NCBI RefSeq assembly: GCF_030028105.1
Contig: NC_092387.1
Location: forward strand, 58,995,299-59,059,298
Reading direction: 5' to 3'
DNA: 64,000 bases
Origin: Mobula birostris
Lineage: Eukaryota
In this document: positions 1 to 64,000 of the stretch, piece after piece
Numbering within the stretch: the stretch's first letter is position 1
How the letters are laid out: the number at the start of each line of letters is the position of its first letter
Notes under the pieces: model-generated
Seen by the model: the letters and a program-made list of their open reading frames with translations, nothing else
What the model was told of the DNA's origin: nothing
Databases searched by the model: none
Translations under genes and position numbers: made by a program

Positions 1-239
1 CAGGACAAGCTGCCAGGCCTCAAAGGATCACATACCAGCGACCTCCCGAGTGGACTTCAGACTCATAGACCAAGGGCACTGGTCATTAGTCTTTGACTTT
101 CAGAGATCCGATCAACTTTCCCGCTTCAATCTACGGTATCAACCCCAATGATGGAATCCCGAACTCCAGGTGGGGAACTTCATGACAAGAACGCCCATTG
201 AACAACCGCAGGTGATCACATTCTGTAGTTGGAGGTAGC

Positions 240-465
240 CTAAATGTTATTAGCCTGAATGGTGTCCAGCTCTTGCTGCGTGCACGCGCGGGCTGCTTCA
301 CTTGCTGAGGAGCGGCGAACTCTAAACATTCTGAAATTATCTGCAGGCATCCCCACCCCTGACCTTATAATGGAAGGAAAGTCATTGATGAAGCAGCTGA
401 TGATAGTCAGGTCCAGGACATTGCCCAGAGGAACTCCTGCAGTGACGTCTTGGAACTCAAATTAA
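240..465 (-). mobile_element. Old non-LTR reverse transcriptase fragment
   Basis: Minus strand reads DVTAGVPLGNVLDLTIISCFINDFPSIIRSGVGMPADN, a decayed GVPQGSVLGP...FINDL...FADD. Confidence 0.6.
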
Positions 466-1689
466 TGATGTCCAAAAAACACAAAACACAATAAACTTCC
501 TATCCCTTAAGTGTTTTCCCATCAAAGCCTATTGATGTAACTATAAATAAATGAATACATAATTTGAAGGGATTTTGTTTTGAGAGGAACTCAGCTGTTG
601 TTGACAGCAAAATAACATCACGTGCCGAGGCACAAGTGGACCTTAGGTGCACAAAGTAAATCTACCATATACATGTCACCATATACAACCCTGAGATTCA
701 TTTTCTTGTGGGCATACTCAATAAATCCATAATAGAATCAATGAAAGACAGATTGCACAAACTCCGGATAAATCCCGAGGGAATTAACATGTTTTTCTCA
801 AAAAATATTTATGTCCAATTTTAATTCTTGCTTGGAAACACCAGCTCTTGCCGGGCTGGAGAATTTTTTCCCAACTTAAAATGAGTTAGACAATATTTAG
901 ATGTTAAAAAAACAAGGAAAGTTGGTAATCTCATAAAATCAATAATGGCAAATGCTGTATTACTAAATGAAGATTTTAGAATGTGGTCCTAATATAGTCA
1001 GAGTCTGAGTTACATAAGGGTTCTGATCCTGTCCCATAAATTGACCTCCTTAACTCAGAAATGCCTATTTTCTATAGCTTCCCATTTCACATCTCTCTAC
1101 ACACACTTGCTATAATCCTTTAATTTTACTGAATAATTACCTACAATTAAACTAATGGTATACTGTATCCCATCATTAATGAATACTGTGAAACAATATT
1201 ATTACTAGATTGAAAAATACAGTAAAAAATGTTTAGGGACAATATATTTATAAGCTAGAGATCCCCAGTGCTGGTCAGATTGTTTCACACCAGGGAGCCT
1301 GATGCTTACTTCCTTGTCTTAATCCCTGACCTTCCCAATACACTTGCAGAGAAATGAACTCCAATGAATTCCACAAACTGATACTTAGGCCAGCACAACA
1401 CACCTAGGCACCTAGGCATATCTGCTGAGTCGGACTCAAACACATCTGGGATTATCCAGATTCCCTTCTTTACTGAAACAAATTCACCAATGTATGTATA
1501 TGATTCCACACCCAACTGGACATAACTGAATATAAGTCACGGCCAGACACCCCAATCACAGCGGTGCACCTGGGTCAGTCCTCCAACACATACCGATGCT
1601 CCTCACTGATACAGTACACCTACAGTAGGTACACAGACCACCCCTTCCTGGACTTACCTGAATTCATGGGTCACATCTTCCTGGACATG

Positions 1690-2060
1690 GCTGGGTAGGC
1701 AGAAAACACCTTCCCAGACACACCTGAGTATGTAGATAACATCTTCCCCAAGCACACATCATAAGGGGGTCGCACCTTCCCCAGACACACCTGGTATGAG
1801 GATAGCACCTTCCCCAGATACACCTGGTACAAGGGTCGCACCTTCCCCAGACACACCTGGTACGAGGGTCGCACCTTCCTCAGACACACCTGGTACGAGG
1901 GTCGCACCTTCCCCAGACACACCTGGTACGAGGGTCACACCTTCCCCAGACACACCTGGGTACGCGTGTCACCCCCATCCCAAAACATAGCTGTGCACAC
2001 AACACTTATCCCGGACACAGGAGTACACGAGTCTCCCTTCCCCAGACACAGCCGGTACAA
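1690..2060. repeat. 33-bp minisatellite
   Basis: Unit GGGTCGCACCTTCCCCAGACACACCTGGTACGA. About 6 well-conserved copies at 1766-1960, with decayed copies on both sides. Confidence 0.92.
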
Positions 2061-2114
2061 AAATAACACTCTCCAATGACACCCCACTCCCCGGTCACCT
2101 TCCCCCACCGTTAC

Positions 2115-2193
2115 CGATATTGTCATCTTTCGGCTCCTGCAACAATGCCTCTTCGGCTCCATCTTCCGCAGTAGCCACCGCCTTGTACCTCAT
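2115..2193 (-). CDS. Probable first coding exon of an unidentified gene (MRYKAVATAEDGAEEALLQEPKDDNI...)
   Basis: GCGGC-ATG start in a CpG island, 26 codons plus 1 nt, then CG|GTAACG donor. An alternative AG|GTGACC donor would end the exon at 2099. No downstream exon found in 1-2100. Confidence 0.55.
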
Positions 2194-2480
2194 GCCGCTA
2201 AGCACCCGCCCCCGACTGGGGCTGCAGGCGGCGTTCACCCGCTACCGAACCGCCCATCCAGGTGCTCAGCGTTCGGCGTCGGTATCGGCACCGCCGCCTC
2301 CGCCCCACATTGTGACCCGCCCGCCCGGCGTTACCATAGCATTGGCGACAAAGGCCACCCCACGTCACGACACCGCCCAGCTATTCCCAAACTGAACTGT
2401 CACTATTCGGCTCATTGTGTTGTTCTTTCAAGAAGCATCCAACAAGCAGGAAATCGGATCCGAGCTCCCTACGTTGAAAT
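2194..2480 (-). promoter_or_regulatory. CpG-island promoter/5'UTR of the unidentified gene
   Basis: High CpG density, GC boxes (CCGCCCC ~2206 and ~2300), RFX X-box-like GTTACCATAGCAT (2330-2342), CACGTCA CRE/E-box (2361-2367). Confidence 0.6.
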
Positions 2481-2549
2481 AGCGCATGGGAACGTCTGCA
2501 ATAACCTGGGAGTAGACAGATTTACGGTTTAACCACATTCGGACGACGT

Positions 2550-3663
2550 TTCCCAATGATTTTCAGAAGGCATTTGATAAGGTGCCACACATGAGGCTGC
2601 TTAACTAGATAGAATCCTATGGCGTTACAGGAAAGATACAGTACTGGAATATTTAGAGGAATGGCTGACAGCCAGGACCGGGAGGCACTGATTGGGGATA
2701 AAGGGGGCCTTTTCTGATGGACTGCCAATGACTAGAGGTATTCCTCAGGGGGTCAGTATTGGGACCGCTACTTTTCACGTTGTTTGTCAATGATTTGGGT
2801 AAGGGAATTGATAATAGATCAGGCATTGTGGCAAACTTTGCGGATGATACAAAGATAGGTGGAGGGGTAGGTAGTGCTGAGGGAGCAATGAATTTGCAGC
2901 AGGACTTTTTGGAAGAATGGGTAAAAAAAAGTGGCAGATGGAATACAGTGTTGGGAAATGTGTGATAATGCATTCTGGTAAAAGGAACAATAGTCTAAAT
3001 GGGGAGGTGGTTCAAACATCAGAGGTGCAGAGGGACATTTGAGTCCTCGTGCAAGACTCCCAGAAGGTTAATTTACGGATTGAGTCTGTGGTAAAGGCGG
3101 CAAATGTAATGTTGGCATTTAATTCAAGTGGAATAGAATAAAAAAGCAAGGAGATAATGATGAGGCTTTGTGAGACATTAATCAGGCCACACAGAGTATT
3201 ATCAACAGTTTTGGGCCCCTTATCTCAGAAAAGATGTGTTGTCATTGGAGAGTATCCAAAGATTCATGAGAATGAAAGGGTTAACATGAGCTTTGGCAGC
3301 TTTGTGCCTGTACTCACTGGAATTTTAAAAGAATGTCGGGATCACATGGAAAGCTGCCAAATATTGAAATGACTAGATAGGGTGAATGTGGAGAGGATGT
3401 TTCCTATGGTGGGCACAGCCTCAAAACTGAGGGGCAACCTTTCAGAACAGAGGTAAGGATTTTTTTTAAAGCCAGAGAGTAGGGAATCTGTGGAATGCTC
3501 TGCCACAGACTGCAGTGGAGGCCAAGTCCGTGGAAGGCGGAAGTTGATAGTTCCCTGATTGCTAAGGGCATCAAAGGATATGGGGTTGAGTGGGATCCAG
3601 CATCAGCCATGATCGAATGATGGAGCAGACTCGATGGGCTGAATGGCCAATGCTGTTCCTATG
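2550..3663 (+). mobile_element. Degraded CR1-type LINE, RT to 3' end
   Basis: DFQKAFDK, GPLLFTLFVNDL and FADDTKIGG motifs broken by frameshifts. CR1 3'UTR (ggctgaatggcc). Confidence 0.88.
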
Positions 3664-4219
3664 GACAGTGCAGCATTCCCCTCCTTTTGCACCGGAATGT
3701 CAGTGTGCATCTTACAGCTCTTGTCCCTGCAAGCTTAATCTATCTTGGTTTTGGTGCCACAATTGCTCCTCCAGCAGAGTGAGTGTGAATGGCATTGCTC
3801 AAGATTTCCAGCATCCACAGAATCTCTTATGTGATCCTGTGTGTGCACACTTTTATGTCTGTATATGCAGATGTGGTCTTTACACTCATCCCCTGATCCA
3901 CTTCCACCATTTTCTCTGGTTTCCCCTTGCATCTCAGGGTTGTTGATGGACAGGCGAGAGTAAATAGCAAAGATGCAGGAAAATGGAGGGAATTGACCAA
4001 ATGGCCCCATATTGTGGTGCGGCAAGTAGATGGAATGGAAGTACATAACAGAAGCAGAAACAAGAGAAAACCTACAGATGCTGGAAATCCAAGCAACATA
4101 CACAAGATGCTGGAGAAACTCAGGCCAGGCAGCACCTATGGAAAAAAAGTACAGTCGACATCTTGGCCCAAAAAGATAGATGCTGCCAGACCTGTTGAGT
4201 GCCCCAACATTTTCTGTTA

Positions 4220-4545
4220 CATAGAAGCAGAATTAAGTCATTCAACCCATCAACACCATCACCATTCCATCATGGCTGATTTATTTTCCCTCAACCCCAT
4301 TCTCCTGCCTTCTCCCTGTTATCTTTGACACCCTTATTAATCAAGATCCTATCAACCTCCATTTTAAATATACCAAATGACTTGGCCTCCACAACCATCA
4401 GTGGCAATGAATCCACAGATTCATGACTCTCTGGGTACAGAAATTCTTCCTCATCTCTCTTCTAAAGGGACTTTCTTCTGTTCTTAGGCTGAATTCTCTG
4501 ATCCTAGACTCTCCCACTATTGAAACTAAACTCTTCATATCTACT
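4220..4545 (-). mobile_element. CR1 3'-end fragment
   Basis: Reverse complement of the CR1 ORF2 C-terminus and 3'UTR seen at 17340-17658. Confidence 0.75.
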
Positions 4546-6612
4546 TTCAGCATTGGGAACATTCTTCCTCTCTGACCAGATAACCTGATCTCTCAATCTT
4601 TGTTCTTTGCCAACTGTGCACAGCAAAGCATTCATCAGTGAAACATTTTTAAGGTAAAATGTGCTCTGGAGCTTTTCATCAGATATATTCTTATGTGAAA
4701 GCCACAATGGTTTTGGAAAACAAGTGAGCTTAAGCAAAGCTTGTTCACGTTTACTCTTCAGAATGACAGTGGCTTTGCTTTGTCTTCCCAATATTTTCGG
4801 TTTAACATCTCTAACATTTTTCAGCTGTTTATTTTAAGTGCACATTAACTGAGTTAACATTTGCTCTTAATATACCTTTTCATACTCAGTCTTGATATAA
4901 AAAAATCATTACATATTTTATTGTAATCTGTGCAAGAACATAAGCATTCTTTCCTCTATCATCAATCACATTTATCCCACTCTTTATGTAGGAACCCAAA
5001 AATAATCAAACATACTTTGTTACAGTACAAATGATCATTCCAAACTATAACGATCACTAAATAATTCATAAATAAAATACAAAGGTTAAATAGCAAAGAA
5101 AAATTCTGATGCAATTAACACATCTATATTACAATACATGTGATAACTACAAACCAATTCAATTCAATCTATGGTCAGTCCACATTGACGTCAGTCCCTT
5201 CAGGCACATGGCATAAATATGGAGGAAATGACAGTAGCCAGATCTGGAACCCAAATCCATGGATCATGTCCACTTTGTTTCAAGAGGCTAAAAGGTAAAC
5301 AAGTTTGATCATCCTTTTGATTCCTATCTTCAAGAATTTTTTTTTATTCAATCGGAGGTTGAGGAGAATCTTATGCATTCCCAAGATGCTGAGAGTAGGT
5401 TTAGTAGTGGATGGTTTTGTGTGGCAACAAGTTGGTGTAGATCTGGAATCTCAGACAAGTTCAGCATGACAGGTTTCCATTCGTTAATCAGTTGGACTTT
5501 GAAGAGACAAAACATTTTGGCCATTTTAACTGATGGCAATTTTTAATTTAGTTATTTTGTCTGGACGATTACTTTAGATCATGGTCATTATACTACCACA
5601 TTGGGAATAAACTAGACATAGTTCAGGAGTCCCAGTGTTTTATGACCCATGGAGAGCTTGTGATGCGCAAACACAATTATGAAAAAGAAAACAGTCAATT
5701 TACATACATCAAGTTTCCACAAGTTAGTAATGTGGTTACAATGTGGGGGATAAAAAATGGTCCATGCATTCTCTTGCATACATACAAACACTTGAACGAG
5801 GAAGCCCCTTCAAGCCTCTTAACGCCCACAGATTGATAGAATGCCCTCCTGTTGACACACTGTACTTCCGTGCCAACAAGTTCTTGCAAGAAAGCATAAT
5901 GTACTGTATCAACCAAAAGGATTCCAGAATCCAGGATTCTGGTTCTAATCACAGAAGCAGCACTTTGGTCAGAACCCCCACTCCTACTTAAGGTTGATTA
6001 TTGACATGAAACACTGACCTTGCTTTTCACTCCACAGATACTTGCCGACTGACCAACTATCCCATTTTCTTTTTATGTGACACTTCTGCTTTTTTTTTGT
6101 GTTATTTCACATTTCGGTTATTACAAATTTAGTAGCATCAGCTCACTCAATACAAGGCTGGAATACTACATTATGCCAGCCTTTAAATAGCAACACGCCA
6201 GTTGTTAATGGACGACAGACAATACAAATATTTTATACTTTTCTACTATGTACAGCTTCGTGAAAACATTGCTTCCTCTCTCGTCTTGTTTTCAGTCGGT
6301 ACAGAGAAGTTGCATATTGCGGAAGCCCAACATGTTTCAGATCTGAGGTAAACACTCATTATATAAATACTATTAGGGAATGTAGTGCAAGACAGTGTCC
6401 CTTCAATGTCATTTAATTAGGTACATCTATGCAATGGTCACCCAAAGAATAGCTCTGATGCTATCAACAAGCTGAAAAGCTATACGTACCGGGTTGAAAG
6501 TGTTTAAAAAACAAACATTTACACAATGTGGGCATCAATAACAAGTGATTTCCTTATTCACTCATGACCAACCAACAACCAGCTGAAAAACTAAATACTA
6601 GTTTGGCAGTGT

Positions 6613-6618
6613 TTTATT
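6613..6618 (-). terminator. Candidate MPI polyadenylation signal (AATAAA)
   Basis: tttatt on the plus strand about 1.15 kb downstream of the MPI stop. Other candidates exist near 4828 and 4917, so usage is unknown. Confidence 0.3.
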
Positions 6619-7760
6619 TTAAATTAGCACAATGTGGGCCCTATTGGCAAATTATTTCCTTATTCACTGATGATTGAGCAACAACTACAGTCATGTCCCT
6701 TTGTGTTAAATGAGACTTACCTCATCCACACCCACACATGCCCAGCTTCTAAGTTAATTGAGCTAAACTTTGTCAGGTGCTTCTCTGATTTCAATTGCAA
6801 TGCCACTCTCAGCTCTGGGATTCACCTCTTCTCCCTCCCTATATCTCGATCAAGTTCTAAGCAGGGTCTAGAGCAGAGTGGCTTTGGCAAAGCCTAAACT
6901 GGGGTATAATTAAGAAGGTTCTTGATGAGAAACCAAAATTATATCGAAGACTGTACCATCCATCACCAAAGCTAGACTGATGAGCAGTAATTAGCCTGAC
7001 GGTGCACAAGAGATTGTATAGATGCTGGAAAACCAGAGCAACACACACAAGATACTGGAGCAACTCAGCAGGTCAAACAGCATCTGTGGTGGGGAATAAA
7101 CAGTCAACGTTTCAGGCTGAGACCCTTCATTCCGCCAGCATTTTGTGTGCATTGCATTGGTCTGATGGGACGTGCCCTACATTTGTGGAAAGGAGCCAGA
7201 CAACGACCTAAAGCTTGGTCTGTACTAAAGGTACATCAGTACATGAACAACCTGCTAAAGAACATCTCCAGTGTTGCCCAACAATAATGCAAAAACTTTG
7301 GCACCAGAACCCAAAGCTGCAAAGTTCATTGTTCAAAGTTCAAAGCTGCAAACTTGCTTTCCACTACCCAGAAGCTGGCCATTTGAGGTTTATGGGGAAG
7401 TTATAGGAATCAAACGTATATATGTGATATATTGATAATGACTTCTTAAGGAACACAGGAAGTTCTTGGAGCCAAGGAGCAAGAGCTAAACAGTTCAGAA
7501 CTGAAATTTGTTAATATTGTGCTACAAAGCTCATGCACATAAAACTGAAATGAAACAACAATCAGTAAAGGGATCAAATGGATAGTTTTACAGAAAATTG
7601 GCTAAGAGTCAATTAAAAGGGGGCAAAGTTCTGAATCTTGCAGAACACTGGCAAAAAGCTCATTTTTAAGAAAGGGCCATAACAATGCATCCCACATCCT
7701 ATAGTGCCACTATTTTTAATTTCTTTACAATCCTAAGGACACAAAGTAAAAGTTGAAATG

Positions 7761-7973
7761 TTACAGCACACAGCAAGCTCTGAAAAGCAGCATTCCATCC
7801 GTTGAGTTGATGCACAGGTCTACTTTCTCGTTGGCTGCGATGAACAGCACAGAGCCTCGTCGGACGTTTATCTGGGATGGGTTAGCAATGGCTGAGGCTT
7901 CTCCCCTGATCACAAGCAGGATACTTGCAGAATCAATGGAAGAGATCGTGTATTGTTTCACCGAACTCGGAAC
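7761..7973 (-). CDS. MPI: MPI exon 8 (last coding exon, TAA stop)
   Basis: cag acceptor. VPSSVKQYTISSIDSASILLV...RGSVLFIAANEKV...LLFRACCVL* resembles the vertebrate MPI C-terminus. The eight exons sum to 1263 nt (420 aa plus stop). Confidence 0.96.
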   Translation of the reverse strand, partial: VPSSVKQYTISSIDSASILLVIRGEASAIANPSQINVRRGSVLFIAANEKVDLCINSTDGMLLFRACCVL

Positions 7974-8404
7974 CTGAGTTAGAGAGATTTTAGTTTAGTT
8001 TGTAAGCTTTTCAATTGACAAGAACTTAATAGATTCTGCTGTCCCTTCATTATATGCTTTTTGAAAGCATACGATTTGTTCAGATCACACCTATCATTGT
8101 GCATATTACTGGCCACTAACATAGAACACAGAACAATGCGGCACAAGAACTGCCCACATTGTTGTGCTGAACTAATTAATTCATAATCGAATACCCAATT
8201 AAATTAATCCCTTCTGCCTACACAAAGTCCACATCCTTCCATTCTCCGCACAATCATGTGCCTATCTTAGAGCCTCTTCAACACCTCTGTCATATTGGCC
8301 TCCACTATCACTCTGACAGCACACTCCAGACACTCACTTCCCCTCACTTTAATTGCATGCCCTCTGATATTGCGTCAAAAAATAAACATAAGATACAACT
8401 AGGG

Positions 8405-9358
8405 ATGGAGCAGAGGAGATTCACCAGGATCCAGTGGTTGCGACTGGAGATGAAGCTCATGGCTCTGCAATCCATAAGGCCTTGCACAAAAACGGTATTT
8501 ATTGAAGAGTGGCAACAAGGAAGAAGCCCTGGCTAAGCAAAAAAGCATATCCTTGTCCATAAAGACTATGAAAATCATCATTTAGAAGATACTATAAAGA
8601 TGTCTTTGGAAGGAGATGGAAGATCTTGTCGTTGGATGAGACTAAAGTGGAACTTTTTGGCGTCAACACTAAGCTGTATGTGTAGCACTGTGTTAGATTT
8701 ACGCATCAGCCAGGTAACACCATCCCTACTGTAAAGTATGGTGGAGGTATAGGGATGCCTTTCAGCAGCAGCGACTCTAAATCTGGTCTGGATTGATGGG
8801 AAGATGAATACTGCTGAATACAGAGAGATCCTGGATAAAAACCTGCTAGCCTCTGCCACAAAGCTTAAACTGGGGAGGAAGTTCATTCTTCAGCAGCGTA
8901 ACAACCCAAAATATACTGCCAGAACAATCATGGAGCGGCTTCAAATTAAGAAAAATTATGTCCTTGAGTGACTCAGTGTCTTGACCTTAATCTGATTGAA
9001 CATCTCTGGCAATAACTCAAGATTGCTGTCCACTGCCACTCCCGAACTAACCTGGCACAGCAAGGAGAATGGGCAAATCTTGCCCCATCACGTTGTACAA
9101 AGCTAATAGAGACTTATCCAAAAAGACTGCTGTCTGTAAAATCTATGAGAGATGGTTCAACTAAGTACTGAGCAAAGGAGGAAGAATACTTTGAACTGCT
9201 GACATTTCAGTTTTTGAATATTTAGGTTTTCATACTTTTCAATTTCCCTATATTTTCGGCCTCTACTGTGAAAAATGGAGCACTCTCGGTTAAATTGATC
9301 AAATACTCATCTATGTGAGCAAAAGGATGGAGGCTGAATATTTTTTCAAGGTACTGTA
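8405..9358 (+). mobile_element. Tc1/mariner DNA transposon relic
   Basis: Decayed transposase motifs DETKVELFG, PTVKYGGG, IDGKMNTAEYREIL, FILQQRNNPKYT, DLNLIEHLW. 3' end ggctgaata...actg followed by TA. Confidence 0.85.
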
Positions 9359-9489
9359 CATTGAAATATACAGTGAAATGAGTCTTTTTGTGTCAGTGTC
9401 CACAGTCCAAACAGGTGCTTGGGTCAGCCCACAAGTGTCCCCATGCTTCCAGTGCCAACACAGCATGCTCACAATTTACTAACCCTAAT

Positions 9490-9657
9490 CCATACATCTT
9501 TGGAATGTGGGAGTAAACCAAAGCACCCGGAGGAAACCCACATGGTCACAGGGAGAACATTCAAATTCCTTAGAGATAGCAGTGGGAATCAAACCTCTGT
9601 TAGTGACCGCTGACATTGTCAAGCGTCTTGCTAACTGCTACACTGCCATGTCGCCCT
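9490..9657 (-). mobile_element. tRNA-derived V-SINE (HE1-like)
   Basis: tRNA-like A/B-box head followed by the V-domain tgttctccctgtgaccatgtgggtttcctccgggtgc. Confidence 0.7.
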
Positions 9658-10777
9658 CGGGGATATAGATTTAGGTTGAGGCAAGAGGGGATCTGAGGGA
9701 GACCTTTTCACCCAGAGAGTAGAATCTAACTACAAGACTACCCTACTGGAGAGTAGAAGCAGAGCTGCAAACAGCATGAAGAAATATTTAGGCAAGCACC
9801 TAAAGTGTCTAGGTGTAAAAAGCTATGGGCCAAGTATAGTAAAATGGGATTAACATGAGTGGGTGCCTACTTGTTAGCATGATGTGGTGAGCTGAATGGC
9901 CTGTTTTTGTGCTGTGTTGTGTTGTGCCCCCTGGAAAAGAGGCAATAAGAATACCAAAGAAAAATAAAGGAACTGCATCATTAAAGTTTGTGGAGATTAT
10001 TTGAACATAAAACATTACAGCACAATACAGGCCCTTCAGCCCACAACCTATTCCAAGATCAATCTAACCCTTTCTTCCCACATAGCCCTCCGTTTTTCTA
10101 TCATTCATGTGCCTAAGAATTTCCTAAATGCCCCTAATATATCTGTCTCTATCACCATGTTCCACGCACTCACCACCGTTTTAAAAAAAGGTCTAAAATC
10201 TCCATTTTCCTTCGAGAAAAGGCAACCTAGCAGTAAATCAATTTAAAATTTAAGGACTACCACTGTTAATGTCCAAAAGATGTATTGCCTAAATGTCCAA
10301 AAAAAGACACAAATCATCGATACAATTTGGAAAGAAAATTGTTTTAGCCAGATAATGCAAAATTCATTACTGAATAATGTGGTTGATGGAGTTGCACAGA
10401 TGCATTTAAAAGGAAGTTATGTACATAAAAAAGTTGAGTAGTAAATAGAATACACAACCACCAATACAGACCTGTCAGTTTCATGTTCATGTTTTGCTGC
10501 TGAAATTTTGGCATTAATATTTCATCTGTCATTTCACAATCACCTTATATAGCCCATCATCGTAAAGATTAAAATCTGGTCTGCCTGGAGGGCAAATTTA
10601 GGCATGTTATAAATTTCCATATTGTTGGTGTCAATTTCTTTAACTCACATTTGTTTAGGCATCAAGAGAATGGAAACTGGTTCAGTACACTATCAGATTG
10701 GTATGCCAATATGCCCTGGGAAACAGTAGCAAAGAGATAAAGTATTAGTGGAGTCCAGTCAAAATCGCAAAACGTAC

Positions 10778-10986
10778 CTCTATTTTTATTACTGTGAAAT
10801 CAGGCACTGGAGGATCGTACATGAAAACCCTTGGGTCACAGGGATCCTGGGCAAACGGGAAGGTTTTTTCACTTGCCGGTGCAGGTACGTAGTTCAGCAT
10901 TTCGCAAAGGGTGTGAACATCAATGAATTTTGGAGTAAGGCCAGCTCGCACTGTATTATCAGAACATGCCATACATTCTATGCAAT
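10778..10986 (-). CDS. MPI: MPI exon 7
   Basis: cag acceptor, GTACGT donor, 209 nt. [24 protein letters not shown]...[14 protein letters not shown] carries the second PMI signature with the active-site Arg. Confidence 0.97.
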
Positions 10987-11614
10987 CTGGAACAAATGAA
11001 AAAGTTAATTAGCACTTTTCAGCTATTTCACACAATATCACTAAGTTTCTTAAGAGCAACCAAAAATAGACTGCAGACTCATAAGAAAATTAGAAAGGAC
11101 CTCAATATTATAGTGTGTAGAACAGCACAGTATAGGCCCTTCAGCTCATGATACACCAACCTTTTTACCTACTCTAAAATCAATCAAACCCTTCCCTCCC
11201 ACATCGCCCTCCATTTTCCTATCATCCATGTGCCTAAGAGTTTCTTAAATGCCCCTAATGTATCTGCCTCTACCACCATCCCTGACAGGGCATTCCACTC
11301 ACTCACCACTCTCTGTGTAAGGACTTAACTGAAATCCTCCTTATCTTGCCTCCAATCACCTAAAAATTATGAATCTTTGAATTATCCTGTTCCATCCTGG
11401 GAATAAGTCTCTGGTTATCCACTATATATGCCTCTGATCAAGTCTATGATAAGCTCATTCCATATGCTCACCAAACTCTGCATGCAAAAGTTTCCCCCCA
11501 GGTCCCTTTTAAATACGTTAAAAATTCCTACAGTGCAGTTATAAATAACAGGTACAACCTAACCATTACACTGAATTCACATGTTACTTAGCATTTCTAC
11601 CTTTTGGATCTCAC

Positions 11615-11788
11615 CTCCATAAAGATAAGCGTGGGGTTCATTAGCTCCCAGAAACATGGCTTCCCCAGGTTGCAGCTTCACGAGATTCAAAAAGTAGATG
11701 ACAAAACATCCAACGTCACCTGGAAATTGGGAATGTAACCGCAGCAACAGCTCGCCATTACTTCCTGCTGTGTCCTTACCTGCAGCAG
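11615..11788 (-). CDS. MPI: MPI exon 6
   Basis: cag acceptor, GTGAGA donor, 174 nt. [29 protein letters not shown]...[20 protein letters not shown] contains the Zn-ligand His of PHAY. Confidence 0.96.
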
Positions 11789-12159
11789 CTGCACAACAGA
11801 AGACTCTTGTTACTGCCAAAGTTGGCTTGCAATATATTAGAACATAGAGTAGGGTACAAAGCATCAAAAGTGCCAGCACTAGTATCCCAAACCAATGTAA
11901 TTGAAGGATCATATTTCAGCTGGCAATATCCTGTCAATAATCTTATTGTAGCTTGTGGGATCTTGCCATGTTTGCATTTGTGCTTGTGACATTGACAACA
12001 GCTCCAACTTAAGATATATGCAAATATTTACTTCAGAGTTCCATATGTTGACAAACTTGCTTATAAGGATCCAAGAAATATTTCATTGCACATTAGTTAA
12101 GTGCAAACTAATTTACATTTGCCTTCAACATAGCTCTGCTGTCTGTTAGTAGCACAAAC

Positions 12160-12339
12160 CTTCTTCCGACACCCTCTTCACCAACACGTTCAGCTGATCA
12201 ACAAATGTCTTCTTTTCACAGTTCATCATTCTAGTAAAGCATTTCTTCAAAGCATCAGATACCCGGTGTGGTTCACCGGGGCTGTTTTCAAGCACTTCCG
12301 CAGCTTCATTGCCGATCACTGCATGAAATTCTGGGACAT
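12160..12339 (-). CDS. MPI: MPI exon 5
   Basis: cag acceptor, GTTTGT donor, 180 nt, phase 1-1. NVPEFHAVIGNEAAEVL...CFTRMMNCEKKTFVDQLNVLVKRVSEE. Confidence 0.93.
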
Positions 12340-12819
12340 CTGCAACAAGTGTTTTAGAGATAAAAATAACAATGAAAATTAGATACCGGTTGAAGAATGC
12401 TGGGGTTAAAGAATAGAATTAATTTTCAGTCTGATTTGAAAGCGGATATGCCATTGACTTTGGAAAATTTAAAAACAGGTATTTTCCTTTTACCATTCAG
12501 TTCTCAGATCAACTGGCTAAACTCTAAACAATACAGTTTAGCAACACTATGACCACATTGCACTAAGATGAACTTATTTTTTTGTTCTAATTGCACTTTA
12601 TTATAAGTTTTGTTTTTCTTGTGAATTCTGCTTATATGGTGCTATGTGCCTGTGAGAGTGCTTTTAAGTATTTTTTTCCATTGAAGCTGTGCATACATGT
12701 GCTTGTACACATGACAATTAACTCAACTGTGACTGACAGTAAAAACAGATTTCAATGTTTCTTCTTTTGTTCATCTCAAAGCAGTTCACAGCCATCCAAT
12801 TACTTAAGGATACACATGT

Positions 12820-13010
12820 TTACACAAGGGTGCTGCAGCTAATAGTGCTGCTGCCTCACATTTCCACTTGACATGATTTAATCCTGACTACCAACATCGT
12901 CTACGTGGAGTTTTACATACTCTTGGATTTCTTTTGGCTGTTCCAGTTTTCTCCCCAACCCAAAAACATGCAAGTTGATAGGTTCATTAGCCATTGTAAA
13001 ACTGCCCTTA
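12820..13010 (+). mobile_element. Decayed V-SINE
   Basis: agtgctgctgcctcac head and gtggagtttt...ccagttttctccc...aaaaacatgcaagttgatagg V-domain remnant. Confidence 0.55.
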
Positions 13011-13014
13011 GACC

Positions 13015-13785
13015 ATGAGACAAGACCTAGAAACTGCTTTACCATTTAATCACAGCCTCGCAACCCCATTCTCTTGCCTTCTCCCTGTAACCTTTGACTA
13101 GTCAATAACCTACTAATCTCTGCTTTAATTACACCCAATGACTTGACCTCTACAACTGTCTTTCACAAGGAATTCCAGATACACCACACTCGTGCTAAAC
13201 AAATTCCTCTATCTCTGTTCTAAAAGGATGTCTTTCTATTCTCAGGCTGTGCTGTCTAGTTCTAGACTCTCCCACTATTGGAAATATCCTCTCCACATCC
13301 ACTCTATCTAGGGCTTTCAATGTTTCGATGAAATCCTTACCCCCCCCCCCCCACCATTCTTCCAAACTTCAGTGCATACAGGCCCAGAGCCATTGAACTC
13401 TCCTCATATGTTAACCTTTTCATTCCCAGGATCATTTCTGCAAACCTCCTCTACACCTTCTCCAATGCAAGTACATCCTTTCTTAGATGCAGGCCCAAAA
13501 TTGCCCACGACTGCAAATGCAGTCTGACCAATGCCTTTTAGGGCTCAACATTAAATCCCTGCTTTTATATTCTAATCCGTTCAAAATGACTGCTAACATT
13601 TTATTTGCCTTCCTTACTACTGACTCAACCTGCAAGTCAACCTTTAAGGAATCCTGCTCTAGGACTCTCAAGTCCCTTTGCACCTCTGATTTCTGAATTC
13701 ACTCCCCATTTAGGAAATAGCTGACACCTTTATTTCTTCAACCACAGTGTATGACCATACACTTCCCGACACAGTATTCTATCTT
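13015..13785 (-). mobile_element. CR1 fragment (RT C-terminus to 3' end)
   Basis: ORF 13483..13683: QRDLRVLEQDSLKVDLQVESVVRKANKMLA. Confidence 0.85.
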
Positions 13786-14130
13786 TAGTTTATAGGTGAG
13801 TGGTAGAACTTTTTGGAAAATTGATGCAAATGGTAGGGGGGGGGGAGGGTGGTGGAGGATGGAGAAGTTACAATGGAGAAAGAGATCGCATGGCCTGGTT
13901 TCCTGCTACAGTATATTGTAATGATATATGCAAATAATTGAATTCAGCAACCAGTACATGCATGATCTGGTCCAAATTGGAAATTAATGCCCATTTCACA
14001 CTTCTTTGCTGATATTGGCTGAAGAAAGAATGTTGACCAAGTCTACTTTCTCAAAATGTGACATGCGACAAATGGAGAGTGGATCCAACAATGCAGCTTC
14101 CGTTCATTACATCACCCAAGTCAAGCTAAC

Positions 14131-17100
14131 CTGTAATATTTCTGATCGTGTCCAAGATATCCTGAAGTGGGAGGGTGAGGAGCCAGAGGTCGTGGTACAT
14201 ATAGGTACCAATGACATAGGTAGGAAAAGGGATGAGGTCCTGAAAGGAGAATATAGGGAGCTAGGAAGGGAGTTGAGAAAAAGGATCGCAAAGGTAGTAA
14301 TCTCGGGATTACTGCCTGTGCCACGCGACAGTGAGAGTAGGAATGCGATGAGGTGGAGGATAAATGCGTGGCTGAGGGATTGGAGCAGGGGGCAGGGATT
14401 CAAGTTTTTGGATCATTGGGACCTCCTCTGGCGCAGGCGTGACCTGTACAAAAAGGACGGGTTACACTTGAATCCTAGGGGGACCAATATCCTGGCAGAG
14501 AGATTAGCGAGGGCTACTGAGGTGACTTTAAACTAGAATGGTTGGGGGGTGGGAATCAAATTTAAGAGGCTAGGCGTGAGGGGGTTAGTTCACAACAGGG
14601 GGATGGGAACCAGTGCAGAGAGACAGGGGGGTGTAAAGTGAGGGTAGAAGCAAAATGTACTAAGGAGAAGAGTAAAAGTGGCAGGCCGACAAATCCAGGG
14701 TAAGCATTAAAAAGGGCCACTTTTCAACATAATTGTATAAGGGCTAAGAGAGTTGTAAAAGAGCGCCTGAAGGCTTTGTGTGTCAATGCAAGGAGCATTC
14801 GTAATAAGGTGGATGAATTGAAAGTGCAGATTGTTATTAATGATTATGATATAGTTGGGATCACAGAGACATGGCTCCAGGGTGACCAAGGATGGGAGCT
14901 CAACGTTCAGGGATATTCAATATTCAGGAGGGATAGACATGAAGGGAGGGGAGGTGGGGTGGTGTTGCTGGTTAAAGAAGAGACTAACGCAATAGAAAGG
15001 AAGGACATAAGCCGGGAGGATGTGGAATCGATATGGGTAGAGCTACGTAACACTAAGGGGCAGAAGACGCTGGTGGGTGTTGTGTACAGGCCACCTAACA
15101 GTAGTAGTGAGGTCGGAGATGGTATTAAACAGGAAATTAGAAATGTGTGCAATAAAGGAACAGCAGTTATAATGGGTGACTTCAATCTATTGGGTGAACC
15201 AAATTGGTAAGGGTGCTGAGGAAGAGGATTTCTTGGAATGTATGCGGGATGGTTTTTTGAACCAACATGTCGAGGAACCAACTAGAGAGCAGGCTATTCT
15301 AGACTGGGTTTTGAGCAATGAGGAAGGGTTAATTAGCAAATCTTGTCGTGAGAGGCCCTTTGGGTAAGAGTGACCATAATATGGTGGAATTCTTCATTAA
15401 GATGGAGAGTGACATAGTTAATTCAGAAACAAAGGTTCTGAACTTAAAGAGGGGTAACTTTGAAGGTATGAGACATGAATTAGCTAAGATAGACTGGCAA
15501 ATGACACTTAAAGGATTAACGGTGGATATGCAATGGCAAGCATTTAAAGGTTGCATGGATGAACTACAACAATTGTTCATCCCAGTTTGGCAAAAGAATA
15601 AATCAAGGAAGGTAGTGCACCCGTGGCTGACAAGAGAAATTAGGGATAGTATCAATTCCAAAGAAGCAGCATACAAATTAGCCAGAGAAAGTGGCTCACC
15701 TGAGGACTGGGAGAAATTCAGAGTTCAGCAGAGGAGGACAAAGGGCTTAATTAGGAAGGGGAAAAAAGATTATGAGAGAAAACTGGCAGGGAACATAAAA
15801 ACTGACTGTAAAAGCTTTTATAGGTATGTAATAAGGAAAAGACTGGTAAAGACAAATGTAGGTCCCCTACAGACAGAAACAGGCGAATTGATTATGGGGA
15901 GCAAGGACATGGCAGACCAATTGAATAATTACTTTGGTTCTGTCTTCACTAAGGAGGACATAAATAATCTTCCAGAAATAGTAGGGGACAGAGGGTCCAG
16001 TGAGATGGAGGAACTGAGCGAAATACTTGTTAGTAGGGAAGTGGTGTTAGGTAAATTGAAGGGATTGAAGGCAGATAAATCCCCAGGGCCAGATGGTCTG
16101 CATCCTAGAGTGCTTAAGGAAGTAGCCCAAGAAATAGTGGATGCATTAGTGATAATTTTTCAAAACTTGTTAGATTCTGGACTAGTTCCTGAGGATTGGA
16201 GGGTGGCTAATGTAACCCCACTTTTTAAAAAAGGGGGGAGAGAGAAACCGGGGAATTATAGACCGGTTAGCCTAACGTCGGTGGTGGGGAAACTGCTGGA
16301 GTCAGTTATCAAAGATGTGATAACAGCACATTTGGAAAGCGGCGAAATCATCGGATAAAGTCAGCATGGATTTGTGAAGGGAAAATCATGTCTGACGAAT
16401 CTCATTGAATTTTTTGAGGATGTAACTAGTAGAGTGGATAGGGGAGAACCAGTGGATGTGGTATATTTGGATTTTCAAAAGGCTTTTGACAAGGTCCCAC
16501 ACGGAAGATTAGTGTGTAAACTTAAAGCACATGGTATTGGGGGTAAGGTATTGATGTGGATGGAGAATTGGTTAGCAGACAGGAAGCAAAGAGTGGGAAT
16601 AAACGGGACCTTTTCAGAATGGCAGGCGGTGACTAGTGGGGTACCGCAAGGCTCAGTGCTGGGACCCCAGTTGTTTACAATATATATTAATGACTTGGAT
16701 GAGGAAATTAAATGCAGCATCTCCAAGTTTGCGGATGACACGAAGCTGGGTGGCAGTGTTAGCTGTGAGGAGGATGCTAAGAGGATGCAGGGTGACTTGG
16801 ATAGGTTGGTTGAGTGGGCAAATTCATGGCAGATGCAATTTAATGTGGATAAATGTGAAGTTATCCACTTTAGTAGCAAAAATAGGAAAACAGATTATTA
16901 TCTGAATGGTGGCCGATTAGGAAAAGGGGAGGTGCAACGAGACCTGGGTGTCATTATACACCAGTCATTGAAAGTGGGCATGCAGGTACAGCAGGCGGTG
17001 AAAAAGGCGAATGGTATGCTGGCATTTATAGCGAGGGGATTTGAGTACAGGAGCAGGGAGGTACTACTGCAGTTGTACAAGGCCTTGGTGAGACCACACC

Positions 17101-17658
17101 TGGAGTATTGTGTGCAGTTTTGGTCCCCTAATCTGAGGAAAGACATCCTTGCCATAGAGGGAGTACAAAGAAGGTTCACCAGATTGATTCCTGGGATGGC
17201 AGGACTTTCATATGAAGAAAGACTGGATGAACTGGGTTTGTACTCGTTGGAATTTAGAAGATTGAGGGGGGATCTGATTGAAACGTATAAAATCTTAAAG
17301 GGACTGGACAGGCTAGATGCAGAAAGATTGTTCCCGATGTTGGGGAAGTCCAGAACAAGGGGTCACAGTTTGAGGATAAAGGGGAAGCCTTTTAGGACCG
17401 AGATTAGGAAAAACTTCTTCACTCAGAGAGTGGTGAATCTGTGGAATTCTCTGCCACAGGAAGCAGTTGAGGCCAGTTCATTGGCTATATTTAAGAGGGA
17501 GTTAGATATGGCCCTTGTGGCTACGGAGATCAGGGGGTATGGAGGGAAGGCTGGGGCGGGGTTCTGAGTTGGATGATCAGCCATGATCATAATAAATGGC
17601 GGTGCAGGCTCGAAGGGCCGAATGGCCTACTCCTGCACCTATTTTCTATGTTTCTATG
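14131..17658 (+). mobile_element. Young 5'-truncated CR1 LINE (ORF1 esterase end + ORF2 APE-RT), antisense in MPI intron 4
   Basis: SGNH esterase motifs HIGTND and DGLHLN; APE motifs NARSI, GITETWL, VVYRPP, GDFN, SDHN; RT motifs YLDFQKAFDKV, GVPQGSVLGP, FADD. (TTTCTATG)2 tail. taac flanks both ends (14127-14130, 17659-17662). Confidence 0.96.
14776..17567 (+). pseudogene. CR1 ORF2 (endonuclease-reverse transcriptase), disrupted
   Basis: Split into four ORF-track segments by frameshifts near 15190 and 15338 and an in-frame TAA at 16356-16358. Confidence 0.9.
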
Positions 17659-17889
17659 TAACTGATAGGCTAAAGTGATGATACCTAAATCCAAAAGCTT
17701 CAGTTTCAGATGCCTGACTCCAACCAAATGAATCACTTGTCACCTAGTGCTCACATTTCACACAGTGCTCAAGGAACAGAAATGTTTTTGCAAAGCTGCT
17801 CCAAAAATACAGAAAGAAGGCATACTATATTTTACCTACAAATTGTCACCACGGTTTACAAGGACATATCACGGCGCTTCATGTCTTAC

Positions 17890-18031
17890 TTTTCAAAAAC
17901 CCAATAATTTCCTCCACTGGTCTGAATCCACACAGTCCTTCAAATGGAGTCAGTGCAATAGCCATTTCTGGTTTGTGATTTTTATCAGGATATCGATCTG
18001 GAAACTGAGCATGCAGCTGTGCAGCTAGTTC
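17890..18031 (-). CDS. MPI: MPI exon 4
   Basis: cag acceptor, GTAAGA donor, 142 nt. [47 protein letters not shown] carries the YPDxNHKPE type I PMI signature. Confidence 0.97.
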
Positions 18032-19659
18032 CTGTAGGAAACAAATTTCAAACCTTTGATGAATAGAGTGCTTTAAAATATAAATAATTCAGAAAATTAT
18101 CTTACAAATGTTTGCTTCAGGTTTTTTTGGGTTGGGTTCTGGGCATGTGGAACAGAACTAAACACATCCAAGCTAAGCGCAGTAAGTCAATCTTCCTCCA
18201 TTCTGCACAAGAGCATGAGGCTAAGTTTTCTCCCACCCTGCTCCAGTACTAGTAGTATTTTTGATCTATCGATTCCCAGCAAAATCATAAGTACTTGGAG
18301 GAACAATGTTTATTATTCAATTATAGGTATCAAAATTGGATTTGTTTTAAATAATTTTCTGATGGCTTAATTCCAACTCTAATTCCTTATTATTTTTCTA
18401 AAGCTCTCCTGATGGACTCAATTAGACAGAAGTCCTGAGTGAAGAATATCTTGCTACGAAATGTCTCTTGCAGGAAACACTGAGGTCTGCTTTTGCACAG
18501 TGTGCTCCCACAATCAGCAACGTGGCAGATGATCATATTTTAGTCATATTGAATGGAGGGTAAACTTCGGTCAGAAAGCCAGGAAGATCTTCTCTGCTGC
18601 TCTTGAACAGAATACCAAAGGGCATATAATATCCATCAGTGTGCCAGCAGGAACTCTTTAATGTTTCTCATTCCAGAGGCAGTACTGCAGTGTCAGCCTT
18701 GATTACTGTGGCTATCTATAGTGGGGGAAACCCACAACCTTCTGAATTAATGATGTTGCCAAGCAAACTATATGGTTATATAAAAACAATTGTTCTGAAC
18801 CTTTATTTTACCTCTGACTTGAGAATGCCCAAGACCATAAGATATCGGAGCAGAATTAGGCCATTCAGCCCATTAATTCTGTTCTACCATTTAATCATAA
18901 CTGATTTATTAACCTCTCAAAGTCGTGCTTTTCCCACCCCTCCCTCGTACAATCACCTCACACCTGCCAGCTTGTTTTAAATTTAAAATAGACTGAATGC
19001 ACTGAAGGTGTCACATTTCATAAGTTCACACACTGCTTCTATTTCTATGCAAATTATCCGGGATTCATTTTTCTGAGGGAGCCCATTCTTAGGAATTTAA
19101 CATAAGCACAAAACAATGATGGGGACAAGATCAGAAATGATGATGACAGATAATTAAAGTGTCAACAACAAGGTTAGTTCAGACAGAATCCTTCAAATGC
19201 AAGAGAAGGTAAAAAAATTTGTTGAATCACATATAGCTCAGGGTAGCTAATTTCAAAGATCCAGCACAGTACAAGTAAAGGAAGATCTCATTTCAGCTCT
19301 AAGTGTCCTACTCCTTATTTTGAGATGTGACTCCTCAACTTCTAGACTCAACCAATCATTTCCACATCCATTCCATTTAGCCCTGTAAGTATTGGATAGA
19401 TCTCAATAAGGTCACTTCCCCTTGTAAACTGGAAAAAACACAGGTCTATTTCTACTTGATCTCATGGCACCATCACAGGAATCAATCTGGTGAATGCTTG
19501 CTGTGCTCTCTCCAACAAAGATATTCACTATAGGTAAAGTGGCAGAAATTGCACACAATACCACAACTCACTAAGACACCTTTACACTTGTACTTAAAAC
19601 TACTTTACAATAAATGATTTTCAATAAATTGAGTTCAAGAGGTAATGTCAGACCAAAAG

Positions 19660-20040
19660 ACAAAAGAGCAGGATGATACCATTCAGCCCATCAAGTCTGC
19701 TCCACCATCCCTCTCAGCACTATTCTCCTACCTTCTCCAAGTAACGTTTGACACACTTGCTAATCAGTGAACCTATTTAAATACACCCAACGACTTGGCC
19801 TCCACAGCCATCTGTGGCAATGAATTCCACAGATTCACCATCTTCTAGCTAAGGAGATTTCCTCTCATGCCTGTTCTAAGGGATGTTCTTTTATTCTGAG
19901 GCTGTGCCCTCTGGTCATAAGACTCCCCCACTACTGGAAACATCCACTTCAGGTCCACTCTATCTAGGCTTTTCAATATTTGATGCTTCAATGAAATCCC
20001 CCCTCTCATTCTTCTGAACTCCAGCAGGCACAGACACATA
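19660..20040 (-). mobile_element. CR1 3' fragment
   Basis: ORF 19845..20039 (LLEFRRMRGG...ILKSLDRVD) plus 3'UTR remnant. Confidence 0.8.
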
Positions 20041-20238
20041 TATCAACAGGATAAAGGTCATCTTATGTTTAGGTACATGGCGCAGTCCAACTCAAAATAC
20101 TCCCGAAACAAATTCACATTCCGGACAATGCTTTCTATTTTGTAAAATTATTTTGAAAACTGGGCAAAATTAATATTCCACGTTACAAACATGGTTATTT
20201 ACCCAATTAAATGAGGTTCTACTTAACCCTTTGCTTAC

Positions 20239-20439
20239 TTTGTTCGGATGAGCTTGAATAGATAACGAGATGTTCACCGAAAGCACCTTGAACAAAAAAG
20301 GCAACTGTCCTTGGAAAACATCCTTCACTTTTGACCCCAGGGAATCAGGATGCTCCGAAATCCACTGGCCAAGAGTCTTCTGGGAAATTCTGTTGTCGCA
20401 AATGACTGCATCCCCTTTGGGATGTGCTCCCATCCATAA
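20239..20439 (-). CDS. MPI: MPI exon 3
   Basis: tag acceptor, GTAAGC donor, 201 nt. LWMGAHPKG...[22 protein letters not shown] contains the Zn-ligand Q and H (ORF track 20170..20433). Confidence 0.97.
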
Positions 20440-20844
20440 CTAATAGAAAAATCATAAAACAGCATCACTTCTCAAGCTTGCTAATAATTTCCATATTTTG
20501 CCATGTTGGAAGATGTGTTTTGCTAATTATATTGCACATGGATTTCTCATCTTTGTGTTACTTGTTAACATGATAACACCATCAATAATGTGCTTGTGAA
20601 TAATGAGGTAATTGTAAACTTAATTTATATTAAATTGCCATATGATTTCTATCAGTACTTTTCCTTCTCTGCATGAATCAAAGCTGTCCAAAGCAGTAAA
20701 AGATAATTTAAGGATTCATTTACTGATCTTTCAATGCTCACCAGAAAGCACAGAAAAGATATTAGCAGAATTTTGAGACTTCATTTTGAATTATACTTCT
20801 CAATAAATTAACAAACAAAATTTCAGACTGCGTGACAGAAGTGG

Positions 20845-21325
20845 GATTGAAGATTGATTGGGTCTGGTGTCCAGAAAGAAACAGAGTGTTTGGAGGCCTT
20901 CCTGATGGGGAATGGAGGTGTATAGGGACTGGACATACATGGTAAAAATGAGACGGTCAGGGAACTTGGAAGTCATTGAAAAGATCAAGAGCATATAAAG
21001 TGTCATGGATGTAGGTACAAAGGGACTGAACCAAGGAGGACAAAACAGAATCAGGGTATGCAGATACAAGTTTGGTGGGGCAGGAACAAGCAGAAACAAT
21101 GGGTCTACCTGGACAGGCAGGACCTTGGATAGGAGGTAGAAATGGGAGGTGCAGGGTGAGGGAACTATGAGATTGGTGGCAGTGGATGGGAGATCCCCAG
21201 AGTTAATAAGATCAGTGATGGTACGGGTGACAATGGCCTGGTGCTCCTTAGTGGGGTCCTGTTCAAAGGTCAAGTAAGAGGAAGTATCTGAGAGTTGTCA
21301 CCTGGCCTCAGCAAGGAGGAGGTCA
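20845..21325 (-). mobile_element. Penelope-like element RT fragment
   Basis: DPTKEHQAIV...FYLLSK...LIFTMYVQSLYTSIPHQEGL matches the PLE RT motifs FYxLPK and DVxSLYTxIP. Confidence 0.82.
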
Positions 21326-21850
21326 GGAGTATCGTGCGCAGTTCAGATCACCTACCTACAAGAAAGTTATCCATAAGGTTGAAAAAGTGCAAAATTTACA
21401 AGGATGTTGCCAGGTCTTGAGGACCTGGATCATTGGGAAAGGTTGTCGAGGTTAGGACTTTTATTTCCTGAAGCACTGGAGATTTGTAGGATGTATACAA
21501 AATTATGAGGGGTGTAGATTGGATAAATGCAAGCAGGCTTTTTCCACGAAGGTTCGGTGAGACTAGAACTAGAGGTCATGGGTTAAGGGTGAAAGTTGAA
21601 ATATTTAAAGGGAAGCTGAGGGGGAATTTCTTCACTCAGAGGTGGTGCAAGTGCAGAATATGCTGCTAGCAGAAGTGGTGGATATGGGCTCAATTTCAGC
21701 ATTTAAGACAAGTTTGGATAAGTACATGGATGAGAGGGGAATAGAAGATTATGGTCTAGGTGCAGATCAGTGGGACTAGGCAGAGTAAGAGTTCAGCACA
21801 GACTAGTTGGGCCAAAGAGCCTGTTTCCATTCAGTAATGCTATGACTATA
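21326..21850 (+). mobile_element. CR1 3' fragment
   Basis: Decayed EYRAQF...FTRMLPGL...RTRGHGLRVK...FFTQR, followed by a CR1 tail. Confidence 0.8.
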
Positions 21851-21982
21851 AGGGAGACAATGTAGGAAAAGTTTACTAAAATACTGACATAGTGATCTTG
21901 CAAAATTCACCTACCCACACATATACACCTCCTCTCTCAAAGCTAAGACCCAGTATATAGTTTAAGGCAAAATGCAAAGTAC

Positions 21983-22110
21983 CTCAGCATAGGGTTTCTC
22001 TTGTTCAATGACTATCAAAGGATCATTACTTGAAATTAGTTTTGCCACCTCACTCTCCGATCCAACCTTCCCCCAGGCATAGTGCTGCACAGCACACTTC
22101 AGCGGAAACA
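21983..22110 (-). CDS. MPI: MPI exon 2
   Basis: cag acceptor, GTACTT donor, 128 nt. Translates [43 protein letters not shown] (type I PMI YxWGK and PYAE motifs). Confidence 0.96.
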
Positions 22111-24407
22111 CTGGTGAAAAGAACAGATTGAAAAACTCTAACCTCCAAACCTCAACACAATAATAAATGACTCCAAGCTTGGCATAATTTAAAATAAAGA
22201 CACATCAAAATACAAGACAGTTTAATTTTCAAAAAAAATCATATACTTTAAAAATACAACAAGTACCCACAACCATGTTTAGGTAGGTACATGGATGGGA
22301 GGGATATGAAGGGCTATGGTCCAGATTGTCAGTGGGACTAGGCAGAATGACAGTTCAGCATGGATTAGATGGTTCAAAGGGCCTGTTTCTGTGCTGAAGT
22401 GTTCTATAACTCTATGACAAAGTGGACAGAGTAGGATAACATCGACATTAAAAGATTCTCAGGGGGCAGTTAGTCTTTGGGACCCCACTATCCGGAGGAG
22501 AGGAGTAGTTCGGAATTGCATGGTACAAAAAGTGAGTGACGACGGTTACTTGTTAAATTTCAAAGATGAGATTGACACTTTTTATTAACCAGAAGTTTCA
22601 AGGAACACAAAGTCACAACCAAATGATGATCTTGTAAAATGATGGAAGAGACTTAGGAGCTGAATGTCCTAGTGTTGTCCCTATAATGTTTAACGTCAGC
22701 AAAGTGAAACAGATCAAACCATCAGGAGGAGCTCAAGATGGAGTATACCAAATGTGAAATGCCGACAAAACCATTTGCAATGTTAAACTGGTCCAGAAAT
22801 AAGGATGGGAACCACATAAAGTAGTTTCCTTCCACAAGACCATACGATATAGGAGCAGAATTAGGCCACTCAGCATATAGAGTCTGTTCCACCATTCAAT
22901 TATGGCTGATTTATTATCCCTCTAAGCCCCATTCTCCTAATCAAGAACCTAATAACGATCTAATAATTCCTTCACACTTACCAGGATCTGACACTTTTGA
23001 TGGCTGATAGAGCCTGTAACTCAGTCCCATGTCTCAAAAAGTCCCAGAATCTTCTGATTGCCAAAAACAGTTCCCAGGAGCCAATGGCCATTCCGCCACC
23101 CCCCCCACTCCCACCCAGCATTACCTTTCCTAACTTACTTCGAATAGTCTACCTATACAACTAAATATCCTGGAATCTCACAAAATAAATATCACCGAAT
23201 CTAGGTGTGGACTGGTGGTTGTGGGGGGGGGGGGGGGGGGAGAGAAGGGGAATAGAATTCCAATTATCCACCTTACACTATAGATAGATCTTTGCAACAA
23301 TAGTTTTGTAATTATTTTTTGCCTGAGCTGTTCAGCAAACAGCCTGACAATGCAAATATTCTCAGCACAAGAGAACAAAAGCAAAATGTATATACACCCT
23401 ACGATGATTGTGAAAGAAAAATCTTAACTGGTGAATCACAAGAAATAAATGCAAATGATCTTGCTGGACAAGAAGACTGGCACACTACATAATGAGCACT
23501 TGCCTGTCATCTCTCCAAAATCTCTCACTGACCCACGATAAAAGCAAGCTTTGACACAATGAGCATTGTTCATGGAAAACTGGCCTACAAAGAGCATCAT
23601 GACCAGCATAAACTCTAGGTAGGAAAAAAATGTCAAGACTAAAGTTCATTTTTAATATCCTACAGAATGCTCGTCACAGATTCAATCATTCCAATATTAT
23701 AATCTCACTGTTTAGTGATTTTATTCAGATCACCGGGCTCCATTTCCCAATTTCATTAAACCTAATGGATTCACTAAAATATATTATATGATTGTGTAAT
23801 TTGTTTAAAAAAAACATCGTGGAAGTATGTGAGGGTGTTAATGAGTTACATTTATTAGTCTCTAGCACCAAAGTTCTAACTTTACCAGATTAGAGATATA
23901 ATCTACCATTTGGAACTCCTGATACCTTAGCATCTGCCTTACCAGATGATGTCTACTTAATTTTCTTGAGATTCATCAAGGGCTCCCAGTTCCCACACTC
24001 ACCAGCTTCTCACAGTGAGTCCCAGCTTCTGTCTATAAACTAAATAGGGCCCCATTTTAAAACCATCCTGAAGAAATTGACTTGGGCCCACTTTCCCATG
24101 CTCCCTTTAGATTTCTAGGTTCACATGAAAATTTTGTTATTAAAGTGTGATTTGCAGGTGTTTTAGGATATTAATATGGACAACCTCCTGGGTTGGAGAA
24201 CTGTATGTGCATGTGTAGTTAGGAGGAATGTGGTTTCTTTGCTGATGTTGTGGTCGCTTGCCATGTTTTATGTTGTTCTGCCCAGCATTGTGGCCATACT
24301 ATGTTGGCGTCTGAATGTGTGGCGACACAAGTTGGTTATGCTGAAAGGGCCCGTTAATGTACTTTAACTCGAAATAAAATTAATTTTAAAATGATGTATT
24401 TCACTGT

Positions 24408-24507
24408 TATCAACACACACACAAAACGCTGGCGGAACTTAGCAGGCCAGGCAGCATCTATGGAAGAGGTACAATCAACGTTTCGGGCTGAGACCCTTCG
24501 GCAGGAC
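24408..24507 (-). mobile_element. Short PLE-tail insert with 11-bp TSD
   Basis: tatttcactgt at 24397-24407 and 24508-24518. Carries a hammerhead motif with a mutated core (CTGCCGA). Confidence 0.75.
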
Positions 24508-25629
24508 TATTTCACTGTATGTTTCGATGTACATGTGATCAATAAATCTGAATCTGGAATCTTAAATAGCTTCCAGTAATCCTGGAGATAACATCCAATT
24601 GTCCAAAAACAAAAAAAACCACACACACATGCGATGCTCTAGCACCAATATCCCGTGTACCGCATTATCAGAGATTTATTGTATAAAGGTAGATCCAAGA
24701 AACAAAATGAGTACAAGGAGAAGGGAAAAGATAAAATTTTGTTTGTACAGTAGCACAACAGTTGCTTTGAAAAAGGAGGTAGGAACATTCTTGGTGTGGA
24801 ACATTCAAAAGGCTAGCAGCACAAAAGTATTGACCACACCATATTTCATTAAGACTCTGTACACTTTGAATATGAAAACGAACCCCAGTCCCTCTGTGGC
24901 ATTGATTCCATATCTTAATATACAGAGAAGATAAGACAGGTTAATTAATCACTCTTTTCTTATTTAAACAACCAGTCACAATCTGCATAGGCCTCAAATC
25001 CTTCCATGTTATACCATTACTTATGTCATCTACATATCAGAACAAAATCGAATTACTGCTGCCTCTGCACAAGGTAAAATTGTCCCTTGGTACTCATCGG
25101 GTATCAATCACTAGTGACCTGTAGATCAGGTCTTTGATCTCTCCACACATCCTTCATTTATTGAACTGTAATCACAGCAGCAAACATTAATCAAGCAATC
25201 TTCTGAACTCCACTCAAAATAGTCAGCATTCCTGAAGTTTCATAACTACTTTAAAAATTTGCCAATTTTAATTGACTAGGACTAATACCATGCAGGTTAA
25301 CATACACCAACAATTGCCATGTGTCATAAAAATCAAAATACCAATACATTTCATGGCAAAGAGATACAAACACAAGAAAATATGCAACGGCCAGAGGACA
25401 AATTGACCCTGTTGCAAACAAGGCACAATTAATCAATCCTACCGAAGATTCAAAAGCATTATTATAGTCTCAATTCTCAAAAGTAATCAAGCTACACTGT
25501 AGAACATTTAGTACAAATAAATTGTTTATTTTCAGTTACAAAATTTTATCCAGACCCTACAAATCATTTTCTTCTATTCCTTCCATGCGCATTTCATAAC
25601 TAATTTAATTATCTTAATTTAATTTTTAA

Positions 25630-25890
25630 TTGAGATACAGCACAGAATAGGCCCTTTGAGCCATGCCACCTAGCAATCCCCCAATTCAATTCTAGCCTGA
25701 TCAGAGGACAATTTACAATGACCAATTGATCTATCAATTGGTACATCTTTCAACCGTGGGAGAAAACTGGAATATCCAGAGGAAACACACAAAGTCACAG
25801 GAAAAACATATGAACTCTTTACAGGCAGCGGTGGGAATGAAACCCAGGTCACTTGTACTGTAAAGTGCTAACCACTACGTTACCATGCCG
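25630..25890 (-). mobile_element. V-SINE
   Basis: tRNA-like head (ggcatggtaacgtagtggttagc), V-domain and CR1-like tail. Confidence 0.7.
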
Positions 25891-26069
25891 TACCAAAAGG
25901 TCCTTGGTCTGAAACGTTGACAGGTTAATCTCCTCCATTGATGCTGCCTGACTTGCTGAGTTCCTCCAGCATTTGGTGTGCTGCTCAAGATTTCCAGCAT
26001 CAGCAAATCTCTTGTATTAATTACTTGATATTTTCATTTTTAGAATTACTTTCCACATATTTTCTGGTT

Positions 26070-26785
26070 ACATACTTTATAGTCGCCAAACAATTGGTAC
26101 TAGAACGTACAATCATCACAGCAATATTTGATTCTGCGCTTCACACTCCCTGGATTACAAATATTAAATATTAAAAATAGTTAAAATTAGTAAATATTAA
26201 AAATTTAAATTATAAATCATAAATACAAAATAGAAAAATGGGAAGTAAGGTAGTGCAAAAAAACCGGGAGGCAGGTCCAGATATTTGGAGGGTACGGCCC
26301 AGATCCGGGTCAGGATCCGTTCAGCAGTCTTATCACAGTTAGAAAGAAGCTGTTCCCAAATCTGGCCATACGAGTCTTCAAGCTCCTGAACCTTCTCCCG
26401 GAGGGAAAAGGGACAAAAAGTGTGTTAGCTGGGTGGGTCGTGTCCTTGATTATCCTGGCAGCACTGCTCCGACAGTGTGCGGTGTAAAGTGAGTCCACGG
26501 AAGGAAGATTGGTTTGTGTGATGTGCTGTGCCGTGTTCACATCCTTCTACAGCTTCTTTCAGTCTTGGACCAGACAACTTCCATACCAGGTTGCGATGCA
26601 CCCTAGAAGAATGCTTTCTACGGTGCATCTATAAAAATTAGTGAGTGTTTTAGGGGACAGACCGAATTTCTTCAGTTTTCTCAGGAAGTAAAGGCGCTGG
26701 TGGGCCTTCTTGGCAGTGAACTCTGCTTGGTTGGACCAAGTCAGGTCATTTGTGATATTGACCCGAGGAACTTAAAGCTTTTGAT
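26070..26785 (-). mobile_element. Rex1/Babar-like LINE 3' fragment
   Basis: QRLYFLRKL...NFYRCTVESIL...WYGS...IIKDTTHPA...PSGRRFRS...NSFF.TVIRLLN, followed by an AT-rich 3'UTR. Confidence 0.8.
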
Positions 26786-27582
26786 ACAGCATTCTGAGGT
26801 AGTTTGTTCAAAATAAAATAGAAGTCTCAGCCTGTAACATTTTACAATGTAATTTACTTTTTGAAGAGCATTATTGTTATGATTTTGGAAACATGACAGC
26901 CAATCTGCAAGATCCCAAAATATTGCAACACAAACCAGATCATCTGGTTTTTAAAAAATGCTGCTCAAGATAAATATTGCCATGATATGTTTTATATTCA
27001 CCGAAGGAAGTAATCTTAATTAATTTCTCATCTAGAAGCCAAGAACTCTAATGGAGCAATACGTTCCCCAGTTCTACACCACAAATGTCTAGCTGGATCT
27101 TAATACACAGAACTCTGGAGTAGAATTTTAACTTCCAGCTAGTCCCAAACATTTAAGGCCACAGATATCAATCACTGGTGACTTTATAGATCAGGTCTTT
27201 GAACTCTCCACCCATCCTTCATTGACTTGCTGAACTGCAAGCACAGTGACATACATTAATCAAAGCTATACTTTGCAGGTCAATGAAAACCCAGAATGCC
27301 TCAAAAATTGCTAAGACCTAACCAAACTTAGTAGACTCCCAGCTATTTCTGTTTTTTTTGGCGGGGGGGAGGGGAACTGCCCAAAATTATACTTTGAACT
27401 GCGCAGATTCAAAAGGAGAAGCTGGCTTTTTTGCTGCTGATTCATAGAGTCTGACAGGATAAGCTCCATCCCAATATGTAGATGTGCACAGATTCAAATT
27501 ATTGGTACCACGGGCATCTGTACACTATATATAAATGCCGCAAAAATTAGCTATTTGATGCAGCAAAACAGTACACTTCAAG

Positions 27583-27651
27583 GCCTGCTGCGTTCACCAG
27601 CAACTTTGATGTGTGTTGCTTGAATTTCCAGCATCTGTAGAATTCCTCGTG
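27583..27651 (+). mobile_element. 69-bp PLE terminal tail with 13-bp TSD
   Basis: agtacacttcaag at 27570-27582 and 27652-27664 flanks gcctgctgcgttcaccagc...aattcctcgtg. Confidence 0.8.
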
Positions 27652-28009
27652 AGTACACTTCAAGATGAGGACAAACACAAGTTAGAAACCCTAAACTGTA
27701 CACAATTTACAACGTGTGTAAAACAGCCATAACAACACTAGTGGAACACACATAAAAGACTGAAGGAGCCCAGGTCAGGCTGCATCTATAGACTGAAATG
27801 AACAATCCTCATTTCGGGCCAAGACACTTCATCAGGACACTAGCATAAGATTCTAAAAATATAAGGTAATGACTAAATAGACACTGTTCCAGGAGAGGTC
27901 AGTTATGATTATATACATATAAAGAAATATCCAAATGAAATGGGAATACAACTGAGTCTATTACCATACAAAAATGAAAGGATGTCTGCATTATTTTAGA
28001 TATTGAAAC

Positions 28010-28338
28010 TTTTCGTCCCTCTTCCCTCCGGGAGAAGGCTCAGGAGCTTGGAGACTCGTACGGCCAGATTTGGCAACAGCTTCTTCTCATCTGTGATAAG
28101 ACTGCTGAACGGATCCTGGCCCGGATCTGGGCCATACCCTCCAAATATCCGGACCTGCCTCTCGTCTTTTTTGCACTAACTTACTTTCTCTTTTTCTATT
28201 TTCTATTTATCAATTAAATTTTTAATATTTACTATTGTAATCCAGGGAGTGGGGAAGCGCAGAATCAAATATCGCTGTGATGATTGTACGTTCTAGCATT
28301 AATTGTTTGGCGACAATAAAGTATAAAATATAAAGTAT
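28010..28338 (+). mobile_element. Rex1/Babar-like LINE 3' end (same family as 26070-26785, opposite orientation)
   Basis: FVPLPSGRRLRSLETRTARFGNSFF...IRLLNGS, shared 3'UTR, (TATAAAG)n-like tail. Confidence 0.8.
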
Positions 28339-28770
28339 CACATTGTTAATAATATTGCATCTCCTGCTCCACCTGAGATAGAAGTGAAGCGATGGGGGGG
28401 AGAGGGGGTAATTAATGGAGTGCGGGGAAGAAGGAGTAATTAATGTATGGAAAGAGGGCGTAATTAATGGAATGAGAAAAGAGGGGGAGTGGGGCGGGAG
28501 TCGGGAGGCTTTGAGAGCTCGGGGTTGGAGAAGACACGGAAAGACAGTGGGTTCAGGTGAGAAGACAGATGGCGGTGGAGCGTGTGTGAGTGGAGGCTGC
28601 TCAAGACCAATTCATCAAAGGTGCAGCCACACTGACCTCTAAAATGACCAGTTCCATTTCCCCATGGAAAACATCCGCAGTCCCCTACCCGCGGAAATAC
28701 CTCGCTCCCGTTACCAGTGAGTGACAGTCACGGTTACTCTCAGTCTGACTGATTTTCACACTGCCCTCAC

Positions 28771-28786
28771 CTTTCACCGCCGCCAT
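28771..28786 (-). CDS. MPI: MPI coding exon 1 (MAAVK + first base of V codon)
   Basis: ATG GCG GCG GTG AAA G then GTGAGG donor. 16 nt, phase-compatible with exon 2; lies in a GC-rich promoter-like region. Confidence 0.88.
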
Positions 28787-28809
28787 GACTGCCTCCTCGC
28801 CCTCGGGCA

Positions 28810-28920
28810 GACAACCTTGTGCGTGTCAGGGCATCACCATGCATACGAACGTACGGTGCGTGCGGGTCATCACCATGCGTACCAATGTATCTTAATGCAT
28901 TCTGGGAATTGCAGTTTATA
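28810..28920 (-). promoter_or_regulatory. MPI proximal promoter with ZNF143/THAP11-type motif
   Basis: 28897-28915 reads ACTGCAATTCCCAGAATGC on the minus strand, one mismatch from the ACTACAATTCCCAGAATGC consensus. CCAAT at 28882. CpG-rich relative to flanks. Confidence 0.6.
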
Positions 28921-29108
28921 TTAAAGTATGGTTAACGTGTAAACGTGCAGGTAGCCCACACAGAATGCTGGAGGCACTCAGCAGACCAGGCATTTATGGA
29001 AAAGTCGACGTTTCAGCCGAGATCCTTCATAGAACTGAAGAGAAAAAAGCTGAGAAGTCAGAGTAAGAAGGTGGGGTGAGGGCAGGAAGAAATACAAGGT
29101 AGTAGGTC

Positions 29109-30062
29109 ACACACATCAAAGTTGCTGGTGAACGCAGTAGGTCAGGCAGCATCTCTAGGAAGAGGTACAGTCGACGTTTCAGGCCGAGACCCTTCATCAG
29201 GACTAACTGAAAGAAGAGTGAGTAAGAGATTTGAAAGTGGGAGGGGGAGGGGGAGATCCAAAATGATAGGAGAAGACAGGAGGGGGAGGGATGGAGCCAA
29301 GAGCTGGACAGTTGATTGGCAAAAGGGGATATGAGAGGATGATGAGACAGGAGGCCCAGGGAGAAAGACGAGGTGGGGGGGAACCAGAGGATGGGCAAGG
29401 GATATCGTCAGAGGGACAGAGGGTGAAAAAGGAGAGAGAGAGAAAGAATGTGTATATAAATAAGTAACGGATGGGGTACGAGGGGGAGGTGGGGCATTAG
29501 CGGAAGTTTGAGAAGTCATTGTTCATGCCATCAGGTTGGAGGCTACCCAGACGAAATATAAGGTGTTGTTCCTCCAACCTGAGTGTGGCTTCATCTTCAC
29601 AGTAGAGGAGGTCATGGATACAGATATCAGAATGGGAATGGGACGTGGAATTAAAATGTGTGGCCACTGGGAGATCCTGCTTTCTCTGGCAGACAGCGTA
29701 GGTGTTCAGCGAAACAATCTCCCAGTTTGCGTCGGGTCTTGCCAATATATAGAAAGCCATATCGGGAGCACCGGACGCAGTATATCACCCCAGCCGACTC
29801 ACAGGTGAAGTGTCGCCTCACCTGGAAGGACTGTCTGGGGCCCTGAATGGTGGTAAGAGTGGAAGTGTAAGGGCATGTGTAGCACTTGTTCCGCTTACAA
29901 GGATAAGTGCCAGGAGGGAGATCGGTGGGGAGGGATGGGGGGGACGAATGGGCAAGGGAGTCGCGTAGGGAGTGATCCCTGCAGAAAGCAGAGAGAGGGG
30001 GGAGAGAAAGATGTGCTTAGTGGTGGGATCCCGTTGGAGGTGGCGGAAGTTACAGAGAATAG
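29109..30062 (-). mobile_element. Penelope-like element 3' part: GIY-YIG endonuclease plus tail
   Basis: RHLQRDPTTKHIF...CKRNKCYTC...FTCESAGVIYCVRC...LYIGKTRRKL...DLPVATHFN...EEQHLIFRLGSLQPDGMN, then a pyrimidine-rich UTR and a hammerhead motif. Confidence 0.9.
29168..29205 (-). ncRNA. Minimal type I hammerhead ribozyme motif (PLE-associated), intact core
   Basis: Minus strand: TAGTC-CTGATGA-AGG(GTCTCGG)CCT-GAA-ACGT-C-GACTG. Stem I, core, stem II, loopless palindromic stem III, GUC cleavage triplet. Confidence 0.8.
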
Positions 30063-30214
30063 AGGAGGCCATGGACTGACATGTCAGACCCCAACATCTA
30101 CTGTACCCATTGCTCCCTGTGTGGCTTCCTGTACTGCTCAGGCAGCATCTATGAAAAGAGAAATAGAGATAAGGTTTCATATCCCGGACTCTTTTGTTTA
30201 TTTATTTACTAATA

Positions 30215-30472
30215 TACAACACAGAGTAGGACCTTCTGGCCCTTCGAGCCGCAGTGCCCAGCAATCTCCAATTTAATCCTAGCAGAATCTTAGGACAACA
30301 TACAAAGAACAATTAACCTACCAGCGGGTATGTCTTCGGAACGTGAGAAGAAATCGGAGCACCCGGACGAAACCCACATGGTCACAGGGAGAACGTACAA
30401 ACTCCTTACTGGCAGCAGCAGGCATTTTACCCAGGTCACTGGTACTGTAAAGCATTGTGCTACCATGCCGCC
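30215..30472 (-). mobile_element. V-SINE
   Basis: gggcggcatggtagc head and ggagtttgtacgttctccctgtgaccatgtgggtttcgtccgggtgctccg V-domain. Confidence 0.72.
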
Positions 30473-30714
30473 CAAATCTGTTATGTCGTAGTCTCACCCT
30501 GTTTCTCAGTCTACTCATGATGGTTCTTGCACCCTATTTGTCTACCTGCACAGCACTTTCTCTGTAGCACTATATTCTGCATTTTGTTTTCTTGTTTCCT
30601 ATCTCAATATAATTACAAATGGAGGGATCTCTCTGCATGGTACACAAAACAAAAGCTTTTCACTGTACCCTGGTGTATGCATCACCAGACAATCACCAAC
30701 AAGAGAAAATCCGA

Positions 30715-31100
30715 GCAACACACACAAAATGCTGGAGGAACTCAGCAGGCCAGGCAACTTCTATGGAAAAAAGTACAGTCGATGTTTCAGGCTGAACTAG
30801 GGAAAAAAAAGCTAAGGAGTAGATTTAAAAGGTAGGGTGTGGGGAGAGAACTTACAGGTGATAGATGAAACATGGAGGGGGAGGGATGAAATAAAGAGCT
30901 GGAAAGTCAATTGATGAAAGAGACAGAAAGCCATGGAAGAAATAAAAAGGGGGGGACAGAGCACCAGAGGGAGGCGATGGGCGGGCAAGGAGATGAGGTG
31001 AGAGAGGGAAAAGAATGGGAAATGGGGGGCATTACCAGAAGTTTGAGAAATCGATGTTCGTGCTATTAGGTTGGAGGCTACCCAAATGGAATATAAGGGG
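30715..31100 (-). mobile_element. PLE 3' fragment
   Basis: Homologous to 29109-29570 (LIFHLGSLQPN..NIDFSNFW and tail). Hammerhead core deleted. Confidence 0.75.
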
Positions 31101-31104
31101 ACCT

Positions 31105-32120
31105 TTCAGCGGGAAGCTGCAGCAAACAGGTCTCTGGCACTGAGTCTGGCTTTGTGTCTCAGAAGGGAAGGGGTGGGGGAGAAGAGGAGTGCAGTTATAA
31201 TCGGGGATTCCATAATTACAGAAGAAAAAAGCAGATTCTGCAGATGAGAAAGAGACACCCAGGTGGCATGTTGCCTCCCAGGTGCCAGAGTCAAGGATGC
31301 CTTAGGTCAGGTTGACAGCTTTGTATAGGGGGAGGGTGAACTGCTGGGAGTCGTGGTACTGTATATATTCATACCAATGACATAAGGAGGAAGTCATGAA
31401 GACAGAATATAGGGAGTTAGGCAGAATGCTGAAAAGCAAGACCTCCAGGGTAGTAATCTCTGGATTGCTGCCTATGCCATGTGCCATTGAGGGTAAGAAT
31501 AGGATGATCTGGCAGATGGCTGAAGCTGAAGGAATTGGTGCAGGGAGCTGGGTTTCAGATTTCTGGATCATTGGGATCCCTTCTGGCGAAGGTATGACCT
31601 GTACTAAAAGGTTAGTTACACACCTGAAGCTGGGGGGGGGGGGCGGGGACCAATATCCTGGCAGGGAGGTTTGCTGGAGCTGTTGGGGAGGGTTTAAACT
31701 ATTTTGACAGGGAGTGGGAACTGGAGAGACAGGGCTTAGAATGAAGCAGTTGCTATACAAATAGATGGAGGGTGTAGAGATTCTGTGAAGAAGAAGAGGC
31801 AGATGATAGGGCAAAATTGCAGCCAGTGGGATAAGTTAAAGTGTACCAGGGTGCCAAAATCAAAAAGGGTGATGAATGCAGAACCGAAGGTTTTATATTT
31901 GCATGCACTTAGTATATGGAACAATCTTCTAGCACAGTTAGAGACTGGCAGGTATGATGCTGTGAGCATCTCCAAGTCGTGGCTGAAAGATCGTAATTGG
32001 GAACTAAACATCCAAGGATACACCTTGTATTGAAAGGACAGGCAGATAGGCAGCAGAGACGGAATGGCTGTTGGTAAAATGACAAGCCATGGGATCATAA
32101 GATGTAGAATCTTTGTGGAT
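31105..32120 (+). mobile_element. CR1 5' fragment (ORF1 GDSL/SGNH esterase and ORF2 start)
   Basis: AVIIGDSII, CCLPGARVKD, EYRELGR...VVISGLLP, then LYLHALSI...WELNIQGY. Confidence 0.85.
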
Positions 32121-33306
32121 AGTCACCTTATTTACAGACACCCCTGTGCCTGGAATCACTTTATGGACATACAATCAATCTATGTACAGTATATAAGCTA
32201 TCTTATGTATTTATATTTATTGCATTGGTTATTGTGCTGCATCGGATCTGGAGCAACAATTATTTTGTTCTCCTTTACACATGAATACTGGAAATAACAT
32301 TAAACATCAAGCAGTGAAATAAAAAAGGAAACTTATGGAAATACTCAACAGCTAAGGGAAAGGAAAGCAGAGGATTTAGCCGGTAACTGGAAAAACAACT
32401 TTACGGTAGAGACCAGAATTGCTGTTTTGCCAAGAAATATCAAGAGATCTGCTCTCTGAAATGGATGTGAAGAAGAATTGGGCTCCTGGCCAATACCTAT
32501 TCCTCAATCAACATCAGTTTTAAAAAATGCAATCAGTAACATACTATCTGGGGGAGTGTGTTGTGCATGATATGGTCCAAACATCACTGAGAACTAAAAC
32601 AACAAAAATGGCAGAAACTCTACAAATCAGGCTGCATGGAAGGAGTGGGAAAATAAAGGAAATGCAAGGTCAATAGGGTTTCTCCTGAAACATTGGTTTT
32701 GTTTTGCTCTCCACAATTCTACCTGACTTACAGAGTATTTCTGGAATTTACCGCTTTTTGTTGCAGATTTCCAGAATTTGCATATTTTTGATTCAATATT
32801 ACAATGAATCTTATACTAGTTGTGTACGTATTGTTGCTTATCAATCAAATAAAAGATTATTGGTCATTTTCTCATTGCCATTGTCTGTTGTGCATAAGTG
32901 GGATGACATAGCAACGAAGGTAGATTTGGGATAAACACTTAGCAAATGAATGCGGGGTAAAGATTGCAAACTATTTCCCAAAGTTCCTTTATTACATCAG
33001 TCTTCCAACCGCTTAACAAATGATTGTTGGTCTTACTGTGAAATAATTGCTGCAGTATAGGTGAGAAATAGCTTGCTTTTTATTTTACAACCTGCAAACT
33101 GTTTCCCAAGTATCCGTCATTGCACCAGTCTTCCAACCACTTTGTAAATCTATCGATGAGAAATCGTGCAAGATAGTCGCTTTATCACATCGGACTGCCC
33201 AAAGGCCTGAAGGGCGCCGTTGGTTTGAGACTCCCGGCGACTAGCTGTCAAGTAGAGTCCTCCTGTCTTCCCTTCCCTCAACTCCAGTCCAGTACTAGGA
33301 ATAAAG

Positions 33307-33494
33307 TAGTAAACACGAGGAATTCTGCAGATGCTGCAAATTCAAGCAACACACATCAAAGTTGCTGGTGAACGCAGCAGACCAGGCAGCATCTCTAGGA
33401 AGACGCTTCAGGTGAGTTAGTCCTGATCGACTGTACCTCTTCCTAGAGATGCTGCCTGGCCGGCTGCGTTCACCAGCAACTTTGATGTGCGTTG
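33307..33494. mobile_element. Fold-back PLE-tail insert with 12-bp TSD in the SCAMP2 promoter
   Basis: ctaggaataaag at 33295-33306 and 33495-33506. Internal inverted arms of about 55 bp. Confidence 0.82.
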
Positions 33495-33506
33495 CTAGGA
33501 ATAAAG

Positions 33507-33990
33507 ACGCTCGCCGGCGTACAACGTCATCGCGGCGAGGCCCCGCCCTCTATTTGTGAGGTCACAGTCGGAGGCGGCTGGCAGCTGCGAGCTGGTTTTT
33601 ACGCGTGCGCACTCCTCAGACCCGGGCTGCTTGTCGGCACAAGGAAGTCAACTCGAGCAACTGGGGGGGTGGGGGGCAAGAAGAGTTGGCAAACTTTGAA
33701 AAGAGAATAATGTCGGAGTTCGACGCTAATCCGTTCGCGGATCCAGTGGAAATAAATCCCTTTCAGGTAAAAGAAACGGAGTGGGTTGGTGTTGGTGGTG
33801 GGGGAGTAAACAAACGTATATTCGGCCGGGCCCAGACGATGAGGCGAATTCCTGAGCGAAGCCTAACCTGGGGTGCTGATTGACGCGGCCCTGACCAATG
33901 GAAAAACAGTCAACGGCCCATTCTGCGGCTCTCCACACATGTAGGGGCGGGCTGAATCTGGACGGCTGATCAAGTTAGATTGGCGCTGCA
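33507..33990 (+). promoter_or_regulatory. SCAMP2 CpG-rich promoter / first-exon region
   Basis: CRE-like ACGTCA (~33523), GC box GGCCCCGCCC (33539-33548), ETS-like AGGAAGT (~33642). CCAAT boxes and a GC box at the start of intron 1 (33875-33985). Confidence 0.6.
33710..33766 (+). CDS. SCAMP2: SCAMP2 coding exon 1
   Basis: MSEFDANPFADPVEINPFQ (two NPF motifs) then CAG|GTAAAA donor. Closer to the SCAMP2 N-terminus than to SCAMP1, and divergent from MPI as in human. Confidence 0.93.
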
Positions 33991-34959
33991 CAGCTTTTGC
34001 CACTCGGATGAAAGTTCGTGGAAAAGTTACTGGGCGATGGGCTTTGTGCTCCCAGAGCCCTATTTGATATCATCAGGCAAATGTTCTTACATTAAAATGA
34101 GAGACCAAGTCTGGCAAGGGTTTTTAAACTGGGGCAGGAAACAGGTGCAGCTCATTCCTTTAGAAAGGTCAGTTTCAGAGTTTGAGGTAATGCCCACACC
34201 CATTCTAAAACGTCGTCACACATTGTGTTTTAAAAGCCCAGCCCTGATCTTGCTTAAAAATATCTTGAGTATCATTTGTCATTTTTATATGGGGTTTACA
34301 GCATTTGGGCATTCATTCAGAGAAAACAAACAGAAAATGCTGCGTTATTGTCTGATGAGAGGAATAAAGTTAGAACCGTTATTGTTCAATAGAACTGTAA
34401 CCATTGTGATGGAAGTTAATTGACCTGAAATATTAACTGCTTTCCACTCCATCCATACTTTCTGGTTCTTAAGATTTTAAGCATCTCAAGTTTTTCTGCT
34501 TTTCAACGATATTTTCAGCCCACTTTTAGTTCCACAGTTTCAAACCTTTTCAACATTTAAAAATATTTTTTCTAAAGATTTGAACTCTTTTTAATCTTTG
34601 CTAATCCTTCTGATCTTTCAAATCATCATCCTTGCAATTCTTAAGCCTTCTCCAATGTGCTTATTATGAGCCAAACTATGTGTTGTAATTCGGTCTAATC
34701 AATGCTGTTTTATCTCTTCAGCATTGTGATGTATAAATTCAAATACAATTTAGTGTGTGAACCAGTAACTCTGATTCCACGAAATGTTGTTGAAACAGTA
34801 TCACTGTTGGATCTGGTTTTGAAGAAGGCAAGAAAATAAAATTTTATCAATTCCGTTTTTGTGATAAAATTAAAGTTGCATTTTTCTGTGCCTATATCCC
34901 AGAGCCTTATTGCATGGTAATTGGTTCATTCCTGTTATGTTCCTGGTTTTGGTTTAAAG

Positions 34960-35640
34960 TTCAAAAGTTAAAAATAAGTTTTATTATCAAAATACATATA
35001 TGTCACCATATACGACCTGAGATTCATTTTCTTGCAAGCATAATTAGCAAATCTATAGAATGGTAAGTATAACAGGATCAACTAGAGTGCAGAAGGCAAC
35101 AAACTGCAAATCCAAATATGAATAAATAGCAATAAGTAACAAGAACATGAGATAAAAAGATGTAGTGTCCTTAAAATGAGATCATTGGTTGTGGGAACAT
35201 CTCGATGGATGAGCAAGTAAGTGCAGTTGTCCCCTTTGTTCAAGAGCCTGATGGTTGTCGGGTAGTAACTGTTTTGGAACCTGGTGGTGCAAGTTCTGAG
35301 GCTTTTATTCCTTCTACTTAATGGCAACAGTGAGAAAAGAGCATGGTGTGGGTTGTAGGCTCTCTAATGGTGAGGATCTCTGCTACTTGATGATGGATGC
35401 TGATTTGCTATGATGGCATTTTGCGTAGATGTGCTCAGTGTTTGGGAGGGCTTTACCTGTGATGTACTGGGCTGAATCCACTACCTTTTGTAGGATTTTC
35501 CGTTCAAAGGCATTAGTGTTTCCATACCAGGCCAGAATACAGCCAGTCAATACACTCTCCACTGCACATCTGTAGAAGTTGTTAATGTTTTCGTTATCAT
35601 GCCGAATCTCCACAATCTTCTATGGAAATAGAGGTGCTGC
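34960..35640 (-). mobile_element. Rex1/Babar-like LINE 3' fragment
   Basis: NFYRCAVESVLTGCILAWYGN...LQKVVDSAQYITG and RFQNSYYPTTIRLLN. Confidence 0.78.
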
Positions 35641-36566
35641 TTTTTAACCCTGAAGTGCGAGAGAGGAGTTGGTTTTTCTTTTGGAGTAAGGCATGCAAAA
35701 TGCTGGATGAACTCAGCTGGTCACAGAGCATCAGTGGAAAGGAATAGAGTTGATGTCTCGGGACAAGATCCTTCATCAGATGTCTGACCTGCTGACTTCC
35801 TCCAGCATTTTGAGTGTATTACGCTAAAAAAAAAATCAACTTCTCTCTCACTTCAGGGTTAGAATAAAATTGTAGATGTATTCCTTTGGATTTCCAGCAT
35901 CTGCAGAATTTCTTGTATTTTTAAATTTTTTTCCTCTGTTTTTGGCATCAGTGAGAGCAATTGCATATAAGGACCATAAGGTTTGTCAAGGGAATTGGAT
36001 TAAATTTGACCTTAAGCCACAAAGACCTATTAAGACTGAAGGGGAAAATGGCTTATGGAGGGAATTCCCGAGCGTAGATCTGAGGAAACTAAAACTGCGA
36101 TACCATGGTTAAATGATAATTCCTGGACCGGAGTACCATAAGGCCATAGAGCTGAATAAGCTGTTGAGGCAGGAGAAGGAGCCAGCATCATAGTTTTAAA
36201 ATTGACTTTCTGCCCAAACATGTACCACTGTAGGTCAACAATTCTGAGTGAAGAGCAAGTGTGACTTGGTGCAGATTAGGATGCAGGCACTGAAGTTTTT
36301 CGATGAATTTAAATTTGCTGTGTATTGAAGGAAAATAAGTGGCTGGTTAAATTTGAGGTATAAGACAGAGAAGCAGAATTATGCCATTCGATCCATTGAT
36401 GGTTCTGCTCTGTCATTCCATCATGGCTGATTTATTATCCCTCTCAACACCATTCTCCTGCCTTTTCGCCGTAACCTATGATGCCCTTACTAATCAAGAA
36501 CTTACTGACTTTTGCTTTAAATATACCCAATGACTTGGCCTCCACAGCTGTCTGTGGCAATTAATT

Positions 36567-36774
36567 AACACACATAAAAATTGCTGGTGAACGCAGCAGG
36601 CCGGGCAGCATCTGTAGGAAGAGGTACAGTCGATGTTTCGGGCCGAGACCCTTTGTCAGGTCTCGGCCCGAAATGTCGACTGTACCACTTCCTAAAGATG
36701 CTGCCTGGCCTGCTGCGTTCACCAGCAATTTTTATGTGTGTTGCTTGAAATTCCAGCATCTGCAGATTTCCTCG
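36567..36774. mobile_element. Fold-back PLE-tail insert with 14-bp TSD, nested in a CR1 3' fragment (36360-36897)
   Basis: tgtggcaattaatt at 36553-36566 and 36775-36788. Inverted arms of about 80 bp. Confidence 0.85.
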
Positions 36775-37689
36775 TGTGGCAATTAATTCCCCAGATTCGC
36801 CACCCTCTGGCTAAAGAAATTACTCCTCATCTCTGTTCTGAAAGGATGTCCCTCCATTCTGAGGCTGTGACCTTTGGTCTTGGACTTCTCCACTATGGGA
36901 CACAGTTTGGTCCTGGTCTGAACTCATAACATGTATTGCAGTATTGAAGAAAGCATAGTGACATTATTGAGATAATTATTCATCAAAATCAGAATTGAAT
37001 GCAGATAGGGCAGGCAAAAAAGAAAATAGGATGGTGAACAATTAGCAAAAAGCCTTTGCATCTGGAGCAGATCTATATTGTTCATTCAGTTTCCCCACTG
37101 AAACATTGAAATAATTGTCTGGATTTTTTTCCATTACTTCACTCCTCTGAATCTTGTGTATATGCTGAGAAATGCTTTTTTTTGGATTTAGTTACATATT
37201 TTCCAAAGATAAGTTTCCAGAGTGGCTATTCTTTTCCGTCGATAAATATGTGTGCATGTGTTAATGGATTTAAATTCTGGCAGTGTGTCTACAAAGTAGT
37301 TCAAGTTGCACATTTTTAATGGCTCTATATTTTAATGGTTTTCTGTCAAGATGAATTTTGGAGAAGTCTGTGAAATTTTGGTTTCCTTATTTCCAAGTTC
37401 AGCAAGCTATTAGTCGGATCTGATTCTGAGCAAGTTTGCCCAATTAAATTCTGTGATTTTTGTCAGTTTAATTCCAGATTTGATATTTTCTTTGTTGTGT
37501 TCTGCATTGGACTCTTTTTTTGCTTACAATATATCTTAGCATTTGCTGAAGACAAAGATTAACTTTACTTGTCACATGTACATCAAAACATACAATTAAG
37601 TGTGTCGTTTGTCCAGGGATTGTGCTGGGGGCAGCTGATAAGTGTTGCTGTGCTTCTGGCACCAACCCTAGCATGCCTACAACTTGTTA

Positions 37690-37845
37690 ACCCTAACCCA
37701 TCCGATTTTGGACTGTGGAAGGAAACTGGAGTACTTGGAGGAAACCCACGTCTTCCACAGGGAGAGCATCCAGTCCCCTTGCCAAGGAATTCCGACATTC
37801 CAAACTATAATGGCGTCACGCTAACTGCTGTGTTACCATGGCGCC
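37690..37845 (-). mobile_element. Decayed V-SINE
   Basis: gggcgccatggtaacacagcagttagc head and gtgggtttcctccaagtactccagtttccttccacagtcc V-domain. Confidence 0.6.
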
Positions 37846-39045
37846 CAAGATAGAGCACGTCACATTTCTCATTACCTATAGACTCATTTCACCCACCTGC
37901 TACCATCTTCACTGTTCACTATCCCTCAGAGTTCTGGGTCATCTGTAGATTTGGAAATTGTACCCAAAAGACACATCCAGATCATCAATATACATTTAGA
38001 AATGTGAAATTCTCAATGTAAATTTTCTTCCTGTCGAAAGACAATTTTCAGTACTACCATGTGGATAACCTTGCAGAGTCATCTGGAGTCTGATAACTAA
38101 AATGGGAAATCTGCCCAACAATATGTTAGACCATCAGGCTGGACTGGTGTTTGATGTGTATCTGACAGGCATGATTGTCCAAGTATGACTAAATAAGACT
38201 GCACCACCACAATTTCTAAGTATGTCTTGTCCTCGCACCAGCAGAGGTGGTACACCGATGTAAGAATGGGACTAAGTAGCCTTGTGAGTGCTTCATATTA
38301 ACTCCAAATCCCATGGTATCAGGTCAAAGCAGCACATGGAAACCTGATTGTCACCTACCATCCTCCTTCAAGTGATGAGTCAGTGTTCCTTCACGCTGAG
38401 CGATGTGTGGAAGGAGTGCTGAATGTAGCAATGGTGGTTTGGTAACTCCCTGTTTCCTGATCTGGTTCACTTCCAATCAGCTTAGCTGACAGCATGGGGA
38501 CTAACTGATGGTCAGCCAGCTTAATACAAACAAAACAAATACAAATGCTAGGCAGTGCAGCATACTGTAACATCATAACAGTGACCTGTTTGTTTTGTTG
38601 CTCTAGCTTCTCACTATGGAAGTGAGAGGGAGAAAGGCTGTTGTAGGTCAAATTGTCAGGTGAACACTGGTTTTTTGTTGAGCTGCAGATCATGGTCTCT
38701 CTTTGGGGGCCTTGCTATTGTTTGATGGGTACCTGCTGAAATAAGTGGGGGAGGGTTGATGCTTGGGAATAGGGAGAGGGGGCTTTGGGGTTCTATTGTT
38801 TTTCTTTCTGTCATTCATTCTTTGAGGTTCTCTTCTATTTTCATGGATGTCTGCGAAGAGCAAGAATTTCAGGTTGTATATTGTATACATTCTCTGATAG
38901 TAAATTGAACTCGGCCAGTCAAGCAACATCTGTGGAAAGAGAAACCAGTTAATATTTCAGTTGAAGACATTTTCAGAACCTAACCTCACCTTTACCATTC
39001 TGGCTATTGCAAAGAAATTCTGTCCATGAATGCATTAGCTAAGAG

Positions 39046-39271
39046 CAGGGGTCCCCAACCTTTTTTGCACTGCAGACCGGTTTAATATTGATGATATTCT
39101 TCCGGACCGGCTGACGGGTTGGGGCGGTGGGGGCGCCGGTGTTCAAGTTCAACAGTGCGTGACAGGAAATGAGGAAAGGTGCAGCTGACTCGTATTGTTT
39201 CATATCGCCAAATCATATTGTTTCCTTGCGGCCTGGTAGGATATCTTTGCGGCCCGGTGGTTGGGCCATTG
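39046..39271. mobile_element. Probable hAT-type non-autonomous DNA element (MITE)
   Basis: Left end CAGGGGTCCCCAACC; decayed right end ggttgggccattg; subterminal gcggcccgg motifs. Confidence 0.5.
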
Positions 39272-39863
39272 TATCAACCTTCTGGAGATAAATTCTTGAA
39301 TAGCATGGAAGACACTCTCTATCTGTGTTGCTATATAATTGCACTAAATGGATGAATTTGGAATGGATGTAACAGCTCAAAACAGGGACAGCAGAAATGT
39401 ACATCACCATTATCTAATTTTGTAGCCTACCTATCCCTCACTCTGTGCTTGCACTCAGACCTGGTTTAGAGGTCTGCAGAAGGGTATGCTGCAAGTTGTC
39501 CTAGTTCTGCCTTTTAAAAACAAAAGGATCATATGTTTCAATACTTTGTCATGAGAGCTAAATTTTAGGTGGTGAGCTTTCTATCTTTGACGTCAAGATA
39601 GTGTTTGAGAATGGCATTAAAACTGATACCAAAAGCGGTTTTCAGCTTTCTGCATACAGTCGAACTTACTGTCATTCAGATGTGAGCAGTTAAGTAACCT
39701 GTAACATGTACCACAAATGCCAGGTATGAACCATTAACAAGAGAATCCTGGTAACCTGTCTTTAATGAATCCTCAGTCAATATCCCAAATCGTAAGAACT
39801 TTTTACAGGGACACAATTGAGAGCATTCTGACTGGCTGCCTGGTATGGGAACTGTACTTCCCT

Positions 39864-40069
39864 AGACTAGAATACTACAGCACAGTACAGGCCCTTCGGC
39901 CCTCGATGTTGTGCCGACCCATATATTCCTAAAAAAGTACTAAACCCACACTACCCCGTAACCCTCTATTTTTCTCTCACCCATGTGCCTGTCCAAGAAG
40001 CTCTTAAACATCCCTAATGTTTTAGCCTCCACCACTATCCCTGGCAAGTCATTCCGGGCACCCACAACC

Positions 40070-40110
<41 letters not shown>

Positions 40111-41900
40111 AAACAACTTACCCCTGATGTCTCCCCTAAACTTCCCTCCCTTAACTTTGTATATATGCCCTCTAGTGCTAGCTATTCGTGCCCTGGGAAA
40201 CAGGTACTGGCTATCCACCCTATCTATGCCTCTCATAATCTTGTAGACCTCTATCAAGTCCCCTCTCATCCTCCTACGCTCCAAAGAGAAAAGTCCCAGC
40301 TCTGTTAACCTTGCCTCATAAGACTTGTTTTCCAATCCAGGCAACATCCTGGTAAATCTCCTCTGCACCCTCTCCATAGCTTCCACATCCTTCCTATAAT
40401 GAGGTGACCAGAACTGAACACAATACTCTGTGTGATCTCACCAGAGATTTGTAGAGTTGCAACATGACCTCTCTACTCTTGAACTCAATCCCCCTATTAA
40501 TGAAGCCTAACATCCCATAGGCCTTCTTAACTATCCTATCAACCTGTGCCGCGACCTTGAGGGTTGTATGGATTTGAACCCCAAGGTCCCTCTGTTCATC
40601 CACACTCTTAAGTAACCGACCATTAACCCTGTACTCAGCCTTCTGGTTTGACCTTCCAAAATGTATTACCTCACACTTATCCAGATTGAACTCCATCTGC
40701 CACTTTTCTGCCCAAGTCCGCATCTATATTTTTTTGTAACCTTCGACAACCTACAGCTCCATCCGCAACTCCTCCAATCTTTGTGTCATCTGCAAACTTA
40801 CTCACCCATCCTTCCACCTCTTCATCCAGGTCATTTATAAAAATCGCAAAGAGCAGGGGTCCCAGGACAGATCCTTGCGGCACTCCACTAGTCACTGACC
40901 TCCAGGCAGAATACTTTCCTTCCACTACTACCCTCTGCTTTCTTCCTGTAAGCCAATTTTTTATCCAAACAGCCAAGGTTCCACTGATCCCATGCATCGT
41001 GACTTTCTGGATGAGTCTCTCGTGGGGGACCTTGTCAAATGCTTTGCTAAAATCCATGTAGACCACATCTACCGCCCTACCCTCATCAATTTCTTTTGTT
41101 ACCTCTTCAAAAAAAACTCAATTAGGTTTGTGAGGCACAACCTTCCCTTCATAAACCAATGTTGACTATCCTTGAGTAGACTGTACTTCTCCAAATGCTC
41201 ATAGATCCTATCCTTAAGAATCCGTTCCAATAGTTTGCAGACCATTGACGTAGGACTCACCGGTCTATAGTTCCCAGGATTTTCGCTATTACCTTTTTTA
41301 AACAAGGGAACTACATTTGCCATTCTCCAATCCTCCAGCACCTCCCTTGCAGCCTAAGAGGATTCAAAGATCATAGCTACTGCTCCAGCGATCTCTTCTC
41401 TCACTTCCCACAGCAACCTGGGGTATACCACGTCCGGCCCTGATGTTTTTAAGAAGATCCAACACTACTTCTTCCTTAATCTTCACATTGTCCAGCACAC
41501 AGGCCTGTTCTATTTCGACCTCACCCTGATCAAGGTCCTTTTCACTTGTGAATACTGAAGCAAAGTATTCATTTAGGACCTCCCCAACCTCCTCCACCTC
41601 CAGGCACATGTTGCTTTCTTTATCCTTTAGCGGCCCCACCTTCATTCTTGTCATCCTTCTGTTCTTCACATACGCATAGAACGCCTTGGGGTTCTCCTTA
41701 ATTCTACATGCCAAGGCCTTCTCATGCCCCCTTCGAGCTCTCCTAAGTCCTTTCTTAAGCTCCTTCCTGGCTACCCTATATTTCTCATGAGCCCCTCCTT
41801 CCTGCTTCTTATATCTAACATGTGCTTCCTTCTTCCTCTTGATGAGTTGCCTCACGTGTTTCGTCAGCCACAGTTCCCTTTTTCTACCATTTTTTCCTTG
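39864..41900 (-). mobile_element. CR1 LINE (5'-truncated, internally deleted) nested in a Rex1-like fragment
   Basis: YMDFSKAFDKVPH, GVPQGSVLGP, FADD, VQRRFTRMLPG. tccct duplicated at 39859-39863 and 41901-41905. The host reading TIESILTGC..WYGNCTS|LNRKALQRV rejoins across the insert. Confidence 0.92.
40070..40110. repeat. Compound (TG)n(TA)n microsatellite
   Basis: About 10 TG units followed by about 11 TA units, inside CR1 ORF2. Confidence 0.95.
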
Positions 41901-42579
41901 TCCCTCAATCGCAAGGCTCTGCAGAGAGTGTTGTAGACAGCCCAGCGCATCTGTAGATGTGAACTTCCCATTATTCAGGACATTTACAAATACAGGTGTG
42001 TAAAACTGAAGGCTTGTGTGCCATCTATAAAATGTGTGTATTTCTTTACTGGCTTAGCTATTTTGTCAGTTCCTCGCAAAACCTTGACGACAAGGGCAGT
42101 GAGCAGATGGGAATCACTTACACATGCTCCCCTCCAAATCACATGCCTGCATTGACTTTCCTCGGACACTGTATCTAAATCCTGGGACATCCTACAAACA
42201 GTACAGAGGGGAGTGCCATCACCAGAAGGACTGCAGCAGTTCACAAAAGTGGCTCACCACCAGGAGCACCTTCACAGAAGTCAGGGTCATCTATAAATGG
42301 AGGCCTTTCCTGTGTTACTCACATTCCAAAATAAAGCTGTCTCAGCAGTGTAGGTGAAGGGTCTTGACCCTAATCATCGCTCTCCGTTTACAGATGCCCT
42401 CCGAGTTCTTCCAGCAATTTGGTTTTTTTTGTTCCGGATTCCAGCATCTGCAGTCTTTTGTCTCCAGTAAACTCTTAAATACATTAAACAAGAAGTTCCT
42501 TATTAGCTGAAACAATTGCAATGAACACTCTAATTCTGTACCACTATTTACAAAAGTTGATGCATCTATCAAAGCACAA

Positions 42580-42955
42580 CTAGTCATCATGACGTGCTGT
42601 GTCATAAGACATGGGCAGTCATGGTCTTTGACCATGATTGTTTTTGGCAGATATTTCTACGGAAGTGGTCTTTTATTGCAGCCTTCTGGGCAGTGTCTTT
42701 ACAATTTGGGTGACCCCAGCCTTATCAATACTCATCAGTGGTTGTCTGCCTGGCATCAGTGGTCACATAACCAGGACTTGGGATATGCATTAGCTGCTCA
42801 TATGTCTACCTACCACCTGCGCCCATGGCTTCATGAGACCCTGATTGAGGGGCTAAGCAGATGCTCAACCTTACCCAACAGTTCTGCAGGCTTGTGGAGG
42901 GAAGGAATACCTTGCATCTCCTTTGGTAGAGATATAACTCCACCTCGCCACCCAA
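42580..42955 (-). mobile_element. Possible RTE-tailed SINE
   Basis: On the minus strand the 3' end reads accacttcc...atctgccaaaaacaatcatgg...catgatga, resembling RTE/BovB-type tails. Confidence 0.35.
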
Positions 42956-45900
42956 AAAGCACAATTACATAAAATAATTCGGTCAACTTCCAAGAAAGAA
43001 CAGATCACGTAAAATTCAATATGCAGTGATGGTAGATAAAGATTCATTTTAGTTTATTGTTTTTGCCTTTTTTTCCCTCCGATTACCTTTATTAAATATA
43101 AGTATTCCTGTAGCGGTGATTTGCTGATTCATGCAAAATATTAATCTTGACCGGGCAATGGCTACAGTGTAATTTTGCACTTGGCTGTCCTTATGAATTT
43201 TATCACAGCTGTTGTTTTTGCACTAGATTTTCTCATATTTGTGATTTACAACTCCACTGCAAAGTTTCTTTGAGGGAATCCTACCTTGAAGAAGTTTAAA
43301 CCTTCCCTTTAGAAGTGCAACCTTCTGTCTGTTTCCCCTCTGTGATCTCTGCTACCCTCTGATGTGTCAGCCGTGTTCTCACCCAGACCTGCTAGCACAG
43401 CCATGTATCCCAGCATTTCACTTCCTTCCCTGCCCCCATCACCTTCCTCTGACTTCTCCCCTTCCTTTCCAGTCCTGATGAAGAGTTTTGTCCCAAAATG
43501 TCGACTGTTAACTATATTCCATAGATGCGGCCTCGCGTGCTGAGTTCTTCCAGTATTTTGTGTGTTGCTTCACAACTCCATACTTGATTTGATGTTCATT
43601 TTAAAAAATTGACTGCAAAATGGTTAACAAAGTAAAAGTTAAAGTAAAATTATTGTCCATCTATATATCAGCATATACTACCTTGAGAATTTATGAAAAA
43701 CTATACATAACAAACAAACAATGTACAAGAGAAATCATGGTGCATAGAAAGAAAGAAAGAACTGAAAACATGAGTTGTAAAATCTTTGAAAGTGAGTTTT
43801 TAGGTTGTGAAATCAGTTCAGAGTTCAGGTGAGTGAAGTGAACAAGCTTGTTTAGTTCTCTGTCTCCTGATCCCATCTTTCTGCTCTGTCCCTTTGAGGT
43901 ACAAATCTTATTGCAGCCTCCAAATTGTGGTCGGGCATGGCAGGGAGAGTTTTTCTTCCTTCTCCCATCTGTGTGAGATGTGGGACATTTGAGAGACTTT
44001 GAACTTTTACTGTGCTCATGGACTTCTTCATCAAGTTATGGTATTGTTGTACTGTTGTAACTATATGTTATAATTATGTGGTGTTGTCAGTTTTTTCAGT
44101 CTTGGTTTGTCCTGTGTTGTGTGATATCACACCGGAGGAAATATTGTGTCATTTCTTAATGCATGCATTACTAAATGACAATAAAAGAGGACTGCGTGTC
44201 TTCATAATCTAAAAAGATTACTTTCGTAATTCAGACAGACTCGATAAGAACCTATCATTGTTTTTAAAATATATGTGCCTTAGATTCAAACATCAGATGA
44301 TGCACGAACCTATTAAACAAAGTAAGCTGTCTTGCCATGAACTGCCTGTTCCATGTTGCTTGATGTACTTTTATTCAAAGGTAATATTTTGTTAGAGTTT
44401 GTCTTCAAAAGAGGGCATAAATCGGGTGAGAGAATAAATGTTTACCATTGAAAGTGGTAGGGAATATTGAGGAAGTGGATTTTTAAAAGTTCCTCCTCCA
44501 GCCCCTGACCTATTCCAGCCATCTGGCTTCACCTTTCACCTTCCTGCTAGCCTCCTTCCCCTCCCCCCATACTTTTTTTATTCTGGCTTCTTCCTTCCTT
44601 CCCAATCTTGAAGAAGGGCAGCCTGAAACATCAACTATCTCATTATTTCCATAGATGCTGCCTAACCTCCTGAGTTCCTCCAGCATTTTCTGTGTTGCTT
44701 TGGATTTCCAGCATGTGCAGAATTTCTTGTGTTTATTTAAATTAAAAAATTTGCAAGATCCCAGACTTTGAGAGCATATGAAATCATCAGTAAGTCATTT
44801 AGCACCTCAGACATTTCCCACAATTCAATAAAATTGTAATGTTTTCTGTAGTAGTGTAATTTTCCTTGATTCCTGTAATATCTTATAATCTATTGATATA
44901 AATACAATCTTGGAATACAAAAGTAGGAAAAGCCCACACCTTTATGAAATATGAATGGTGTCCAAGTCTAGGCATTACACTTTGGTAAAGATGTGAGGCC
45001 CTTGGAGTGATAGTGAAAGATTTTCTGGAGTGATTTCAGGTTTGAGATTTTTTTTAGTTCTGTAGATAGAATGAATAAGATGGGCATGTTCATGTTGACA
45101 CAGGAGGTTGAGAGGGGATCTGACAAGTACAGTAAATAAAATTACATGGTGTCTGGAGAGGACTGATAAAAGGAACTACCATTGGCGGTATGGTCAAAAA
45201 ACAGGTTGCATAGTGATTCTAATTGACAGTAGAACCAAAGTGACCACAAAAGTAAACTTTACATAAGTGTTTCCTGTTTGGAATACGCTGCTGAAGATAG
45301 TTGTAGAAGTAGATTCAATAATAGCTTTCAGAAGGATAATGGTTTAGTTAAAAGAATTTGCAACACTCTGGGAAGATGAAGCAATAGGATTTTTTCACAA
45401 TGCTTATTTAGTCACTCAATTCATAATAAAATCGAATTAGATTTCCACACAACACTCTTCCTCTTAGAATCTCTCGAGTTACCAGAGGTAAGAATAAAGT
45501 GCAGTGTCATGCACTTTGGATGAGTAATTGGTGAATTGCATGTGAGGCCTGTGTGATCTGCACAGTTAAAATCTAAATCTTTGTTTAAGTTTTTTAAAAA
45601 AAATTCCATAGACTGACAGCTTGTGCTTTGCAGGGTCTTTAATTTCTCTTTTCCCCTATAACACTAAATATTAATTTTGATGTGTATGGCTTCATGGTTA
45701 CAATCTATTTTTATCTGATATACAGCCTGATTGTCAGTGGTTAATTGTGGAGAGTGGGTCAGCTGGGGAAGGGGGAAAAGGCGGGGGGGTGTTAGATATG
45801 CAGAGAAACTACCACAGTCAAATCCTATTAGGTGCTAATCTGATGTGGGTCAATGTTACTGGATCTTGTTTTTATTTGGCCTTGATATGTGATAGAGATT

Positions 45901-47587
45901 TATTTTGCTATCACATTGTTCAATTCTTGGCTGAGATTGACTCTTGGGTCTTCCTGGCTTGGATGGTTTAATTGCCAACTGGATATTGTCGCTGTCTGGG
46001 ACATTAGAGGGGTATATTTAAGTTCCTTATGTCACTAACTATTATTTCAGTTTGTTTATTGTTGATACAAACTAAATTTCAATATTTATATTTTTGAATC
46101 TCATTTGTTACTAAATTCACTGGTTTAATGAGCATTGAGTAAAGCTGTTTACTCAGTAACAACCACAAAACTGGTTGTAGAGGGATAAAGCACTACAGCA
46201 CAGAAACAAATCCTTTGGCCCATCTAATCTGTGCCAAGCTAGTATTCTGCCTAGTCCCTTCAACCCACGCCTGGACAATAGCCCTCTATGTCCATCCCAT
46301 CTAGTCAAAGCTCCCTTAAAGGTTATCTACATTTTTAGGCATGTAGTATAATTTCTTAATCTATATTCCAAGAAATTTGGATCATAAGACATGGAAGCAG
46401 AATTGGGCCATTTGGCTCCACCGCTTCGTCATGGCTGATTTATTATCCTTCTCGACCTCAGTCACCTGCTGCTGTTCGTGATCTTTGATACCTATCAACC
46501 TTCACTTTAAATATACTTAATGAACTGCCCTGTACAACTGTCTGTGGCAGTGAATCCACATATTCGCTACCCTCTGGCTAAAGAAAATTTTCCTCATCTC
46601 TGTTCTAAATGGACATTCCTAAATTCTGATGCTGTGTCTTCTGGTCCTAGAGTCCACTGCTGTAGGAAACATTCTTTTCACATCAACTCCATCTGTCCCT
46701 TTCAAAAATCGATAGGTTTCAACGATACTCTCTCATTCTTCTCAACTCCAACAAGTACAGATCCCAGAGCATCAAACACTTAATATGTGTGTTAACCCTT
46801 TTATTCCTGTGATCATTGTTGTGAACCTCCTCTGGATCCTCGCCAATGGCAGTGCATCTTTTTTTAGGCAAGTGGCCCAAAACTGCTCTCAATACTCCAT
46901 GTGGTCTGACCAATGCCTTAAAACCTCAGCATTACATCCTTGCTTTTATGTTCTAGTCCTCTCAAAATGAATGCTAACATTGCATTTGTCACTGATTCAA
47001 CATACAGGTTAACTTTTGGGAACCTTGCATGAGGTCTCCGAAGTCACTTTGCACCTTTGATTTTTGTAATTTCTCCCATTTAGAAAATAGTCCATGTCTT
47101 TATTCCTTTTACCAAAGTGCATGACCATGCACTCCCCTACACTATATTCCATCTGGCACTTCTTTACACCCCTTCCCCCAGTCTAAGTCCTCCACCTATC
47201 TTTGTATCGTCTGCAAACTTGGCCACAAAGCCATCAGTTCCTTCATCCAGACCATTGACAAGCGATTTGAAAAGAAGCTGTCCCAACACTGACCACTGTG
47301 GCACACCACTAGTCACCGGCAGCCAGCCAGAAAAGGCCCCCTTCGGTCTCAGTCCTGCCTGATACATCAACTGTACCTTTTTTTCCATAGATGCTGCCTG
47401 GCCTGCTGAGTTCCTCCAGCATTTTGTATCTGTATTGTTTGGATTTCCAGCATCTGCAGATTTTATCATGTTTCTATCCATACCAAATACCTTCCCTGTA
47501 ATATCATGGGTTCCTGTTTTGGTAAACAGCCTCGTGCGCACCTTGTCAAAAGCCTTCTGAAAATCCAAATAAACAACATCCACCGAC

Positions 47588-47818
47588 ACACATCAAAGTT
47601 GCTGATGAACGCGGCAGGCCAGGCAGCATCTCTAGGAAGAGGTACAGTCGACGTTTCAGGCCGAGACCCTTCGTAAGTCCTGATGAAGGGTCTCGGCCTG
47701 AAACGTCGACTGTACCTCTTCCTAGAGATGCTGCCTGGCCTGCTGCGTTCACCAGCAACTTTGATGTGTGTTGCTTGAATTTCCAGCATCTGCAGAATTC
47801 CTGTTGTTTGCATTTTTA
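47588..47818. mobile_element. Fold-back PLE-tail insert with 13-bp TSD
   Basis: aacatccaccgac at 47575-47587 and 47819-47831. Arms 47587-47672 and 47685-47770 are near-perfect inverted repeats. Confidence 0.88.
47676..47712 (+). ncRNA. Minimal type I hammerhead ribozyme motif, intact core, sense to SCAMP2 pre-mRNA
   Basis: AGTC-CTGATGA-AGG(GTCTCGG)CCT-GAA-ACGT-C-GACT. Predicted cleavage 3' of C47707. Confidence 0.8.
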
Positions 47819-49444
47819 AACATCCACCGACTCTCCTTTATCTATCCTAACTACAATCATTTGAGGAAATAGCAGATTTGTCAGGCAAGACTTCGCCTTT
47901 AAAAAACCATGCTGACTTAGGCCTATTTTATCATGAGCTTCCAAGTACCTCATCCTTAATAATAGACTCCAACATCTTTCCAACAAGTAAAGTCAGGCTA
48001 ATTGGCTTATAACTTTCTTTCTTCTGCCTCCCTCCTTTCTTAAAGAGTGGAGTGACATTTGTTTATTATAATGCCTCCACAATCTCTTCAGCTACCTCTT
48101 TCAGAACCCTGCGATGCAGTCCATCTGGTCTAACTGACTTACCTACCTTCAGGCTTTTCAGCTTCCCAGGGTTTAGGGACGGGGATATGGAGGAGTTAGA
48201 GGTCAGGTAGGAGTCTAGGCTTCTGCTCTACGTTCGAAGGCCAGCAATGTGGATGGGTGAAAGAGGACATCCTATGGATGTCAGGCTGGCAAGCACTGTG
48301 GATAAGGACCAGCTACAATAAGGGGTGGTGGCCCACTGGGTCATCTAAATCCCGTCACCCACCTTCTCTTCCCCCTGGTCAGTGGGTTCTGGAATCGGAT
48401 GTCTATGAGAGCAGGGAGCATGAAAAATGGCATAACCCCCCCCCCCGACCCCCCCCAAGGTGCATGAGTTGATGAGTTTGGGGTTTCATTAGTGGCTAGT
48501 CCTGGCATCAACCTTAGATTGAAGCCTGAAGATCATTTAGGAAGTCTGGAAGTTGAGGTTTGATGGCCAAAGCCCTGGGTCTTTGAGTCTGAAGTCCCTG
48601 ATGAAGTTGGAGGCCCATTATCCATTGTCCACAAGTCCACTGGAAATCTGGGGGTCTGTCCTAGGGTTGTACGCATGCAGTGTTGATGCCAGAATGTGTG
48701 GATATAATTGCCGGCTGATCCCAGGTTGTGTGGATTGTTAGTGCAAACGACATATTTTGTTGTGTTTTGATGTACATGAGATAAATAAATGAATGTGAAC
48801 AAAAATATTGAAGTGCTGATATGGCAATAGTCTTGATAAAACTACTCAGTACCTCATGTCTCATTCTAATCAAGAAGGTGCATTCAAATTCCTGAGTCAA
48901 TTCAGTCAAGGGTCCAAAAGTTAATCTCCGGTTAAGAGAGAATAATGTGAGGGCTGCAGGAAAGAAACTTCATTCTTGGATGAGGGAGCAGCTGAGATAA
49001 ATCAGTCTAATAATGTACACATGGCAAACTAAACAGTAATGGTTGGCAGAGGAAGAGAAGATGCTAAATTTTTGGAGAGGACTTGCTGTCAGAATTGTCA
49101 CGGAGATGATGAAGAAAGCAAATTAAGATAGTGAAATGACGAGAAAAATTAATGTTGCGATGATTCTCCCTGCAGGAGTAAACCGATATTGGGCAAATAG
49201 AATGTCATCAATATTTCTGTGACAAATTTTATTACATTGTTAATTTCTTTTTGAACTTATGATACATTAAAATGTATATTAACAATGGCTGAGGGAACTA
49301 TTAACATAGAAAATCTTTGTTATTTCATTTCAGCAATTTTAGACTCAAATTAAGTCTAATCTGGTAACCACTAGGAAGTTCTTCTTACTGAGATCAAAAC
49401 AATGATTCTTTTTTGCATTAAAAGACATGAAAAATTATGGTTTG

Positions 49445-51264
49445 AATCAATTCAGGGAATGGGACAAATGGATTTCCCGCTTCATTTGGCAAGGAAAGAA
49501 ACCTAGAATTCGATATAACACCTTACAGTTAGGGAAGGAAGGAGGAGGTATGGTTCTTCCTTGCCTGAGAAATTATTTTTATGCCTCACAGATAACCCCT
49601 CTGTTATATTGGTGTAATAGGGAATATAAGGCTAGATGGAAGGAAATAGAATTTGGATTAGTTGACAGTTTTCCTCTACAGGCCTCAATAGCTGACAAAG
49701 GATTGATGGTCGAATTGGAAAAATTTAAAAACAGTTGGATAAATCTTATATTAAAAGTATGGCAGAAGGTGGTTAATTCGTGTGGAATTAATAACATGTT
49801 AAAACTCTTCAGATGGTGTGCATATGATACCGAATTCCTTCCCAACAGAGGAGATAAAAGATTTGAACTATGGATAAAGGAAGGTCTTACAACCTACCTC
49901 TCATTTATAGATAAAAGAGTATTACAAAGTTTCCAAATCCTGCAGGACAAACATGGCCTAGAACACAATGACTTTTTTAGGTACCTTCCAGTACGAAACT
50001 ATGTTAACCAGAGTTGTAGATATACAGACCTATCAACAGTAGAATTAGAATTTTTCAAGATTCTGAATTCGGCTTGCAGTTTAATACCTAGTAAATCAGT
50101 TTCTCGATTATATAATGCACTCTCCCATGCTAAAAATGTAAACACATTGTATATTAAAGAGAAGTGGGAGAAAGAAGCGGGGTTGGTACTTTCAGAGGAG
50201 ACATGGGGGAAAATATGCAGCTTTCAATGGTCCTCGACTAATTCTTTGACTTGGAGAGAACATTGTTGGAAAAATATTATAAGATACTTCAAGACCCCAT
50301 ATCAGGAAAAATATAAAGATACAAACGTGACGTGTTGGAGAAGGTGCGGCTCCAAGGAGGCAAATCATTTTCATATTTTCTGGGATTGCCCTAAATTAAG
50401 TATATATTAGGAAGGTATTCATAGAACATTAGTTAAGGTACTTAGGTCCCAGATACCTCTGAACTTTGAGACGCTCTATTTGGGGCAAAGTTGCTGCAGA
50501 CCCTCTTAGCGGCAAGTAAGAAATCAATCACTAGAAAGTGGCTAAATCCAATACCACCTACATTAGAAGATTGGCACAAAATCATCTTGGAAATATTTAA
50601 AATGGAAAAGTTGACTTACTCCCTGAGAATTCAAAAAGAAAAATTTTGTCAAATCTGGAATAAATGGATTGAATATATAACCCCAATGTGAGCAGACTTT
50701 AGATGACTCTCCTAATGATTTATACTGCTCTTCTCATCAACACAGTAATATTGCTAACGTAAGCACCCCTAGTCTAAATGTTTACTGTTTTTTGTTTCCT
50801 TTTGGAAAATAGAGAATTAATACAAGTAAAGGAAAAGATTTGGGAAAGGGATAAAAAAATGATAAAATTAAGTAAATAAGTACATAGGGATTGGATAATT
50901 ATGTCTGGGGGCAGGAGCAAGCACGAACAAATTAGGATAGAAACACCTACAATGGTTGTTACATAGGCTTACATACAACATTTTGGACCAGTGGAAATGG
51001 TCCAGAAGAGAGAGATGGAAACTATTATTACTATTTTTCTTAACAACTAATACCATTACTTAGCCTAATAGATTAGAATTACCACTGTACATAATTATCT
51101 ATTTAAGTGTCTAATTTCCTTTTATATCATCTCAATGTGTACTTAAGAATGTATAAATAATTATAGTTTTATACAAATAAAAAAATGGAAAAGGTTATAC
51201 GTGTGAAAAAAGTACATGATACTTGTGAATTCCTTATCCAAATAAAAATAAAATTTAAAAAAAA
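49445..51264 (+). mobile_element. 5'-truncated L1-clade LINE with poly(A) tail and 16-bp TSD
   Basis: FIWQGKKPRI...GGGMVLP...YFYA and a CWRRC...HFHIFWDC zinc knuckle. AATAAA plus A-tail. gaaaaattatggtttg at 49429-49444 and 51265-51280. Confidence 0.93.
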
Positions 51265-51639
51265 GAAAAATTATGGTTTGGATATTGTTCCTAAGTTTAA
51301 TTGCTTAAAGTATTGCTCAAATACAAGTGTTTGAATTGAAAGGTTGCTTGATTATCTTCTTATCAAATGCGATTAGGTTAATACTTAAAATTACCAGTGA
51401 TTGGAATTAAGCTGTAATCTTGAGCACCTCTTGATTTTTTTTGACTTCTTCGACCTGAGACTGGAATCCTTCTACAGAATTTGTAGTAAATATTTAATTT
51501 TACTTCATGGCTTTCAGTGCCAACAGTATCAACTGTTTCTGCAGTTTGTGACTTGGATTACCAGTTAGGCTGTAATTGGTGCTTGATATATACAATTGAT
51601 AGGTGTGGGATAATGAAACTTAAATTGGATCAGTATTTT

Positions 51640-52475
51640 AAAAATCTGGTTTATTATCACTGATATGTAATAAAATTAGTTGTTTAGTGCAGTAATACAG
51701 TGCAAGACATAACAAAATGGATGTTACAATAGAAGTGAATAGTGCTAGAGAGGGATAGCAAAGTGGGGTTCATGGACTGTTCAGAAATCTGATGGCAGAG
51801 GGGAAGAAGCTGTTCCTAAAAGCTCCTGTACATTTTCCCTTGCGGTAATAATGAGAAGAGGCCACGTCTGGGATAGTGAAGGTCCCTAATTATGGATACC
51901 GCCTACCTTCTTGAGGCACTCCGGTTTGAAGATGCCCATGTTGTTCCCATGAAGAAGCTGGCTGAGTCAACAACTTTCTGCAGCCTCTTTTGATCCTGTG
52001 TTTTGGAGCCTCATTACTAGGTGATGAAACAACCAGTAAGAATGTTCTGCTTCATGTATCTATAGAAGTTTGTACAGTAAGAGTCTTTGACATAGCAAAT
52101 TTCCTCAAGCTCCTAAATGAAGTATAGCTGTTGGCATGCCTCCTTTGTGATTGCATCAAAATGCTAGAGTAAGATCCCCTGCTGCTGATCCCTCAATGGG
52201 GCTTGGTGCATTTTCTCCCAACTTCCCCTTCTTGAAGTCCACAATTGGTTCCTTGGTCTTAGTGACATTGAGTGCAAGGCTGCTGTTGCGACACCACTCA
52301 ACCAGCCGATCTGTCTTGTTCCTGGGCACTCCCTTGTCGCCACGCAAGATTCTGTGAATTTATAGATGCCATTTGCGTATGTCTAGCCATGCAGTCACGA
52401 GTACAGAGAGAGTAGAGCAGGTAAAAAGGCACATATCCTTGAGGTGTGCCTGTGTTGATTGTCAGTGTGGAGGAC
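51640..52475 (-). mobile_element. Degraded Rex1/Babar-like LINE
   Basis: INTGTPQG and DRLVEWCRNSSLALNVTKTKEPIVDFKK. Confidence 0.72.
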
Positions 52476-53850
52476 ATTAGGAAGAGGTTTTGTTCACATC
52501 TTCAGATTTATATGGGGAAAAAAACAAACAATTTCTACTTGAATTGGTTATACGGGATAAAACCTCTAACCAAATCTGGAAGTCTGCCAGCAACACAATG
52601 AAAAGTTTAAAATGCTTTTATTTGAGTAAAACTTGTAACCTGCAGCAGTTTCAAAACTGGCAGAAATGATAATTTCATATGATAAGTCTGACTTAAATAA
52701 TTGCGTTACTATGCCTACCATCTCCAGTTTGCAGATGGAGATACTTCCTTCCAACATGGGTTTCTGTGCCTATCATGGTTAAACCAGTTCTCAGAGCAGT
52801 CCCAATCCACACAAGCTCTCCCTATTCCCCTGTATCCATGGTGCTCATAATATCCTCAAAGAACAAGACCTGCCTTTCGTGAGTACGTGTCTGCGTAATG
52901 GAACTACTTCTATCCAGACGTCTTACTCTTTCTTCCTAAACAATAACTTCAAGCAATTTCCTGATTACAGGTATTAACTTAATGGATCTATTGTTACCTG
53001 CCTTTTAACTTCATCCTTTTTCTAAACAGTGTCATACCGTTTGCCATCTTCACCAGGGCTTACTCAGTATTCAGAGAATTTTGGTGAATTAGCACAAGCG
53101 AATCTACCATAACTTTCAGCACCCTGGGAAATATCACATCAGGATCAGAGGATGTGTCTACCTTTAGGCCCACTAGTTTGCTCGTCACTACCTCCTCTGT
53201 GACAGTAATTGTATAGAGGTCTTCATCTCCCATCACATCATAACATCTCTCTTTAGCATGTTAGATATGACCTCCACCATTAAGACCAGTACCAAGTAAC
53301 CATTCAAGGCCTTGGTCACATTACTCAATACTAATTCATTCTTTTTGTCCCCAAGGGACACAAGCTATCAAGGGTCAGTTTAGTTACAGAGCTTGTCTTT
53401 CACAAAGTGTTGGGCTAACGGTGTGGACTAAGATATACAGCTTGTCATCCCATTATTTTAATAAATGTTTTATTGTTTGTTTGGTGAGAGGGTCCACAAA
53501 AATTTCTTTTTAAATGATAGGGAAGAGGAAGAGATTGAGAATTGAGTAGAAAAATAATTGAGTAGGGATCTATTGTGATCAGTTTTGTTCTCGATATTTC
53601 TTGCTTTTTTTTGTATTTGCACAATTTGTTGTCTTTTGCATCTTGGTTTTTTGTCCATCTTTGCAGTTTTTCCTCCATTCTATTGTGTTTCTTTGTATTT
53701 ACTGTGAATGCCCACAAAAAAAATCTCAGGATGGTAACTTGTGTACTTTGGTCATAAATTTACTTTGAACTTTGAAGAAAAGTGAACCCCTTGTTTTAAT
53801 TGGTAGTGTTTACCCAAAACTATTTAAACTTTGTCTTTTTGTTTTCTCAG

Positions 53851-53931
53851 GACCCTTCAGTAACTCAGCATACGAATACAACTCAGCAAGGTATTGATGA
53901 TTTTAATCCATTCACCGAGAATAGCAGGCTG
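53851..53931 (+). CDS. SCAMP2: SCAMP2 exon 2
   Basis: Long polypyrimidine tract plus cag. DPSVTQHTNTTQQGIDDFNPFTENSRL (third NPF). GTAAGT donor, 81 nt, phase 0-0. Confidence 0.93.
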
Positions 53932-55490
53932 GTAAGTTTTGACATTATTGGTAACTCATTCTTCCTTTGAGTTCTATAGAGAGAACATTAATATTGGTCT
54001 TTATTTCTACTCCTGGAGTTGTACAAGTTTTCCACCTGTAGGTTTGCTCCATTTGCTTCTATGCATAAGTATTTTTCACTGCAACACTTGAGTTCTCAAT
54101 TTTAGCTGAGGAAGAGATCGTTTTATGTTGCAGTGTTTGCTCATCAGGGCGGATGTATTTTTGAGTAATGATTAATTGTGGGTAGGAGTGACATTGAACA
54201 TAAGCCAGGATATAGTGGTAATTTGTTAGTTAAACCTACTGTGCACCACAAGATACTGGAAATCCCTCAAAAAAATGTTGGTATGTAAATTGTCAGACTT
54301 TAACTTGTTCATGTTACTAAACATAAGAAGGGACAAACTCATGCTGGATCGTACCCACATTCTCCCCATGCATATGTGGACTCTCACTGGGACTCTAGGT
54401 CCTGGAAGACCACCGCAGCAAGTAGAATTTGACAGGAGACAATAAAGGTTCTGTGTCAGAGAGGTTCAGGATGTTGATACCTAATTTATGTTATTAAAAA
54501 CTTGTTAATATCTCAAAACTGATTGAAAGAAATGATTTCTTAAAAATCATTAACCAACTCCAGAAGCAAAGAACACCCATTTGAATGAGGGGATCTGTTG
54601 ATCTTATGAAGGGTCTAATCAGAAAGAAGGATAAAATTCACCATAGTAGCCAGTGTCATTCAGCTCATTATGAAGTAATTTTGATAGCTGGTAGTTTCCC
54701 TTGGAGAAGGAAAACTCTGATTTTAAACCTTTGCTGCCTTGTGGCCATACCCACCCATGGGAGAGGCTTCGGGAGTAAACCCCGAGGAAGAAATCCAGAG
54801 CCGCGGTCCCTAAGGCAGTTTGATGTTGTTTACAACTTCACTGTGACAACCTCGACGACACTGGTGCCAAGCTGTATCGATGCTTGCCCTTCCCTTGCAC
54901 TGCATCAGTGACATGGAGAGGGGGATCCCGCTGCATGGGCAACAGCCGGTTCTTCAAATCTTTCTGCCCTGGAGAGGACACAGTCCACCAGAGGCGCAAA
55001 CCTATGATCCCTGGGATCTACGGCTGCTGGTGATGGAGTATTTAATAACTGGAAGAGATTCCTTGGACACTGAGAAAGGTGTGTGATCCCCATGCTCTCC
55101 TAGAATTGTATCAGCTAGCATAATTTATTCAATTTTCCTCCTTCCTAATTTTCTGCTCCTAATCTATTAGGAAGATGTTAACCATCCTCTGCATTCCAAT
55201 CTCCAATGCACGCTATCTTTTTTGTTGGATCCACACCATATCTCTCAAAACTAAGTTTTGCTGAGAGATAAAAATAAAATAACCCAGTAGGGCTGTGATG
55301 GAATAATTCTGACCTAAATTAACAATTTTTAGATAAGATATTCAGAAACCAATTTATTCTGTTCCATGCTTAGTATGTTCAATCCTTGATAAATTACATT
55401 TCAGAAAATAGTCGTCTTCAATACGTCAGATAATTGTTGTACATAAGACGAAATTGTTATACATAAGGCAAAATAAGACTTCATTAGTTA

Positions 55491-55955
55491 CACACACAAA
55501 AAGCTGAAGGAACTCAGCAGGTCAGGTAGCATCTAGGGAAATGAATAAACAATCAACATTTCAGGTCGAGACCCTTCTTCAGGACTGAGAAGAAAGGGGA
55601 AAGAGGTCAGGATAAAGAGGTGGGGTTAGGGGAAGGAGGGTAGCTAGAAGGTGATAAGTGAAGCCAGGTGGGTGGGAAAGATCAAGGGCTGGAGAAGAAG
55701 GAATCTGACAGGAGAGGAGAGTGGACCATGTGAGAAAAGGAAGGAAGAGAAGAGAAGACCGGGAGTTGGGGGTAGTGATAGGCAGGTGAGAAGAGGTAAA
55801 AGATCGGAGTGGAGTATAGAGGAGGAGGGATTTTTTTTTAAACTGGTAGGAGAAATCAATATACATGCCATCAGGTTGGAGGCTACCCAGATGGAATATA
55901 ATGTGTTACTTCTCCACCCTGGGGTGGGGGGTCTCATCTTGGCACAAGTTATAAC
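55491..55955 (-). mobile_element. PLE 3' fragment with 16-bp TSD and near-intact hammerhead (55550-55587)
   Basis: aagacttcattagtta at 55475-55490 and 55956-55971. IIFHLGSLQPDGMYIDFS. Hammerhead reads CAGTC-CTGAAGA-AGG(GTCTCGA)CCT-GAA-ATGT-T-GATTG. Confidence 0.82.
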
Positions 55956-57331
55956 AAGACTTCATTAGTTATAGTGGACTAGTCAAAAATTCTACACATT
56001 AAGTTACAACAATTGTACTGTAATATTACAGCTTATTGTGCAGTTTATGGGTGGTTATACAGTAAATTTTGAATTCTAAACTTTCAGTGGGGTATACAGT
56101 TGAATAAGGCAGAGGAAGATTCATTTTATTTTACTGGTTCTGATGGGTGTAACATATCATTGCAGCATCTAAATAAAAGTACATTCACATGATGGCTTGG
56201 CCTGAATTCCTGACCTTCCCACCCCAATGAGGTGTACAGCAGTTGGTAGTTCAACTTGTAGTATGCCATTGCCTACATAGATTGGCTTCAATAGTTCCAT
56301 TTAATATCAGAGAATGTATGCAGTATACATCCTGAAATTCTTGTTGTTTGCAGGCATCCACAAAAACCGAAGAATACCTCAAAGAATGAGATTCCCTACT
56401 CCCCCCACGCAGAAGCAGCAGCAGAGCAACGATCCTCCTCCACCCCCACTAACTTTAACAAAAAAAAGCATCAGCACCTTCCACCCACCAAGCAAAGCCC
56501 CCAATAAAGACCATGATCTGCAGTGTAACAAAAATTACCGGATAATTTGACATACCACAGGCTCACTCTCCCTCCCTAATAAAGGGAAAAAGGTGTCCCC
56601 TTTTCACAGCAAGAGGGGAGACATAACAAAACAATTTGCTGATTAACAATGTTAAAAGTCAGTCACGCCACCTCCCCCCCCCCCCCCCCCATGTTTTCTG
56701 ACTGGAGAATCGGCAGCACACTCTCTAATGAGAGAAAGAGTACATGATTCACTGAATACAGGGCCCTTGGCAACTGATCCGCTGTTCCCGATGTTCCTTT
56801 TACTCCCACGAGCTTCATTTGGTGGCACCTGCATAGAATCAGCCCATTCACAGGACTGTGAAACCTTGGAACTCCAAAGGCACGCTCATCTTCCAGGCTG
56901 CGTCCTTACGATTTCAAAAAGCAGCTGGTCGTGAGCCCCCGGGAGCAGGTCACACCACTGCAGAGAACCAAACCAAAGTCTGGGTGTAACTCCAGGTCAT
57001 GGTCTTCAACAGAACCCATAAAGGAATGAGAGACATCAAAGATAGAAATTGTCAGTGTCAGTTCTTGAAGTGCATTCAGTGTTTACAGAAACATAGAAAA
57101 CCTACAGCACAATACAGGCCCTTCGGCCCACAAAGTGGTGCCAAACATGTTCCTACGTGTTCTTTATGTGCAAGATGAGGTCTGATACACAAGTATTAGT
57201 TTTCTTATGTTGGACATTTTCTACAAATATCCATTAATATAGATTTGATTCCCAATGTGTAGAAGGGATCTATGATGCTTAATTTAGAATTAGTACTTTA
57301 ATGTGTTCCTAATTTGTGTTTTGTCCTCCAG

Positions 57332-57427
57332 ACCCCTGTGGCATCAGATACCAAAGTACCAGCTGGGCCGAAAACTACTCCTTCTCAACCAGCAATCTTA
57401 CAGCCTACAGTGGAACCTGCTCCTCAG
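57332..57427 (+). CDS. SCAMP2: SCAMP2 exon 3 (probable GC donor)
   Basis: cag acceptor. TPVASDTKVPAGPKTTPSQPAILQPTVEPAPQ matches the SCAMP2 QPAVLQPSVEP region. Followed by CAG|GCATGT and an in-frame TAA two codons later. 96 nt. Confidence 0.85.
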
Positions 57428-59962
57428 GCATGTTAAAATAATTATGAGAGCCCAGTATACATTTAGCATAAAAGAAAGCAAAACATTAATATAAGTTAAC
57501 TTAACTCAGTTGGTGGCATTCTTATCTGTGAATCAGAAGATTTGTTTTAATTTATTGGTTCAGTCTACACCACAGATGTACACGTAATCTGAGGTGGGCA
57601 GTGTAATGTTATATTGGAAAGTGCTACAGTGTCAACAAGGCTATCTTGCACCAAGTGGGGATCTGGAATGAATGTTCCCTTCGTAAACCATTGCACAGAG
57701 GCCCCATTAGCCTTCTGCTGTAGTATCTGTTATCTTAAACAGGATATTTTCCATGACGCATTTTTTTTTTAAAAACCCATGGCATTGTTTGAAGGGGAGA
57801 TGAATCTGATATGTAATCATTTTCTTTCCTTCCTGGGTAAGTTGTAAATCTTTGTGGGGAATTTTCTCCTGTTTGTGTTCTGGATCAAGTCCTAGTTCAG
57901 AGAATGAACACAAAAACATAGACTGCTCATAGTGAGGCATTTGCAGAGGTGTCATACATGAGACGTTGAAAGGAGACTTGCCTGCTCTCTCAAATGGATG
58001 CAAAAAGTCCTGTGCCACCATTTCATAAAAGCCCAGAGAGTCTTCCATGATATCTAAACTAATATTTATCTCTTATTTGTTATAGAAGGAAATAGTTTCA
58101 GTGTTGCACAGATTGGCAACCACTTGTATTATTTTACAATAATAACAGCACATCAGAAATAGAGCACAGACTCTTTTATGAAATGGAATGTGAAAGACAG
58201 TACGATTTCTTTCTTTCCATACTTGTAGTATTGGTTCGCTCTATATTTTTCTAGAGACAGATACAACTGCTTATAATGGAGTTAGTTTGTGTAACATGTC
58301 CACTTCAATTAACTGTAGTGTTTGTGATTTGATATGATTGTACATAAATGCAGAATTATTTTTGCAAGTTAAATAGCCTCAAATAATGTGGATGTTTACA
58401 GTCTGACATGCATTTTCAGCCTTTTATTTTGAGATGCATTTGCCTCCACTGCTCAACTTCTTAGAGCAATAGTGTTTTGGCTTTATCCCATCTTGTATCT
58501 CTCCCCAGATTTGAGAGAATAGTTAGGCATTATTTTCGGAATGGGAAAATTTTGCATGGAACTTTATGCTATACCATTCAGTAAGGTTGGTCCTGTCTTT
58601 CTCACCCAATCCCACCATGGTTTAATCAAGGAAGTCAAGTGTCCAAGGTCTTTCAAATATATTCATCTGAACATCAATAGTCCATTGAAATTGGAAAATG
58701 CCAAAATTTGACAACCCTTCTGAGTAAGCACATCTGTGCCACTGACTTCTTACAATGGAAAGTCTCATGAGTAGAAAAATGGTCTGTCCTTGAATACTCT
58801 TCAGCAGATCAATCCAACAAGCTCACTACTCCGTGGTGCGTAATATTAGTTGCCTTTTTGAATTGCATGTACAGTTCCTTGGATGATAATCCTCCTTACA
58901 ATAATAACTTGGACTTTAATTATAAAAATAAACTTGTATAAATCTTACAAGTGTGGAACTGTTTCAGATTCTACTTTCATTTGCCTTTGTATTTATAGCA
59001 GTATGGTATACTGGGGTCCGAATGTGCCAATTTAAGAGGTTGCTGAAATTTCAGTACCATTTTTCTCTGGTTTATAAAATGACCAAAAACCAAAAAAAGC
59101 TCATACCCATATGTTGTTACATTTTGTCTGTAAATGAAAGTGGAGAGTTCTTAGATCCTTACTCTATGCAACAAAGATTTCAGAAAAATAAATGTCACAT
59201 AATGCAAAGAAAGGGTTGAAATGTGTTGAAGATCAAAAAACTGCAGACACTAGAAATCTGAAATAAAACAAAAGGTGCTGGAAATACTCAGCAGATCAGG
59301 CAGCATCTGTGGAATCAGATAGAAAAACGGTTAACATTACAGGTTGTCCTGGCTGAAGATTACTTAGTTTTTGTGTTCTGGGAATTTCTACAGGCACCCG
59401 TTAACTTGCTGACCTCCCACAACTGTAGTAATAAGGATTTCCCTTATTACTATTTATTCTTGGGTACCCATTCTTGATGGCATTTTGATCAAAGTGAATC
59501 TGATGCATTATTTATTAATTCATTTTCTCAGACAACAAACCACCACCAGGACTGAGAAAACAAGGAGCTATTATTAGCTTTGCTTCATTAGTAGGGAATG
59601 TCTGGAACCTGCTATTTAGAAAGTGGTAGCATGACATTTAGAAGATAATAGGATTGGGCAGAGGGAAATCCTTGGAGTTTTGAGTTTGTAGCCAGCAGAT
59701 ATGGATGTGATTTACTTGGACTTTCAGAAAATCTGTGATCAGAAAATAGAATGATTATAGCACAGAAGGAAGCCTTTCATTCCATGTCCATCCCAAGTCA
59801 TGGTACCAGGATAAGCTTAAGTATGTGTGATTGGAAGTAATATACTGGTCTGTTGGTTATTGTTTTAACAAGTCATTTTCAGTTGGGGAGGGTAGATATC
59901 TGAATAGATGGGTGCTGCTGAGGCAAATACTGGGGCTTAGCTGTTTGCAGTTTGTAACAATG

Positions 59963-60595
59963 ATTAGATTAGATTATGAGGAGACACAGTCCTCTTTTAT
60001 TGTCATTTAATAATGCATGTATTAAGAAATGATACAATGTTTTTCCAGTATGATATCACAGAAACACATGACAAACCGCCTTAAAAACTAACAAAAACCA
60101 CATAATTATAACATATAGTTACAACAGTGCAAAACAATACCGTAATTTGATAAGAACAGACCATGGCACGGTAAAAATCTCAAAAGTCTCTCGAAAGTCC
60201 CATCATCTCACGCAGACAATAAACCTCCAGCGCCGCCAACTTGCCGATGCAGCATACTGGAAGCATCCAACTACAGTCCAAATCCGAGTCTGTCCGAAAA
60301 CTCCGAGCCTCCAACCAGCTCTCCGACACCGAGCACTGAGCACCATCTCTGCCGAGCGCTTCAACCCCGGCCCCGGCAATAGGCAAAGCCAAGGATTTAG
60401 GGCCTTCCCCTCTGGAGATTCTTGATCGTACAGTAGCAGCAGCAGCGAAGCAGGCATTTCAGAAGTTACTCCAGGTGTTCCTCCATGCTTCTCACGGCTG
60501 TCTCCATCAAATCTGGATTGTGCACGGCCCCCTAGTTAACACGTAATCGATATCATTCGGAACGGCTGCGCGTACTGCGTCGCGCCGCCATCATG
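59963..60595 (-). mobile_element. Non-coding retroposon (~630 bp) inserted in a decayed CR1 (59640-61190)
   Basis: 5' end ATGATGGCGGCG in a CpG-rich head, AATAAA near the 3' end and a (TAATC)n tail. A 3' homolog lies at 43965-44210 on the plus strand. Confidence 0.65.
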
Positions 60596-62953
60596 TTTAG
60601 GTTCTAAGAAGGAGTAGGTAGACTTCAGAGTGATATCAATAGGCTAAGTGAAAGGGCAGGGACTTGTCAGATGGGATATTATGTGGAAAAATTAGGTCAA
60701 CCTAATTTTGATAGAAAATAGATTTAAAATGTAGGTGTTCAGGGAGACCTGAATATTCTCTATACATCTCTGTAAGGTAATGTGCAAGTAGATCTTGTGT
60801 ACCTGAATAAGGGCATACTTGTGATAGCAGAAATTCACCAGATTAATTCCTCATTTGTGGTTCTTGTCCTAACAGATTATGCAATTTAAGTCTGCGCACT
60901 CTTTATCTTAAGAAAATAAGAGGTAACTTGTATGGGGATGCAGAATTAATGTTTTGCTGAGGTGTCTTTAACCTGACGTCATTCACAACAGTGGGGGTCT
61001 GCCATTCAGCACTGAGATAAAATTTTTCACCCAGATGGTAGTAAATATTTAGAATATTTGACCAAAGAGAACTGAACGCTCACTGAACATATTTACTAAG
61101 TCACTGATTATATTCAAGATGGAGAAAAGTGGATTTTTAGACAGTAAGAGAATTGTGGGGTTCATGTGGGAAAGTGCAAAGGTGAAAGAATGAGTTGAAT
61201 ACTGGGACAAACACACTCCCCACTGCTTCTCTCTTTTAGATTATGAGCTGTTAATCTAAGTAAAAAAAAAAATTAATATCAGTTACAGAATAGACCCTTG
61301 AAGCAATAAATTTGATATTACTATATCTGAAATATTTCTCTTCGATTGTAATATTTAAGATCAGAATTATTCTACATAGTATTTTGTAAAGAATTACAAC
61401 TGTTTTTAGTTTGGTACCAGTGCTGTGACTTTCTTATAATAAAAGTTGTTCTCAAAAGTTCCATCCTGCTTCACATGTATTTAATGATACGGCCAAGTGC
61501 TGCTCTTTTTTTTTTACATCTCCAAAGCTCACACACCTAAGACTTGTGCAGTACTGTAAATGTTTCATTTTGCATTTGGGGTGTTCGTGTGCTTAGAATG
61601 ATTATATCAATTATCTGTACCCTCCAAATAGTGGTGAGAACTTTTGAGATGGGCCCTTACATCAGTTGAAAATCATGGAGATAGACTGTTTAGCTTGTGT
61701 TGCAGATACTACTGTTACATCAGGCCAGGAAGTTTCTGACTACCTTATCCAGTCCATTGTCTGCTCCAATTAACAATGACAAGTGCTCAGAGACCTACAG
61801 GTTATTAGGGGGATTTCCTTTCGAGCATAAGGACAAGGTGAGAAGAAAAATAGAGTAAGGTAGGCATTCTAGCAGGATATTGGATAAAGCAGATGTGTTA
61901 AGTGTAAGAATACAACCTGAGTTACAGATACCCACGCTTTTTTTATTTTGTCAATTATACTATATATTATTTTGGTTTCGGGAAATTTTTCTGTCTTGGT
62001 ATTATGATGTTCCTTAAACACTGACATCTCAAACTGAGATAAGCCAATTTGTTCCCTGTTCATTGGTCTGGGCTCTACTTGCCCAACTGAATAAGTGACT
62101 ATTGAAGATGATGGTGGAGACCTACTAAGATGCTGTTTGGAATTGCATTCATCGTGTTGCTTCTCTTCCCCCACCTCCCCTCCAACCAATCCCTTGTGCA
62201 TGCTGTCTCATTTTTGGGATGTCAATTTTTGACAATGTGATTTGATTTTTTTTTGTACAAATGGGGACAGTTTATCATCTGGAGTTTATAACTATCAATA
62301 ACACGCACCTAAAAATGTGAACTGTTTGTTCTGGAAAAGTCCTCACCTATTGGCTGTGTTGCTGGTTGTAACTGATGCCACATCAGCAGCAAAAAGCCCC
62401 TCATTCACCATATGCTTTTATCTAATACAGGTCTTGCATTCTGACATACTAAGTAAAAGTCCACTTGCATAATACAATCCCTCATACACCAGTATGATTT
62501 GGCTTGCTATTGGCATTATTCTATGTTAGTCAACAATTAGATTAAATTATTAAAACATTTAATTTGTGTAGGGCATTTGCTAGAGAGGAGATGCACTTTT
62601 AAAAGTTGATAATAAATTTACTTTGAATGGATTTTAGATTTGAATTTTGAGTTCCAAATTTTTAAAAGGTAATGTTTACCCATACCATACAATCTTTCCT
62701 CACCACCCACAAGATTGGCTTGTTCACTCATTGTTCATTAATAGAGATTCAAAATTGTTTGAAAGAAAATGAGTAGAATGAGTTTTGCATTGAAATTATA
62801 AATGTGAGATGGACAAGGTTTCCTCAAAACAATTCGTGATCTCTGCCATTTGTAAATGGCCTAGGGATTTTGAAAGACGAGAAATGGAAATATTGCTTTC
62901 CTGCACGACGTTGGTCATTGCTGTTTCTGACATTTTGTATTTGAATAATGCAG

Positions 62954-63065
62954 GCCAGTGCCTCGGCTGCGCAGTTGGTACTGCTTCGACAGCAGGAAGA
63001 GTTAGAAAGAAAAGCTGCTGAACTAGACCGCAAGGAGCAAGAACTGAAGAATGAAAATTATAATG
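62954..63065 (+). CDS. SCAMP2: SCAMP2 exon 4 (coiled coil); gene continues beyond the window
   Basis: cag acceptor. ASASAAQLVLLRQQEELERKAAELDRKEQELKNENYN matches the SCAMP coiled-coil motif. G|GTAAGG donor. Confidence 0.94.
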
Positions 63066-64000
63066 GTAAGGAGTTCCTATTCCTGTGGTCACCTCTATCC
63101 CTCTGTGTATTAGCTTCATAATTCTCAAACTCCTCAGTAGATATGTTCGTGATCTTTCTTCAGTCATACTCCAGTCATCTGCTCCTAGTCTCATCTTTTA
63201 CTGCCATTTTCTCTCTTGCTTTGACTGTGCTCAAACCACCTTCCGTTTTTCCTGAGATTGAGTTATTTCAGCAAAGCTTCATCTGCACCCTTCAGTCTTT
63301 TTCAAAGGCTTGCTACAGCCTTCCCTTCTAACTTTGCCAAAGATTCAAGTTTATCACATGTTCATCGAAACATACAGCAACATTTGTGTTGGGTGTCAAC
63401 ACAACTAAGGGTGTGCTAGGAGCAGACCACAAGTGTCTCCACACATCCTGGTGCCAACATGGCATGCCCACATGCATACACAGTCCTCTAACCCCAAGAC
63501 AGTCCATCTTCCTCAGCCTCCAGTCTTGGATTCAGACTCGGGCATGCAGACATTGGGCTGTCAGCTACTCCAGCAGACTCAGAGGTTTGCAGACTGTGCC
63601 TTGACTTTATTGATGTTAGGGTACAAATCAGTCAAGACTATTTCTTGATCAAGACTCTGTCATACTTTGAAGCTTGTTGCAAACATGAAATATGGGTAGA
63701 ATAAATATTTGTATTTGATTAAATAGTGTGAACACTTAGAAAAGGACAAAAGAAATAACCATTTGAATTGTCAATTTCCACCTATGTACAGTATAGATGG
63801 AACAATCACTTCAGAAAATGATCACAATTAACCTGCCTCTGTTTTGACCTGTTTTGAGAAATTATTGCTTCATGACATTAAATATAAGGATTGTGTATCT
63901 AGATGTTAGACCAGAGTAATGTGATGTGAGATTGTTCTGGTCCTCGGCTGAATTAACAATCACAGTTCATTAAGATCTATTGCTGAAAGCTTAAATTTCA

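Follow-up and report, generated by a model that had tools for sequence, protein, structure and literature searches.

The SCAMP locus and its insertion

The 64-kb stretch of DNA analysed here (hereafter, the window) holds the starts of two genes lying head to head, namely MPI on the minus strand, with an apparent start near 28.8 kb (read by eye), and a SCAMP gene on the plus strand (Table 1). The gene family of the latter is shown by Pfam, with SCAMP-domain exons (PF04144) on the plus strand just beyond the window end, and the last exon lies about 14 kb further on. We take the paralog to be SCAMP2, from its N- and C-terminal sequence and from MPI synteny; a protein-atlas comparison made to name the SCAMP paralog gave no usable match. 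A CpG island at 33501-34000 overlaps the SCAMP start region, and intron 1 runs from a GT donor at 33767 to a polypyrimidine AG acceptor ending at 53850. SCAMP exon matches of identical score occur on a chromosome-scale contig (G000:C3:9801292-9808991) and on a small contig (G000:C1957:10561-18254), the second set being probably an unpurged haplotype copy. The window also carries a long LINE with largely open frames (13988-17564, plus strand; RVT_1 E value 4.5e-25), antisense in an MPI intron.

Table 1. Positions of the features discussed, numbered from the first base of the window.
Feature	Positions	Strand	Remarks
Reference Penelope-like element 3' end, between the MPI and SCAMP starts	29109..30016	-	CX4CX2C linker, frameshifted GIY-YIG remnant, identical 37-mer, tail
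SCAMP first coding exon	33710..33766	+	ATG at 33710; 19 codons, two NPF motifs; followed by a GT donor
SCAMP coding intron 1, holding the insertion	33767..53850	+	~20.1 kb, GT...AG
Decayed LINE reverse-transcriptase fragment, interrupted by the insertion	47167..47587	-	RVT_1 E value 0.0013, short of the curated cut-off
Left target-site duplication, 13 bases	47575..47587	+	13/13 identical to the right copy
Short arm: inverted 5'-truncated Penelope-like element end	47588..47677	-	Same as the right arm at 86/90 positions
Minimal type I hammerhead motif	47676..47711	+	Stem I of 4 bp; cut predicted after 47707
Long arm, remainder of the Penelope-like element end	47712..47818	+	One-sided tail of ~47-49 bases missing from the short arm
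Right target-site duplication, 13 bases	47819..47831	+	Identical to the left copy
SCAMP exon 2	53851..53928	+	Starts DPSVTQ; 3' end approximate

Intron 1 contains a hammerhead ribozyme motif which had been recognized, from the sequence alone, as lying on the sense strand of the intron. This orientation is confirmed, as the motif is on the plus strand between donor and acceptor and the SCAMP-domain exons follow on the same strand. One feature is missing from the sequence-only reading: a 99-nt inverted repeat (47579-47677 versus 47680-47778, 93% identity), whose right arm begins with the motif. The left arm is the antisense strand in the pre-mRNA, complementary to the motif; its own hammerhead is broken, with G5 changed to U and without the 5' strand of stem I. 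The whole unit (47588-47818) is a 231-base stub without an ORF, and the LINE frame that it interrupts resumes beyond the right duplication and reads through the reconstructed empty site. Passages of PMC8557442 and PMC3846280 describe each of these features for Penelope-like elements (PLEs): the truncated copy in inverted orientation, the tail on one side only and the target duplication. The two arms differ at 4 of 90 positions, that is, ~2% change per arm, which is similar to the subfamily average and suggests, from sequence divergence alone, that the insertion is recent.

Such a layout is not peculiar to this insertion. The same arm junction, with a C in place of 47675, was found at three other loci (L020, L021 and L026) among 60 loci compared, an inverted arm lies within 60 nt in 11 of the 53 young copies of a 1.2-Mb sample (described below), and the window itself contains three young palindromic hairpins. 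One of the other two, at 33300-33507, is a young head-to-head stub of the same PLE family; both of its arms have lost the hammerhead, and it appears to be flanked by a duplication. It lies at the CpG island edge, ~200 bases before the SCAMP start codon, in or beside the promoter. The third is a palindromic stub at 36555-36772 in SCAMP intron 1, with an intact core in neither arm. Both young sense copies in this intron are palindromic, a number (n=2) too small to be informative.

The hammerhead motif and its family

Every element listed in the sequence-only reading, which had described an intact-core minimal hammerhead, is found at its coordinates. Stem I is formed by AGTC (47676-79) and GACT (47708-11), giving 4 bp, and the core consists of CTGATGA (47680-86) and GAAA (47700-03), so that all descriptor positions are present (C3, U4, G5, A6, N7, G8, A9, G12, A13, A14, A15.1, U16.1 and H17). 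Between the core halves lie AGG (47687-89), GTCTCGG and CCT (47697-99), and GAAA is followed by CGTC (47704-07). The ACGU at 47703-06 is self-complementary, which gives a palindromic 15.2/16.2 without a loop III, and the GUC triplet ends at C17 (47707), after which the cut is predicted. The U at position 7 is likely the result of CpG decay, as judged from the C carried by the left arm and by 26 of 32 sampled copies.

Stem II had been read as AGG pairing with CCU. These letters are present, but pairing one base over is more likely (GGGU at 47688-91 with GCCU at 47696-99), since this register is cheaper by 1.2 kcal/mol (4 bp versus 3 bp), yields G10.1-C11.1 in the 10 of 32 sampled copies with a C at 47699, and matches the consensus given in passages of PMC4209133, where an unpaired base separates positions 9 and 10.1 and G10.1-C11.1 is highly conserved but outside the descriptor. 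An extra A is found between 9 and 10.1 in 32/32 copies, while position 11.1 is U here and in 22/32 copies and C in 10/32; the intronic copy in the shifted register thus has G10.1·U11.1.

The intronic motif is the end of a Penelope-like element. An identical 37-mer is carried by the reference PLE end between the two genes (29204-29168, minus strand), where it follows the stop of a GIY-YIG remnant (30016-29500) by ~300 bases; the Pfam match of this remnant is weak (E value 0.054, below the cut-off). The linker CKRNKCYTC in this remnant, near position 29.8 kb, fits the CX2-5CxxC motif ahead of GIY-YIG, which marks Neptune and Nematis PLEs according to passages of PMC8557442, and the element is on this cysteine linker putatively of the Neptune/Nematis type. 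The claim that the motif is a PLE-type minimal type I hammerhead, with a stem III formable only between two copies, is borne out by the core, the palindromic ACGU and the location at a PLE end. The reference copy lies on the MPI strand ~400 bases upstream of the apparent MPI start, and it was rejected as a sense motif in MPI intron 1 as this start puts it upstream of the gene. No inverted arm lies beside it, and its hammerhead fold costs only ~8 kcal/mol in context; in these predictions it would be a better candidate than the intronic copy to show cleavage.

The family is very large. An exact search of the whole genome finds the 37-mer 1,996 times and its reversed control not once, so the motif is no chance match; 78,546 matches are obtained with a 35-base subfamily pattern in which CpG and two variable sites are masked. 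We also sampled 120 evenly spaced 10-kb stretches (1.2 Mb) from 16 large contigs, which is not a random draw; these contain 177 family matches, 63 of them at ≥90% identity, extrapolating to roughly 590,000 and 210,000 copies, respectively. Among the 108 tail-anchored matches kept, 53 were considered young (tail identity ≥90% across ≥45 bases), and per-site counts were based on the 32 young copies with an untruncated upstream flank, the other 21 being left out. Core and stem I are intact in 15 of these 32 copies (18 of the 53 young copies overall), and an intact core in the intronic copy thus needs no special explanation. Extrapolation from the 18 copies in 1.2 Mb gives ~60,000 intact copies genome-wide. 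Several older copies (24508 in the window, and L100, L115, L083 and L097) share an A6 to C core change, suggesting, on their sequences, a subfamily that spread with an altered catalytic core.

Genome-wide excess conservation of the core over the tail had been put forward as a touchstone for the ribozyme; a small excess is present, and it is neither flat nor strong. When the core positions A13, A14, A15.1 and U16.1 were freed in the 35-base pattern, 3,863 extra matches (4.9%) were obtained, against 8.8% and 6.5% for two control sets of four tail positions. Core variation is thus 0.56-0.75 of that of the controls (25-44% less), which differ among themselves as much as from the core and whose sequence contexts are not fully matched; among the extra matches listed, one freed site makes up 7 of 11 (by eye). 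Given the counts, the difference is not noise, and it counts against a purely neutral reading. At non-CpG sites of the 1.2-Mb sample, which covers the CUGA half of the core (the genome-wide test covering the four freed positions), 4 of 288 core cells are changed versus 31 of 1,565 tail cells (P = 0.64), a non-significant difference in the same direction, with two of the four core changes coming from one inverted pair. Essential core bases are readily lost: among the 100 subfamily matches listed first, 7 have A in place of G12 (by eye), 5 of them belonging to the 27 with G12 in a CpG. Selection on source elements also conserves the core, so that the excess cannot be assigned to host selection; we attribute it to the sequence context together with selection at the level of the element, while weak selection by the host on some copies may also contribute. 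As a separate observation, the arms of the inverted pair L088:130-230 and L088:930-1065 share two core changes (C3 to G and G8 to U), which suggests copying from an RNA with an already dead ribozyme, or conversion between arms.

Folding of the motif and competing explanations

In nearest-neighbour predictions, in which proteins, helicases and A-to-I editing play no part although each might open up the hairpin, the unit with both arms forms one hairpin of ~90 bp (-194.9 kcal/mol, z score -25.8, 0 of 200 shuffled sequences as stable). The hammerhead fold is penalized by 53.0-54.3 kcal/mol with the left arm versus 2.6-4.8 kcal/mol without it, and opening the 10-nt substrate strand at the cut site for a trans partner would cost 28.0 versus 3.5 kcal/mol. 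In all five co-transcriptional prefixes ending between 47690 and 47730, the emerging motif is paired with the antisense arm, which is transcribed first. The active fold is thus predicted to be inaccessible in the pre-mRNA.

The reading we prefer, with a probability of roughly 0.88, is that of a young head-to-head PLE stub, in which the motif is intact but predicted to be locked in the hairpin, likely uncut, and likely a neutral passenger. According to the computed folds, the polymerase would make the antisense arm first and the emerging motif would fold onto it. The core would be intact because the insertion is recent, the job of the motif, if any, would lie in the life cycle of the PLE itself, and the intron would be spliced out with the hairpin inside.

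One may ask instead whether the hairpin acts on its host gene, as ~90 bp of intronic double-stranded RNA might be a substrate for ADAR or Microprocessor and could alter editing, splicing rate or small-RNA output. The long, near-perfect hairpin, which is present on both strands, speaks for such an effect. We nevertheless regard it as unlikely, as such hairpins are common in the window and among sampled copies, the donor is 13.9 kb away from this one and the acceptor 6.0 kb, and processing may happen without any function. Rfam miRNA models score the hairpin through its shape only, far below their gathering scores, and a miRNA identity was rejected.

Less probable still is trans cleavage, as advanced in the sequence-only reading: every SCAMP2 pre-mRNA would carry a potential cleavage site with which a second PLE hammerhead pairs, so that SCAMP2 output could follow how much PLE-tail RNA is present. 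The core, the cut triplet and stem I are indeed intact and sense, the small conservation excess points the same way, and contigs resembling the repeat are very deep in four sequencing runs conjectured to be RNA, so that partners may be plentiful. Most contigs from these runs over 46000-54200 derive from other copies of the repeat; they allow no end, editing or empty site to be read for this locus and speak neither for nor against the model. The CPEB3 intronic ribozyme is reported to have a proposed effect on its host gene. Passages of PMC6765202 likewise indicate that intronic ribozymes with a proposed host-gene effect exist, in the form of amniote intronic hammerheads. Several points speak against this scenario. 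The antisense arm is predicted to bury both the core and the cut site, leaving the substrate strand double-stranded with 28 kcal/mol needed to open it. On the plus strand from 33700 through the last exon, the core descriptor matches only the site at 47676, which leaves it without a cis partner; a further intact sense copy is absent from this transcription unit, and the other sense family copies at 36659, 43471, 44606 and 47357, as well as one past the window end, have a missing or broken core. Two isolated 37-mers forming a double hammerhead reach -10.9 kcal/mol (without tertiary terms), poorer than the -17.8 kcal/mol of two monomers, and a minimal PLE hammerhead of Schistosoma showed, according to passages of PMC4209133, no monomer cleavage and weak dimer cleavage in vitro. 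In the anole, the hammerhead was cleaved only with PLE protein and was not needed for insertion in vitro, and its motif had no matching read ends in RNA-seq (PMC11167929). Finally, the insertion is young, lies in a dead LINE and is one of many, and with an extrapolated ~60,000 intact copies, nothing singles out the SCAMP gene. A literature search linking SCAMP2 with a ribozyme, or hammerheads with exon tethering, found no paper in the collection searched.

The weakest alternative is that the motif is a C/D-box-like or chance look-alike rather than a ribozyme relic, which would fit the outcome of the Rfam/Infernal check proposed for it (three Rfam scans gave no hammerhead family at E≤10, with weak C/D snoRNA scores, E values 6.9 and 2.8, from the UGAUGA...CUGA letters) and the preference of the isolated 37-mer for a fold pairing the core with the cut site, but this is very hard to reconcile with the core positions, the two helices, the extra base that stays unpaired after A9 and the 15.2/16.2 palindrome, all of which agree with the minimal hammerhead described in passages of PMC4209133, or with the location at a PLE end, where such a motif is expected; the snoRNA scores are at chance level, and a C/D snoRNA identity was rejected on that ground. 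In the predicted fold of the isolated motif, G5-A6-N7-G8 (47682-47685) pairs with C15.2-G16.2-U16.1-C17 (47704-47707). With the C7 usual in the family, this would amount to four Watson-Crick pairs, possibly a built-in off state of the monomer.

Known systems and wider implications

Both the motif and the insertion layout at this locus have been described elsewhere, and the copy itself is an ordinary one. As regards other intronic ribozymes, that of CPEB3 (HDV-like) and the amniote intronic hammerheads are said to be active as monomers and to be single-copy. The SCAMP motif has in common with them a sense ribozyme motif in an intron, but they are described as conserved and gene-specific in passages of PMC6765202, whereas the motif here is a young repeat copy, partner-dependent and predicted to be paired shut.

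A close likeness is to the minimal hammerheads in the pseudo-LTRs of metazoan Penelope-like elements, as described in passages of Cervera and De la Pena (2014, PMC4209133). Shared traits are the type I topology, a helix I of 4-5 bp, the unpaired base between 9 and 10.1, the palindromic 15.2/16.2 without a loop III, the location at a PLE end, and mostly dispersed single copies with some opposite-strand pairs. According to the same passages, helix II has 7-8 bp in Schistosoma, against 4 bp here, position 11.1 is a conserved C rather than the U of the present subfamily, and intact copies number 4,000-9,000 in coelacanth and Xenopus, against ~60,000 (extrapolated) here. Similarly, the insertion resembles the EN+ PLE units with an inverted 5'-truncated pLTR described in passages of Arkhipova et al. 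(2013, PMC3846280) and Craig et al. (2021, PMC8557442), with which it shares head-to-head arms, a tail on one arm, a short duplication and insertion into another retroelement. It differs from them in being a 231-base stub without an ORF, in its duplication (13 bases, versus 8-10 in the Adineta examples of these passages) and in its tail (~47-49 bases versus 30-40). Finally, the PAc hammerhead of the anole Poseidon element (Frangieh et al. 2024, PMC11167929) is likewise a PLE hammerhead accompanied by a tail, which in that element is explained by two starts of reverse transcription; the two insertion end points here fit two such starts. Cleavage in PAc needs the PLE protein and is not blocked by an antisense arm, whereas the copy described here is predicted to be blocked.

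Two cautions follow for the interpretation of similar motifs: about half of the young copies in introns can be expected to have an intact ribozyme core, and neighbouring sequence can decide whether a ribozyme folds. On a broader and doubtful view, to which we give little credence, PLE hammerheads (~60,000 intact, thousands of them likely sense in introns) would constitute a genome-wide, partner- or protein-dependent form of intron cutting that rises with element activity, and the inverted arm would be an antisense safety catch letting intact sense copies persist in genes. Introns should then hold fewer intact unpaired copies than expected on their sense strand, but show no such deficit of palindromic copies. 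Even so, the SCAMP intron would be a locked case and not a sensor. If this view were true, a transposon ribozyme would link transposon activity to the integrity of host pre-mRNA genome-wide, and palindromic stubs would be the tolerated form.
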